From: Azolla caroliniana
Taxonomy: Eukaryota; Plantae; Polypodiophyta
Direction: 5' to 3'
DNA length: 64,000 nucleotides
Assembly: GCA_043228905.1 (NCBI GenBank)
Contig: JBHGNT010000006.1
Coordinates: 19,158,001 to 19,222,000 of the forward strand
Part shown: in pieces, positions 1 to 64,000 of the stretch
How the letters are laid out: each line of letters starts with the position of its first letter
How positions within the stretch are numbered: the stretch's first letter is position 1
Made by a program: the position numbers and the translations under genes
Notes under the pieces: model-generated
Database searches by the model: none
Seen by the model: only the letters and a program-made list of their open reading frames with translations
What the model was told of the DNA's origin: nothing

Positions 1-26
1 TTGACAAAACAAGCTATTAACCAGTT

Positions 27-436
27 TGTTGAGCGGCAAGCTCAACCGGAGCCGGATCGGCTGAATAAGCCGGAGCCGGTGAGCGAGACGGATCGGGCGA
101 AACGGATCGGTATGACAGTGAGCAACCGAACCAGAAAGCAGTGGAGGCCGGGTGCAATCCGTAACCGGCAGTCCAATCGGAAGCCTAGTACAGGATAGAC
201 TACTAGGTAGCTATAGTCTCGTAGTAAGTGTCTGATGCTCGTGTGAGCATTGAAGTACATGGTACTTCTGTCAGTCCCAAGAGGACTTGTATAAATAGTG
301 CTACTTAGCACAGTGTATAAAAAAGGGTCTTGATATAATTTTGAAATTGTGTTCTGCTCTCTCTCTCTCGCTCGCTCTCTCTCTCTCTCTCTGTGTTGTT
401 CTCTGTTTTACGCTTCCGCAAACACTTACGTTTACA
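27..436 (+). repeat. 5' LTR of copia element 1
   Basis: Direct repeat of 5556-5973. TATA-like TATAAATA near 288-295. CT microsatellite in R/U5. Confidence 0.96.
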
Positions 437-530
437 TGGTATCAGAGCACGAGGGTTGATAACCTCTGCTGCAGACATTTACTCTTGAGAAGAAAACCCT
501 AACAGGTCGAAAACAGACACACTAGAAGAC

Positions 531-3500
531 ATGGATAGAGGCATGGCTACGTCGCTCCCGGTGGAGAAGCTCGACAGGAGCAACTACGCATCCTGGTCTT
601 ACAAGATGCACCAGTACTTGCTTGGACACGGGTACTGGAGTTATGTCGAAGGAGCGAATGATGCGGCGCCAGACTCGGCACACAAGGACTTCCCGGTATG
701 GGAACAGGCGGCAAGCAGGGTGATGTACTGCTTCGCGTCCAGTGTCGGCGATCAGCTGCTCAGCCACATCCGTGACGCCAAGACACCGAAGGATGCTTGG
801 GGGAACCTGAAAAAGGTTTTCGCTGCAAGCACCACTGCCCAGAAGCTGCAACTCAGACAGGAGTTGAGCAATGTTCGACAGAAGAACATGTCCGTGGCAG
901 ACTACACGGGCCGGATAAAGGAGATCTGCGACTCGCTCGCCTCTATCAATGTTACCGTAGAGGAAGACGAGATGGTGCAGGTATGTCTCAGAGGCCTGGC
1001 GTCCAAGTTCGGAGCGTTCCGAACTGCGGTGTGTACAAGGGAGAATACCCCCTCATTCTTCGACTTACAGTCGATGCTCCTTGTAGAGGAGAACCACGCC
1101 GGTGCATCTACCAGTGCATCCCCGGACAGCCGAATGTTGTACACGGGAACGGATCGGCTCCATGGGCGTGGTGGAAGAGGTGGATCGGCACGCAATAGAG
1201 GCGGCCGGCAAGAGCAGGAACGGAGGCACTATGAGCGTGCCGACAGCAGTTCCGGGACTTCCACAAGCAGGGGGAGTCAAGGCGGTGCCGGAGGCTGGCA
1301 AGACAAATCCGCTACAGAATGCTGGTACTGTGGCAAAAAAGGCCACAGGGAAAGCGAGTGCTGGAGAAAGCGTGCCAATTCGGACAAATCCGGATCCGGA
1401 TCCGGATTCGGGCAAAACTCGCACTACGCAAACGGATCAGGAGGATCCGGAACCGGAAAGGCCAGTAAGGGGCCAGCCTTGGTGATGAATCACAAGGCAA
1501 ACTCAATGAAGCAGACCACTTCCAAAACGGAGGAAGTGTGGTATGTTGATTCCGGCGCGTCGAACCACATGATGAGCCACAAAGAGTGGTTCTCCTTTCT
1601 GGAGAAACCGGATCAACCAGGAGTAGTCGAAACCGGAGATGACACTCCTCACCCAATCGTGCACGTCGGAGAAGTCCCTCTAAGCCACGTCGGACAGAAA
1701 GGGAAGCTGATGAACGTATTACACGTTCCGACAATCACGAAGAACCTGGTGTCCGTCGGTCAGATTGTCGACCAGGGGATGCAGGTGCGGTTTACGCACC
1801 TCGGGTGCTTCATTGAGGATGAGGGCGAAGTCATTGCACAAGGGCGCAGAGACGGGAGGATGTTTATCCTCAACACCAATGACTTTGGCATCGCTCTGTT
1901 TGCGAAACGACAGAAGGTCGAGTCGGACATCGACCTGTGGCACAAGCAGATAGGCCACGTCAACTACCGGAGGCTTCAAGACCTGCAAACGAAACAAGTC
2001 GTTTTCGATTTGCCGAAGTTCAACGGCCGGAGAGCCGAAATTTGTGAAGCCTGCCAACTTGGGAAGCAACACCGGCTTCCATTCCCCACCGAACGGAACC
2101 GGAGCCGTAACAAGCTCGATCTCATCCATTCGGATGTGTGGGGACCGGCACAAAGTGTAAGCCTTGGCAGGAGCCGATACTTCGTCTCCTTCATCGACGA
2201 TTATACTCGACATACTTGGATCTTCCTCATTGAGCGGAAGGGCGAAGTCTTCGTCTGTTTTTGGAGCCTCCAGAAGATGGTGGAACGGGAATCGGAGAGG
2301 AAGATCAAATGCCTTCGGTCGGATGGCGGAAAGGAATATTTTTCCGGCCAATTCACTAGTTATCTGCAGCAGAAGGGAATTCGGCGAGAGTTCAGCTGCA
2401 GATACACACCAGAGCAAAACGGTGTGGCCGAAAGGAAGAACCGGACACTCGTCGAAGCGGCAAGGGCAATGCTGGAGGAGAAGAGCATGCCCCAGTTCTA
2501 CTGGGCGGAGGCGGTCCAGACGGCCGTCTACATACAAAACCGCATTGGTGACAAGGTGTCAGCTCATGAGCTGTATTTCGGGCGCAAGCCGAACTTAAGA
2601 CACCTTCGGATATTCGGCAACATAGCGTATGTGCATGTACCGGATCAGAAGCGGAGAAAGCTGGATGCAAAATCGGAAAAATGCATCCTAGTCGGCTATG
2701 CTCAAGAGCAAAAGGGGTATAAGTGCTATAACCCGCGGACGAAGGAAGTCCGAGTTAGCCGGGATGTCGAGTTCGACGAATCGGCATCCTGGTACTCCGT
2801 ACCGACTCCGACTTCCGATCCCGACCCAATGCCGGAAGATCAGGCCAGTGAGCCTGAATCAACCCTGGCAGAGGATGATGAAGCCGGGACTCAAGATGAG
2901 AGTCCAGAATCGTTTCGGTTAAGTGGACCGAACGAGCGACTGAGTCGGTTGGACCAGTCGGATGAAGAGACGGCAAGTGGTGGAGACTCTGTCGTGCTCT
3001 CCCCGCGCAAGGAACCGAGGAAACGGTTCACGCGCAAAGAGAAGGGGAAGAGGAAGATGCCGGAATTCGAAACCGGCAACGATGAGTCGGATCGGTGCGT
3101 ATCCGACTCTGGAAAGGAGAAAGGCAGATCTTTGGTAACGAAGACCGAACTGGCCAAGAAGAGCCTCAAATCAGGTGACGGTGCGTTGCGCCGATCAACC
3201 CGTCAGAAGGATCCCGTCGTGCGGTACGGGTACAATGAATACATGGCGCATCATTATGCGTACATGACTAAGGTGACAGAAGGGCGTGAGCCGGAGAGCT
3301 ACGCAGAAGCGGCAAGGGACGCAAATTGGCGTGCCGCTATGGACGAAGAAATGCGGGCACTCGATGCCAACGAAACTTGGGACCTAGTTGATCCCCCCCG
3401 TCACTGTAAACCGATCGGATGCAAGTGGGTGTACAAGGTCAAGTACAACGCCGACGGTTCTGTTAACCGGTACAAAGCCCGGTTAGTGGCGAAGGGATAC

Positions 3501-5561
3501 GCGCAGACCCATGGAATCGACTACGACGAGACCTTCGCTCCTGTGGCGAAGATGACGACGGTTCGTGTGGTACTAGCGGTTGCTGCGGCAAGGGGGTGGC
3601 ATCTTCACCAGATGGATGTGAAGAACGCCTTCCTTCAAGGAGAGCTTGAAGAAGAAGTCTTTATGACTCAGCCCCCCGGATTTCAATCGGAGATGAACAA
3701 ATCGGCGGTATGCTGACTGAAGAAGTCGCTTTACGGCTTGAAGCAAGCCCCCCGAGCTTGGAACGTGAAGATCACGCACCGGTTGCGTAAGCTGGGGTTT
3801 GTTGTCTCTAAGTCGGACTCTTCGTTGTTCATCCGGCAAGGCTCTGACGGTCCGGTATGTATACTCTTGTATGTGGATGATTTAGTCATCACCGGACCGG
3901 GTCTTCCCGAAATCAACCGCGTCAAGTCCCAGTTGTCGGACGCATTCGAAATGAAGGACCTGGGGGACCTTCATTATTTTCTTGGGATCGAAGTGATCCG
4001 GACCCCCAATGGCATATTGCTCTCACAACGACATTACGTGTTGAATATGCTGTATAAGTTCGGCATGACAGATTGCCGACCTGTCTCCACACCCCTGGAC
4101 CGGAACCAAAAGCTCCGTCCCAACTCCGGACCGGCCAATGAGAAACGGTTCCGACAGGTTGTCGGAAGCCTGATCTACTTAACCATCACCCGACCCAACA
4201 TCAGCTATCCGGTCGGCATGGTAAGCCAGTTCATGCAGAAGCCGACCATGGAGCACCTTCAGTGCGCGCAACGAATATTACGGTATGTCAGCGGCACTAA
4301 GGACCGGGGACTGCTATACCGGCGAGGTATACCCGAAGAGCTTGTCGGTTACACAGATGTTGACTGGGTCGGCGATGCGTCTGATCGCCGCTCCACTTCC
4401 GGATACATGTTCTCCATAGGTAGCGTGGCCGTTGCGTGGAGCAGCAAGAAGCAGCCCACAGTGGCTTTGTCAAGCACTGAGGCTGAGTACCGGGCCGCTA
4501 CTGTTGCCACCTGTGAAGCCATCTGGCTTCGGCGACTGCTGCGAGACATGCGGATCGAGGTACCGACCCCGATCCCGATTTACTGCGATAACATGGTCAG
4601 CCTGCAACTCGCCAGGAACCCTGTGTTCCATGCTCGCACAAAGCACATCGAGGTGCACTACCACTTCGTGCGTGAGCGGGTCCTGAACGGTGAAGTTGAC
4701 CTACGGTATGTTCATACGGATCGGCAAGTTGCCGACATCTTCACCAAGCCGCTCGGATCGGACAAGTTGCAGCACTTTACCGACATGCTTGGTATTCAGC
4801 ATCTCGACGTGCCACACTTGAGGGGGAGAAGCAAGGGCAAAGTCTCTACCGAAACGGGCAAAGGCCAAAAACCTGTTGAACCCGTCGGTAAGAGGAGAGC
4901 CGGAAGAAGAGGAGACAAGAAGCTGAAGGAAGCCGAGTCGACGAAGGAAGTCGACACATCCGAACAGGTCGGAGCAAGCGGCTGTGAAGAAGAGTTGTGC
5001 ACTCAGGAAGAGAAGCGCATGTTGTGCGGAGGTCATCACGACGGTACTGACCATGATACAGAGTCAAATGAAGAATTCGATTTCGGTTCACCGGCTGAAG
5101 AAGTCGAGGGAAGCATGGAGAAGGCCAGGACTCGGAAGTGGTCCGATGTGGTGAGAGGCCTGACGCCGGAAGTCGAATCGGAGTGTACCGATTCGGACAA
5201 GAGCTGGAACGAGTCGGAGACAGCTGACTCGGATCAACAGATGGATCCGGATGAGACGGATCGACTGAAGGCCAAGGGGACACGAACACAGCGGAAGTCG
5301 GTGCCATCGTGGGAGAACCGACGGATCGGCAAGCGTCGGAGTCACACCAACGTGAGTGCTGAGATGGGCCTATTGAGCAGACATGCTGACCGAGAGGGTC
5401 GAGGCGCGCAGAACCAAAGGGGTCGCGGCAAACGGGACCGGACCGGACGAGGAGCGCGAGCAAGGCGGAGTGACGCCAGGAGAAGTCGGTTGGAAGAACC
5501 GACTGCCACAGAGGTCGACACTACGACCCCACCTCAGGTTGAGCTTGAGGGGGAGTGTTGA
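531..5561 (+). pseudogene. Copia Gag-Pol polyprotein (gag CCHC knuckle, protease, integrase, RT, RNase H, long C-terminal extension) with one in-frame TGA at 3714-3716
   Basis: ORFs 531-3716 and 3738-5561 are in the same frame. Motifs [29 protein letters not shown] integrase, [15 protein letters not shown] and ADIFTK are present. The stop sits where CRLKKSLYGLKQ is expected (CGA>TGA). Confidence 0.93.
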
Positions 5562-5898
5562 GCGGCAAGCTCAACCGGAGCCGGATCGGCTGAATAAGCC
5601 GGAGCCGGTGAGCGAGACGGATCGGGCGAAACGGATCAATATGACGGTGAGCAACCGAACCGGCAAGCAGTGGAGGCCGGGTGCAATCCGTAACCGGCAG
5701 TCCAATCGGAAGCCTAGTACAGGATAGACTACTAGGTAGCTATAGTCTCGTAGTAAGTGTCTGATGCTCGTGTGAGCATTGAAGTACATGGTACTTCTGT
5801 CAGTCCCAAGAGGACTTGTATAAATAGTGCTACTTAGCACAGTGTATAAAAAAGGGTCTTGATATAATTTTGAAATTGTGTTCTGCTCTCTCTCTCTG

Positions 5899-5931
<33 letters not shown>

Positions 5932-5973
5932 GTTGTTCTCTGTTTTACGCTTCCGCAAACACTTACGTTTACA
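5556..5973 (+). repeat. 3' LTR of copia element 1
   Basis: Follows the PPT GAGGGGGAG, matches 27-436 and is followed by the TSD CAGTT. Confidence 0.96.
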
Positions 5974-5978
5974 CAGTT

Positions 5979-8643
5979 GTCCCCTACTAGGCCCGATTTG
6001 TTTATTTGGGTTCTAGCATGGTGAATATAGTCTTCTAGCGAGGAAAACTTCCTACAAGAGAGGTTCATTAAAGCTTGAGCTGCCTCGGTTCGAGAGGGAG
6101 GTTGTAGAAATTGGCCCTTGAAAACTGTTACAAAATCTGTCCAGGTATCGGGCAATTTCCCCAAAGTTCGGAGCCCACACCACCATGCAGCGGCCTTACC
6201 CCCTAATTCTCGGCTGACATATGCAATCTTCATACCATCTGGCGTGGGATAGAGCTCAAAATGAGACTCCCATCAACCCAGCCACATGCATATTGTTTCT
6301 TCGGTTCTTTCCTTTTCTTCTCTCGTAAATGGCTTTACGACAAATGATGGTTCACCCTAACACTCATCGGGTCTATTAGTGTCACATTGTAAACTAATGA
6401 CATGTGCCTCGAGAGCACTTTGAGATTGCCAAAGTTTGGACATCTAATGAGCAATTGAACTAAGGAAATCTTGTATTTGTAAGAAATACGACTCAATGGA
6501 GATTGCTCCAAGAGGGAGTTCCTTCCGCTTGAGCAGATGACATCAAGTCGTTATTCTGAGCCATTGAATGATTATTTCTGGCAAAGAAATAGGATAAGGT
6601 CAGACAAATAGTCATAACATCATGTCGTGATGTAAACATATAATGGGCAAACATTAATCGATATCATGATCTCACGTCAATACCCCTCAAGACGTATAAG
6701 ATGAGGTTCAAGATCATGTTACTATGGTAACACGAAGGTGTTTTAAAAACCATGGGGGTGACAAATGAATGTCTTTCCCTGATCTCTATATCGATTTTTT
6801 CATGGCGGCTCCTCGAGGCTCAACCATGTATGTTTGCGTCATGAATAGTTTATACACGAAAGAAATGTTAACAATGTATGTGGTTTCGGTTCTTTAAGTC
6901 CTATTACGAGGACCCTGAAGTGCAATTAGACCTAAAGTTTAAACACGTATTATAGTCATATGTATCAACAATGTTGTATGGTCTTGGTCATATTTGAACT
7001 CGAGACCTTGAGAACAAATACATTAAACACTTGAGCGAACCAAATAGGTTGCTCATGTTGAATGTTTAATGTTTTATGCATATAAGAGATATGCGATGCA
7101 TTTTCCCATATATGTTTTTTTAAAAGAAACATATATGTCAAGAGTCCTTATTTCCCTCTCATTTACCACAAACTATGTTTGTACGTTACCTAACCTCAAG
7201 TCTCATAATTACAATGGCATACGCCAAAGTGCAACCTAATGGTCAAGCCAAATGAGCCCTCTTTTTGTAGTAGGCCCACGTAGCCTATCACATGGTTACA
7301 TCATTATGAATGCCTTTCGTAAGAATGATCTCATAGTGGCATCGTGTCCATGTAATGAAAGAGGGATGTTGGATATGTGTGTCATAGGAGCGACCTCACA
7401 TGAAGTGGGTCAAGCCTTATGTTCTCAACATCATTGTGGCTATGAGCATTTCATTACGTAATGAAATCGAAGTGACCAACAGGGATGTCAACAAACAAAA
7501 TTGTTGAAAAAAGGATGGTGACTACGCCATTCTCACAAAAATGTGAGGACGGCCACCAAGATCCTTTCCCCGAAAAGGACAACATTCGATATAGAAATCA
7601 CGTTATAACTAACATGCACATATATATATATATATATACGATCAAATACGTATACACGTGACCACATATCTGTATATTAAGAAAATTTGTAACATCAAAT
7701 AGCCAACATATGATGAAATCGAGACACGTAATCGAGGCATATCGCCTCTACGCACACGAAACATCCAAAAATAAGGGTTAATTGTAATACGCAATTGAGG
7801 TATTGACCTCTTACGCATACGACATCAAACACATATCATTTACATAAAAATCAAGGTACTGACCTTATATGCATATGTAACATATGTATGTGAACATAAT
7901 ACTTTGAAGTATTAACCTCCTACGCAAATGTCAAATGAGGTATTGACCTCATACACATATGTAAAGGTTTTATACAACCAATTAATTACCAACAACATCA
8001 TTGAATCAATGAAAAAAAAAACATATTGACCATATACATGATTAGATAGGAGAAGAAAAAATAGGAAAAAAAACAAGAAAGAGTTACCGAAGTTCCTTTG
8101 TTGATCGCTATCTGGATCAAGGTCGACCACACGTCGAACGATCACCATCCATTAAGAACACAAAAACAAACAAAGGAAACATTAGAAACATAAGCTCGGA
8201 TACCAACTATTAGAGCGATGATCTAATCTAAGCATGTGATAAGGATAAAAGATAGATAGATAGAAAGGGGAGAGAGAAAGAAGGGTGTCGATCCACCCGA
8301 CCACCCCAGAGCGGAGGGATCGAGACGGACTCGAGCCTCGATCGACGTCCCATACCACCGTCGTGGCGTCGAGTCGTACCTGGTGCTGGCGCGCTCACTA
8401 CAAGAGTTGACCCATCACAACATCAGAGTCTCGACATAGTCAAAAGATGATGAAATGAGGGTAGCTAGGCCTCATATTTATAGCGAGACCCAAGGCCCCC
8501 AGGCAAGTTCACACTTGGCCTAATGGGTTGTCTCAATCCCAAGGATTAAAAGTAATCCTCCCCTTCTTTACACTCTCGTTTAACCCTCACACTTATCCAC
8601 GTGTATAGAATACTACGGTAAATTCTCACCATGGGATATTATA
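5979..8643 (-). mobile_element. 5' part of a degenerate Ty3/gypsy element (5' LTR ~8208-8643, PBS 8194-8205, long leader, gag remnant ~5979-6550), interrupted by copia element 1
   Basis: Minus-strand retrotransposon-gag motif (KIAYVSRELGGKAAAWW...TWTDFVTVFKGQF). The frame continues across the copia insertion into 1-26 (LVGDN|WLIACFV). PBS is TGGTATCCGAGC. LTR termini appear decayed from TG/CA to TA/TA. TATA on the minus strand near 8475-8483. Confidence 0.75.
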
Positions 8644-11434
8644 AGGTCATGCCCGTAACAAGACCAAAGGGGTCGAGGAGTGCAGAACCGAACTAGACGA
8701 GGAGCACGAGCAAGGCATGGAGACGCTAGGAAGAGTCGGATGTTGACTCAAGGAGAACCTCAAGTTGAGCTTGAGGGGGAGTGTTGAGCGAGCAAGCTCA
8801 CCTTGCGCGGATCGGCTGAAGAAGCCGAGAACCGGAATGGATTGGACCAATCGGTTAGGCCTGGATCGACTGAAGAAGACAAGAGCCTGATCGGACGGAG
8901 ACCGATCAGCGATGCCGAATCTGTAGGAGCCGGAAGGCTAGTTGGAAAGATATTCCGCAAAGGAATATATTTGGGAGTTGGTGTAGGGGCTCACTTATGA
9001 GCATTCAAGTATTGAAGGTACTTGTGTCAGTCCTTTTAAAGGCTTGTATAAAAGTGCTGGCATAAAAGGCCGACTCCTTCCAATTTGTATCCTAGTGTGA
9101 ACACGTCCAAATAGTTAGGGCTTAGTATATAATAAATAACCTAACGTTGTAATTGTTGACTTCTTGATCATTGTTATATTGTGAGTCTCTGAGAGAGAGA
9201 AAGAAAGAAAGAAAGAAAGAGAATAGAAATAACAAAGCTTCCATGAAAGCTTAAGAGTGTGCTCATCTTCTTATCTTCAATATTTCTATGTTGTTTGTTG
9301 AGTACCGCTAGACAGGTCTTCATACATACTTCTACACATATTCGAACACCATATCTCACAAGTGGTATCAAAGCGACTTGTTGTTCAGTAGCAACAAACA
9401 ATAGAAAAAGTTGAAAGAGAAAAGACCAGGTTAGTGAATCTTACCTCCATAAAGAACATGGCCTCAACATCCGGTATAGGAGTTGAGATCCGAAAGTTCG
9501 ATGGCAAAAGCTTTGCCCTATGGAAGGAGATGATGCAAGACGTGTTGATCATTCGAAGACAGGTTGAAGCTATCCGGCATAGCGAAAAGCCTGTTTCAAT
9601 GTCAGCCGAAGAGTGGAGATCAATAAATGAAATCACTCGCTCCACCATTCAGATGCACCTAGCCGAAAACGTCTACTTCAACATGGCAAAAGAGACGACA
9701 ACGTTCTCACTATGGGAGAAGTTATAGGTTGTATACCAAAAGAAGTCCTCATCTTCGAAATTAATATTAATTAGGCAACTATTCAATATGAAGATGAGAG
9801 AGTCGGACCCAGCCATCTCCCATATCAACACCTTCAGTCAGGTGTTGTCTGAACTCTCCTCACAAGAGATCAACTTCGAAGAAGAGGTGAAAGCCCTTGC
9901 CCTCCTATCGAGCTTGCCGATGAGTTGGGAAGTATTCTACACGACATTTGCCAATAGCCGTTCGATCCTAAATCTAGATGAGACGATCGGCCAAGTCCTC
10001 ACCGAGGACATTCGGCGAAAATCGATGGGACTCACCATCGATGAATCGACAAAAGCCCACCACTCGACCGAGTTGATCAATTGATTGAGTCGATCGAGAG
10101 AACAAGCCGACAGAACCGGTTGGAATACCAATTGGTCGAAAATGAGGGAAGATCGACAACGGTCGAAGTCGAGAACGGTCACTCGGGCGAATTCTGCACC
10201 CATTGCAGAAAAGCCAGTCACAATATTTCCGACTGCTAGTCAATGAAGAGGAAAGAGAGTGTTCAGCGATCAGAGCGGAATCGAGGACAATCCAACTCGA
10301 ACCACTCTCCAGTCGGCAACCAACTCAATGTTGCCGACACCCGATCAGGAGAAATCCTATCCTTAGAGGATTTGATGATCGAAGAAGTCCTCTACAATAT
10401 ACAAGATGCACACATGTGGTTACTGGACTCCGGTGCCACATTTCATGTAACCCCCAACATCGAATGGTTCTCGAACTATTCGGTCGGCGCTAGCAGCACA
10501 GTCCGACTAGGCAATGGGCAAGATTGCAAAATCGCCGAAGTAGGGGAAGCACCAATTCAATTGTCAAATGGCAACACAATTGTCCTGCACCAAGTCCGGC
10601 ACGTACCCGCATTCAAAAGGAGTTTGGTCTCCATCGGCATGCTAGCCGAAGATGGGTACTGAATGAGTCGACATGGATGATCAGTCGTGGAAATCTGAAG
10701 ATTGGAAGTGGGCACAAGTACAACAACTTGTACCCAATGATGACGATCAATCCATAAGGGTCCGTGAACGTAGACGAAAAGATTGACCCAAACCTATGGC
10801 ATGGCTGACTTGACCATATGGCTCAAGCCGGACTCGATCGGTTGACGGCAGTTGGCTACATTCCAAAACTCCAAGCAAAGATAGACTTCTATGAGCATTG
10901 TTGATATGGGAAACTGGCCCGAAGTCCACACTCTCTTCATTACGAGACGGTACGACATCCCCTCGAGCTCGTGCACACAGACATATGTTGGCCTATGCTT
11001 GAGAGATCACTAGGAGGCTCCCGGTACTTCATCACATTTGTAGATGATTGTACACGAAAAGTCTGGGCCTATTCAATTAGGTCAAAAGAAGAAGCAGTCG
11101 AGGTCTTCACTCAGTGGATAATTGAAGTGGAGAACCGGTCAAGATACAGAGTGAAGACACTCCAATCTGACAATGGAAGAGAATACACCTCCCGAGCCAT
11201 CAAACAGTACCTGTCCGACAAAGGGATCCTGCACCAAAAGACCATACCATACACACCCATGCATAATGGAATAGCAGAATGGATCAACTGAACGGTCTAG
11301 GAGAGGGTGACGACAATGCTCCAAAAAGCTGGACTGAAGCTGGAGTTTTGGGTCGAAGCATTGTCGACAACAATATATCTAATCAATCTATCGACGTCAA
11401 AAGAAATCATACTTGAAGTGCCACAGGCACTATG

Positions 11435-14400
11435 TGTTAAGAAAACGTGAAGAAGGCACTCGGGCTCTTCTTATGTATGCGCGGCGGATCGTAGTGTGCT
11501 GGATCGTTAGCGTGCTCTAAACAGACAGAGAAAGGAAAGGGGACTTACCTCTGTAGTAGCAAAATGGTTTTCTTCTATTACATGTAGAGCTCAACTTGCT
11601 CTCGTCAGTCTTCTGGTCTCTCACTCTCTCTCAGAGTTCTCTACTCTCTATTCTCTGTTTTTTCTTACTACTTCTTTCCTATTCACTCACTCTTACTTTT
11701 ACCTAAGTCATAAGTTATTACACATGCAGCTAATTAGCTGCCAGTAGCTAATTAGCTGTCAGTCGCTAAATAGCTGTTCACTAGCTAATTAGTTGTCACT
11801 AGCTAAATAGCTGTTTTACCTTTTTGTTCACTAGTAGCTAAATAGCTACTATAGCTTATTTCTCATAAGCATCGCATACCATGTTGAGCTTGCTTCTCAA
11901 CACTCCCCCTCAAGCTCAACTTATCCTTTCTTGGGGTTCTCTTCAATCTTCTTTTCCATTTTGCTTTTTAGCCATCTCATCAATGTTTACAACTCCCATC
12001 ATGTTCCGAAACTGTGTATGTTTTTCCACACTCAATCCCTTTGTGAGAATATCAGCAACCTGCTGATTTGTATTCACATACACCAGATCAACTTCTCCTT
12101 CAATCACTTTTTCTCTAACAAAGTGATAATGCACCTCAATGTGCTTTGTTCTTGCATGGAACACTGGGTTCTTTGCAAGCTGAATGCTGCTCATATTGTC
12201 ACACCAGATTGTGACAGTACCGTCTATATACTCTCCCAAATCAGCAAGCAATCTTCTAATCCATACCTCTTCACAAGTGGCTATGGCAGCTCCTCTGTAC
12301 TCAGCTTCAGTACTAGACAATGCAACAGTAGCCTGTTTCTTGCTACTCCATGAAATACCTGCACTTCCCAAGGTAAACATGTATCCACTTGTGGATCTCC
12401 TGTCTGTTTGGCTTCCAGCCCAATCAGCATCTGTATATCCTTCCAGATTTATGTCTAGATCAGCCCTGTAAAATAGTCCAAAGTTCTGAGTTGCTTTTAC
12501 ATACCTCAGAATCCTTCTGATGCAGTCCAAATGTGGCTTTGTTGGCTGTTGCATAAACTAGCTGACTAATCCAACTGCATAACTCAAATCAGGTCTTGTT
12601 ATGGTCAAATAAATAAGGCTGCCCACCATAGACCTATACATGTTTACATCTTCTATTTTGGCTCCCAAATCAGCCCTCAATTTGCAGTTTTTATCAAGTG
12701 GTACAGCAATAGGTTTGCATCCAAGCATACCATACTTTTTCAACATAGTTGTTGCATACTGTTTTTGCAACATACATATACCACTTTCAGATCTGATGAT
12801 TTCAATACCAAGAAAATATCTCAGATCTCCCAAATCTTTCACATGAAACTGCATTTCCAGATTTTTTTTCAACTTTCTTATTTCATCCACGGAATCTCCT
12901 CCAATAATCAAATCATCTACATAGATCAGAATAATAACAATGCAATCATTTTCACTTTTTACATACAAAGAAGGATCAGCTTTTGACATTTTGAAACCAA
13001 GATTTTTCAGAGAATCTGAAAGTTCTCTGTGCCATGCTCTTGGTGCCTGTTTCAGTCCATAGAGAGCTTTTTTCAGCTTACATACATAATCAGGATGTTT
13101 CTTATCTTCAAAACCTGGTGGTTGACTCATATACACTTCTTCTTCCAAGTTACCATGTAAAAAAGCATTTTTTACATCCATGTGATGCAAAATCCATTTT
13201 CTGGCTGCTCCTACAGCAAGTAGTGTTCTCAAGGTTGCCATCTTTGCAACCGGTGCAAAAGTCTCATCATAATCAATCCCTTGCATCTGAGCATATCCTT
13301 TTGCAACCAATCTTGCTTTATGTCTACTTACATTCCCATTGGAGTCATGCTTTGTCTTGTAGACCCATTTGCAGCCTACCACATTTTTCTCTTTTGGTAA
13401 CTTCACTAAATCCCACGTTTTGTTCTCAGCCAATGCATCAATCTCTTCTTGCATTGCATCCATCCATTTCTTCTCAGATTTTGCTTCTTCAAAGCTGTTT
13501 GGGTCAGGGATCTGTACCACCTTAGACATATATGCATAGTGCATAGCCATATATGTATCATACCCAAATCTTTCCACAGTCTTTTTCTCTCTATCTGATC
13601 TTCTCAGTTTCTGATTTGCATTCTTTATTGCCTTTTCCATACCAGGGATTTTCATTTCCTGTATTCCAAGGAACTCATCCAAAGACATATCTGAATCTTC
13701 ATCTTCCATGTTTTTTGATAGGTCATCCGGGATTTCATACTCTGGCATTTTCTGTTTTCCTTTTTTGTCATCAGATTTTTTCTGTCCAGTTTTTCCACTC
13801 CATGAATTTGAATCAGATTTACCATCTGAGCTTTTTGATGGTCCAGAACATTCTGTTGATGTTGGACTTTGCTGTCCAACCTTGTCTCCATCTCTGTGAC
13901 AGTCTTCTACATTTTCTGATCTGTCTTTGTCTTCAATCTCATTGTCTTCATCAGTCTCTGGATTCTGTTTTGGACTATACCAGCTGGCTAACTCATCAAA
14001 GATTACATCCCTACTTGTCACAATCTTCTTTGTTACAGGGTTATAGCATCTATACCCTTTTTGTTCTTCTGAATAGCCAACAAAAATACATTTTTCTGCC
14101 TTTGGATCCAGCTTACTTCTTACTTCTGCAGGCACATGTACATATGCAAGGCATCCAAACACTTTCAAGTGTTGTAAGCTAGGCTTCCTGCCATAAAAAC
14201 ACTCTTCAGGAGTTGCCTCATGTACTCCTGATGTAATACATCTATTTAAAATGTAATTTGTTGTATTTACAGCTTCTGCCCAATAGTATAATGGCATGTT
14301 CTTCTCAGTCATCATTGCCCTTGCTATGTTCACCAAAGTTCTGTTTTTCCTCTCAGCAACTCCATTTTGCTGTGGAGTATATTAGCATGTGAACTGTCTT

Positions 14401-16880
14401 CTTATTCCCTGATTACACAAAAAATCAGAAAATTCATTGGAGAAATACTCTCCTCCTCCATCAGATCTCAAACATTTTATCCTTGTACCAGCCTGCTTTT
14501 CTACCATGCATTTAAACTTACGAAAACAGTCAAATACTTCACTTTTCTCCTTCATGAAGTACACCCATGTCTTCCGTGAACAATCATCAATAAATGTAAC
14601 ATAAAATCTGCATCCACCAATAGATGCATTCTTTGTTGGTCCCCATACATCTGTATGTACCAAATCCAACAGATTTTTGCTTACATGTCTCTCATGAGGG
14701 AATGGCAACCTGTTTTGCTTACCATATTGACATGCTTCACATACTTTTCCCATTTCACACTTTTTCAAGTTTGGCAGTCCAGCCACTGCATCTTTTCTCA
14801 ACATATTCTTTAATGTTTGCATACTTATATGGCCAATCCTTTTATGCCACATTTCCACATCTGAGATTACACTCGTTCCATTTGCAAACATGGCTGAAAT
14901 CTGTTTGGGCATTTCTACATCCAAGATAAACATTCTTCCTTGTCTCTTCCCTTTTGCAATGAGCTTCCCATTCTTTTCTATATAGCATCCACTTTGCTTA
15001 AACTTCACTTGCATACCTTGCTCTACAATCTGTCCAACAGAAATCAGATTCTTAGCAAGGTTTGGAACATGCATCACATTCAACATATACTTGGTTTTTC
15101 CTCTTTCTTCCCACAATGGGATATCTCCAACATGTTTTATTTGGTGAGTTATGTCATCACCTGTTTGTACATAACCAGGAACCTCTGGTTCTCTTAAACT
15201 CTCAAACCAATTTGCATGTCCAGTCATATGGTTAGATGCCCCCGAGTCTACATACCTCGTAAACTCTTCATTACATTTCTGTGAGCTTTCAGCCACTGCT
15301 GCTATCTCATGTTGCACTACAAAAACACCTTCCTTTTCACAATCTTCACTAGTAGAGGCATAGTTACTCTGTTGTCCTTTTCCTCTTTTCTCATCATTTT
15401 GTTTCTTATAACATTCAGCCTGTGTATGGCCTGGTTTACCACAATACCAGCAGCCATCATCATTTACATAAGTTTGCTTACCTCTACCTCGGTTGCTCCC
15501 CCTGCCTCTGTTGTTGTTTCCTCCTCTATGAGCTTGTTGTCCTCTTCCTTGAAAGCCATTATTATTGGTTCTTCCTGAGCCAAATCTTCCATGGCCTCTT
15601 CCTCGGCCTCTTCCGGCATTATTATAGAGGGCTTGCCCCTCGTTCTCTGAGTTTCCTTTATTTGCATCATCCATCTGATTCCTTTCCTCTACCACATGCA
15701 TTGAGACCAGATCTGAAAAACTTGGGATATTATCCCTTGTGAGCATAGAAGTTTTAAAACTCTTGTATTGAGGTCCTAAGCCTCTTAAGCATATTTCCAC
15801 TTTGTCATCATCTTCTATCTTCACATTGATAGAAGCAAGTGATTCACATATACTCTTGATTTTTAGGGCATATTCATTTATTGACATCTTACCTTTCTCC
15901 AAGGTATTTAGCTCAGTCTTTAACTGGAGCTTTCTAGCCTTTGTGTTCACAGCAAACAGTTTTACCAAGTTGTCCCAAGCTTCTTTTGGGAGCATAGCAT
16001 CTTGTATATGCCCAAGCATTGAATCTGAGATGCTGAGTGATAGCCAATGCATTACTTTCCTTGCCCCTTGATTCCAATCTTTAAATGCCTTAATATGTGC
16101 AGCTGTTGCATTCTCTTCTGGGATCTCTGGAGCCTCTTCTAGGTCTCCTTCAATGTAATCCCAGTATCCTTTCCCCATCAGAAAGTTTGTCATTCTGAAT
16201 TTCCACGCCGGGAAATTGTTTTTATCTAATTTCTCTGTGACCATTTGGCCTACATTCTCTGCAGCCATTTTTTTCCTCCCAAAAAACCAGGGTTTTGCTT
16301 TAGTTACTTCAACAAGTAACTTTCTGATTTCTGATCAGCAACCAGAGAAATAACTTTCTCAGATTAAGGCACTGCTATACTCTTCCTTACGAGCTACTCT
16401 GCTCTGATACCATGTTAAGAAAACGTGAAGAAGGCACTCGGGCTCTTCTTATGTATGCGCGGCGGATCGTAGTGTGTTGGATCGTTAGCGTGCTCTAAAC
16501 AGACAGAGAAAGGAAAGGGGACTTACCTCTGTAGTAGCAAAATGGTTTTCTTCTATTACATGTAGAGCTCAACTTGCTCTCGTCAGTCTTCTGGTCTCTC
16601 ACTCTCTCTCAGAGTTCTCTACTCTCTATTCTCTGTTTTTTCTTACTACTTCTTTCCTATTCACTCACTCTTACTTTTACCTAAGTCATAAGTTATTACA
16701 CATGCAGCTAATTAGCTGCCAGTAGCTAATTAGCTGTCAGTCGCTAAATAGCTGTTCACTAGCTAATTAGCTGTCACTAGCTAAATAGCTGTTTTACCTT
16801 TTTGTTCACTAGTAGCTAAATAGCTACTATAGCTTATTTCTCATAAGCATCGCATACCATGTTGAGCTTGCTTCTCAACA
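11435..16880 (-). mobile_element. Full-length, very young Ty1/copia element (AT-rich relative of element 1)
   Basis: 468-bp LTRs at 16413-16880 (5') and 11435-11902 (3'), differing at 2 positions by my reading. TSD CTATG at 11430-11434 and 16881-16885. PBS at 16401-16412. PPT at 11903-11911. Confidence 0.97.
11943..16268 (-). pseudogene. Copia Gag-Pol with two in-frame stops (14382-14384 TAA, 12558-12560 TAG)
   Basis: Three ORFs in one frame. Motifs [30 protein letters not shown] and ADILTK. The stops replace R in CRYTP and Q in VSQFMQ. Confidence 0.93.
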
Positions 16881-19800
16881 CTATGGTCATGCAAATAGCC
16901 GACCTACAATAGGCTCCACATATTCGGATGCGAAGCCTACGCATTCATCCCTAGGGAGAAAAGAACCAAGTTGGCACCCCATGCAACGAAATGCATATTT
17001 CTCGGTTATGGAACCGATGGGGAATTCGGCTACAGGCTATGGGACCCAGAGAACCGGAAATTGATTCGGAGTAGTGATGTGGTCTTCAATGAAGACTCTA
17101 TTCTCTCTGCGAGGAACCAGCAGAAAATAGTTGGTAAAAAGGTCTCTTTCGAAGTTGATAGAGACGTCGTAGAAAGACCGACCCAACGGGTTGAATCAGA
17201 GATTCAACAAACAGTTGAACTCAACCAAGCCGACAACACACCTGTCGACTCCAAATCGGTAGGAGGTCCACTAGTCTAACTCGAAGACAAAGCCAAATCG
17301 ACAAGAGTCGCAAAAGGCAAAGTCAACAAGGTGCGAGCCGAAGACGACAAAGTCAACCCAACTAAGACACCCAAGGTCAAAGGGAAAAACATATCTGAGT
17401 CAGCTAAGTTCCCCCCTCCTGAAGAAGGGGAGGATGATGTGACCTCACTGAAATACTATCATAGGGGCGAGTCACCCAACATGACTACTTATATAAACGG
17501 TTCAGGAAGTACCTATCGACCAACATAGTCGATCGAAGGATCCAAACCAATCAATACAGCACCCAAGAGATCTGGACGAGTTCGAAGGCCAACAAAGTTC
17601 TAACAATCGACCTCGACTATGTCAACTACACCGGTGCAGGCGAACCAAGCACATACGAAGAAGCTAAAGCAGCATCGGACGTTGATACATGGCTACAAGC
17701 CATGAGATGTGAGATGGACTCAATCCATCATAACAATACATGGGAGTTGGTCGAACTACCAGCTAGCAGAAAGTCATTGCCCTACAAATGGGTTTTCAAA
17801 CACAAATATGTATCTGACTCAGAGAAGCCCAAGTACAAAGCTCAGCTCATCGCAAAGGGCTTCAAGCAAGAACATGGAGTTGACCACGACTAGATATTTT
17901 CTCCAGTAGTCAAGATGACCACCTTTCGACTCCTACTAGGGGTCATGATAACAGAAGACCTAGAGTTGGAGCAACTAGACGTCAAGACGGCATTCCTACA
18001 CGGAGATCTGGAAGAAGACATCGTCTCAACCGGAAGACTTCACGGCGATAGGGGAGGAAAGTCACCTCATATGCCGATTGAAGAAAAACCTTTATGGCTA
18101 GAAGTTTGACTCCTACACTACGCAACTTGGATACCGTCGATCTGACTCCAACCCATGTCTATATACTTAGCAATTGTCCAACGAGTCCTGGATCTATCTA
18201 ATCCTATACATCGATGACATGCTGATTGCAGGGAGAAATGAAGCAGAAATCAAAAAGCTAAAGTGGAACCTTCACGAGAAGTTCGCGATGAAGGAACCAC
18301 GACAAGCCCAACACATATTGGGCATGAGAATAGAGTGAAATCGGATGACAAAGACTCTCCAACTCTCCCAGTCCGATTATATTCGAAAGGTGTTGAAACG
18401 CTTCAACATGGAGAACGTGAAGCTTGCACCAACACCGCTTCCGAAGTCGATCCGACTATCAGATAGAGACTCTCCTTCGACGAAAGAGGGGAAAGAGCTT
18501 AATGGAAAGATACCCTACGCATCGGCCGTAGGAAGTATCGTGTACGCGATGGTGGCGACCCGACCTGATCTTGCTTATGTTGTAGGGGTCATCAGTTGAT
18601 ATATGTCAAACCCAGAACGGAAGCATTGGGAGGTCATCAAGCACATCTTCAAGTACCTGAGAGGGACCGAAGATGTACAACTGACTGTCGGATTGACAAA
18701 CCCGACCGAAGTCGAAGGCTACACCAATTCCTATTACGTCGGGAATTCGGACAATCGGAAGTCCACATCAAGTTATGTTTTCACCTATGGCGGCGGCGCC
18801 ATATCATGGAGGTCGAAGCTGCAAGAGTGCATGACTCTGTCTGCCACAGAGGTTGAGTATATAGCAGAGCAACATCAGATGCAGTGAAAGAAGCAATCTG
18901 GTTGCACCGGTTGTCAACTGACTTCTTTGTGACAAGTTGAATTGACCATCAAGCGTCAACCATCTGTTGCGACTCACATAGCACAATACACCTCATCAAT
19001 AATCATGTCTATCATGCGAAGACAAAGCATATTGAGGTGCGGTATCATCATATTCAAGAGCTTGTAACAGAGAAGAAGCTTGATGTTTGGAAGATTGACA
19101 TTGAGGTGAACATCACCGATTTCCTGAGGAAGCCACTCCCAAATCAACGTTTCGGAGCACTGAGGACAAAGATGGGACTATGACAAGCGATCGAGCAGAA
19201 GAAAGCCGAACACGGAGTAGAAGGTAAGTTGAAGATCCAACCAACTCGGACAAGCCAAATCAAGCTAGATACCGACCTTATCTCTGTCGACTTGGCTATA
19301 TGTCGAACAACTTGTAACCATAACTTTAGATTAAAGTTGTAATCTAGGGTTACGGAGGAGATAACCTCATACAATTGTAATTAGAAAAATTAGTCCTTTT
19401 ACGGGGGAGTTTGTTGGCATAAAAGGCCAACACCTTCCAATTTGTATCCTAGTGTAAACACGTCCAAATAGTTAGGGCTTTGTATATAAGGAATAACTTA
19501 ACGTTGTAACAGATGACTTATTGATCATTCTTATATTGTGAGTCTCTAAGAGAGAGAGAGAACAGACATAACAAAGCTTCCATTAAAGCTTAAGAGCGTG
19601 TTCATCTTCTTGTCTTCAATCTTTCTATGTTGTTTGCTTAGTACTTCTAGACAAGTCCTCATACATACTTCTGCACATATTCGAACACCATATCTCACAA
19701 AAAGTGCTCTTTGAGCACATTCGATGTACAAAGTATTGAGTTTATTTTTGAAATAGAGTTTATGTTCGGCTCTCTTTGTCTCTCCCGTGTACTCTATATT

Positions 19801-19887
19801 TTCAAGCTTCCATTAAACCTTCATCTTTGTCTTTCTATTGCTATCCGGCTAAGCCGGTTGTGTCAACACTTCCACACACAACTTTTA

Positions 19888-19918
<31 letters not shown>

Positions 19919-21579
19919 ACTCACTATACAATGTTAGGTTTGGGCTTATATACTCAAGCCCTAACTCGAGAACATATTCACACTTAAGGTTACAATGTGG
20001 ATGGAGTTGGCCTTTTATGCCAATGGGTAATAGATCTTAGCAGGCATAGTTCATCGTTGGTTTGTCTCTTTGAAAGTAGCTTCAAACTCAGTGTGAAAGG
20101 CTGGGAATTCATCCAAAAGCAGTGATGTTGTTTCCATCAAGGGAGTGAATCACAACTCCATTGGTCCCGTCAATAGTGAACCCAAGAGACCGACCTGGTA
20201 GGAACCTGTGGCGCTTCCAAAAGCAATGATGTTGTTTCCATCAAGGGAGTGAACCACGCCTCCATTGGTCCCATCAACAGTGAACCCAAGAGACCGACCT
20301 GGTAGGAACCTGTGGTGTAACGAGGCGGATGATGAGGCAAATTTGATTAAGGAAACTGCGTAGTCGTGACCGCGTTCCATCAAACTTATCGAGAAGGTTG
20401 ACCTTGGGTTCATAGTAGGGTGGTAGTGGGTTGAGTTTGATGGTTGGGGTAACTGAGGATGTGGCAAACTGAAGATCAAGTAAAGATTTACAAAGGGTAG
20501 CATTCTCAGCTAGGAGTTGTTTTAAAGTTGTGAGTATTTGAGGTAGGCTATCGGTAGGATGTGACATGGCTTCCGATGTGAGGTTAACGGAGAGGGTGTC
20601 ACATACATGACAACAATTATGTCAAGATTCGAACTCTTGACCTCTTGTATTAGATAATCAAGTGTTATATTGTAACCAACACATCCCGGTATATGATCGT
20701 GTTATGTATATCTTCGTAGATTATCTATTCACGTTCTAGGAGTTTTTAGAAAGTTCTAGAACTTGAAGGTTCTAGAGGGTTCTAGAATATTCTCCAAAAT
20801 ATTCTCTAGAATATTCAAATGCATGTACTTCAACTCACAATATAAATACTTGTAACCTCCTTGGTCCCTTTCAAGGGATTCAACACCAGTCATTGACGCA
20901 TGAATATAGTGTTCTCGTTTCACCTCATCTTGTTTCATTGATCTTCATTTCTATCTTCATACACTTGTGTCTTTCCTAGCTTCTTGGTGTGTTCGTGACA
21001 ATTTGAATCCCTTCCAACTGGAAGCATCAACCGTCTTCATCATCAACCTTGCTTCTAGAGTTACCATCATCATCGTCCTTGCTTCAAGAGTTACCGTCAT
21101 CAACATCCTTGTCTTTGACATCATCATTTTTAGCACCTCTTCGCCCAACCTTCATTGTCATCAACATTACTTTACATGGTCTTTCATTATCATCATTGCT
21201 CCGCTCTCTTCATTGTCATTGTTATCATTTATAGGTATCCTTTTGCATCACAATTTTGGTGAGGATTGCGTTCAATCGCTCACCTTCCCAGTTCATGTGG
21301 GGGTTACAACTGCTCACTCTCCTGGTGGGGATCGAATCATTGCTCGCTTGCACTCCATTTTCATTTTAGTTCAAGTTTTGCACTACTTCTCATTCGCGAG
21401 GACCGATTTCGATCGCACACTTTCTAGTTTCAGTGGGGGTCACAACCGCTCACTCTCTTGGTGGGGATCGCGTTGGTTTCTCGCTAGCGCTGCCGTTTGT
21501 GCCGTTTTTGGGGTCAACCTCGACTATTTACCCTCTCATAATAGAAGAAGGCGAGTCGACCGATTCACTTGCACTCCTT

Positions 21580-22060
21580 CACTCATTCGTGTTCTAGTTC
21601 CCGGTAAGGACCGCATGGTCGCTCACTCCCGTTCGTGTTCCAGTTTTTGGTTAGGACCACATGGACGCTCACTCCCTTTTGTGTTCTAGTTCTCGGTGAG
21701 GACCACATGGTCGCTCACGCCCGTTCGTGTTTCCGATGAGGACCGCACATGGTCGCTCATGTTCTGATTCCCAATGACGGCCACACATGGTTGCTCACGC
21801 TTGCTCGTGTTCAAGTTCTCGGTGAGGACCGCATGGTCGCTCACTCTCATTCGTGTTCCAACTCCTTGTGAGGACCGCATGGTCACTCACTCTCGTTCGT
21901 GTTCCAGTTTTCGGTGAGGACTCACTCCCGTTCATGTTCCAGTTCCCAGTGAGAACCGCATGGTCACTCACGCCCATTCATGTTCCCGATGAGGACTGCA
22001 CATAGTCGCTCATGTCCGTTGGTGTTCGTGTTTCTAGTGAGGACAACACATGGTTTCTCA
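21580..22060 (+). repeat. Tandem array of about 10 degenerate 30-47 bp hairpin-forming units
   Basis: Recurrent core GTGAGGACCGCATGGTCGCTCAC followed by CCGTTCGTGTTC. Confidence 0.85.
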
Positions 22061-22488
22061 TGCCCACCACTTTTTGTTCACCCCTACACTGTGCTTTCGA
22101 AAAGGCGGTTATAAAGGGGAGGATAATGTCACAGGCATGTCCACAACTATGTCGAGATTTGAACTCTTGACCTCTTGTATTAAATAATCAAGTGTTATAT
22201 TGTAACCAACACATCCAAGTACATGATCGTGTTATGTATATCTTCGTAGATTATCTATTCATGTTCTTGCTATGACTGTAGGATCGTGACAAGGAGTGCA
22301 AGCGAACTAGCACAACTATTGAGATGATATGGGAAGAGTAAGAAAAGAAATAAAGCAATGATGCAAGTGAAACTAAGGTGAGTAGGATTAGAGGTGAACA
22401 AGAGTAAAAGAGAATGAGAGAATGAGATGAAAGACAAAGAGAAGAGTGAGTGAGAAAAAAGAAAAACTTAAGAAATTTTCATTAGAAA

Positions 22489-22540
22489 GACCTTGTGCAA
22501 ACTAGTTTCGCTCTAGGTAGAGCTCATTAGTGCCAAGGTC
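22489..22540 (-). ncRNA. Minimal type I hammerhead ribozyme motif (this copy has a G5>A core change)
   Basis: Minus strand reads GACCTTG-GCA CTAATGA GCTCT-ACCT-AGAGC GAAA CTAG TT TGC-A-CAAGGTC. Stem I is 10 bp with a bulge, stem II is 5 bp, and stem III is the minimal palindrome ACTAGT. Confidence 0.82.
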
Positions 22541-22754
22541 ATTTACAACAAGAGGGTAGGTTTATATAGGGGGAAGAGAGAGAGAGAGAGAGAGAGAGAG
22601 AATAGGAGTTTAATGATGGGAGAGAGGGAAACGGGGAATTGTGATAGGTAATGGATTGGTTAGTGAAAGTGGGTTAGAGGGGGGTTATATGTATGTATAT
22701 GATAAGTGATAGGTGGGGGTGGGTGTGGGGGTGGGATATAAAAGGCATATAGTA

Positions 22755-24617
22755 TTAAGTGGGAGTATTTATGGATTTATATTTAGTTTTGACGAGAAGG
22801 GAATGAATGGACTTAGACTTAGTCCAACATATGAAGGGTCGCAGTAGTTCGGATAGTTGGGGATGTGTGGCTAAATATGTGTGGAGGTTTTCTAGCATGT
22901 CGTGAATTCCTAATCTAGGGGTATCTTTCGTATACCTAAGTTTGAAGATGACAGGTATAAGGGTACTTTTAGGTTTTCTGCTAAATACTAGTGATTTCCT
23001 AACGCTAAATGGCACCTTTTTATAATTCTCTAATATAAAAGAAAGGGGATATCCTCTCTTAACTAATCTACTAAAAAATAGTTTTTTCATTCGAAGGAAA
23101 CCTAAGGGGGTACTTTCTCTAATTAGGTATCGTTTTAGTTCATTAATAATAAAATGACGTTTTAAGTGAAGGGGGTGAACTGACGAGAATGAGAGATATT
23201 GGTAGGCATTTTGGGGCTTTTGGTAGCAATTAAAGGAGAAATGTGAATTCTTTAGGTTAATCCATAAATCTAAGAACGGTAATCTAAAGGGAGAAGTGAT
23301 GATGGTAATTTTGATGCAATTATTAGTGGAGGTGTTATAAAACTGGAGGTAATTTTCTAATTCGGGTTTAGTACCTATCCATATCCCGAATGCATCATCT
23401 ATATATCTAGTGAAATAAAAAAGATTAGGGTGTGATGGTTGGGAGTTCTCTAAGTGAGCTAAGAATAGGCATGCATAAACTACAGAAAAATTACTACCCA
23501 TGGTTGTACCCTTGACTTTTTGATAGATCATGTCATCAAAGGATAGAAAGTGATATTCTAACGTGAGTGCGCTAAGTGTATAGATAAGGTTAGTTTTAGA
23601 AGATGAAAAATGTGGGGTAATCATTTTTCGTAAAGCTTGGAGTCCTAACCTAGGGGGTATGTTGGGATATAAAGATTCAACATCAAAGGTGAAGATAAAG
23701 CTATTAGGGGGTGGGTTGAGATGTTCTAAAGTCTGGACAAGGGAATGTGAGTCTTTCAAATATTGTTTTTGAAGGAGAAGGATAGGCATGAGTTGGTGGT
23801 GAAGCCATTTTGATGTTTGTTCAAAAAGGGAGTTATTGTATGAGCAAATAGGTCTAAAACCTATTGGGTTTTTATGGAGTTTTGGGAGGAAATAGATATT
23901 GCATACTTTGTACCCTTTTGAGGGTTTATGTAGTATGTAATTGGCTTCTATGTTGGATAGGGTACCAAGATGGTTATTAACAATGCTTTTCAATCTATAG
24001 GATAATTCCTCAAGTGGATAGTGGGAGACTTTTTTATATGTATTAGTATCAGAAAGGTGTTCTATAGCTTTGTTATAGTACGTGTCCTTATCAAGAACAC
24101 ACACTCCAACATTCTTGTCAGCAGGTAGGATTATGATTTTGTTGTTTTTCTTAAGAGATTGTAAGGCTAGTGATAAGTGAGGTGCAATCCTAGTGGGTTT
24201 TAATTTGAGTGTATGAAGTGTGTCCCTAAAGATAGTTTGGTGTTTAGATATAATGTTTTCTAGGGGAGTGTACTTAGTAGTAGGTTGCCAACTAGGGTTA
24301 GGTAGCTTAAAGGGATTTTGGGGCAAATTATCCACATCTTTAAAAAAATGTTTAAGTCGAAGGGTCCTACTTAGGCTATCAAATTCTTTAAGTAGGGTAG
24401 GGGATGATGGTGGAGAAGATGGGAGGATGTGTTTCAAACCTAGGCTAAGGAGTTGTGTCTCATGTTTAGAGAGGGAATAATTAGAGTGGTTGTGGATCCT
24501 ACTAATTCTAGGTTTATTAAGGAAAGGTGTCCAAAATTTATTACGAGGTTTCCTACTATGGGTCTTTTTCACATATGGGGAGAAGGGAAAATTAGATGTA
24601 TGACGTCCTAACCACAT
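22755..24617 (-). CDS. Penelope-like reverse transcriptase (no endonuclease domain visible)
   Basis: Motifs LLSLGLKH, LPADKNVG, YFLPKLHK, FRPICS, FDVESLYPNIP, GTTMGSNFS, RYIDDAFGIW, LPFLDL and YQKP...YL...S.HP are diagnostic of PLE RTs. The ORF ends after the thumb region with no GIY-YIG motif. Confidence 0.9.
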   Translation of the reverse strand: MWLGRHTSNFPFSPYVKKTHSRKPRNKFWTPFLNKPRISRIHNHSNYSLSKHETQLLSLGLKHILPSSPPSSPTLLKEFDSLSRTLRLKHFFKDVDNLPQNPFKLPNPSWQPTTKYTPLENIISKHQTIFRDTLHTLKLKPTRIAPHLSLALQSLKKNNKIIILPADKNVGVCVLDKDTYYNKAIEHLSDTNTYKKVSHYPLEELSYRLKSIVNNHLGTLSNIEANYILHKPSKGYKVCNIYFLPKLHKNPIGFRPICSYNNSLFEQTSKWLHHQLMPILLLQKQYLKDSHSLVQTLEHLNPPPNSFIFTFDVESLYPNIPPRLGLQALRKMITPHFSSSKTNLIYTLSALTLEYHFLSFDDMIYQKVKGTTMGSNFSVVYACLFLAHLENSQPSHPNLFYFTRYIDDAFGIWIGTKPELENYLQFYNTSTNNCIKITIITSPFRLPFLDLWINLKNSHFSFNCYQKPQNAYQYLSFSSVHPLHLKRHFIINELKRYLIRESTPLGFLRMKKLFFSRLVKRGYPLSFILENYKKVPFSVRKSLVFSRKPKSTLIPVIFKLRYTKDTPRLGIHDMLENLHTYLATHPQLSELLRPFICWTKSKSIHSLLVKTKYKSINTPT

Positions 24618-24721
24618 GAAAGTATCTAAAGTAGAAGTAGGTCTATCGAGAAGGTAAAAGAGACGTTTCGCGGGATGTATGGCTTGCCGAAACTATTTAC
24701 TATCCCGTTTGGCACGCCTAG

Positions 24722-25681
24722 CTACACGTTTTTTGTCCTAACATTATTACATGGGAAAGTTTGTCGTTTTGCGGGAAGGGGGCGATTATTGTGAGTACGG
24801 ATAGGTTGTTTTCTATGAGGGATTTCATATAAGTGTGGGGGAAATTTAGAGGGTGCGGTAGAATATTGAAATCTACTAGAAGTAGAAGGGGAGTTATGTG
24901 TAAAGAAGGGGGGGGTATGTGTAGGAAATGCATGAAAAGGGGGAGGGGTATAGTTTGGAAATAGGGAAACGTTGTGGGGGTTATTAGGGGGGAAATGCAT
25001 AGGGGCATGGTTAAAAAATGGGGGAGGGGTATGAGGGGGGTTTATAGAAAATAAAGGGGGGGCATGCATCAAATTTGTAGGAAGTAAGGAGGGGGGGGGA
25101 GGGGCATGATTAGGGTTAAACACATATGGGAAGTGAGAGGGTATGTTTGAAATTGTCTGCAAGGGTGGGCTGGGGAGGAGAGCAGGAGGAGGAGGGCCGA
25201 GAGGGAAAGATGGAAGGTCGTTCGTGCCATGGCTTGCATGATCTCCTGCACAACCGCCATGGGGATACACTTCTTGTCTTATGTTGGCACGTGTGCCGCT
25301 TCCATAAGATGTACGGCCTTCGCATTGGATGGACCTCCCATATCGGCCCGTAGGATAATTACCGCCACGGCTCATGTGGCCGCCGTTATGGTGTGACAAT
25401 CGTCCACCATCGCCGCACGTGTAGCCACTATCGAAGTAAGATCTTCGCTCTCTGTTGTATCCTTCCAATTCAAATTCCGGCGAGGTATGGTGGTGATGTA
25501 TAGGCTCGTGTGAGGCTGAAATATATTGGTTTGAATTTCATTCGATGTTGGACAGATGCCCTCGGTGGGTATGTCGCTTCCGCCGCGCATGAGGGAACCG
25601 TGTGCCCTATATGGTTAGTTGGGTTGTAGATAGGATTAAAGAAAGGGCGATTAGGGTTATAAAGTAAGACTCGTGGGCCAT
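24722..25681 (-). pseudogene. PLE ORF2: low-complexity protein (Gly/Arg/Tyr-rich, then Pro/Phe/His-rich, then basic), probably fused to RT by a -1 frameshift
   Basis: Open from 25468 to 24722. It extends in frame to an ATG in good context at 25681 if one TAG and one TGA are read as CAG and CGA. Confidence 0.5.
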
Positions 25682-25736
25682 AATGGTTTTGATGAGGATT
25701 TCTACTTACTTGATTATTTGTTATGTTGCAGATGTA

Positions 25737-26756
25737 TTACGGGAGGAGGTTCCGGTGGTTCAACGATCGAGGATTTCTTTTTGCTGGAAAATTAGGGTTA
25801 GGGTTAGCAATAGGGTTAGATTTTTGAAAGGGATTAGGTTTTAGGTTCTTTGTAGAGGATTTTAGTTTGGGGTTGGGGTTAGAGTTAGAGTTAGCATTAG
25901 CTTTAGGGTTAGGTTTTTGAATGGGATCATTTGTAGAGGATTTCTTTGGTTTTTCACTCCCAATGTAATTTGGAATTGTAAAGGGACTGTTATAAACATT
26001 ATAATCTTCATTATCACTCATCTCTATGTCGATTTCTCTAACATTGTTGTGCATGCTACTCTCTGCTTTGTCTCTACCGATAGTGGCCTTCTTTCTAATA
26101 GCCGCGGTAATAGAATATGTAACTTCTACTTCATCACAAGATCTAAGTATTTCTGTGGCAAACTCTTGCTGCCAATGTGCCATTCTATCTTGGAATGAAT
26201 CAGGACCTACTAGTGATGTTACTTCTTGTATGAATGGGGGTTCTTGCATTGTTTCCATTATTTTTACTATGTCGGTACGAACTTGATTAGGAAAATCATC
26301 TATGGCTTTGGTTAATGCGTGGACTAATAAGTCTAAATGCCTAATATAGCATGTTGTAAGATCCTTGCGATATTGTGTTGTGAGGGCTAGAAATTCTGTT
26401 CGCAAGCTCGAATTGATCTCCTCATGACCTATTGTTAATTTCGGTGGGTGAACCCTAAGATTATGAGGGGTGATGTCATGTGAGTTTAGATAAGAGATAT
26501 GCGTATACGTATTCTTAGCTTCTTGTGTGCGCCTATAAAGATGTTTAAATTCAGATGCCACTTTACGCTTATAGTCGTCAAAGTGGTGTGAGGACATATA
26601 TGAGTCGGAGGAATTTACCTTTTCATTACTAGGATTAGAGTTGAGGAAAGTTGGGGATAATGTAGGGGCGCGTTGTCGTTTATTAGAACGTTTGTTGGCG
26701 CTTCTAGGTTTTGTTGGTGTCGGTGTAGTTGATGCCATCGCTGCAAAAGTCATCAT
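25737..26756 (-). CDS. PLE ORF1, unknown function (basic N-terminus, predicted helical core, Asn-Pro-Lys-rich tail)
   Basis: About 340 open codons inside the PLE boundaries, on the same strand as RT. ATGs at 26756 and 26738. No recognisable domain. Confidence 0.6.
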   Translation of the reverse strand: MMTFAAMASTTPTPTKPRSANKRSNKRQRAPTLSPTFLNSNPSNEKVNSSDSYMSSHHFDDYKRKVASEFKHLYRRTQEAKNTYTHISYLNSHDITPHNLRVHPPKLTIGHEEINSSLRTEFLALTTQYRKDLTTCYIRHLDLLVHALTKAIDDFPNQVRTDIVKIMETMQEPPFIQEVTSLVGPDSFQDRMAHWQQEFATEILRSCDEVEVTYSITAAIRKKATIGRDKAESSMHNNVREIDIEMSDNEDYNVYNSPFTIPNYIGSEKPKKSSTNDPIQKPNPKANANSNSNPNPKLKSSTKNLKPNPFQKSNPIANPNPNFPAKRNPRSLNHRNLLP

Positions 26757-28283
26757 ATGTTGTGGAGTTTTTAGAATGTTCAAGTTCTAGAGGGTTCTAG
26801 AATATTCTCCAAAATATTCTCTAGAATATTCTAATGCATGTACTTCAACTCAAAATATAAATACTTGTAACCTCCTCGGTCCCTTTCAAGGGATTCAACA
26901 CCAGTCATTGACGCATGAATATAGTGTTCTCATTTCGCCTCATTTTGTCTCATTGATCTTCATTTCTATCTTCATACTCTTGTGTCTTTCCCAGCTTCTT
27001 GGTGCGTTCGTGACAGAGGGGGAGAGAGCAAAAGGAAGGTGAACAAACTATTAAAGACAAAAGTAAAAACGGAATTACAAGAGCTTACTAGTTGGCGCAA
27101 GGACGCGATTGTCAAACGCAAAAGAGTGAATATCATTAACTAGTGTTGTTCACCTTGAATTCATTCAAGGTGAACTCAAATCTTTATACTAAGCGGCGTG
27201 CATGCCTATTGCATGCATGTGATACAATAGAGCATGTATGTACACATGCATGTGCCAAGTGTATATAATACAAGGGAGCAAACATGCACATGATCGTATA
27301 CTGGATATGTTGGTTAACACATAACACTCGATTATAATGCAAGATGTCAAGAGTTAGAATCTTGACATAACCACTGTCATGTCCGTGACAATATCGCTCT
27401 TTCACTTTGAGTTCACCAAATAACGTCGCCAAGTTACATGCATTCGTGTGCTACTTGAGCGGGACCACCAGGGACTTGAACTAGAGAGGATGGATGATTC
27501 GAAGGCTCGTCAGTGTTGAATGATTGTCAAAGTGGAAAGATTGCCGAACTCGAAGGCTCTATAGAGTCGAAGGTAGTAGCAATTCGAACAGTGAGTTATG
27601 TTAATTAATCTAAAGAAACATGAGATTATGAATATATTTTACAATACTAAGTCTAGATTTTCCTTTATATAAGCTAAAACATTTCATTATGAAAAAAATT
27701 CCCTTTATAAAATAGGGTTTACAAGATGTTGGAGTTTTTTATTACAATAATGATAATTTTTCAGGAATTAAACATGAACTAAGAACCCTAAATCTTAATG
27801 AAGAAGATGAAAAATTAAACCCTAAAACAATAAGTATCATGTGGAGAATAAGAAGAAGATAAAGACAAAAAGAATAAGAGTGAAGCTTCTGGGAGAAAAT
27901 CCTCGAGTTTCGATGTAAACTCCCAACAATCAATGGCCGCGTTGCCTCTTGTTGATAACGGTTTTACACGCCCTCTTGATTTGCTACCTTCGCTTCCTAA
28001 TCCAACAAAGTTTTTACATCTCTTTCTCTCTCTCCCCCCTTTATTTGAATTCTCTTCACCCTTTTATAAGATTAAGGAGGCTTTCTTCTCAAATAAAAGT
28101 ATGTGCTTTTTTAATTTTATTGCACGTCATGCTTTTTCTTTCCTAAATTAACAATAAAGTCACAAAATGTCTTCACACCATCAATTTATCAATCAACCTT
28201 TTAAATAATCCTAGGTTAACTAAAATTCTCCAATTGAACATCCCACATCACAACAACGAGAAACTCAAATATCTAGTGATCGA

Positions 28284-28820
28284 ATATCCAAATGAGTTAT
28301 AATGGTCATTGGTGTAATCAAAATGTGAATGTATTGTTCGTCAAATTTTATTACTATGGTTGAGAACATATATGTCAACATAATTATTTATACACAACCC
28401 AATCGTAAAAATAAATGCTCTTGAAGATTTTCTCATCTTGAGCAGATTGACTACACAAGACACTCATGTATCTAATGACTAAATATCTAAATGAGTTATA
28501 GTGTTCATTAGTGTAATCATAATGTGAACGTGTTGTTTGTCAATTTTTATTATTATGGTCGAGAACATATATGTCGACATAATTATTTATACACGACCCA
28601 ATCATAAAAATAAATGCCCTCGACAATTTTCTCATCTTGAGCAATTTGACTACACAAGAAACTTATATATATATCGATTGAATATCCAAATGAGTTAAAG
28701 TGTTCATTGTTGTAATCCTAATGTGAACGTGTTGTTCGTAAAATCTTATTATTATGGTTGTGAATATATATGTCGATATAATTATTTATACGTGACCCAA
28801 TCGTAAAAAATAAATTCCCT
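28284..28820. repeat. ~199-bp tandem repeat, about 2.7 diverged copies
   Basis: ATATCCAAATGAGTTATA...GTGTAATC recurs near 28284, 28483 and 28682. Confidence 0.85.
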
Positions 28821-30491
28821 CAACGATGGGGTTGTGTCACGTGTGTTACAATAATACAAAGTTTGCGTCCATATTTTGTTTTTTTATTTATTTTTGTTGA
28901 AAATATAGATGCATATCCATAATCTATATATATATCATAAAAGATAAATAGATATAGATAAAAATAAGCACATTCGGGAGACAAAATAAAATGCAAAACA
29001 CCCCCATGGCTAAACATAGAGCCATGAAATTTTTTTGTTTGGTTTTATTGATTCATTTTTAGAAATGTTTCCGCTAGTGTGGACACGACGATGACGGATT
29101 TGTCACCGCTTGTTGCAGTGATGACATGGATGCCCTAGAATGCCGAGCACACCGACTCCCTCATTCATGAAAAGAAACGTTAACCGAAGAGAAAAAGAAG
29201 TCTTAACATAATTGAAAGAAGAAGAAGAAGAAAAGAAACGGAGAACACCGAAGTTCTCGAGTTGTTTTTCCTGGATCAAGAAAACACGCTCCGATAATTG
29301 CACTAGGATTAAGGAACACATAAAAAAACATGGCAACACAAGAAAATGTTAACCACAATCTTATACCAACCATGAGAATCTCAAATTAACGTTAAATTGA
29401 ATTAAGGAGAAACATAAGGAAGAGAGGGTGCTAGACTACCTAACCACCCCCTAACGAAGGTGAGACAGATCTAAATCACCTATCGGTGTCCCATACCACT
29501 GAGTATGAACATTGACCGTACCTTGGGTTTGAAGAAGGAGGTACACGTGTTTGAAGTTAGAGCTTTGCCACACTGTAAGAGTCCACACTGTAAGAGTCTT
29601 TAGTAAATAATAAAGATGACCACCCTGATGAAGGTAACTAGCCTTCTTGCACAAGTTCAAACACTAAGCCTTTGGTATATTTCTCACTTGCTTGCTTTCT
29701 TTTTTATAATTGGCCAAATGATGAAACACTCTAAAGTTATCTCACACAATAGGATTGAGATAACTCAATCCTCACCCTTCATTCCTTATCAATTAGCCCA
29801 CACCTAGGTCCGAGGTTAGAGAACTATGATTATAGTTACGCTTGTAACAATTCCATTAAGAGGTTTGGTTTATTCATGTTTCTCCTCATGATCAATAGTT
29901 TTGTAACTTGATCAATGTAGCAATGTGATGTTTTCTAATACATCATGCGGGGAACACTATTGTATATGCAACGTGGTTTACTACACAACTTCAATGTGTG
30001 TCCAATTTTGTTCATAAGGAAATAAATATTGTGTGCGTAGTATAATAAGCTCATTGTGCCAATAAACATGGATTCACCACAACGTTATGCGTGCATGTAT
30101 TAGTTGGCATTATAAAGAATCCAACCTTCATGTCACTATGCTTGAAATATATGCAAGCAAACATTTAGGATGGAAGCGAGTAGAGTTAGCTTTTAAACGT
30201 TTTGCTCGTAGGAAAGGTCATAGAGGCGAAGCTTAGCACGTTGTCTTTCGATTCAATGTCGTTGGGCCATGGCTATATGGAATAATAGACAACATCACAT
30301 GGAGTCATCTGAACGGGTCAAATGAAGTCGGTATAAAACCCTAGCGGGAACGTGGCAAAAGAGTAGGGTTTTTTTAGATGCCACATTTGAAGAGTAAGGA
30401 GGGAGGAATGCTTTCGTCGCCCCCACGCGTGTGAACTTTGTCGTCGATGCGAGACCTACGAAACCCTAGGAGCCGGGGCGCGTGTGCCATG

Positions 30492-30652
30492 AAAGCAAGA
30501 AAAAGCAAGAAAAATCAGAAAAGGCAAGAAAAAGCAAGAAAAAGCAAGAAAAAGCAGAAAAAGCAAGGAAAAGCAGAAAAGGCAGAAAAAGCAAGAAAAA
30601 GCAGAAAAAGCAAAAAAGCAAGGAAAAGCAAAAAAAGCAGGAAAAAGCAGAA
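30492..30652 (+). repeat. A-rich degenerate minisatellite (AAAAGCAAG/AAAAGCAG units)
   Basis: About 17 units of 9-10 bp immediately upstream of the SR gene. Confidence 0.85.
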
Positions 30653-30781
30653 GATGCGCGTTTCAAAAATCCATGTGTAATGTGGAGAGGCCCCTTTCAT
30701 CGCATTCTCTTCTTCTTCTTCTTCTTCTTCTTCTTCTTCCTCCGTCTTTTTCTTTTTTTTTGCCGCCTCTGCTTTTCCCTC

Positions 30782-30790
30782 AAACCCTAA
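30782..30790 (+). promoter_or_regulatory. Telo-box (AAACCCTAA) in the leader/promoter of the SR gene
   Basis: Exact motif after a CT-rich Y-patch, about 110 bp before the ATG. Telo-boxes are common in plant RNA-processing and translation genes. Confidence 0.5.
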
Positions 30791-30898
30791 TCGAAGACGC
30801 AGACACTCGCAGAGAACCGGGAAAGAGCCCTCCCTCCCTTCTACACAGAAGCTAACCCCAGATTTCTTGCATTTTTTGGTCGTTTTTTTTAAGGATCC

Positions 30899-33822
30899 AT
30901 GTCTCGCATCTATGTTGGAAACCTTGATCCTCGGTCCTCTGAACGAGATCTCGAAGATGAATTCAGACAGTATGGAGTCCTACGCAGGTAGGTATCCGCC
31001 TCCTTCTCGTTCTTGTTGAAATACCTATTTACGGTGTCACGAATTGTCTTAAAACCTGCTCTGCTTCTGTGTTTTTTTTTTCTCTTCGTCCGAGGTCCAT
31101 TTGTGTTGTCATGAAACCTGTCTGGCACCTGTTTTGTCCTTGTTTCCATATGTACATATATGTGGTCTAATTGATTATCTGAATCCCTATTTTGTGATGT
31201 ATATGTCATGTAGTGAGTTCTGAAGGAATCTGCTCTGCTTGGTTTATCCTTCCTCTTCAGCAAGATTCTGTCTGATTTTAAGCTATCTCTATGGGATAGT
31301 TAGCTCCTCTTTTTGTTCTCTTTTCTCGCCTCGAAACTAGTTTTAGAAGCAAAGTATATAATCATTGTATTGGACGATCTATATGTGGTGCACTGAACTG
31401 TGCTGTGCATCTTTTTGTCCTCCTTTTTCGTTTTAGCTCATCTACCTGTTCCTTGATATGCTTCTGCAGATATCTTTGAAACTTAAGCAAGCTGTCTGTA
31501 AAGTCAAGTGTTTGATCAAGATCTACATGTGTTCCAGTGAATGATATTTAGAGCTCTTTTGTTCACTTCAATTTTCCGTGCATGTCTCCCATATTTCCAG
31601 TGATGCAAGATAAGCATAGTATTTTTTTAATTCATTCCATACAGTAATGGACGATAACTGATGATGGTGCAGGAAAATCTACATATAGTTGTAGTGAATG
31701 TTCCCTTTTGTGATGCAAGCTCTTTTGCTTCTGTTTCTTGTTCTTCTTGCAATGTTCTTTTAGTTCTTTGCCCCTTCTTATTTATTACAATATTTCATGT
31801 ATATCTTCGGGCTATTATCAAGTTCCCATTGGTGCGTTAGACATCTGAGAAATACAATATTTTGTGTAAAGTGAATGATAACTAGGTGAATAGTTAAAAA
31901 TCACGGTTCAATTAGAAATGTAAAGTGCGATGCAGAAACTTAGATGAATTGTATATTATCAGCAAAAATTGTGGTGGTTATTTCATTTATAAGCACTCAA
32001 ACCAGCAGAATCATTAATATTCAAGCATGGTCTCTGATCAAACATAGTTTATACAACCTTTTGGATATGATATCATCAGGGAAGGATTCTGTTTTGCATA
32101 ATTAAGAATGGAAGGAATTGCAGTAGCCTGTGGTCTCAGAGTGTCCATCTTTGCAATAATAACCTTCATACAACCTATCAAAAACACCTGTGTAAGCAAC
32201 TAAAACAGTGAAGGTGTTAAGATAATATGACCAATTTTCCTTTTTCACAGCAGTTGAGTAATGAATTCCGTGGAGAATAATTAGGAAGTGGAAGAAATAG
32301 TGGTACAGTGATTCACTCACTGTTTCTTGATTTGGTTACTTGTAATTCTAAAATTAGTCCACTTCCAATTTGCAGTGTATGGGTTGCTAGGAAGCCCCCA
32401 GGATTTGCGTTTGTGGAGTTTGAGGATCGCAGAGATGCCACCGATGCTGTTCGAGCTTTGAATGGTACTGAGATTCTATTTGGCTATTGGAGATTTGTTT
32501 TAACTCGTTATGTTCTGACTTCTCAAGGACGAAGCATTCATATTGCACTACAATAATGGAGTCTTATTAAGTTTTGTGGAATCCAGATATGTATTAACCT
32601 GTTTTTCGTGGCTTCTTTAAGGATGAAGTGCACTGATTGTGTTTCAAGTCTTGTTAATTTTTTCAGGGAAAAATGGGTGGAGAGTGGAGATTTCTCGCAG
32701 TTCTGGTGGAGGTGGAGGAGGGGGTGCCCCTCGAGGTGGTAGTCGTGGAGGAGATGATATGAAATGTTATGAATGTGGAGAATCTGGCCACTTTGCAAGG
32801 GAATGCAGACTAAGGATAGGGCCCTCAGGTCTTGGTAGTGGAATTCGAGCACGAAGTCGCAGTCCCCGTTATCGTCGAAGCCCAAGTTACGGACGGAGGT
32901 ACTGAAAACATGTGTTTTTAGGTAGTATCAATCTATGGAACATCACTAAGAGAAAAACTTTGTAATAATACGCCTGAATAGCCTAAATCTTTGCTTTTTC
33001 CCAAGATTCTCATCAAAGCCCCAAAAGAGGGTTTAGGGTTTAGGCCATATAATTGCTCAAATGGTGCATTTAATGGAGAACCAAGGACATGAAATGAGTA
33101 TATAATTGATTAAATAGTGTATATAATTGCTTGAGGAGTTAGCCAAGTCATTTGGGAGAAAACCTCGAGCATTTCAGATTTTTTTTCTGTCAGCAATCAC
33201 AGTGCGAAGTAATAACTAAATGAATAATGTATCTGCTTGTGGCACAGTGGTGCAAGTCCTAGGAGGAGGAGCCCTCGTGGTTATGGATCTAGAAGGAGTC
33301 GTTCACCTGTACGAGGAAGAGGAGGTTACTCTCCTTTGAGAGAACGAAGCTTCAGTCGATCACCCCCTCCATTCCGACCAAGTTATAAAACTTCTCCTCT
33401 TGCCAATGGGTATGGTATACATATATCATGATTTCAAATTTCATTAAAATGGTTTATTAGTATCGAATTTACAAATATCTCCGAGTTTTGGCCATTATTT
33501 CTATTATTTCTCCAATTTCCCTTGGTCACCACTTAAACAGAGAAAGGAATTATGGATTCTCCATATGATTGTTCGAATATCACATAAAAAGAATGAATTG
33601 ACCATATAATTGTTCAAATACCCCGCTTTTCTCTTTTGGGGGTGTTTACCAAGGGCATTTGGGGAAAGAATGAAAACATTGGTATTTGATGAAGTAAAGA
33701 AAAACTAGGGTATTGCAGAAGTTCTCTCCAAATCTATCATGGTTATAATTGTATATGCTTGTTTTGTCATCAGGAGTCCTCCAGTAAAGGGGCGCCGCTA
33801 TGAGAGAAGTATCAGTCCTTGA
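30899..33822 (+). CDS. RSZ: Serine/arginine-rich splicing factor, RSZ subfamily (RRM + CCHC zinc knuckle + RS domain; RSZ21/22-like), 206 aa
   Basis: Exons 30899-30987, 32376-32464, 32667-32898, 33248-33409 and 33774-33822 join in frame through GT-AG introns. Sequence includes [12 protein letters not shown]...[17 protein letters not shown]...[16 protein letters not shown]...RSRSP. Confidence 0.95.
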
Positions 33823-36800
33823 TTTGAGAGCACTTATCAGCAGTTATTATGAGCATAAAGAACACTCTGATTATATATCACCCACATATGAAATGTTAGT
33901 ACAAAGCTTTTGTGGACATGACTTGTTGGAACTCAAATTTAGATGTCAGGGGCATCAAACTGTTAAATTTATCTTCAGATCTCTCTGGGCTACAGTTTCG
34001 TTATCCTTCAGCGGAAGGCAGAATACTAAAAGCTTAAAGAGAGGGGATGGATAAGTTTTTCTGCTCTGTTCATTTGGTTTTTGAGACTTACTGAACATAA
34101 GCTATGTCTGATTCACTCTTATAGTTTATTCTTTGTTTAGACTGTAGCGTTGTAGAAAGATTATTAACAAGCACAAACTTATTTAGGATTTTTGTTTTGT
34201 TATGAGGTGTTCTTCTACCATGGATCGGTGCCTTGCGAAATTCTGCTTCTAAATTGGTTTTATGATTCTGCATCACCTTCCTCATCGTTGATGCTCGTAG
34301 AAGAGAATTAATCTGCAAACTCTGCTATCTGCTCAGTGTCATCTTCATTCTTCATTAACTGCACAAAAATCTTCAGATGCACACTCTTCAAAAGGGTGAA
34401 CAATCCCTTCGGCTTCTTTGCTTGCTAACATTCTTTAGAAGAAGGGATTCTTATGCGCAAACAAACTTTTCCTTCACAGATATATCCTTAAATTGGTTTT
34501 AAACCATTGAATTGTCATCATTGGTACTGGTAGAAGATGGTAAATCTACTCCAAATTCTTCTACCTTCATTCGCTTCACTAACTGTTCGTGGAAATCTAC
34601 TTTTCAAAGGGAATACTTCAGAGGCTCATTCCTCTTGAAAGATTCTTGAGACCTTGCATATGTCCTGTGAAGATGATATATGCACATATTTTCATACGGT
34701 TGCTTTGTTTCTCGTAGATTTCTTGAAAAGGAAAATACTGTTCATTTCCACAAACGTCTCCTGGTCTCCTCTTTGCAGATAAGTCAGCATCTCGTAGATC
34801 TTTTGGAGATGTCTTCTTTTCACGAATATTTTCTGAAATATATCTGAAATTGCTTTTAAAACATTATCTCCAGCCTTATCTTACTCATCATTGCCCATAG
34901 AGAAGAGTTAACCTGCTGCTGTTCATTTTTCACTCTTCGACTATTCAAAGTCTCCAGATTCGTAAAGAGGTCATCTTTTTGAGCCTAAACTCCCAAGACC
35001 TAATTTGCTTATATTTATTTGCATGCGGCTGATATGCATTGCTTGATCTACGCCATCATTCTGCTACTTGTAGAAGACAGTTGGTTTGTTTCAAATTCTG
35101 CAGTCTTCATCATTAACTAGTTGAGAAGGCCCTGAAACCCTCTTAAAAGGGGAGCATGTCTCCTTTGCAGATATATGTATTCTGTGAACAACAAACTGCC
35201 TATGTGCATGTGTGTGTTTATTGATAATACAATTGCAGATATGTCTCCTTAATTGGTTTTTAAGGTTAACTGCATCTTGGTCCTAACCTTATCTGCATCA
35301 TTGTTGCTACGTCATGGAAGATGATCAGCCTCGAATGCTGATGATTGCTATCTTCATTTCTGTTTACCTTTCCAAATGTCTCTTAGGCACACCCTCCAAA
35401 GTGTTATATTTATTTTGAGGTTGATATGTTTTAAAAGATGGGGACATATCTATCTCTTGGTAATATGTTAATTGTATAGTGTTTAAAGGACATGACCTTA
35501 CTCTGTTTAAAACCTTACAAGCGTATTTTCAGCATTGACATAAGTCGGGCTTTAAAATGGAATTTATCCATCATTGTAGCCTAGTTTCATGGTGGATTTT
35601 GTTCATTGTTGTGGTGTAGCCTAATTTTGAAGATAGATTTTCATCATCAGCATAATGTAGTTTGAAAATAAAATTTGTCATCATTCGTTTAGCTTAGTTT
35701 CAAGAGGGAATATGGCGGTCATTTCCATACTGTAGTTACCTTGACAGAATTTGATCATCAGCAAAGCGTATATTGTGAATGTTCATTTATTATTGGCATA
35801 GCTTAGTCTCGAATGGAATTTATTCATCATTTCTATAGAATTTGTTCAAGCATTGGCGCAAGATGAGATGTAAATTGTCAACTTGATGGGATTTATTGTC
35901 ATTGGTGTAAGGGTTTAGGGTTGTTGCAAGCAATAATTTATTAATCATCAGCATAGTTTTAACTACATACAATTCTAGCTTACCCTTCACCATCTCCTAG
36001 CTGAGATAATTGTATTATTGTAACTGAAATGAATTATGGAATTATGGCAAGGTCGATGTACTTCTCTAAAGATATTCATCGCCATCTGAAATGAAGAAGA
36101 GTATTGCTAAATTTCTTGTTGTTGGCAAGGCGTATGGTTCCAAGTGAGTAACTTCACCAAGGTGTGAATCAATTTGGGGAAATAACTTTTTTTTGCAAGG
36201 TGAAGAAATTGTTTGTGTTGCAATAATGTTTTGAACAATAAGTTGCCAAAACACTTGACCAAATATTGTTGCCATTGTAGCAATATTGATGGAGGTATGA
36301 AATCTGATGCCATTCTCTTAGCACCACTTAATGTTTCTTTTTGCACCTCAATGCTTTATCTTGCTACCATCCTAATGAAGATGTTTGGAATTTTGGAGTT
36401 TCATTGACTATGAAAGTGAAGTCCAATTCCTCTTTGATACAGATAGACAATGAATGCATTTAGACTCACACTTCCTTCATTAGAAAATTTATTCTACAAA
36501 ATGCCGAAATTTATTTTCCCATATATTTATTAGCTCAAACAATACACTCATAATTATGTCATTCTCAAATATAATCCTTTGGAACTATGCAAAATATGTC
36601 TCGAATTAACAATCATTAAAAAGGATGTGTATGAAGTCATGACTGTATTGCAAAAATAATCGTAAGAAAATATTTAACATGATTGTATTGTAAAAAACAT
36701 TTAACTATTCTATAATGCTGCCCTATTGAAAATAAAATTTGACCTTCCAATCATAATAGTGCAAACTTTCCTTGGACATTCTTATTTCTCTTTTTTGTCA

Positions 36801-37937
36801 ATAAAAGAGAACAAACCACCCACCATTAATGAAAAGGGAATACACTTTCATTACCATTCTTGGTGAAAGCACAAAGTACATTATAAAATCCACGAGTATT
36901 CTTGTAAACTATATTGCATCACTTTGTGTTGGCATTGAATATAGTTCATTTGTGTTTATAAAGTTGATGTATAGGAGGATACTTGAACCAATGAGTACGA
37001 AACAATAACCATGTTCTTGGAAACTATAAAGCACCACTCGGGTACACATATTGAACATAGTTTATTTGTGTTCATTAAGTTGATGTATATGATATTTGAG
37101 CTAATGAGTATGAAACATACAAATAAATCCTCGAATTGCATTCAAATAGTTTACAACAATTATTTGTGCAAAGGAAATGGCAGGAGAGTTATATAGAAAC
37201 AAGATTATATTAATTTGAAATGTTATGCTACCAAGAAATCATAAAGGTGGATAAAGAGAAAGCTTGGGTGGCAACCCCTTGCAAGAATAATGCATGTTTA
37301 AGCTCACACAAAGGCCCACATGATCCGTGTGCAAGCAAGTCATGTTTTGGTCCTACGATTGGATTGCCCCTTAATGGACAATAGTGAACACCATCTCTAT
37401 CTCTCTCTAAGGAAACAATATGATTGGAGATGTACAATTGTACAAGGTGGCATGATACTACTTGGTGGGCCTTTGAACTTGGAATAAAAATCAACAAATG
37501 GTTTATTGAAAAGGAACAACACGTTTTCAAAGAGGAAGGAAAATGTGTTAATTCTTGGCATAGGCAATGTACAACCCCAAGAGCAAGAGCCTCGCTGCCA
37601 ACCCAAATACTCTACATTTTTAGGTGATAAGAAGATATAGTGAGTTGAGGTTGAAGAAAACACGTCTACAAGCTGAAAGTATATCATATAGCTCAGAACC
37701 CCAAAGAAAGGTCTTTTATTCTAAATTGCGAAAATGTAAAGCGAGAGTTGGCTCATTCAATAACGTTAACAAGAAGAAAAACCTATACTCGACAACTCTA
37801 AACCCTAATGCAGGAGGAATTACGAATTGGTGAGCATGAGGCACAACACATCATAGTGGGCAAGGACAAACGTAGGAATATAGGAAATTATGCTCTTTGC
37901 CATGAGAGAGGGCACATGCAATGTGTTTCGTTGGTAA

Positions 37938-37939
<2 letters not shown>

Positions 37940-38003
<64 letters not shown>
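37940..38003. repeat. (GA)n microsatellite; further GA/CT tracts near 38260, 38524, 38654 and 38980
   Basis: Directly visible. Confidence 0.95.
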
Positions 38004-38005
<2 letters not shown>

Positions 38006-38010
38006 AAGAT

Positions 38011-38079
38011 GGATATAACTCAGTTGGTAAGGTTGCCCAATGGAGACTAGGTGATTATGGGTTCAACCCCTACATTCCA
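38011..38079 (+). other. Degenerate tRNA-derived (SINE-like) head
   Basis: A-box-like TAACTCAGTTGG and B-box-like GGTTCAACCC at tRNA-like spacing. No convincing cloverleaf. Confidence 0.35.
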
Positions 38080-38256
38080 CAGTGGATCTAGTGAATTAAG
38101 AGATATATATGAAGTATATAATAGAGAGGTGAGAAAAATTGGGTTTCAAACCCAAGATGCAATGCTTGTAGTGTTAACAACTTATCACTAGGTTAAGTAA
38201 TTACAATAAAGAGACAAAGAGAGAGATTCTATGTCGAATTTGGTCTTAGAAGACGT

Positions 38257-38291
<35 letters not shown>

Positions 38292-38518
38292 TAACCTCTT
38301 TAGAGGTCAAATATGAACTATGAGACTAAAAATATTACATTTCACATAATACATGATGTTCAAGAACTTTACCAATAAATGGTTGGGAGTGGAGAGTGCA
38401 CATTTTTGTGATTGTGAGAGAAATTCGTGTGTGCAAGGATTGGGTTTGGTCGAGAAGATGTGTGGAAAGGATAGTCTGAATGTGATGAAAGGCAGAGAGA
38501 ACATTTTGATCAAGAGTG

Positions 38519-38579
<61 letters not shown>

Positions 38580-38650
38580 ACCATGTAGTTAGTGGGTGAC
38601 CATACTCTATTCTCTATTGTGACACCCATTGGAAGTAGTGTTTTTTTCAC

Positions 38651-38698
<48 letters not shown>

Positions 38699-39328
38699 AC
38701 ATATGTATGTATGTAGATACATACATTATATATGTATGTATGCAGTCCTCTAGAAGGAGAGGCATGGAATGGTGGAGGAACATTATTTCCTTTCATTTAT
38801 GTACATAATTTGAAAAACCTAAACATGTTACATATACATACATACATATTTGATGTGTGTTTGTTTGTGTATTGACTTACTAAACTCAGATAGAGGCAGA
38901 GGCAGAGGCAGAGGCAGAGGCAGAGGAGGGGTTTAATCCAATCCCTCCCCTGCCCCTTCTCCACCCAGAAACAGAGTCTTCTCTCTCTCTCTCTCTCTCT
39001 CATAGACCTCCCTCCCTCCTTGGCCCAAAATCATGCAATCAATCTGTATCTTCTCCCACACACCTCATTGATCTGTCTGTGTAACAAGCCTCTTATGATA
39101 CATACAGTCTGAGTGAGGATTTTAAGAAACAAAACAAAGCCACCCACCTCCCCTCCATCCATCCATCCATCCATCCATCCATCCATCTTATGAAATCAAT
39201 GCTCTTCAGCCTCAAATCAATCTAAATAAATCCATCTTTCCCTTTTATCACCACCGCCCCATCCCCCACGACCAAAAATCGAATTGAAACCCTAAAAAGA
39301 AGAAAGAAGAGAGGAAGAATTGCCATCA

Positions 39329-42300
39329 ATGGAGTGTCCTTCTAATGAATTGCCCCAGTCTTTGCTTGAAGCTTTGCCCTCTGATCCCTATGATCAACTT
39401 GAAGTGGCATGCAAGATCACTTCCATGGCGGTCACCGCGCGCGTCGGGAAGCTCGAGGCGGAGGCCAAATACCTCCAGAGGCTTGTCGCTGACAAGGAGC
39501 TCCTCGTTTCTGACCTCCAAGTACGCGTCGGAGAGCTCCAGCAAGCTCTGAAAGATTCCTCAGCCCAACTCTCTCATGCTCTCCAGGAACAGGTATTTAC
39601 AAAGAGTTCATTTTTCTCATTCCTCTTCCTGTTTTGATTGTTCACACTTTTAGGGTTTCTTTCAAGTTTAGTCCAGTATCTCTCTCTCTCTCTGTCTCTC
39701 TCATCCTCTCCATGAATACATTATCATTATTCGTTTGGGTTTTTCTATTTTTCTTCTGTTTCTCGTTTTAGGGTTTCAATAGTCTGTCTGTCTGGCATGC
39801 TCTCCATGAATATAGTTTTGTTAATTTTCGTTGTGTATTATTTATATATTTTCCTCATCATGATCTTCTATTTAGGGTTCTCAATGGATATGAAGGATTT
39901 CAATTTCATTTTTTTCCGATTAGATTTCTGATGCCCTGCATGAACCTTCATTTTGCTTTTGCCTCTCTTTTTATGTCTTTCTGATTCAAAAAAATAATTT
40001 TGATAGCTATTCTCAGGCGTTATATGAGTTGATATTTTCCTTCCCTTTTCTTCTACCCAAAACATTGCAAAGCTTGTTGATTTTCAACTCATCATGATCT
40101 GCATAGGGCCATTAAGTCATATTACTGTATATTTTGCCCATAGTTTTCTCATCATCATCATCATCTATTTAGGGTTTTAAATCATAATCCTGTAAATAGT
40201 CTTTATTTTTTTCTTGTGATCTGTCTGAAGAGTTAACAAAGCAAACCATGCATTATATATTCTTGAAATGATCATTTTTCTCTTCTAAAGATAGAGTTTT
40301 CTTTAACTGAAGAAAGTATGGCTTCCCCGTTATTATCACTGTTTTTTTCCAAATGGCGTTGGTTGCTTTTCTATTTGTTTAATCTCATCATGATTTCTTC
40401 CCAACAACTTTTGGTAACATCAGGTTTAGGCTCAAGGTTAATCTGCATAGTACCGTATTTTTGCTCCTCAATTTCGAAGCATGTGAACAGAGTACCTAGA
40501 TCCACGGTACTTAGGTTCTCCATGAACACTATGTTATTATATTAGTCAGATCTTGAGGATCAGGTCAAAGAGTATCTATATGGATTGAGCATTGTCATTT
40601 GTTAAAAGAGGATTCTGGCATTACATTGATACGGAGATATCTATCCTATGCAAGTGTCTAGATGCTGCAAGTCTGAACTATGCATTCTCTATGAAACCCT
40701 AACCTGGCAGTGAAATTTGACATTGGCCTATTGAGAAGCTTATTAATGACTGTTTGAAATCTTGAGCAAATTGTTTATTTTTACTAAATCTTTTATGTTT
40801 TATATCCCCTCTTTCACAGCTCATGATATTTTGTACAGTTACAACTTCGTGGAGCATTAGCATCAATGTGTTACGATAAGGCACAAGTTTCATAATTATC
40901 AGTTCAAGTACTCTAGAATAATGTTCAATGAATAAATATTCTGTATTGGACTGTATGCATTTTGTTTCGGAACTTATATATAATTTGTTTTCAACATAGG
41001 CATCCTCTTTGTTAAGAAGTTCATAGAGATTGAATTTTCATCAATCAACTTATACGCAAGTTGTTTTCTGTATTAGCAACCTGTTTTTCAAGAACTTCAT
41101 TAGAGACTGTAAATGGTATGATTCCACCGAGTGACAGAGTATTGATAAAAATAGGAGGTGAAAGTTATAAACAATCTCTAGATACCAATCAGGAGAGCTT
41201 CCTCTTCATGCTTAAAATGATAGCAAATTCTGGAACAAATTACCACAAATTTATAGGAATCTATGAGAAAAGCTTATATGGATTTTGTAGGAATGAATTT
41301 CACCAAGAGATTAAGTATAGTCTCGAACAAACCATGCAATGACTCGAATAGGTACAATGTTACACTTTGTGAAAGCATGACGATGCTTGTTTTCTTGTTG
41401 ATAATCATTTTTATGGGTTTCTTAAGACAGATTCGATTTTACAGGCAAAACTCACATCTGAAAAGAACATGCTTGCATCCACTGTGAAGAAATTGAGTCG
41501 TGATGTTCTGAAGGTAATACTGGAAGAAATGAATGACGCATTAGAGTTCAGGTCAAACTTAAAATGAATAGTGTTTGTTGGTAAACTTTTCATCATGTCT
41601 CATTATGATTTTCTTGTATTTCAGCTGGAAAGCTTTAAGAAGACATTGATGCATTCTCTACAGGAAGAAGATGAGAATCACGCGGTAAGATGTTTTCTGA
41701 TTCTGAATAGTACTGGCGTTTGATCTGATTCTTGTAATTTGAATTTTGGCAATTCATATTTTATCAGCAGGAAATTAGTGATGACAAACAGTCAACTGAC
41801 AGACTTACTTCAGCAGATTCTTCATTTTCATCACTCACTCCTTCTCCAGGTTAGTTAATATAACCACCATTCTAATTCAATTGTTGACAGCAATGACTTT
41901 AATAATAACATGCGTGGAGGAAATTATAAGTTTAGTGCAATGTTATTCAGAAATCATATACAGGTTTCTTAATAGAGGATACATTTCTGTCCAAGTTATG
42001 AGATATCAATTATGAACAGATTCAGATGAAGGTTTATTACCTTTTGTTAAAATGAGTATTTTGAACACTGGTTTAATGACCTTGGTCAATTGATCCATAG
42101 AAGGGTTTTTGGAGAGGCAGGGGAGGGGCAATTATTAAAAGTTCTGTTTGATATGATGTGTGTAGATGGTGAAATCAACAGCAATGGTCGACAGTTCGCT
42201 TCGGCCTCTGCTAATCGTACTCCTGAGTTCACGCCTTCTGGTTCACCTAAGAGAACACCAATGACATTGCCGCCCCGGGGCAGATCAGCAGCAGTTTCTC

Positions 42301-42984
42301 CAACACTACAGGCAGTGAAAGGGCCTCTAAAGTGGCACTCGAGTAGTGATGGAAGACTGTCTCTGCCATCGTCAATGCCAACAAGCAAACATTCCACAGC
42401 ACCCAATTCACCACCAAAATCGGGGCCAAATTCAGGTCACTTCATTTATATAATTTACATATATGTGTGCATGTATGTGCATGCATATGTATACAGATAG
42501 TAAAAATGCTGAACAAGATTGTTGGAAATTTTGCTAATGTTTTATCACTGACTCTGTGTTCTTGATCAAATCTATTAGCTCGAACATCAAGAGTTGATGG
42601 CAAAGAGTTCTTCCGCCAAGCTAGGTGAGAGCTTACATAATATAACTGATTTGTTCGTACCTGTGCTTCTTGATTTTACTGAAAACAATGCATCTTTATA
42701 TCATTACCAAACTGATTTGTGTAGGAATCGTCTCTCTTATGAGCAGTTCAGTGCATTTCTCACTAACATCAAGGATCTAAATGCACATAAACAAAGCAGG
42801 GAGGTTAGGATCCAATATATGCTTGTTGAGTTTGTATAATGATTGTTCTGCTTCAAAAAACTGATGTTTCATTGTTAAACAGGAAGCTTTGAGAAAAGCA
42901 CGAGAGATTTTTGGCCCAGAAAATGAGGATATGTATTCTGCCTTCTATGGTTTGCTTCATCGTCAACTTCCTGGCCAAGGATAG
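39329..42984 (+). CDS. At4g15545-like (NAIP family) coiled-coil protein
   Basis: Exons 39329-39592, 41445-41513, 41625-41684, 41768/41771-41849, 42166-42435, 42579-42624, 42725-42803 and 42883-42984, all with GT-AG introns. Family motifs LPSDPYDQLEVACKITSMA, LESFKKTLMHSL and RVDGKEFFRQARNRLSYEQFSAFLTNIKDLNAHKQSREE. Confidence 0.9.
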
Positions 42985-43974
42985 ATGTTTATCCAGCATG
43001 GCAACTTCTGGAACAATAATCTATCACTCTTTGACAGAAGTGAGTTGTCTCTTGTTACCCTTTGCTAAAATATCAAGTCTTAACCATGTTTAGATTTAGA
43101 GGGGCATGGTCTTCTATTATTTCAAAAGTATTTGAGCTTGAAGTCATTCCAATGGTTTTTTTCAAAATGTCAAGGTTTTATACATCTTTTCTGTTTGGAT
43201 GTTTAAATTTCCATGTTTATTGAAAATGGGCGTTCAATTATACTTGAAACAAAATATCAAGTTCCAACTTCCAAACATTAATTGAGATCATGGCTTCAAA
43301 TTGAGTCATGGCTTACTGTATTGTTTAAAGGGAAGGTTTTGGAAGTGAAGTGGTTTAGTTGGAAAGTGGAGGAGGTGTTAGCTCAATATATATAGAGGAC
43401 AAAGCATGCAATTTCAGTATTTTTATTATCTTAATCCACAATATACATAATTGAAATATTGTACGAGAAATTGTGAAACTTTAACGTAGGATTTGAACAT
43501 AGACTCTGGGCCACATCACTAGACTCAGATTTCAATGAGCCAGGAATAGATATAGGTAATAGTCTATAAGGACTTGGGCATAGACTTTGGAGGCATTCAG
43601 GTACATCACTAGAGAGTAGATAGATAACAGGTCTTGCCTATGTCATGTTGATCATCCAATGTAATAGTAATTCTAAATAGCCATTCAAAATATCATGACT
43701 CCTGATGAATTCGTGTCTGTCACTGTGAAGAAGTCTTCACGTCATCCTTCTCTTTTATCGTGATGTGGAGGACTCAGGAGGACGAATTTGGGTAACTCTT
43801 AACCTCACCCATATTTACTTCGCTGTTTCTTTTTGCCCAAGAGCCCACCAAATGATTCTATCTTGGCCCATTCTTTTCCATTAGAGGTGCATGAGTGAAT
43901 GATATAATTTTGGTCCATGAATGAAGGAATATGCTCAAATGCTAGAGTTCGGATCTCATTTAAATATTTAATAC

Positions 43975-44115
43975 AATGCACTATACAAACAGTTGAGAAC
44001 TCTACAGGAATTGATCAGTTGACTGTCCCAATATTAGCTTGCTAATGCACTATACAAGTAGTTGAGAACTCTACAGGAATTGACCAGTTGAATATCCCAA
44101 GATTAGCATGCTAAT
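43975..44115. repeat. ~68-bp tandem duplication
   Basis: AATGCACTATACAA...AGTTGAGAACTCTACAGGAATTGA occurs twice. Confidence 0.8.
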
Positions 44116-46647
44116 CTAGTTACCGATATGTATGTGTTTAATATGATATAGGCCTATTTATGTGTCTCGTCTTGGTATATCATGTGATGGAGGTCTAGAT
44201 AGTTTTGTAGTCCTTATACTGAAAGATGCAAAACTATTTCTTATGACTCAATTCACGTATAAAGATTGTTAGTTTAAATGATAAAAAATCATTACCAATA
44301 TGAATTGCCAAACAACACATAAGCGTGCACTCACACAGACACACATATTATATATATATATATATCTTCAGCTTAACCTAAAAATAGAAATGTTCATTCT
44401 CCTTGTAATGATTGTACAACCAATATGAACAACTAATGCTTGTTCCTCAATGCAGATATACTACAGAAAGAAGATAATGGATATTTTTGAGATACATGCA
44501 TACCCAATGCAAATGCATTCTGAAAGAACACAATGGGGCTTACAAGTATAATGCCATTATTGTTTTAGGTTTTATGGCATTGAAACATCTGAAGTGGTAA
44601 CTAAAGGACTAGGGTTCAGCAAGGATGATTCCTATGTATACTTTTATCATTTTGAAGTTACGTGAATCCTTATCATTGTTCTGAAGAAATTGGATTCACA
44701 TTGTTCTAAGGAAATTGTCTTCCCTCGGATGTTTGGAATTTTGAACAATACCTTTTAACAAAAAAATCTTTTCGGCATGCTCTGTTTCCCTGAATAGCCC
44801 TAATAACTCCTGTTGTGTGAAAAAGGTTGATTTTTCCAAATTATACATGTTTTAAATGCAATTATTAAGGTGGTAAAGGTTTGTTTTGATATCGACGATA
44901 CTGATTGCAATATATATTGAGCAGTTTGCTGAAGAAAACATATTCCAATATCTCATGCTCTCCATATATATGAGCGTTGTATGCATTTCCTTAACCCTGG
45001 ATTCAGAACTAATGTATCATCGTTGAGTGATTGGCTTCACATTTATAGGGTTGAAACTCGTTCCTTGTTTTGTTTCTCTTCAAACTTCTGAGACATCTTT
45101 TGAAAACATGCCTTCAAAATTTCATGCTTTCCTTACCACATCGGTGATACAGAAGTAGATGTTTGAAGCTGATTCCTTGTTCTTTGAACTTTTTGAGGCA
45201 TTTTTTGATGCTTTCAATACCGCATTTGTGATATAAAGATGTTTAGATTCTTTTGAAAAGTTCTGGAAGCACATCTGGTTAGAGTTTTATTGGGTGGAAA
45301 ATCTGTTTTGTATTGTTCAAGTTTGATTTCTGCGGGTGCTGTTAATTGATTGCCCTCATGGATCAGAGATTATGCAAATTTGTTCTTGTTTTAGTTTTGA
45401 ATGATCAAATATCTTCTTATTTGTTTTAAACTTGTAATGGAATTGGTTTTGACCGAAGAGGAGAATGTAGAGAATGTAGTTCAATCTCTATTCTTGCATT
45501 TTCTTGGGTTTAGGTACATGAAAAGGAGGAAGAAAACACAAGAAAGGACAATTTTGAGAAGCTTTTGCCTTGAATCACTGAATGCCTTATCACTTGGTTT
45601 GCCTTGAAACACTTGTTGACCTAGGGCTAATTGGGTTTGGAATTGGAAGAAGATTGGCACCATGCTCTACATATTTGTTTCTCAACGAATTACATGCCTT
45701 AGAAGAAATTCTCTTGGATTTATTTTCTTGTTTCTAATTGGTGCAAAAAGACTTAACAGCTTGCTAATCAATATGAGGCGTATGGTGAGAACCTAAAATG
45801 ACATTGTAACATTTTATGATTTTAAGGTCAGTTGGTATTGATCGATTTGGATAGAGTTGACGTGCTCAAGGCTACACAATGAGCCTGCAAATGATGAAAT
45901 ATGTGAAGGTTTTGAAAATTTCAATGTATGAGGATAAAATAGGCTTCTTTCACGGAAAGATGTAGCGATAAATAGAGAGAAAAAATGTCAAACTAACATA
46001 TTTGAAGAAAAGGTGGATTGAGTATGTGAACTGATGTTAAAATACAAACACACGCTTTAGAATAGTTGACACAACTTGAGAATGGTGATACTTGCTCTAC
46101 TATACGAAAACTATAACACAAATTCAGCAAATTTTTCATCCATGCTGTAAATTGCAAGGTGATTGGAACAAATAAAGCTTTGTAATATGTTACCACCTAA
46201 CCAAGAAGCTATGAAATTCCCTAATCACTTCATTTCATGAAACAAATTTACAAATAACACCTTTAATGATGCAATCACTCTATTGATTATTATAAGTACT
46301 ACATCAATTTATCAAAGAGGCAATAACTTAAATGGCAAACTTTTTGGTCCTATTTTGGTTTCATTTTTAAAGTGTAGATATATACATTGCATATGGAACT
46401 TAATTTTTTTGTATTATGCATCCATTCTCTCTAAGGTCATAGAGTAATTGAACCTAAATAGAAAATAAAACACAACATTTGAATGTAAAACAAAAAAAGA
46501 GGCTAGCAAAAGAAAAACAAGAGCCATTCTTTTTGGGGATCCAAACTTGGATCCACATGTCATCTAATGTAGTGTGAGTATTAAAAGTTGATAAATGTGA
46601 TGTTATGAATATTTAAGATACCAAAGTATAATGTCGCAACTCACACA

Positions 46648-47047
46648 TTTAGCAAGTTGGTAGAGATATTGTGTTGGTCTTCAATAAGAAATTCATTAGT
46701 ATCAAACTAGGGAGGTTTGTGATTAAGTATATATCAATGAAAACCTATAAATTCAAACTCGCTAAAAAGAGGTAACTCTATAATGCCCAAAGTATATTCC
46801 TTATAGAACATGCTATATAAGCTTAAGGAATCAATGGCAATGCTAGTAGACATAGTCAAATTTAGCTAGTTGGTAGAGATATATTGCGTTGGTCTTCAAT
46901 AAGAAATTCCTTAGTATCAAACTAGGAATGCTTGTGACTAGCAGATATCAATGAAAACCTACAAATTCAAATTCACTAAAAAGAGCTAACTCTATAATGC
47001 CCAAAGTATATTCCTTATAGAACATGCTATATAAACTAAAGGAATCA
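46648..47047. repeat. ~213-bp tandem duplication
   Basis: TTTAGC.AGTTGGTAGAGATAT...AAGGAATCAA occurs twice. Confidence 0.85.
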
Positions 47048-47054
47048 ACCAAAG

Positions 47055-47536
47055 TGTAGTGTGACTATGTACTATAGCATGTTCTCCACGATAGAGAACA
47101 CACGATGTTTACGTGGAAAACCCTAAATAGGGAAAAAACCACGGGAGCCCACAGACTCCAAACTATCACTATATGAGAAAGGTACAATCAGAGACTCGGA
47201 GGCAACGACCTCGAGCTTTGTATCTTCGCCAAGCGGCGGTTACAACAGAGTATCGCTCTGTGTGTCTCTCTCTCTTTCCGTCTCTATCTAACAATATACA
47301 ACAACAACTATACATTGTGGTTGCCCTAAGTCATATTTACACTCATATGTCCTTAGGGCTATTTACAAATATAGCCTCAACGGGCTTACTCTAACATATT
47401 TACAAATATGTCATTGGATCCGGTTTGCACCGGATTCATTCGATCCGGTTTCTGGGTCTCATTCGGAACCCTTTCGGATCCAGTTCCTTCATCTAGTTCG
47501 TCCGGATCCCATCCGGAGGGACCGAAATCCCAACAA
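47055..47536 (-). mobile_element. Probable solo or partial copia LTR
   Basis: TTTACGTGGAAAACCC...GGGAAAAAACCACGG resembles plant copia U5 sequence. TG...CA ends are plausible but I found no TSD. Confidence 0.4.
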
Positions 47537-48119
47537 TTATAGCCCATCCTCTCCATGTGTAGAAGATAAGCCAATTCTCTCACTATGCCCAATTCAATGC
47601 CTTGATCATATAAACTACATACTGTTTGGCATGTTCTCATACACAATGATACATTGATCGCCTTCTCCAAAAATAATAAAAAGTTCAAAGTTTATTTATA
47701 TAAAATTAAGTGCCCAATACTAAATAACATCACATAGTAATTTCAATCACACAACAACATTACATTGACTCATGTCCCAACCATCTAAACGATAGTCAAT
47801 TACCACATGCTCTACTGTTTTCCTAGGTTTCACACATGGGACTACTTATTGCTTGTTAGCGTTCACGTCAATATACGTTCGTGATGCTGGAACTACATTC
47901 AATAGGTCGAGAATCGCACAAAAGGAGGAGCTACCACTTCTTCCAAAGTAGCCCGCAAAATAGAAAATGAAAGGAAAAAAAGATAAACTCGACCCTACTT
48001 TTCTTGGGGATAACGATTTCGTGTGCACATCAATATGGAGTTCAGAATGATGGAATGGGCTTGTTCACATGGAACAAGTGTTAAGGGGGTCTCTGTCTCT
48101 CCAGACTCCCACTATATAT

Positions 48120-48335
48120 ATACATACACATACATACATACATACATGATACACATACATACATACATACATACATAAATACATACATACATACATACAT
48201 ACATAATTCACATACATACATACATAATTCACATACATACATACATACATACATACATACATACATACATACATACATACATACATCATGATACACATAC
48301 ATACATACATACATACATACATACATACATACATA
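48120..48335. repeat. (ACAT)n microsatellite
   Basis: Directly visible. Confidence 0.95.
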
Positions 48336-49264
48336 AGGAACCCGAATCAAATGAGAAACCCAACCAATAATACTACATACTTTGAAAGTTGCTCAAAAAC
48401 AAAACACCCACCAACACCGAAACCTTCAACAGGGCTCTCTTCTCTGTGTCTTCTGTACATCACCAGAGAAATACCTCCTTCCACTCAGAGGAAAACAGAT
48501 GGCTCTTCAGTCGTAGATATTCATAGAGGTAGGTGTCTCCTTTGTAACTGGTTGTGGTTGATGGATTCTATCGGAATCCTGGCTTTGATGGCAGGTCAGT
48601 GTTCCCAAAAATGTCGGAAATGCTTCAAAGTTTTGAGCTTTTCCGGGATGGCATATTTCAGAAACAGAACTAAACATCAACGGAATATATAAACTTGGGG
48701 TGTTTTTCACTTAATTTCCGATGGTTTCATGCTTCCAACGGAAACCGCGGAAACCTGGCAGGTTAGTAAAGAATAAATTTCCAAAGGGACAGGGTTGTCA
48801 ATGCATCATGTGTAGCATAGGAATAAACACAGACCTTGATCATTGCGGTATCACATTTCAGATAAGCAGCCCTGTGCATTGTCTTATTATAGGTCTCGAT
48901 ACTTACATATGTATTTCATCACACAGTTGATCAATCCATGGGAAATTAAGTTTAATTTCTTGACTCTTGCCTATGTTCAGAAGAGATAAACATGTATCAA
49001 TGATGATACGTGTATTTCCTTGCACAATCGATCAATTGATGTCTTTACTTCTGTGTTTATTTGCGTTATTGAACTGTAGATTTCTATACAAACATGTTTC
49101 TTTGGACTATTGACCATAGATGTCTCTACATATGTTTTCTACTCCTCAATTCGGTAGATACATGCCATTAAAGAGATATCTATCATGGTTTGCCTCAATG
49201 ATGTATGAGATATACGAATGTGGATGCCTATACTTATGTGTTTTGTTGCACACTTGAATGATAT

Positions 49265-51484
49265 ATGGCTAGTGAACTGAAAATGGCCCATATAGAGCCA
49301 AAAGAAAGACATGGATATCACAAGGAAGATTTTGCTTTTGTGAGCTTACTCAAAGATTGTGCCAAGAAGAAGGACATTTATGAGGGAACTAAACTACATG
49401 CTGATATTCTTAAAAAAGGTTTACTTAAAAGGTGTCCTCATCTAACCGGTGCCTTGATCACTCTGTATTCCAAATGTGGAGCACTTATAGAAGCTGAACA
49501 TGTGTTGGATGAGTTTCCAATTCGAAATGTGGTAACTTGGAATATATTAATTTCAGGTTATGTCCAACATGGCCATGGTCACGAAGCAATGACCTGTTTT
49601 GAGCGCATGCAAAATGAAGGGCAATTACCAGATGTGCTTACTTACATCTGCATTGTGAAGGCTTGTGGAAGCATGAAATCTATAGAAAAGGGTCAACGAA
49701 TTCATGATGAGATTGTGATTAGAGGCTTGTTAAAGAAGGAGATTGTGCTAGGAACTGCTTTGGTGGATATGTATGCGAAATGCGGTGTACTTGCAAAAGC
49801 ACGACAAGTGCACAAAGAGCTTCTTGCTCATGATGTGATCTCATGGAATGCATTAATTACAGGGTATGCCCAACAAGGTCAAAGTCATGAAGCATTGGAG
49901 TGTTTTGAACAGATGCAGAGCGAGGGTTTCTCTCCAAATGCTGTCACCTTCATTTGTGTCTTAAAAGCATGTGGTGGCACACAAGAATTAGACAAAGGAA
50001 AAACAATTCATGATGAGATTGTGATTAGGGGAATGCTAGTAGACAATATTATGCTTGGTACTGCTTTGGTAGATATGTATGCCAAATGTGGCGAACTTGC
50101 CAAAGCACGACAAGTTTTGGAGGAACTTCCTATGCGAAATGTGATTTCTTGGTCTGCACTGATTGCAGGATATGCTGAACAGGGGCAATATGAGGAGGTA
50201 TTGAGCTGTTTTGAGCATATGCAAAGTGAGGGCATATCTCCAAATGCTGTCACTTTCATTTGCATGTTGAAGGTCTGTAGTAAAACAGAAAATATAGACA
50301 AGGGAAAACAAATTCATTGTGACATTGTGTGTAGGGGTTTCCTGGAGAAGGATCTTGCCCTTGGCAATGCTTTAGTGGATATGTATGTACAGCAGGGGCA
50401 TGGTCATGACGCGCTGAAATGTTTCAAACTAATGCAAAGTGAAGGAATCTCTCCAGACGCGGTCACTTTCACTTGCATCATGAAGGCATGTGGGAATATA
50501 GGAGCTATAGAGAAGGGAAAATATTTTCACCACGAGGTTGTCTGTAAGGGATTTCTAGAGAAAGATGTTGTACTTGGCACCGCTTTGGTAGATATGTATG
50601 CTAAATGTGGTGAACTTGAGAAAGCACAAGAAGTACATGAAAACCTTCCTCTTCGAAATGTTGTCTCTTCAAATGCACTAATTTCAGGGTATGCACAATG
50701 GGGGCAAGGTGACAAAGCACTTAAGTGTTTTGAGTGGATGCAGAGTGAGGGGTTCTCTCCAGATGCAATCACCTTCATTTGCACCTTAAAAGCATGTGGT
50801 AGCACAGGAGCCATAGACAAAGGCAAACAAATTCATGACAATATTGTGAACTCGGGCTTGCTAGAAAAGGAAATTATGCTTGGCACTGCATTGGTGGATA
50901 TGTATGCTAAATGCAATTTGCTTGCAAAAGCACAACAAGTGCTTGAAGAGCTTCCAGAACGTAATGTAGCTTCTTGGAATGCCTTAATTGGAGGTTATTC
51001 CCAAGAAAGACTAGGCCAAGAAGCATTATATTGTTTTAAACGGATGCAAAGTGAAGGACTTTCCCCGAATGCAATAACATTTTTATCAGTTCTGAGTGCA
51101 TGTAGCCATTCTGGGTTATTGGATGAGGCCCAAATGTTGTTTGGGAACATGACGAGAAAGTATGATATGATTCCAGAATTAGAACACCACACTTGCATGG
51201 TAGCTGTTCTTGGATGTGCAGGGCATTTTGACAAGGCAATGTCAGCTATTGAAGTGATGCCACATAGTGGTTCTCCTGCAGTTTGGCTTTCATTGTTAGG
51301 TGCTTGTAGAAAATGGGGGAACCTGAAGCTTGGGATATTGGCTTTTGATCAGTCATTGCAGCTAGATCATACTTGTGCTACGGCTTATATTCTCATGGCT
51401 AATATTTTTGCAGCTGCTGGCATGCAAGAAGATGCAGAGAATGTTGAAACCATGAGGATGAAATATGCTCCTTCAAATGATTAA
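49265..51484 (+). CDS. PLS-class pentatricopeptide repeat protein with E domains and no DYW (organellar RNA-editing factor type)
   Basis: Intronless 739-aa ORF of P-L-S triplets (VISWNALITGY, PNAVTFICVLKAC, LGTALVDMYAKCG), ending in P2-L2-S2 and E1/E2 (VWLSLLGACR, AYILMANIFA). The true N-terminus may include an upstream exon. Confidence 0.93.
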   Translation: MASELKMAHIEPKERHGYHKEDFAFVSLLKDCAKKKDIYEGTKLHADILKKGLLKRCPHLTGALITLYSKCGALIEAEHVLDEFPIRNVVTWNILISGYVQHGHGHEAMTCFERMQNEGQLPDVLTYICIVKACGSMKSIEKGQRIHDEIVIRGLLKKEIVLGTALVDMYAKCGVLAKARQVHKELLAHDVISWNALITGYAQQGQSHEALECFEQMQSEGFSPNAVTFICVLKACGGTQELDKGKTIHDEIVIRGMLVDNIMLGTALVDMYAKCGELAKARQVLEELPMRNVISWSALIAGYAEQGQYEEVLSCFEHMQSEGISPNAVTFICMLKVCSKTENIDKGKQIHCDIVCRGFLEKDLALGNALVDMYVQQGHGHDALKCFKLMQSEGISPDAVTFTCIMKACGNIGAIEKGKYFHHEVVCKGFLEKDVVLGTALVDMYAKCGELEKAQEVHENLPLRNVVSSNALISGYAQWGQGDKALKCFEWMQSEGFSPDAITFICTLKACGSTGAIDKGKQIHDNIVNSGLLEKEIMLGTALVDMYAKCNLLAKAQQVLEELPERNVASWNALIGGYSQERLGQEALYCFKRMQSEGLSPNAITFLSVLSACSHSGLLDEAQMLFGNMTRKYDMIPELEHHTCMVAVLGCAGHFDKAMSAIEVMPHSGSPAVWLSLLGACRKWGNLKLGILAFDQSLQLDHTCATAYILMANIFAAAGMQEDAENVETMRMKYAPSND

Positions 51485-52150
51485 GAGAACAAAAACAGTG
51501 TGGTTTGAGATATGCTTGGCTTCACTATATACAAAAAACCAAAACGGAGAAAGCTTGGGGAAGGTGGTTCAGCTGTTGCCTTAAAAGCCATGGATCCGGA
51601 GAAAAGGTCCTGAGATGCACCCTTACCTACTCCTGGCCTGGTTGTTACAGTGTCTTCTAGAATTCTGCCAGTGTTAAGACAGAAAAACTGACAAATATTT
51701 TCCATTGAGAGGTTAAAGGAGAATGAACTATCCTTTCTGTTAAGAAAGAGAAGTAAACTGAAGAAGCTTTTTCTATTATAAGAGCATGGACATGAAAATA
51801 ATGCCCGGTGTCATAACCCATGAGATGATGGAATGGTGGATGGTCCACTGCGAGAAAAAGGCACAAAGTCAAGAACACAGATTGATGATTGTGTGAAGCT
51901 TAGGGTGAGTAAAAGCTTCCATGGATATGCTTGTTTTTGGTACAAGTTAAATTCCTATTTACTTTTCCTTTGCTACCTAAGTGTATGCTAGGTATTTGTT
52001 GCGAGAGACAACACTACATCCATGTGATTAAAAATCTTTGAATTGCCAATGTAATTGGATTATTTCTTTGGCATCGATCATTTAAAAGTGATTTATTCAT
52101 TGACTTATTGATATTATTGTGATCTTCAAATGCAATGATCTAATAGAACC

Positions 52151-52523
52151 TAGCAATGGGCCCGGTTCCAGCTCAAACCAAACTGAACCATTAAACTGTG
52201 GCTTAACAGTTTATTGGTTCGAAGATAAATAAACAGTTTGGTTTGGTTTCAAATATTACAATTCAGTTTGGTTTGGTTTTAATTTTCATGGTTAAACAGT
52301 TTAGGGGTTTATTGGCTTATCGGATTCGGTTTATGTGGTTTGGTTTTAAACGTTTAACAGTTTAAAGGTTAAAGAATACTCCTAAAATTTCCCTAACTTT
52401 CAACTTTTAATTTTAAACCCTAGTTTTGACTTATTAAATTTTATATACATTATATGCAAGGTCTCCTTTTCATTTTTGATGATCAAATTTAAAGGCCAAG
52501 AAACTGAATCGGGCCCATTGCTA
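52151..52523. mobile_element. hAT-superfamily MITE (373 bp)
   Basis: TIRs TAGCAATGGGCCCG.TTC and GAA.CGGGCCCATTGCTA. Perfect 8-bp TSD ATAGAACC at 52143-52150 and 52524-52531. Subterminal AAACC/GGTTT repeats. Confidence 0.93.
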
Positions 52524-53825
52524 ATAGAACCAACAAAGAAATTCATACTGCAAAGAATCCTTGGATGTAATTATGAACTTGGACTACAAATCACCATTTA
52601 TAAGACCATCCCACAATCTAACCCTGCAAGTTAGTCTAAGTAGAATAAATTATAATGAAATTCTTTCATGTATCTGAATCCTTCAAGGGTTGTTATTTCA
52701 AAAAGCTTGCTTTGGTAAAGAGACTACACTAACTCTCGATCATTTTCAGAGAAAATCATAAATACACACAATCCAAAGAGTCAATGGTGTACATACAAAG
52801 TTGTATCTGAAATTACCAAAACATGATTGAAAACGAGTGCTGTATAAGAAAAAGAGTGCTGTATAAGCATTTCACATTATTAAAATACATAATAGTCTAA
52901 TAATGTGCCTCACTCCATCGATGTACATAGTTCTATACATTGATATTTTAAATAACTAAATATGACATTTCTACAACATTGACATTATGGTCAATGAACA
53001 TTTGAAAGCCACTCTACATCTGCCATACATAAAACCAAAAGCATACAAGGATCGCTCTAACTCATTTTACTATATATAAAACCAACAACCATTCCGCATC
53101 ATCTATAAAACATTAAACCTAGTGTGTATGCACGTACATTCGTATGTATTAACCAATTTGTTCCTTGAAAAGCCAATAATGAACAGAACTATATTACCAC
53201 TAAAGTCCTGCAGAAAGGATACTTCTTGTCTACTGTTAGAAGCATTGGATCAACGTGTTTCTTATGGATGGGCTACTATTTGATATTCTCTGTAAGTGAT
53301 ACTTCCTACTATTTAATGAATGAGTTCGATCTTTATGCATTTCATTATAACAAAATACTGTTTTCAGTCTCTCTGTAGGTGATCATTCCTGCATGAAGCT
53401 AAAAGCATTGGATCAATGTGTCAACTCTTATGGATCAATTACAATAACATACTCTTTAAGCCTCTCTGAAAGTACAAAACATATGTTGACCACTCAAAAT
53501 GAATAAATGAATTCAAATCTGTTTGTTTTTTAAACTAACCTATTTCCTAAAAGAAAGTTTAAAATGATCCAAAGATAACTTGTTCTAGGCATATCAAATT
53601 ATTAGTGACTAAACATTAAAACTTGTGATTTAGATACAAATATTGATTTGTGTCAATTTCTATAGCATCTTGAAATACATAATAAGCCTGAACAATTTGG
53701 CGGCTTTCAATGCTTATAAGGAATTTGACGGCTTTAAAGTAGCTTTTAATTATTTCAACTCTCGGAGATACATGAGATCTATGTAGGAAAAGTTATATTT
53801 AATTAGTATAAAACCATTCACCATT

Positions 53826-56800
53826 CTAATTATACCTTCTTGTGTGAGCAAATGCCCAGACCTGGAAACAAAGAGAGATTTAACAGAATTGTTCTATAAG
53901 CCCAAGAAAACTACATGAATGAAGCTAAAGAAGAAGCTTCACCTCCACATTAGCAATGGAAATTTCCGTTGATTTTGTGAGGCAGTAATTCCCAAACGTG
54001 TTACAAACCCCACTAGACCCATGCAAGCTGCTCCATATGACATCATTGAGGTTTAGTTGTTATTGATTTTCTTCTTATTCAAAAGTTACTGCACTCTAAT
54101 TTGACTACATAAATGAAGTTTGGATTTTCAACTAGTTTATCGACACCAATCCTCTAGTAATGTACCTATGGAAACAGACATAAAACACATTATCCACTGG
54201 TTCTATCTACAAGATTGCCAGTTGAATATGCAGTGCTCCCAGATTATTCCTTTCAAGAGGAATGAAAATGTTAAAAAAGTGGGAGGCAATGTTCTTTGTA
54301 TGCTTCATTAGCTCTAATTGGACGTACTAATATGTTGTGATCTCTCCCCGCAGATCTCTCGCGTGTACACCTTCTTTGGACGAGCTTTCCCACTCTAATA
54401 TGAAAGATCTTACCCTCCCCAAAGATGATCCACAAGTTGAATGCAAGACATTGGATTAGCACACTGTATGCAAGAGATACACAAGCACCAACCAGATTAT
54501 GTACACATTGCAAATATTCTTTTTCTACGAGTAGCAGGACGGTCCTTGTGACAAGTAATGAACCTCATTCTCTTAGGTGATCAGAGAGATTGTTGATACT
54601 CATGATTTTCTTCAATACTCATGATTCATGTGCTTTTAAAAAATGAATGTTTTAATTACATTCTTTAGTTATACTTTCATAGAAGATATTAATGAAGATA
54701 GGATGCTAAAAATAAACTAATGAACCTATTTGGTGAAGCTAACATTCATAAGGCTTAGGCCTACGAAAATCTTATCTGGTTGCTGCCCCTCACCATAGAC
54801 AAGAAGAGATCGCCAGATTCAAACTTGTCTAGTTAGATTCTTTTATGCATTTGGTGCAGGGGAGTGAATTCATCCATTCTCCAAATTTTGTTACCTTGTA
54901 GCAGCTTCACTTGTTGCCAGAAGTTTGAATCTTTTCCCCATGCTTTCATATATTAGAGTGAAATATTTATTGGAACATGGATCTCGTAGATCAATGAGCC
55001 AAAGTGCCTTACGAATGAAGTCTTTTTGACAATTTCAAAATATCCGAATCTGTGAGGATTTAAGCTTATTTTTCACCTTCAGCTAGTCCAGTAGCAATCC
55101 TCTCCTTAATGTTTTTCTTTCTTCATAATTTATATACTGTCTTTCAATGAGATGTTGCTTTATTTCTTCATTGGTTTCAATGAGCTCCACTTTGGCTACA
55201 AGGATTTGCTGTTGAATTTCTTTAGAAAGAAAGATGAATTAACATATCTTAAAAGGCCAACCTGGCCTAGAAAAAAAGCTATATTAAATCAGCACAATAT
55301 CATCAGCAATTTCACTCTGCCCTGAAACTCAATTCTGACTCTAGCATCAAGCCATATAGTTTAGCCAAGTAATAGCATGATTGTCCTATAGCTGCTTCCT
55401 TGGCATCATGGCCTCTCCACCCTTGAGGATTGGCACAAAGGTATGTTCTGTCCATCCAGTAGGGAAACTTGGCTCTATTAAAAATGTGTGCTAGCAATGG
55501 GACCAAGATGTCACAGGCATAGATAAAGTGCTCACCAACCAATCCATCATGATCTTGGGCCTTCCCTAATTGTAACCAATCAATGGTATTTCTTACATTT
55601 TGTGGAGTAAAAAAGGTGGATTCATGTGGGCGTGAGCTATGTGGGTGGGGAAGTGAAGGCTGCCGGGGATATCATATAGAACCTTAGCATATTTATCCCA
55701 CAACTGAGGTGAGGTCACTTGTGTGATAGGTTGCCTCGCATTAAACATTTTCCATGCTCTTTTACTTTCTTGTCCTAGAAACAAACGATAGAAATGATCT
55801 TTAAATTTAGCTAAACACAATCTCTTCTTCTTCCTCACAAGGAGTTGGTAGGTTGCTCCTGCTTGTTTGTGTGTATAAATACCCCGAGTTACTTCACACT
55901 CCAAGAATCTTCTTGTGTCATGACATTCCTCATCATACCAACTATTTTGGATGACTCTACCAAGTTTGGGGGCATTGGCCGTGGGGTGAGGAAAGGCATT
56001 TATGGCAGCTTTATGTTATGACTTTTGACAATCCTTGTGTAACTTCATCTAGCGGTACAAAAGGATCCAAATTTAGCATGCCATTCATTATATACTCTAG
56101 AACTAAAACACATCAATTGTCTCTCAAGTATATTGGTACTTAGCCAGTCCGCTCTCCTTAGCATATACATTCATCCTTCACCTCAAATCATAGATATGCA
56201 TGACCTGCTGCCAGGCCAATAGGTCTACCAGATATAGTGAACTCGCTTAGTTCAGGTATCAGATATGGAGACCACATTATGTAATCGACTCTGCTTGCAC
56301 CTCATTTTGGGTTCCAACATGTCAAAGCATCTGATCCAGGCCATTGTGATAATCCATTATATATCACAAATCCATCTGCACTTCCCAAGGCTAGAAAGAG
56401 TTTGCCAGAATCAGTTACTCCACTCATATCTTGAGCTTGTCACTTACGAAATGAAGAGAAAAATTTACACATGAATGAGAGACTAAAATTTCTCAAGAAA
56501 GAGAGGTAAAAATGAAAGACTATTAATTGTAGAGCCTAACAAAGATTATGATGATTTATGTTAACTCATTAACATGAGTTGCAAAGAAAACAGTATTTCT
56601 CCTCTAGCTTCCTAAAACTTAATAGCTTGATATATGATCATGAAAAACCAACAATTGTTGCCCTCTGAAAATATTATTGGAACTGAAATTACTGCCCTCT
56701 GAAAATATCCATTGTGGGGTGATCCAATATTGAAAGAACAATTGGATGAGGAGAGTGCCGGGTTCCTTGTCCTGATGGATTTGATCTTATGAAAGATATG

Positions 56801-59800
56801 GACAGGGTGCAATTACCCTGAGTTGCGAGCCACTTTGACAGACGTTTTCCTGCACATCAACAGTGTCCCTGTAGTATCTGTGCAGAAGAAAGCTGTCAAA
56901 GTTCTATGACTCGTTGGATTCGTGAGTGCTGATCTCGCTCCAAGGGCCATCTCTCTCTGTCTCCTTGCTTCTAAAAGGGCACTAAGAATCTTTGATCATT
57001 GATTATTGTACTTCATCCTCTACGGAGAGTTCCAAATCCTTCTCAAAAGAGGCTATGATATACTTGTGTGATTTGACAATAGACTGGGTGATACCACCTT
57101 GTGTTCCTCAAACTCAAATTCTTGATTGCAAGGTGGCAAAATACAGTCCTCTAAAGCTATATGTGTAATCTCTACCTTTAGCTGATGAGATGATGGTCCC
57201 TGCCCTATCCATGTGCTTTAGTAAAGAAACCATATACTTGGCTTCATTAACAATCCCATTTGGCTACATATATAATAAGAGGAAATAATACTTGGCCATC
57301 GTGGTGCCTAGTTACATTTTTGGAATGATAGAAGTTCGTTCTATGCCCACTTTAATGTTATCTGTCCTTATCATTTTATTTATCTCCGACTTTGTCATCT
57401 CCAAAAATGGAACATCAAGGCTATACTCAAATGGTGGAAGTACGTTCATATTCAAGTCATATACTTGGAACAATATTCCATTTGTGCATTACCAACAATT
57501 GGTTTCACTGTACTCTGCTAGTGTATAGATGAAGCAAGAACTAACCATGAATAGAGATGCCTAGGCAATTCCCAGATTTGATATATGCAATCATGGCTTG
57601 AAAACGTACCCCAGGAACTCAGCTCTAACAAGTTCATAATAATGCTTTGCTTCTCATGGGCAATGGTTGTTTCTAGTGCCCTTTCTATTTTCAACAATCT
57701 TCCATACTGTGGAGACTTGGTCCCCAAATCTCTGCTTCATACAACATGGGTGTGCCCAATGTATTGAACTACCATAACTTGGTACAAGCTTTTTGAAAAT
57801 GTACATAAGAACATTATCTTTCAAGTGTATCCAACACCAGATAGCCTCCCGCAGAGAGAGGGAATCAAGATCCCTCTTGATGGATTTCAGTTTTACAAGC
57901 ACCTATATATATCAAAGGGCCGAAAATATAACTGTGACGCAAGGTTTCTGAATTTTAAAACAAATTGAGCTGCAGAAACAGCACTTCACTATTTTACATA
58001 AGAGAATTTGTTTTTGTCTCCCATGCTTGAAATGCATCACGTGGCTAATTACATATCAAGACTGTAAGTCAAGATTTTGCCCAATCATGAGATACAAACA
58101 TTAGCCAAAGCTATGAATAAATTACTTAACTGCCCTCACGTTAACAGCAATTTATAAATTGATATTAAATGAAGAGAAACACTGAACAACCCTTAAATTA
58201 TGTCCCTTATGCCTCCATTTGGAAATATGACATTCATGAATGCATTTTTCATGTTTACATTTTTACACGATCACAAGAGAAAGTTAGTTACAAACAAATG
58301 AAATAGCGCAAGATTATGCATTAATATGTAAATCAAATTTATTTGAACACTATCACAAAAATTAGACAAACTCACAGGTCCTCGGAAAGATGAAGTGCAA
58401 AACATCCACCACCCCCAAATGAAATAGAATCCTTCAAGCATAGAATGAAGTATCTATTTGCACCTGTATATGTTAATCACTAAATCCAACCATTTTGCAA
58501 CTTCTCACTCACTCTCTCCTCTCTCTCTCTCAAAGACGAGACAACGCTTAAGAAGTAATCTCTTGTTTGGTCTTATAGGCCATTTTGGCCTCTTAATAGA
58601 TGTTAATATTTCTTTCTTTCTCTCTACTTCCCATTGAGATCATGGTCATGGAAAGGGTTGTCAAATACATGCTTAAGGTTCAAAAAGGTTCCTCACATCA
58701 ACTTCCTAGAATCATACGAAAAGCAAGCAAAAAATACAAAGCACATAGAAACAAAATTTTATGTTCCGGTTGGATACAGGAAAAATGGTTGGGAAGATTG
58801 GATGCAACACACTTTCTTCATGATGCATCACTAGATTCCACTATGTGAATGAGACCTTTTTGCAATGCCAATGTATCCTGACATGAGAAAAATGTGGAAG
58901 CTCATGCTTCACACATTATACTACATACATATGTTGCACCTAACTACAAAGCTATATTCTTTGCCAAACAGGGAAACTACACACATCAATAAATATTAGA
59001 GCTCATCTCATTGTCTACCCTCTGAACCGTTGGTTCATGCGACTTAGCTCACACTCAATACGATGTATCATGACACAGGAAAAAGGTGGAGGGTCGCCAT
59101 TCACACATTATACTACATATGTTGCACCTAACTACAATACCATATTCTTTGCCAAACGAGGAAATTGCCCTCATCAATACATATTAGAGCTGATCTCATT
59201 GTCTACCATCTGAACCATTGCTTCCATGCAACTTAGCTCACACTCAGTACGATGTGAGATGGGGTGTTAGGGTAGTTGACTATGCACGCTTTGCCCTAAA
59301 CAAGTGTATGAGTCTGAGTATCACACTTTCACACAATGGTCTGCTACATTCGACTATGCTTTCCATACATTTTCGACCAAACCCAATCCTTGCACAAATT
59401 TCTCTCAATCACCATTCTACACACTCAATTGTGACATTCATTAGTAAAGTTCTTGACCATCAAGAGTCGCTACTCACTTTTACATGTATTACGTGAAAAT
59501 GTTAATATATCTCATCAAATTGGAGGTTTAACCTAGTGGTAGAAATATTTTCTGGATTCGCGTTGATGGGTAGTGTAGTGAATAATCAAATTCAACAATA
59601 GAAATATGAACAATGGATGTTCATCATGATATAGTTTCTTGGTATATTGCTCTACACATGTATAAAATTGATGTTCAGAAGAAATCAGGTAGTCTTCTTT
59701 TCTAGCTTAAAAAGAACTATAATATAATACACCGCCCATTCAGGAAAAAGTGTCAGGTTCCATCCCAATAGCTGCCATTCCCGACAGCATCTACTTAAAC

Positions 59801-61050
59801 CTCAATAGAAGGAAATTTGCAATCGTGTCTACTTGCTTATCTATTCGTATCATCCAACCCATAAAACAAATCGGTTAAATTATGTAGGATAAAATGCTAA
59901 TACGCACAAATACCTGTCGCTTTAAAAATTGCTGGATTTTGATGAACGTTTGTAAAGACAAACATGTCATTAGTTCCCTGCACCACAATGTGTTTGTTCA
60001 TGAAGAAAATATACGAATTTTGAATCTTAAACATCAGGAATCTAAGCACTTTTGATGGCCAAGAGAAAGAGAGAAGCTTACTGAGTACTTTGGTTTAGCT
60101 GCAGGTTGCAGAGGTGCAGTAACAAAACCACCAAATGTGACCCCATGAAAATCCCCCACCACCTAATGCATTAAAAAAACCAAACCAGGTGTATATAAAG
60201 AATTGAGATGTTCGTTTAAATCATGAATTTATTCATGAGGACTCAATGCCAAGGAAAGACAAATATACCACTAAAAATGGTTCTGAAAGTGTTGAGCACT
60301 TTCGATAAAGAGTGCGCAATGAGATGCCATGCTTTTCTGTACTGCCCTTAACAAGGGCATCAGAAATCATGAATTGATAAGAAATACAGTTTAGTTGCAT
60401 ACTTGTATATATTTATAGAAAACTGGAAAAAATACCTATAAAGCATGATCCAATGCCGACCTTTAACAATATTTGGCAGCGCTGAATAAATATGTGTACG
60501 AAACATTTCTGAGAGGAGCAAAGATTTGTCAGACATCGGAGGAAGTGTCAAAGCAACAGTTGATGATGACTGTGTTTCTTGCATTAGATTTTTTAAAACA
60601 GTCCCCACACCATCACTAGAAAAATTCTGATCTGATCCCTGTAAAGATTCAACAGATTCCTGATACTGTTGTTTTAAGTTTCCATTTTGGCGTCCCCATG
60701 ATGCTGATGTAGAAGCATCAGCAATTACATTAGATGGAAACTGTGTTTGAGGCGGTCGCTTGTCTGTAGATTGTGGGTCAGCCTTACATTTTGATGGATT
60801 TGTAGAGCTCGAAAGAACTGACAAAAGAAAACCTGTGACAGATGATGTGCCGAAATTCTTGGATTCACATTTTGTTTCTTCGTTTGAACCTGACAGATGC
60901 TCATTTGGACTCTGATGAACCTCCTGAAAACAACCAGAAAATGACATTTTTCCTCATGAACTAAATGCCTTTCTTTTTCCACATTATTGCTAATTATCTT
61001 CTGCACATGGATACGCACATTCACAAGTTTAGACAAGGAAAGCTTACCAT
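53826..61050 (-). CDS. TLDc-domain (oxidation resistance, OXR-like) protein
   Basis: Exons 61048-61098, 60436-60923, 60269-60341, 60082-60162, 59914-59977, 58376-58463, 53943-54027 and 53826-53861 splice in frame. They give LPNIVKGRHWIMLYSTEKHGISLRTLYR...VVGDFHGVTFGG...GTNDMFVF...GANRYF...FGGGGCFALHL...GSSGVCNTFGN...VEVW. The start codon is uncertain; the first in-frame ATG after the upstream stops is at 61050. Confidence 0.85.
55310..56010 (-). mobile_element. Degenerate non-LTR (LINE) ORF2 fragment in a TLDc intron
   Basis: Pre-RT motifs such as GKAQDHDG.VGEH...LVPLLAHIFN and YLAKLYG, with frameshifts. Confidence 0.55.
58540..59400 (+). mobile_element. Degenerate LINE 3' fragment with a ~170-bp internal duplication, in a TLDc intron
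   Basis: LLPIEIMVMERVVKYMLKV...LPRII resembles the post-RT region of LINE ORF2. 58910-59070 is repeated at 59100-59255. Confidence 0.45.
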
Positions 61051-62456
61051 GGACAGGTTTAAACCGGATATTTGATGATCTTGACTTTGAGAAACCTCCT
61101 GGACACAAACAGAAATAGCACAAAAGAAATGGAGATCTTGCCTTTTCCTTCATGACATTAACAAATGCGTTTCCTTCTTCCACATTATTTTTGGCTTTTC
61201 ACTTGTATTTGTAGATTTATATGCTTCCAAGATTCTATATCCAAGCTGACCTCAGAAGGCAAGATGATAGATTACAAATGTTCGGAAGAAGAAAACCTGC
61301 ATTTCCTATCATAACCCATTCTTTGGCTACAAATCACTTTTCCTTTTATACTCATATTTGATTTCTGAGTTTCCATATCCAAACTAAAGCCAAAATAGAA
61401 AGATGAAAAAGTCCACATGTTTCGCGCAAGAAAGTTGTCTAATTGCATTTGTATATTCACGTGCTTCCAAGTTTCCAGATCCAAAAGCAAGAGGCTTGAC
61501 TTGGAAAATTTTCTTTAACCGTACTTTATTTAAACAAACACATGCTTCCATGTTTTCATATTCAGACTGCAATACAAAAAAACGATAAAAAAACAGAGGT
61601 TTTCGCTAAGAGATTTTTTTCCATTTTCAATGCTTCAAGTTACCATATTCCAAGTGAAGCGGAAAGGAAAGACGAAAAAATACACAGATTTGGAACATAA
61701 AGATATGTTTTATTGGTCTATTCATTATGTTTCCCGGTTTCCATATCCAAATTGACGTCATCAGAAAGATATGAAAATACACAAAAGAAAAGAAATGGAC
61801 GATGTTTAATTTTCATATGTGCATTCGAATGTTTCCAAGTTTTCATAACCTACCTAAAGGCGAAAGGAAAGAGGGAAAAAATGCATATTTCCTTCATGAC
61901 CATGTTCAGGTGCCTTCCAATTTTCCAAGTTCAGGTGCATTTTCGTTCATGACCATGATCAGGAGCCAAATGGAAGAAAGAAAGAAAAAAACTATTAAGG
62001 GAGATAGAAATGCTTTACATTGCAAGAAGATCCGGTATGGCTATGAAGGTGTTTAAAAGGAAGCTCTGGAGAAGAAGAAGGATCGGAAAGTTAACGCCTG
62101 GCGATCATTCCTTTCAATCACATGATCATCAAAGGATCCGGTAAGATCCTCAAACAATACACAGAGATCTGCAGACGGCTACAAATGTGCTGTTATACGG
62201 ACATAAATATGGAAGCCTGCATTGATGTCACAGATGTATAAAGCTTTGCAGGCGACGAGACGACATGAAGGCCACGAATCAGAAAGTCGACGAGGTATGG
62301 AGGAGAGAGAAGGCATCACGAGGTCGCAGCTGGTTCTGCTGTTTCCAGAATCCATGGTTCCGGTACAGCGCACGTTTCCGTTTCGCCTTTCTTCGATTCT
62401 GCGCTGCTATTGCGTTTCGCGTTTCGCGTTTCGCGTTTCGCTTTTTGCGTTTTGTC

Positions 62457-62748
62457 TTTTTTCCCTGGTTTTTTGCGTTTTGCTTTTCCCCTGGCCTTCT
62501 ACACTTGACCCAAAAGGCTTATTTTAGAATTGTCATCTCTATTTCTATTGTTTTGGAACATGTTAAGAATAGGGAACGCAAGGGTCTCTTTTAATGGTCA
62601 CCGTTTTTCCCTTGGTTTTTTTACGTTTTGCTTTTTCCCTGGCCTTCTACACTTGACCCAAAGGCTTATTTGTAGCATTGCCATCTCCATTGTTTTGGAA
62701 CATGTTAAGAATAGGGAAAAGCAAGGGTCTCTTTTAATGGTCACCGTT
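62457..62748. repeat. ~146-bp tandem duplication upstream of the TLDc gene
   Basis: CCTGGCCTTCTACACTTGACCCAAA...TTTTAATGGTCACCGTTT occurs twice. Confidence 0.85.
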
Positions 62749-63514
62749 TATAAGAAGGCATGCATTAACATATTTCTCTCTACTATTATGTCGTTCATGA
62801 TCATATTAGATATCACGCATCACATAGGAAGAAATCGAACCCCATGGACACTTTGATGCATGCCCTTAACTCACTCTAGTCCACCATACACATGATAATG
62901 AATGTGGCATTATGCATCATAGCCAACTAGCGAACATGCACAGTAGCCAAGGGATGCTTATGTATTAAGGCTAGGTGGAAATCAATAAGTATGTATTCAA
63001 GCTATGTGGCTTATGTTTACAAAAGTTCTAATATCGTAGAACCGTTATGGTTCAACGTCTCAATCTCTTGATTGACTGAGCCGTTTTCGAACCTGCTCTT
63101 GTATTCTCATGCTTCTTGTTTATATATAAAGACGATTTTTCATTTCCTAATTTGATATTGTTGTTAGCGTCCTCATCGTCCGTTTGAACCCCACTAATTT
63201 ATTTCGAGGAATCTTTTGTTTTTATAACAATTGTGTCCTTAGTTAGCTACCAAGAATACATGCATGTTGTATTAGATCTTGATTGTCGAAGAGAACTTTG
63301 TGACATTAGATAAAGAAAACCAAAGCATGCTTGGAAATTTGAAGTGAATGTCGAGAAGGCACAATACATGATGAGTTAGATGTGTATTGCAATTCAATTG
63401 CTTCACACTTAATATCCAAACTCACAAATATTGAGTTGGGTTAGTTGGAACTTGGAACCTTGATGACAAATATGAGGCTAACATTGTTTGTATCATTACT
63501 AGAGAATAAGTTTT

Positions 63515-64000
63515 TGTTGAGAATCAAGCTCAACCTAGTCTAGTGTGTGAACCCACCTTTTGAGAATGTATGAGCATTAAAAGGTCAAAAGTCACCACTA
63601 CCACGGCTATTGGGGCTACATTCAAGGAGCACAAGAAAACAAACCCGACCCAAAGGACTCCGACTACTCAACATGGGAGCAAGCGGCGAGTCGAGTAATG
63701 TATTGCTTGACGACATGTATCCATGACCACATGCTTGGTTCCATTCGAGAAGCCAAGTCGTTGAAGGAAGCGTGGGAGAATCTAAGGAAGATTTTCGCGG
63801 TCAACACAACCGCAAGAAAGCTTCAACTCCGCCAAGAGTTGAACAACATCCAACAAAGGGATATGTCCATTACAAGCTACACCTTGAAGATCAAGGAGCT
63901 TTGTGACTCACTCGACTCAATAAGCGTCAACGTGGAGGATGATGAGATGGTGTAAATATGCCTAGGCGGCCTCGTACCACGGTTTGGCGTGAAGGGAACA
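63515..64000 (+). mobile_element. Degenerate copia of the element 1 clade: LTR start fused by deletion to gag; runs off the window
   Basis: LTR start TGTTGAGAATCAAGCTCAACC. Gag HGYW...[11 protein letters not shown]...[13 protein letters not shown] matches the gag of element 1. Stop at 63953-63955. Confidence 0.8.

What the first reader, a model, noticed from the sequence alone, without database searches (positions are those of the whole stretch)
20841..27188. Tf1-like self-priming geometry co-varying in two different LTR elements
Seen: neither element has a tRNA PBS. In the non-autonomous element, TTGAATCCCTT (21003-21013) lies 2 nt after the 5' LTR and is the exact complement of AAGGGATTCAA (20873-20883), which begins 32 nt after the TATA start at 20841. 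In the host gypsy (minus strand), TTGTTCACCTT (27046-27036) lies 2 nt after the LTR and is the exact complement of AAGGTGAACAA (27156-27146), again 32 nt after the TATA start at 27188. The sequences differ but the length (11 nt) and spacing are the same. Known: S. pombe Tf1 primes from the first 11 nt of its own mRNA. Inference: tRNA-independent priming in a plant chromovirus-like family and its non-autonomous partner.
Basis: partly seen in the sequence, partly recalled or inferred. Interest (0 to 1): 0.75.

Follow-up and report, generated by a model that had tools for sequence, protein, structure and literature searches.

The report
Self-priming fern retrotransposons with miscopied fossils
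Two nested jumping genes in what is likely a fern carry an 11-letter site that pairs with their own end repeat, and dozens of miscopied relatives in the genome are joined exactly at that site, so these elements likely start copying themselves with the front end of their own RNA, as yeast Tf1 does and as was already predicted for their moss relatives.

Summary
Both 11-mers are perfect complements of a site 32 nt after a TATA box. The pairing holds across five primer sequences in this genome, with compensatory changes: 82 of 92 LTR/PBS pairs match at 10-11 of 11 positions, against at most 38 after shuffling. The autonomous relatives are chromoviruses whose RT groups with fungal and vertebrate rows, away from seed-plant rows. 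Self-priming was already predicted for plant Tcn1 chromoviruses (PMC6317226), and this scan found it before in two moss genomes, so the core idea is not new.

Three things are added: a likely fern host, a non-coding family that keeps its own primer, and a recurrent class of miscopied insertions. These read U3-primer-inverted U5/R-internal-3' LTR and make up 42 of 1806 PBS junctions in family C and 16 of 155 in family A. In C, 15 of 19 resolvable events have target-site duplications. The inverted piece stops at predicted transcript nt 10-18 in 10 of 32 events and never at 1-9, the boundary Tf1-type cleavage predicts. Family A does not show this pile-up. The start site could not be mapped (no raw RNA reads), and no named Tf1 or Tcn1 sequence was in the tree.

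The parts
20592..20596 (+). left target-site duplication (GAGGG) of element A
20597..21000 (+). 5' LTR of non-coding element A (TG...CA)
20841..20848 (+). TATA box of A
   Evidence: same position in family copies
20873..20883 (+). predicted self-primer of A (predicted transcript nt 1-11)
   Evidence: start site inferred, not mapped
20884..20890 (+). start of R after the primer (CACCAGT), a motif shared with families B, D, F and, with one change, C
21003..21013 (+). primer-binding site of A, 2 nt after the LTR
21014..22112 (+). non-coding internal region with about 46-bp tandem repeats; the open frame 20910-21686 has no Pfam match
22113..22126 (+). polypurine tract of A
22127..22267 (+). 3' LTR of A, left part (129 of 141 nt identical to the 5' LTR)
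22268..26768 (-). later insertion with a 645-aa RT ORF (22755-24692), Penelope-like by my recollection of such RTs; not part of the priming system
   Evidence: (RVT_1, E 7e-6)
26769..27015 (+). 3' LTR of A, right part (231 of 247 nt identical to the 5' LTR)
27016..27020 (+). right target-site duplication of A, inside the leader of B
27036..27046 (-). primer-binding site of host element B
27049..27390 (-). 5' LTR of B (ends TTAATA here; TTAACA in several other copies)
27146..27156 (-). predicted self-primer of B
   Evidence: start site inferred
27167..27175 (-). inverted copy of the primer at the end of U3 of B (9-bp stem)
   Evidence: p 0.0005 against shuffles
27181..27188 (-). TATA box of B
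20060..20567 (-). broken, truncated gag of B
   Evidence: tblastn to family C gag, E 1e-14; for gag of other B copies

Best explanation
Both elements carry an 11-nt PBS that is complementary to their own LTR, and they likely prime reverse transcription like yeast Tf1: the predicted first 11 nt of the RNA would fold onto the PBS, be cut off, likely by RNase H, and serve as primer. Shown: the complementarity, its covariation across five primer sequences, the chromovirus pol of autonomous relatives, and a recurrent class of insertions joined exactly at the primer/PBS duplex, most with target-site duplications where both ends could be placed. Inferred: the start site at TATA+32 to +34, the cut after nt 11, and that the non-coding family A borrows enzymes from autonomous families. 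The miscopied insertions likely arise when minus-strand strong-stop DNA (primer-AC-inverted U5-inverted R, ending near nt 12) jumps to a wrong internal site and U3 is added through primer homology, after which integrase still finds two good ends.
For: Exact complementarity beyond chance. Five common primer/PBS pairs with 19, 17, 13, 10 and 5 perfect cases; 82 of 92 pairs at 10-11 of 11 against a shuffled mean of 25 and maximum 38. A compensatory change within young family C and another between C and F. No 3'-anchored tRNA match longer than 2 nt among 88 predicted tRNA sequences. Predicted pairing probability 0.90-0.95 in six natural 5' ends. Family C pol has RT, RNase H, integrase, Tf2-type SH3 and chromodomain. 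B-, C- and D-family RTs fall on the fungal/vertebrate side of a 100/100 split from seed-plant and charophyte rows. Junction U5 end-GT-PBS-inverted U3 found 23 times in A and 42 times in C, control 0; 21 of 30 examined matches in the B/D-primer families are also genuine junctions. TSD at 4-5 of 5 letters in 15 of 19 resolvable C events. The inverted R-U5 piece ends at nt 10-18 in 10 of 32 C events (binomial 7e-7) and 6 of 17 B/D events (0.002), and at nt 1-9 in none. The same junction appears in a contig of an independent public run.
Against: The start site is unmapped. The tRNA set is incomplete (14 anticodon labels, dominated by a few, some probably false calls). In family A the break points are scattered: only one lies at nt 10-18 and one locus (L332, a junction in a 3' LTR) reaches nt 3. 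The two side duplexes of the Tf1 'pretzel' were not beyond chance in any of 7 copies (p 0.13-1.0). The 92 pairs are not an unbiased sample: many loci were fetched by an exact PBS pattern, and the rule allowed only TATA offsets 32-34. A DNA hairpin opened at its loop edge would give the same nt-12 boundary as RNA cleavage. No named Tf1 or Tcn1 sequence was in the tree.
Confidence: 0.83

Rival explanations
1. The same 11-mer primes, but it does not come from the RNA's own 5' end in cis: it comes from the partner RNA in the particle or from the 3' R copy, or transcription starts elsewhere.
For: No start-site data. Hybrid LTRs with a crossover at nt 7-18 (L463) and an A-like element with a B-type U3, primer and PBS (L426) suggest mixing of RNAs. 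The pretzel side stems are not significant.
Against: Complementarity in A, B and F stops exactly at a pyrimidine/A step 32-33 nt after TATA, a usual plant start position (recalled). The cis fold is favourable. The nt 10-18 boundary fits a template whose first 11 nt are gone.
Confidence: 0.09
2. The miscopied junctions are made by host recombination or repair between the two 11-bp inverted repeats after insertion, so they say nothing about priming; the geometry alone is then the only evidence.
For: Primer and PBS are inverted repeats about 130-340 bp apart. Joins show 1-6 nt of microhomology. Family A breaks are scattered.
Against: A clean flip would keep the PBS and the whole internal region, and none of the 31 distinct C events fetched at length looks like that. 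Nine of these 31 have an inverted internal block directly after the flipped piece, which needs a sense-strand template. Short palindromic insertions (LTR-GT-PBS-inverted U3) have their own 5-bp TSD (L342; L404).
Confidence: 0.05
3. A host tRNA or tRNA fragment primes, and the self-complementarity is incidental.
For: Only part of the tRNA set was tested. A 9-nt internal match to a tRNA-Arg exists but starts 5 nt after the LTR, not at the PBS start.
Against: No PBS starts with TGG. Five different PBS sequences each track their own LTR. The best 3'-anchored exact tRNA match is 2 nt.
Confidence: 0.03

Closest known systems
Plant Tcn1 chromoviruses (PMC6317226, passages and one supplementary table row; PMC2864245, passages)
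   Same: Ty3/gypsy chromovirus with separate gag and pol frames, class I-type chromodomain, 5-bp TSD, about 5.7 kb, no tRNA PBS. REXdb predicts self-priming for 83% of 1500 Tcn1 elements.
   Different: Reported there only from mosses and club-mosses, and a PCR survey found none in ferns; this host is likely a fern. No non-autonomous self-priming family and no miscopied junction class appeared in the passages read. Clade membership was not tested against a named Tcn1 sequence.
Tf1/Tf2 of Schizosaccharomyces pombe and the Tf1/sushi group (PMC7175516, PMC10085805, passages)
   Same: 11-nt primer complementary to a PBS right after the 5' LTR, with cleavage between nt 11 and 12; the boundary seen here matches.
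   Different: Tf1 is shown by experiment, these only by sequence. The two side duplexes of the Tf1 pretzel were not significant here.
Integrase-independent Tf1 insertion through single-stranded PBS (PMC11042837, passages)
   Same: The copied primer at a cDNA end drives aberrant joins.
   Different: There the PBS tail anneals to genomic homology or to an existing element and gives tandem copies. Here the join is inverted, inside the element's own left end, and most resolvable events keep a 5-bp TSD.
TAR (Houba, Osr-1) copia elements (PMC6317226, passages)
   Same: Predicted self-priming in plants.
   Different: Ty1/copia, unrelated polyprotein.

Membership tests
Tf1/sushi group (self-priming chromoviruses) | PBS next to the 5' LTR complementary to an LTR sequence, not to a tRNA 3' end | tested here: met
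   tRNA set incomplete
Tf1/sushi group (self-priming chromoviruses) | primer is the 5' end of the transcript | not testable with these tools
   no raw RNA reads listed; position inferred from TATA spacing
Tf1/sushi group (self-priming chromoviruses) | cleavage between nt 11 and 12 by RNase H | tested here: inconclusive
   indirect boundary at nt 10-18 in families C and B/D, not in A; a hairpin-edge cut would look the same
Tf1/sushi group (self-priming chromoviruses) | three-duplex pretzel fold | tested here: inconclusive
   central duplex strong; side stems of 3-5 bp, not beyond chance in 7 of 7 copies
Tf1/sushi group (self-priming chromoviruses) | Ty3/gypsy pol order PR-RT-RH-IN with chromodomain | tested here: met
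   family C and D copy L229. B copies have gag-PR-RT-RH and partial IN; no chromodomain hit in six decayed B-like loci, none of which was seen to reach that region. The window's own A and B carry no pol
Tf1/sushi group (self-priming chromoviruses) | RT groups with fungal/vertebrate chromoviruses, not with tRNA-primed plant clades | tested here: met
   100/100 split; rows are labelled by host only, midpoint root
Tcn1 clade | RT-RH-IN clusters with Cryptococcus Tcn1 and moss/Selaginella Tcn1 references | not testable with these tools
   no named reference among the 240 homologs listed; nearest named row is a fungal protein at 66% identity
Non-autonomous LTR element (TRIM/LARD type) | two LTRs, PBS, PPT, TSD, no coding capacity, many copies | tested here: met
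   155 exact PBS junctions. Pfam was run only on the window's copy; frames in 36 other loci were inspected by eye
Non-autonomous LTR element (TRIM/LARD type) | identified autonomous partner | tested here: inconclusive
   U3 start shared with B; single hybrids with B-type (L426, L415) and F-type (L463) U3-primer halves

The most novel reading that the evidence does not exclude
Self-priming has a built-in error mode that leaves a fossil record: roughly 2-10% of primer-site junctions belong to integrase-inserted copies whose left end is U3 plus primer plus inverted strong-stop DNA, and their break points map the RNA cleavage site at nt 11/12 from genome sequence alone. That would be the first direct trace of the Tf1 mechanism in a plant, here in a fern and including a non-coding hitch-hiker family, and a ready test for every clade where self-priming is only predicted.
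Probability: 0.55. Interest if true: 0.68.

Novelty: new variant of a known kind. Interest (0 to 1): 0.5.

Why it matters
Self-priming is shown by experiment in fission yeast and, in the papers read here, only predicted for plants from sequence complementarity. The miscopied insertions give a second, mechanistic line of evidence that needs only a genome assembly, and the same junction search can be run on moss Tcn1, rice TAR or vertebrate sushi elements. A likely fern host also bears on the proposed fungus-to-moss horizontal transfer, which rested partly on the clade's apparent absence from ferns.

Tried and rejected
Start-site mapping: no RNA holder listed; only contigs could be laid, and they cannot show a start. 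Pretzel side stems and the R/U5-end helix looked covarying by eye but were not beyond chance. A U3 'anti-primer' hairpin as a general rule: significant only in B (p 0.0005), weak in C2, A and D, absent in C1 and F, so rejected as general. The RT first found beside a B LTR (L065) belongs to family C, not B. One search used a family C reference on the wrong strand and one search had an offset error; they were redone and their faulty parts are not used. The value 'nt 2' for L376 and 'nt 1' for L315 are alignment artefacts on inspection; L376 was counted as 29, L383 as 24 and L390 as 34 by eye. L349 was dropped (normal 5' LTR), as were duplicates L353, L354, L387, L418 and L419. Rfam on 20000-28000 gave nothing, and the insert's RT has no PDB match. 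The primary Levin papers (PMC230564, PMC109269) and the review PMC6388632 are not held, so Tf1 details come from secondary passages. The metagenome scan gave mostly distant elements: 6 of 26 loci with a repeat pair had a self-match of 10 nt or more, and several of the 26 pairs are not LTRs.
Full report
1. Observation. The four 11-mers, their spacing from TATA (32 nt) and from the LTR end (2 nt) are as described. Shuffled LTRs reach an 11-nt match in 7 and 2 of 20000 trials. Element A spans 20597-27015 with a GAGGG duplication, about 92-94% LTR identity, a non-coding repeat-rich interior and a PPT; its 3' LTR is interrupted by a 4.5-kb RT-bearing insert. A sits 15 nt past the PBS of element B, which here has only a 5' LTR, a leader and a broken gag. 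A and B share their first 130 nt at 77-81% identity, so they are relatives.

2. Host. The window's PPR protein has its best named hits in Adiantum and Ceratopteris. A cox1 segment on an organelle-like contig has five in-frame stops at positions where I recall Arg or Gln; such U-to-C editing is, from memory, typical of ferns, hornworts and lycophytes and not of mosses. The host is therefore likely a fern. An earlier scan note on this genome called it likely a moss; my calls do not agree.

3. Families. A has 155 exact LTR-end/PBS junctions; no coding interior was seen in those inspected. B copies are decayed but some carry gag, PR, RT and part of IN. A full-length sister with the same primer exists (D, L229). 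Family C is young and autonomous: LTR identity up to 100%, pol of about 1200 aa with chromodomain, 1806 exact junctions. Family F is another autonomous relative. All share LTR end-(G/A)T-PBS and a CACCAGT-like start of R after the primer.

4. Covariation. A rule that did not use primer-PBS pairing found 92 LTR/PBS pairs in the loci held: 64 perfect and 82 at 10 or more of 11, against a mean of 25 and a maximum of 38 when PBSs were dealt out at random. The sample is biased, since many loci were fetched by PBS pattern and TATA offsets were limited to 32-34. Five common pairs occur. C1 and C2 differ by one compensatory change, and F differs from C1 by another; four C copies are mismatched C1/C2 mixes. 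One metagenome element (L235) shows the same design with another primer, at 10 of 11 against its 3' LTR.

5. tRNA test. Among 88 distinct predicted tRNA sequences (14 anticodon labels, an incomplete and noisy set) the best 3'-anchored exact match to either PBS region is 2 nt, and the best internal match is 9 nt, off the PBS start.

6. Clade. In a 70-row RT/RH tree, B, C and D rows sit with fungal, frog and fish rows, split 100/100 from seed-plant and charophyte rows (two short rows were left out by a 250-aa filter; midpoint root; no named Tf1 or Tcn1 row). This is where PMC6317226 places Tcn1.

7. Miscopied insertions. Locus L016 showed an LTR followed by GT, the PBS and then the reverse complement of U3. 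Pattern searches found this junction 23 times in A (up to 1 mismatch), 42 times in C (exact) and 35 times for the B/D primer, with controls of 0, 0 and 1. Of the 30 B/D matches examined, 21 are true junctions and 9 failed the TATA test, mostly normal PBSs read backwards. As shares of exact PBS junctions these are 42 of 1806 in C and 16 of 155 in A (the 16 counted by hand). Read in the element's sense, the typical structure is intact U3, primer, AC, inverted U5-R of variable length, a jump into internal sequence, and a normal 3' LTR. After removing 3 duplicates and 1 normal LTR, C has 38 events. Both ends could be placed in 19: 11 have a 5/5 TSD, 4 have 4/5 and 4 have 3/5 or less. A has five events at 4-5 of 5; most others were not resolved. 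Two short palindromic insertions have their own TSD (L342, L404). A contig in an independent run shows the same joint (whether that run is RNA is only guessed), which argues against an assembly artefact.

8. Boundary. Six of the 38 C events run through the whole LTR into U3. Of the other 32, ten stop at predicted nt 10-18 and none at 1-9 (binomial 7e-7; 2e-5 after allowing for 23 windows). In B/D, after removing 2 duplicates and 2 whole-LTR cases, 6 of 17 stop at 15-17 and none earlier (three positions read by eye). Joins carry 1-6 nt of microhomology. Family A does not show the pile-up: among 24 loci one stops at 16, several at 20-57, and one 3'-LTR case reaches nt 3. Strong-stop DNA made on a template that has lost its first 11 nt should end at nt 12; with an outside primer it should reach nt 1. 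Nine of 31 C events carry an inverted internal block right after the flipped piece, as expected if strong-stop DNA primed at an internal site on the RNA. A folded-back plus-strand strong stop opened at its loop edge would give the same boundary, so the boundary supports use of the duplex during replication more firmly than it proves RNA cleavage.

9. Mechanism. Shown: complementarity, covariation, junction class, TSDs, boundary in C and B/D. From established Tf1 work (secondary passages): primer = first 11 nt, RNase H cut, PBS copied from the primer. Inferred: the start site, the cut, and trans-mobilisation of A. Single hybrids join A-type R-U5 to an F-type U3-primer within 12 shared nt (L463) and to a B-type U3-primer with a matching B-type PBS (L426); these hint at co-packaging but could be host recombination.

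10. Literature. PMC6317226 (passages; one supplementary row) predicts self-priming for most plant Tcn1 elements and lists the clade in mosses and club-mosses only. PMC2864245 (passages) found no Tcn1-like clones in ferns by PCR. PMC10085805 (passages), PMC7175516 and PMC11042837 describe Tf1. PMC3350952 and PMC8282616 were read as passages and add nothing on ferns. Searches for Tcn1 in ferns, for non-autonomous self-priming plant elements and for the inverted junction class listed no paper whose title or abstract opening describes them. I saw listings only, the library lacks most subscription papers including the primary Tf1 work, and fern genome papers may list Tcn1 in supplements I did not see. 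The scan's own notes hold two earlier moss cases of the geometry and none of the junction class.

11. Verdict. Real feature, mechanism of a known kind, already predicted for close relatives. The added value is the likely fern host, the non-coding self-priming family and the fossil junctions. Interest 0.5.

Noticed in passing
window 22268-26768 (-): 4.5-kb insert in the 3' LTR of A with a 645-aa open RT frame (RVT_1, E 7e-6) and two upstream frames without Pfam match; about 16 bp of the LTR are missing at the site. Penelope-like by recollection only.
   Followed up: partly
window 27167-27175 (-); L403-L430: U3 ends in an inverted copy of the primer in B/D subfamilies, with sequence changes on both arms. 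It would be transcribed only at the RNA's 3' end, where it could mask the second primer copy. Not general: absent in C1 and F.
   Followed up: partly
L186: Family C copy whose 5' LTR has lost R-U5 between the U3 arm and the PBS, which are direct repeats of each other.
   Followed up: no
L463:1490-1620: Solo hybrid LTR: family F U3 and primer joined to family A R-U5 within 12 shared nt; the A half is 98% identical to the window's 5' LTR.
   Followed up: partly
L426, around 1500: A-like non-coding element with B-type U3, primer and PBS; the PBS is followed by 12 nt complementary to the end of U3.
   Followed up: partly
L314:905 and L217:9363: A sixth primer/PBS type in a further gag-bearing family, at 9 and 10 of 11.
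   Followed up: no
window 27-5973 and 9055-19700: A copia element with 96% LTR identity, and a decayed copia holding a younger copia (11435-16882, LTRs 99.6% identical).
   Followed up: no
window 49262-51484 (+): PLS-class PPR frame with E motif, best named hits in ferns.
   Followed up: partly
L494:1501-2454: cox1 segment with five in-frame stops, consistent with heavy RNA editing; eight near-identical copies in the assembly, one on a large contig.
   Followed up: partly
L234, L262, L273, L282, L298, L303: Distant metagenome chromoviruses with 10-13 nt self-complementary PBS and no TATA found at the usual distance.
   Followed up: no

What the first reader, a model, noticed from the sequence alone, without database searches (positions are those of the whole stretch)
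22268..26763. Endonuclease-less, multi-ORF Penelope-like element inserted at an internal site in a plant genome
Seen: a PLE-type RT ORF that stops after the thumb region, with no GIY-YIG motif on either side. Two further same-strand ORFs lie upstream, a frameshift signal leads into RT, and the 3' UTR holds a hammerhead. Known: endonuclease-deficient PLEs (Athena in bdelloids, Coprina in fungi, Selaginella elements) are mostly telomere-associated, and bdelloid Terminons carry extra ORFs and hammerheads. Inference: this may be an undescribed plant lineage with ORF1 + ORF2/RT architecture that mobilises to internal sites without its own nuclease. It is the best candidate for a new system in this window.
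Basis: partly seen in the sequence, partly recalled or inferred. Interest (0 to 1): 0.85.

Follow-up and report, generated by a model that had tools for sequence, protein, structure and literature searches.

The report
Nuclease-free fern retroelement patching a break
This is a decayed copy of a fern jumping gene that has a telomerase-like copying enzyme but no DNA-cutting enzyme; it sits inside an older repeat, where it likely patched an existing chromosome break, and its kind is already known from spikemoss and conifers.

Summary
The element is real and endonuclease-less, but it has two ORFs, not three, and its lineage is known. Relatives close head-to-tail into a ~4.6-kb unit with no GIY-YIG, so nothing was deleted here. 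'ORF1' and 'ORF2' are one 720-840-aa ORF1, broken in this copy by a stop and an 8-nt deletion. The -1 frameshift signal and the hammerhead are conserved in the family but damaged here. The RT falls in a land-plant clade with Selaginella, Ginkgo and Cryptomeria elements; endonuclease-less PLEs are published for Selaginella and conifers. The host is a fern. The copy interrupts an LTR whose sister LTR gives the empty site: no duplication, 1-bp deletion, 4-nt microhomology at both joints. Nine of 10 complete 3' ends map 16-39 nt past a conserved motif, about 240 nt beyond the hammerhead; eight join non-telomeric DNA, one joins telomere repeats. Best reading: a Coprina-type element whose subfamily lacks the telomere-pairing tail and primes at DNA breaks. 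The scan noted this family before on other pieces of this genome. New variant of a known kind; interest 0.45.

The parts
22264..26767 (-). Whole PLE insertion including both 4-nt microhomologies (unique part 22268-26763); about 100 nt short of one ~4.6-kb unit
   Evidence: (joint 26767->22263)
24722..26767 (-). ORF1 remnant (one ORF of 722-725 aa in closest intact relatives): basic patch, predicted coiled-coil helical domain, Asn-Pro repeats, Pro-rich tail; start codon missing (5' truncation)
25737..25739 (-). Copy-specific premature stop in ORF1
   Evidence: (other contigs read G at 25739)
25543..25549 (-). Approximate place of the copy-specific 8-nt deletion that creates the apparent ORF2; a 12-nt in-frame deletion lies near 25502-25506
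   Evidence: missing relative to 4 of 4 relatives aligned
24728..24734 (-). A_AAA_AAC slippery heptamer, in frame, two codons before the ORF1 stop
24681..24718 (-). 12-bp stimulatory hairpin, 9 nt after the heptamer; weakened in this copy; premature TAG at 24695-24693 in the -1 frame
22755..24734 (-). PLE reverse transcriptase frame (DKN motif, YIDD, thumb), no endonuclease, no large insertion between motifs A and B
22561..22568 (-). TATA-like box 38 nt upstream of the hammerhead core (predicted promoter for a downstream unit)
22489..22540 (-). Type I hammerhead with palindromic helix III and U at the cleavage position; core G-to-A change at 22528 in this copy
22273..22299 (-). Conserved GCACUCCU motif (22299-22290) plus small hairpin (22284-22273, damaged here) that marks the usual 3' end of insertions
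22264..22267 (-). 3' junction microhomology (AGAA)
26764..26767 (-). 5' junction microhomology (CTCC)
20597..21000 (+). Uninterrupted sister LTR (404 bp) of the host non-coding LTR element: the empty site
22127..22267 (+). Left part of the interrupted LTR
26764..27015 (+). Right part of the interrupted LTR; the host element is framed by a 5-bp duplication GAGGG (20592-20596, 27016-27020)

Best explanation
This is a 5'-truncated, decayed copy of a two-ORF, endonuclease-less Penelope-like retroelement of a fern, from the same land-plant clade as the Selaginella Coprina-type elements, and it likely entered an internal LTR by reverse transcription primed at an existing DNA break. Shown: ORF1 + RT layout, no endonuclease in the closed unit, conserved slippery site and hairpin, hammerhead, terminal repeat in front of every ORF1 start, preferred 3' end, clean empty site with 1-bp loss and 4-nt microhomologies. 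Inferred: (1) a TATA box in the upstream terminal repeat starts the RNA at about hammerhead helix I; (2) ORF1 is made from it and a -1 frameshift gives a rarer ORF1-RT fusion; (3) RT binds the GCACUCCU motif and hairpin and starts copying just 3' of it, on RNA not cut at the 3' hammerhead; (4) the primer is any free DNA 3' end that pairs with the bases after the hairpin: telomere overhangs for subfamilies that have CCCUAAA there (L026/L027/L031, L063), broken ends with a few matching bases for subfamilies that do not, including this one; (5) the far end of the cDNA is joined by microhomology-mediated repair; (6) re-priming on the terminal repeat gives head-to-tail units.
For: Unit closes with about 510 nt between RT stop and next ORF1 start; no GIY-YIG pattern in 0 of 69 loci; contig in run X11 joins 26767 back to 22263. 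The 29 top RT homologues are 378-658 aa and none carries PF01541; the full-length ones among the 25 aligned end after the same post-thumb motif. Land-plant clade support 1.0 in a 129-sequence FastTree tree. Empty site versus filled site: no duplication, 1 bp lost, 4-nt homology at each joint; chance of both about 3e-4 under a simple base-composition model. 9 of 10 complete 3' ends at +16 to +39 after the motif; 8 of those go into DNA with no telomere heptamer and no PLE match, 1 (L031) into a CCCTAAA array. L063 also ends in a CCCTAAA array and L032 begins with one before a truncated ORF1. TATA 36-39 or 51-53 nt before the core in 28 of 35 motif hits versus 18 of 482 background windows.
Against: Only one empty site is available, so the junction signature rests on n=1. 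Microhomology plus a small deletion is also what DNA-templated patching leaves. The related loci are short-read metagenome contigs of collapsed repeats: related copies are not independent, long tandems and mixed-subfamily tandems may be assembly paths, and telomere junctions may be under-sampled, so the 8:1 ratio is not a genome proportion. One complete end (L021) runs 120 nt past the motif, and many other copies end at scattered places inside RT or the UTR. The motif hairpin is short (4 pairs) and the region does not fold better than shuffles (z -0.8). No fungal Coprina or Athena sequence was in my tree. No expression, cleavage, frameshift or priming was shown.
Confidence: 0.72

Rival explanations
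1. The insert was copied from another genomic copy as DNA during break repair (strand invasion or microhomology-mediated patching); the family itself moves only at chromosome ends or within its arrays.
For: No duplication, 1-bp loss and microhomology at both joints fit DNA patching equally well; tandem units offer donors.
Against: DNA patching predicts arbitrary ends, yet this copy and 7 other non-telomeric copies stop within a 19-nt window after the same motif, across several subfamilies.
Confidence: 0.12
2. The element borrows a nick made by another element's endonuclease (LINE APE or an EN+ PLE) and inserts by ordinary target-primed reverse transcription.
For: LINE APE genes exist in the same assemblies (L022/L023 flank); defined 3' ends fit target priming.
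Against: No target-site duplication at the one empty site; flanks after the 8 non-telomeric 3' ends share no evident sequence.
Confidence: 0.1
3. The hammerheads cut out a unit-length RNA that circularises, and RT copies the circle; tandems and this near-unit-length insert come from rolling-circle copying that starts at the motif. This changes steps 3 and 6 of the best reading, not the break-priming step.
For: Palindromic helix III kept through compensatory changes in 22 of 22 distinct motifs; a possibly-RNA contig closes the unit; insert is 100 nt short of one unit.
Against: Run X11 is only guessed to be RNA, and a tandem or terminal repeat gives the same joint; U at the cleavage position in all 31 plant-clade motifs is, from recalled ribozyme rules, a slow site.
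Confidence: 0.2
4. An EN+ element that lost its GIY-YIG domain in this copy, or a former telomeric addition that became internal by fusion.
For: Some sister families are telomere-joined.
Against: The unit closes without room for an endonuclease. Both halves of the target LTR are collinear with the sister LTR and the host element keeps its 5-bp duplication; no telomere heptamer dimer in the 64-kb window.
Confidence: 0.02

Closest known systems
Selaginella moellendorffii EN-less PLEs (Coprina Sm1/Sm2; row 'Selagine1' in Fig. S1 of PMC8557442)
   Same: Same RT clade: over the 76 residues printed in the supplement I count by eye about 74% identity to P0023 and about 51% to the window RT; no endonuclease; canonical type I hammerhead in terminal repeats (PMC4209133 passages).
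   Different: Host is a fern; this subfamily has no telomere repeat after the hammerhead and this copy is internal. That 'Selagine1' is Sm1 is my inference. Whether Sm1/Sm2 have this ORF1, frameshift or 3' motif was not testable.
Conifer EN(-)PLEs (Pinus taeda, Picea abies; Lin et al. 2016, seen only as cited in PMC9033089)
   Same: EN-less plant PLEs; Cryptomeria and Ginkgo proteins fall in the same clade.
   Different: No conifer DNA context was available; that the published conifer elements are this clade is likely but untested.
Athena / Terminon elements of bdelloid rotifers and fungal Coprina
   Same: Coiled-coil ORF1, frameshift into RT, hammerhead near the 3' end, head-to-tail units, 5'-truncated copies capped by telomere repeats (PMC6431247 section 8; PMC8557442 Fig. 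1 legend; L032 here).
   Different: In Terminons the telomere-complementary stretch lies immediately after the hammerhead; here the usual 3' end is about 240 nt further on, behind a second motif. Hairpin rather than a conserved pseudoknot. No accessory ORFs; unit 4.6 kb.
PLE-X (EN-less Chlamys-related) of Selaginella and Chara
   Same: EN-less, hammerhead-bearing plant PLEs with non-telomeric insertion (rDNA or genome-wide; PMC8557442).
   Different: PLE-X has the CxC motif and the insertion-in-fingers region; the window RT has the short A-to-B spacing and no rRNA family was found around 20 loci.
Endonuclease-independent L1 insertion at DNA breaks (recalled)
   Same: No duplication, small target deletion, microhomology at joints.
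   Different: Different RT class; here the endonuclease is absent by design.

Membership tests
Penelope-like elements | PLE-type RT (DKG/DKN motif, core motifs, thumb) | tested here: met
   ADKN, FDVESLYP, YIDD; homologues include GIY-YIG-bearing PLEs
Penelope-like elements | Pseudo-LTR / partial tandem structure, 5' truncation | tested here: met
   terminal repeat precedes ORF1 start in 23 of 35 motif rows; this copy itself is 5'-truncated and has none
Penelope-like elements | Hammerhead in the terminal repeat | tested here: met
   92% of cells paired, 10 of 12 pairs with two-sided changes, 22 distinct sequences; slid controls 27-43% paired
Coprina (plant Sm1/Sm2 branch) | No GIY-YIG endonuclease in the full unit | tested here: met
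Coprina (plant Sm1/Sm2 branch) | RT groups with Selaginella EN-less elements | tested here: met
   clade support 1.0 with P0023; supplement row
Coprina (plant Sm1/Sm2 branch) | RT groups with fungal Coprina against Athena, Neptune, Naiad/Chlamys | not testable with these tools
   no named reference sequences of these clades were returned by the searches
Coprina (plant Sm1/Sm2 branch) | Reverse-complement telomere repeats at the 3' end and attachment to telomeres | tested here: not met
   this copy and its subfamily: 0 CCCTAAA between hammerhead and ORF1 start, internal site. Met in sister families L026/L027/L031/L032 and L063. So I file it as a variant of the clade, not a typical member
Athena / Terminon | Coiled-coil ORF1 with -1 frameshift into RT | tested here: met
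   36 of 51 RT frames have the heptamer two codons before the ORF1 stop; long helices, pLDDT 83
Athena / Terminon | Pseudoknot after the slippery site | tested here: not met
   hairpin 95% paired; the one candidate second helix I tested only 52%
Athena / Terminon | Telomere-complementary stretch directly after the hammerhead; giant multi-ORF units | tested here: not met
Naiad / Chlamys / PLE-X | N-terminal GIY-YIG or CxC motif, insertion in fingers | tested here: not met
Penelope/Poseidon (Dryad), Neptune | C-terminal GIY-YIG with Zn-finger motifs | tested here: not met

The most novel reading that the evidence does not exclude
Ferns carry an active radiation of telomerase-like retroelements in which a conserved RNA motif and hairpin, not the hammerhead, fixes where copying starts, as a template boundary does in telomerase RNA, and the few bases behind it act as a swappable address: telomere repeats send a subfamily to chromosome tips, their loss turns it into a genome-wide, nuclease-free break-filling element.
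Probability: 0.3. Interest if true: 0.75.

Novelty: new variant of a known kind. Interest (0 to 1): 0.45.

Why it matters
PLE reverse transcriptases are the closest mobile relatives of telomerase, and how the endonuclease-less ones reach internal sites is stated as open in PMC8557442. This locus gives a clean filled/empty pair, and the clade offers closely related subfamilies with and without a telomere-pairing tail, with intact ORFs, so primer choice can be tested directly. It also extends the plant EN-less lineage to ferns, and a 2025 review (PMC12477314) calls telomere-associated elements rare in plants. The architecture itself is not new.

Tried and rejected
No whole genome is held, so copy number and distance to telomeres were not measured. 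Three-ORF reading rejected. TSD reading of the look-alike bases at the two joints rejected: those bases belong to the element in other copies. Asn-Pro repeats in ORF1 give CCCTAA runs but are coding and internal; not counted as telomere joints. Conserved pseudoknot not supported for the one pairing tested. rDNA targeting: no Rfam family at gathering score in 20 of 69 loci. Viral contigs: no relative. ORF1: no Pfam family, no Atlas hit, no Foldseek match at E<=0.001, VIA best Z 9.1 among unrelated helical bundles; none of this shows a new fold. No RNA holder is on record; X11 and X17 are guesses, so expression is open. Contig depths show many copies but were not calibrated to a copy number. 266-aa low-complexity frame in the 3' UTR of L026/L027/L031 has no Pfam hit and is treated as chance. 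My first slippery-site count (43 of 51) used a loose rule; the strict count is 36 of 51, the 15 others being 5 broken frames, 7 distant plant families and 3 outgroup loci. Gladyshev & Arkhipova 2007, Lin et al. 2016 and Arkhipova et al. 2017 are not held; fern EN-less PLEs may be mentioned there or in supplements I could not see.

Full report
1. Observation. The minus strand holds stop-to-stop frames at 26786-25737 (349 aa), 25537-24722 (271 aa) and 24692-22755 (645 aa). The last is a PLE-type RT (weak RVT_1 match; 125 homologues at E<=1e-10). It ends just after the thumb. A hammerhead-like fold lies at 22540-22489. A neighbouring PPR gene has its best named homologues in Adiantum and Ceratopteris (38-53% identity among the first rows), so the host is a fern other than these two.

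2. The family has no endonuclease. The 29 best RT homologues (37-96% identity) are 378-658 aa and none has the GIY-YIG Pfam mark. A scan of metagenome contigs gave 69 loci. In many, the 3' region of one unit runs straight into the ORF1 start of the next; the gap from RT stop to next ORF1 start is about 510 nt in L002. A GIY-YIG pattern matched 0 of 69 loci. A contig from run X11 joins 26767 back to 22263 with about 100 nt between. The unit is therefore about 4.6 kb and this copy lacks only about 100 nt, which hold the real ORF1 start.

3. Two ORFs, not three. Against its four closest relatives the window copy lacks 8 nt near 25545 and 12 nt near 25505, and other contigs read a sense codon at the 25739-25737 stop. 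In 4 of the 5 loci with RT identity of 95% or more (L001, L002, L004, L005; not L003) the region is one open frame up to the slippery site; complete ORF1s are 722-842 aa. Its conserved part is predicted as long helices (pLDDT 83), occurs in distant plant families too (L041, L042, L046-L049, L058) and has no informative family or fold match. An in-frame A_AAA_AAC two codons before the ORF1 stop is present in 36 of 51 RT frames examined. A 12-bp hairpin follows (95% of cells paired, few covarying pairs); the pseudoknot helix that this copy could form is not conserved (52%). In this copy the hairpin is weakened (z -1.6 against -3.9 in L004) and a TAG interrupts the -1 frame, so it is dead.

4. 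RNA signals. The hammerhead is supported by covariation: 92% paired, 10 of 12 pairs with two-sided changes in 22 distinct sequences (related sequences inflate the shuffle control, but slid controls fall to 27-43%). Helix III is a palindrome kept in four versions, the form described as dimer-acting (PMC4209133, passages). A TATA-like box lies 36-39 nt (21 hits) or 51-53 nt (7 hits) before the core in 28 of 35 motif hits, against 18 of 482 background windows (one of the 35, L044, is a false hit). About 240 nt past the hammerhead is a nearly invariant GCACUCCU motif with a 4-bp hairpin (3 of 4 pairs covary), 43-47 nt before the next ORF1 start.

5. Ends. Of 10 copies whose 3' end could be set against a tandem relative, 9 stop 16-39 nt after the motif and 1 (L021) at +120. 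Eight of the nine, the window copy among them, continue into DNA with no telomere heptamer and no PLE match; L031 continues into a CCCTAAA array, and its subfamily has CCCTAAA just at that place. L063, a distant family, also ends in such an array, and L032 starts with one before a truncated ORF1. Of 23 unique-flank 5' joints listed, none had two or more telomere heptamers. Many other ends fall inside RT or the UTR and may be truncations or later insertions. These contigs are collapsed short-read assemblies from related samples; the counts show that both junction types exist, not their share of the genome.

6. The insertion site. The host is a non-coding element with 404-bp LTRs, 6.1% apart, framed by a 5-bp duplication. 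The PLE interrupts one LTR only, so it came later. Against the sister LTR and against contigs that skip the insert there is no duplication, one base is lost, and four bases are shared by element and target at each joint (chance of both about 3e-4). The window has no telomere heptamer dimer. The nearest relative, L001, is 98.4% identical over 3773 aligned bases.

7. Placement. In a FastTree tree of 129 RT cores the window group forms a clade (support 1.0) with Selaginella moellendorffii P0023, Ginkgo and Cryptomeria proteins; none of the 30 pattern-positive EN proteins falls in it (proteins under 480 aa, P0001-P0009, P0013, P0029, P0116 onwards and broken loci were left out). The 'Selagine1' row in Fig. 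S1 of PMC8557442 carries the clade's motifs. Telomere-tailed subfamilies sit in the sister branch of the window's group, so loss of the tail is plausible, but repeated gain is not excluded.

8. What is known. Read: PMC8557442 (parts 1-6 of 10 of the text, two supplement searches), PMC6431247 (section 8, passages), and passages of PMC4209133, PMC13159263, PMC12477314, PMC9033089, PMC9370799. They describe two-ORF EN-less PLEs of 4-6 kb, coiled-coil ORF1 with frameshift, hammerheads, head-to-tail chains, telomere attachment, Sm1/Sm2 as Coprina, EN-less PLEs in Pinus and Picea, and EN-less PLE-X with non-telomeric insertion. I found no description of fern members or of the second 3' motif in seven searches (one search returned 0 papers, and none of the 25 listed held the word Penelope), but the three primary papers were not available.

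9. Mechanism and verdict. Most likely the RNA begins at the hammerhead, yields ORF1 and by -1 frameshift an ORF1-RT fusion, and RT starts behind the motif hairpin on whatever DNA end pairs with the next few bases: a telomere overhang for tailed subfamilies, a break for tail-less ones. Steps on transcription, frameshifting, cleavage and priming are inferred. Identity as a plant EN-less PLE is near certain; break-primed insertion about 0.7. Earlier notes of this scan on other pieces of the same genome reached a similar filing; I saw them after my own junction tests and do not count them as support. New variant of a known kind, interest 0.45.

Noticed in passing
window 27-5985 and 11435-16793: Two Ty1/copia elements with near-intact frames; LTR stretches 98% and 100% identical, the second apparently nested between another LTR pair (9055-9361, 19412-19700).
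   Followed up: no
window 20597-27015: Non-coding LTR element (TRIM-like) with 404-bp LTRs, 46-bp internal tandem repeats and a 5-bp duplication; very high contig depth; an inverted LTR fragment lies at 27335-27390.
   Followed up: partly
window 49262-51484: Fern-type PPR gene, 740-aa frame.
   Followed up: partly
window 60360-60953: 197-aa frame that looks like an exon of a TLDc-domain gene (recalled resemblance, untested).
   Followed up: no
L002:3803-3892 and equivalents: The first 90 nt of ORF1 are 92-100% identical between subfamilies whose next 90 nt are 80-91% identical; possibly an RNA signal or a template-switch site, or a point where assemblies cross over.
   Followed up: partly
L004 second unit versus L010: Nearly the same ORF1 is paired with two RT types (about 67% and 84% to the window): recombination between subfamilies or an assembly chimera.
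   Followed up: no
hammerheads of the plant clade: All 31 plant-clade motifs have U at the cleavage position (GUU or AUU), unlike two of three outgroup motifs.
   Followed up: no
L027:1-250: Inverted RT fragment of the L063 family joined to a 5'-truncated unit of another family.
   Followed up: no
L022/L023:1-3200; L019:6356-7057: Flanks hold an inverted LINE (APE, zinc knuckle) and a homeodomain frame.
   Followed up: no
L065, L066, L068, L069: Distant EN-less family (25-28% RT identity) from other metagenomes with an upstream ORF, hammerhead and, in L069, a following ORF1 copy.
   Followed up: no
L041-L049: Distant plant families have a long ORF1/RT overlap with candidate slippery sites not followed by a near stop.
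   Followed up: no

Follow-up and report, generated by a model that had tools for sequence, protein, structure and literature searches.

The window analysed here is a stretch of 64,000 nt from Azolla caroliniana (GenBank assembly GCA_043228905.1, contig JBHGNT010000006.1, positions 19,158,001 to 19,222,000). Its minus strand carries a copy of a Penelope-like element (PLE), whose features are collected in Table 1. The copy differs from its sibling L036 by 107 substitutions over 4521 aligned bases; where siblings stand in tandem (C20 and C29), their spacing gives a unit of ~4.66 kb. The window's copy is dead. Its ORF1 is cut by a TAA at 25739, where 13 of 13 sibling matches have CAA, and broken a second time by an 8-nt gap near 25548. 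Counted from the heptamer, the RT frame spans 659 codons in intact siblings; in the window copy it runs through one TAG into a frame of 645 codons. In the intact L036, an ORF1 of 745 codons and an RT frame of 660 codons share 13 nt. ORF1 measures 745–850 codons and the RT frame, in −1, 659–678 codons in five intact copies, which come from different families. The upstream frame, which the initial annotation had described as a separate ‘ORF2’, turns out to be the broken 3′ half of this one long ORF1. The hammerhead core reads CTAATGA in the window copy and CTGATGA in most siblings, and the motif was also found in siblings of several families.

Table 1. Features of the PLE copy and its frame junction (window coordinates)
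Feature	Position	Strand	Basis or remark
Endonuclease-less Penelope-like element copy, 5′-truncated and decayed	22264..26767	-	BLASTN to siblings, 95-96%
ORF1 in pieces: helical N-terminal domain, Pro/Asn-rich low-complexity tail, basic end	24722..26767	-	one 745-codon frame in L036
Slippery heptamer A_AAA_AAC, phase right for a −1 slip	24728..24734	-	sequence, siblings, other families
ORF1 stop TAG (TAA in some families), one codon past the heptamer	24722..24724	-	siblings, families
Conserved bulged stem-loop (helix 1), predicted frameshift stimulator	24681..24718	-	arms 24718-24707 and 24693-24681; weakened here at 24684
Helix 2 of the initial annotation	24671..24707	-	24707-24702 with 24676-24671; present here, not conserved
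RT frame: basic N-terminus, DKN motif, RT core with YIDD, thumb, without GIY-YIG	22755..24734	-	Pfam RVT_1 E 7e-6 (below its cut-off); PLE homologues; tree
Premature TAG in RT frame	24693..24695	-	CAG or other sense codon in most copies
Hammerhead ribozyme motif, 3′ region	22480..22543	-	weak Rfam HH9 match, E 1.9

Apparently the PLE copy is nested in one of the LTRs of a small, non-coding LTR-like element: positions 20597-21000, with 46-bp tandem repeats inside, match both PLE flanks (22127-22267 and 26769-27015) at 91-96%. No target-site duplication was seen around the copy. Elsewhere in the window (27-5961, 11435-16843 and 18339-19183) there are ordinary LTR retrotransposons, with copia-like fragments of RT/RNase H and two pairs of long direct repeats, near-identical and spaced by 5529 and 4978.

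The element belongs to a land-plant clade of PLEs; it is Coprina-like and lacks an endonuclease. It has a PLE-type RT, tandem and 5′-truncated copies and a 3′ hammerhead; GIY-YIG is absent after the thumb, and the RT frame ends at ~660 codons in intact copies. Named RT homologues at 37–41% are from Cryptomeria and Selaginella, together with the model Gb_11119. These homologues and all families bearing the putative frameshift form one 27-row clade (100/99) of a 53-row RT tree. An uncharacterised Selaginella protein roots the clade (the rows include no named Coprina reference), and family O (L176) falls on a branch with gymnosperm rows. The CxC motif and the fingers insertion between RT motifs 3 and 4 that mark Chlamys/PLE-X1 were not seen on inspection of the translation by eye. 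Motifs 3 and 4 are separated by ~47 residues, near the Coprina row in the supplement of PMC8557442.

Past the hammerhead, nine CCCTAA were counted in 500 nt in family B5, few in E and none in A, D, H and I. The loci L062 and L064 show plant-telomere-like repeats 3′ of the ribozyme in families B5 and E; telomeric and interstitial families apparently coexist. Seventeen family-A sites are interstitial, 0.5–11 Mb from contig ends. Family-A copies L031-L048 are without telomeric repeats and often lie beside gag-pol-like frames; TGTCACG, similar to the start of an LTR, occurs in the fixed 3′ end of the family.

Searching the same genome at the DNA level gave 40 matches, and the best 30 of these, window copy included, served as the close-copy set. 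On the minus strand the upstream frame ends with ACA AAA AAC GTG TAG; the RT frame is the −1 frame and is closed directly upstream by TAG 24740-24738. The initial annotation had placed a heptamer in X_XXY_YYZ phase near the stop, and this was borne out, with a single GTG codon between the two. The heptamer is in phase in 29 of the 30 close copies, while the stop is kept in 30/30. The TAG inside the RT frame had been attributed to CAG>TAG decay. This is supported by C at 24695 in 24 of the 30; the six copies with T are the window copy and five loci of one local array on C15. At 11.428-11.441 Mb of C15 (L026-L030, L120), short units of ~1.35 kb carrying the junction form an array, all with the RT-frame TAG.

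The junction is a family trait, not an indel. A run of seven A's in other copies, which according to the initial annotation would give one continuous ORF and make the split a simple indel, is not what the copies have: among 96 distinct junction contexts, six A's occur in 92, seven in two, eight (through substitution) in one and four in one (part of the set was found with a pattern requiring six or more A's). Both contexts in which a seventh A fuses the frames belong to broken copies. A protein search returned 152 matches in many families. Seven divergent families of the same genome (A-G) all keep the heptamer, one codon and the stop, with one decayed copy having CAA at the stop. A junction pattern, drawn from the same families that it then recovers, matched the genome 99 times vs 0 for the reversed control.

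A metagenome scan produced 76 loci, of which 57 were examined (the rest are without the junction) and 48 of the 57 belong to the plant clade. The in-phase A_AAA_AAC is present in 44 of these 48 junctions, many of which come from one record series and are non-independent; of the other four, two are broken copies, one has G_GGA_AAC and one has C_CCA_AAA/A_AAA_AAG. Distant families, with 36–47% RT identity, retain the long ORF1, the −1 overlap (67–571 nt) and the in-phase heptamer. For further comparison 20 representatives, related and not independent, were picked by hand from the 48 junctions; among them AAAAAAC is in phase in 20/20 cases in the overlap vs 23/46 in the RT body. Family K has G_GGA_AAC at the homologous site, which changes KKR to GKR and is still slippery; this is known from one locus (L166), of which the genome that holds the window has no close copy. 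Another single locus, L190 (434-3588), a PLE at 31% identity, combines a 451-codon ORF and a −1 overlap with G_GGA_AAC, a stem-loop and a spacer of 6 nt.

In family M (L169:2148-2178 and L170; own-genome L199-L201, L205, L206 and L210) A_AAA_AAC occurs twice in phase, at a distance of 24 nt. The hairpin 3′ of the first heptamer holds the second in its loop, and the ORF1/RT overlap is 454–535 nt. An apparent −1 overlap in L184 was rejected as decay located inside the RT.

The 62–65 nt 3′ of the heptamer form a long bulged hairpin, with z ≤ −2.1 in 12 of 14 and ≤ −2.0 in 16 of 20 representatives; the stem is weak in the other four (z −1.9 to −0.2). It starts 5–9 nt past the heptamer, the firm stem at 9 nt in family A and at 5–7 nt in most others, and three of its core GC pairs are invariant. 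Among 15 family rows, helix 1 has 82% of cells paired and a double change in 9 of 16 pairs. Its covariation score was reached by 0 of 500 shuffles and was above all slid controls, although these controls leave kinship in and the structure was drawn from the same sequences. Synonymous conservation in the hairpin is only modestly raised, at 0.59 vs 0.48, with the junction window in 5th place out of 621 (Fisher p 0.037). In families A and B the spacer can base-pair on the 3′ side of the stem.

The initial annotation had proposed a pseudoknot or two-state structure formed by two interleaved helices. Both complementary segments are indeed present in the window copy, the helix 2 segments are also complementary in 13 of 30 family-A copies, and a PLE frameshift with a pseudoknot was drawn by Craig et al. 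(PMC8557442). Still, stimulation of the −1 frameshift through helix 2 is very unlikely. Across families, helix 2 has about 39% of cells paired (38.6% and 38.7%) and no compensatory change. Its 5′ strand is CGGGAT in 15 of the 30 close copies and is changed without compensation in 14, including the nine CGCGAT copies, the subfamily with intact RT frames where helix 2 is broken. No loop-to-downstream helix is common to the 14 representatives. The apparent switch in the window copy, where folding gives a pair probability of 0.99 for helix 2 vs 0.01 for helix 1, arises because of a mismatch at 24684 that no other close copy has (A in 1/30, C in 27/30 and T in 2/30). The pair probability of helix 1 is at least 0.99 in 26 of the 30 close copies under nested folding; among family-A copies, helix 2 prevails over helix 1 in just the window copy and L018, both with private damage. 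A stem-loop, not a pseudoknot, is the best reading of the conserved element predicted by folding, helix 2 being limited to part of one family; single families may still have a tertiary contact of their own.

Splicing could also join ORF1 and RT, with KKR and its A-run as a by-product of a nuclear localisation signal, and a TAG found 3 nt 5′ of the heptamer in families A, B1 and D could be taken for an acceptor. However, no YAG position is common to 18 representatives (B4 has a single one, at +35, and M lacks any). KKR is written as AAA AAA CGN in five deep lineages (A, I, J, N and O), for which chance is ~1 in 1,000 by a hand product from codon use that assumes independence. Family K loses KKR yet retains a slippery heptamer, and we consider splicing very unlikely. 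Among raw RNA runs, one from a relative placed 35 reads, <99% alike, on 2.6 kb without a listed joint or indel at the junction, and two others placed 0 reads on 301 bases; these runs carry no weight for or against splicing.

Separate production of the RT, by reinitiation at an internal AUG or from a shorter RNA, would fit the Met at codon 40 that is common to families A-D, F and H and at which database proteins begin (P0001). The first in-frame Met is too far inside the RT frame elsewhere, at residue 172–456 in six families (E2, I, J, K, M and N) and at about 316 in the intact family-A copy L123. Moreover, the protein is under coding constraint 5′ of codon 40. Variation by codon position in codons 20-39, which lie 3′ of the hairpin and 5′ of any Met, is 0.35/0.20/0.58 vs 0.25/0.17/0.52 in the RT body, a similar pattern, as expected if these codons are translated. 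Such production of the RT is highly improbable. The addition of one A by RNA polymerase on the six-A run, or a chance indel, has seven A's in two broken copies in its favour and almost no credibility otherwise, as an added A would serve in any phase while the motif is in phase in 20/20, G_GGA_AAC has no long run and exactly six A's stand in 92/96 contexts. A one-base loss from the A-run in one contig (depth 4.6) may be an error, and would miss the RT frame.

The ORF1 domain is homologous across all families, and its model consists of three long helices (pLDDT 88.6). No match to ORF1 was found in Pfam or Atlas. Foldseek with the ORF1 model gave no match at E 0.001 or better, and the best VIA hits (Z 9.0) were to unrelated helical bundles, with no specific fold match. 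The hhalign comparison of ORF1 with the N-terminus of single-ORF PLEs gave a probability of 15–25% and E of about 0.001 in two of four template groups (E 0.13 in one reversed control), and the homology this would suggest is only a lead. The PNPNPN run of ORF1 (25900-25790) is coded by CCCTAA/CCTAAC-like repeats resembling reverse-complement telomeric repeats. Residues 26-70 of P0028 (Gb_11119) match the ORF1 of family K with E 5e-5 among 123 proteins; the N-terminal part of Gb_11119 is probably an ORF1 piece fused to the RT by gene prediction.

Taken together, the comparisons of junction sequences make it very probable that ribosomes slip back one base on A_AAA_AAC at the ORF1/RT junction, slowed by the predicted stem-loop 5–9 nt downstream, and that a minority of them produce ORF1-RT. 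The stem would slow ribosomes at the heptamer, where two tRNAs would re-pair one base back. The majority of ribosomes would terminate at the end of ORF1 and release the helical ORF1 protein. The minority would yield an ORF1-RT fusion of ~1,400 residues, and the two products could stand in a gag/gag-pol-like ratio. We infer the slip and its rate; a structural or RNA-packaging (or chaperone) role of ORF1 is suggested by analogy with gag only. The programmed −1 frameshift with gag-pol-like logic proposed by the initial annotation, joining the upstream ORF to the RT, is supported by conservation, by phase and by the failure of the rival explanations. Judged from sequence comparison, the junction is real, clade-wide and likely a programmed −1 frameshift.

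If so, the true RT N-terminus would extend ~40 or more residues beyond database models and be fused to ORF1, and attention would turn to ORF1 as the protein that an element without endonuclease would employ in abundance. The clade offers natural junctions by the dozen, with two heptamers, stems that covary and young copies still intact, and recoding is directly testable in plant extract. More tentatively, and with some doubt on our part, the −1 frameshift may be ancestral to all endonuclease-less PLEs of the land-plant clade, including the gymnosperm branch, and may split what single-ORF Penelope elements encode as one polyprotein, with ORF1 as the homologue of their N-terminal domain. Were this true, telomerase's closest mobile relatives would use a retrovirus-like ratio of structural protein to RT, and database models that start at an internal Met or bridge the junction by an intron would be systematically wrong.

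The literature covered yielded no description of a frameshift in plant PLEs; earlier primary PLE papers may describe the junction in Selaginella or conifers. For animal PLEs, the legend of Fig. 1 in Craig et al. 2021 (PMC8557442) indicates that a frameshift with a pseudoknot can separate ORF1. This mark in one legend on animal elements is, in the parts of the literature available, the extent to which an ORF1/RT frameshift in PLEs has been recorded so far. The mark reportedly refers to Athena/Terminon. As in the animal two-ORF PLEs described in PMC8557442, a coiled-coil-like ORF1 lies here 5′ of the RT in another frame, with a 3′ hammerhead and no endonuclease. Unlike them, the present elements belong to a land-plant clade, have a stem-loop and not a conserved pseudoknot, and in family A lie far from contig ends.

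The endonuclease-minus Coprina PLEs treated in PMC13159263 include Selaginella Sm1/Sm2 and the two-ORF Coprina-1_Alen of Ascochyta; one ORF is called typical, and the word ‘frameshift’ is absent from the accessible portion of that paper. With Coprina, as presented there, our element shares DKN-RT-thumb without GIY-YIG, the basic NLS-like start of the RT frame, a coiled and disordered ORF1 and the hammerhead. It differs in that family A is interstitial and without telomeric repeats past the hammerhead.

The initial annotation had likened the junction to the gag-pro signal of MMTV. The heptamer of that signal is A_AAA_AAC, the same as here, and this half of the likeness holds. The other half fails: the MMTV signal has a pseudoknot (PMC5009743), and a conserved pseudoknot is absent from the junctions compared here. 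Stem-loop stimulators are known from astrovirus, HTLV-II and HIV-1 (PMC7618472). Unlike those viral signals, the junction described here lies in a non-viral, non-LTR host element; like them, it combines a heptamer, a short spacer and a stem-loop, and the spacer pairing in families A and B recalls the lower stem of HIV-1.
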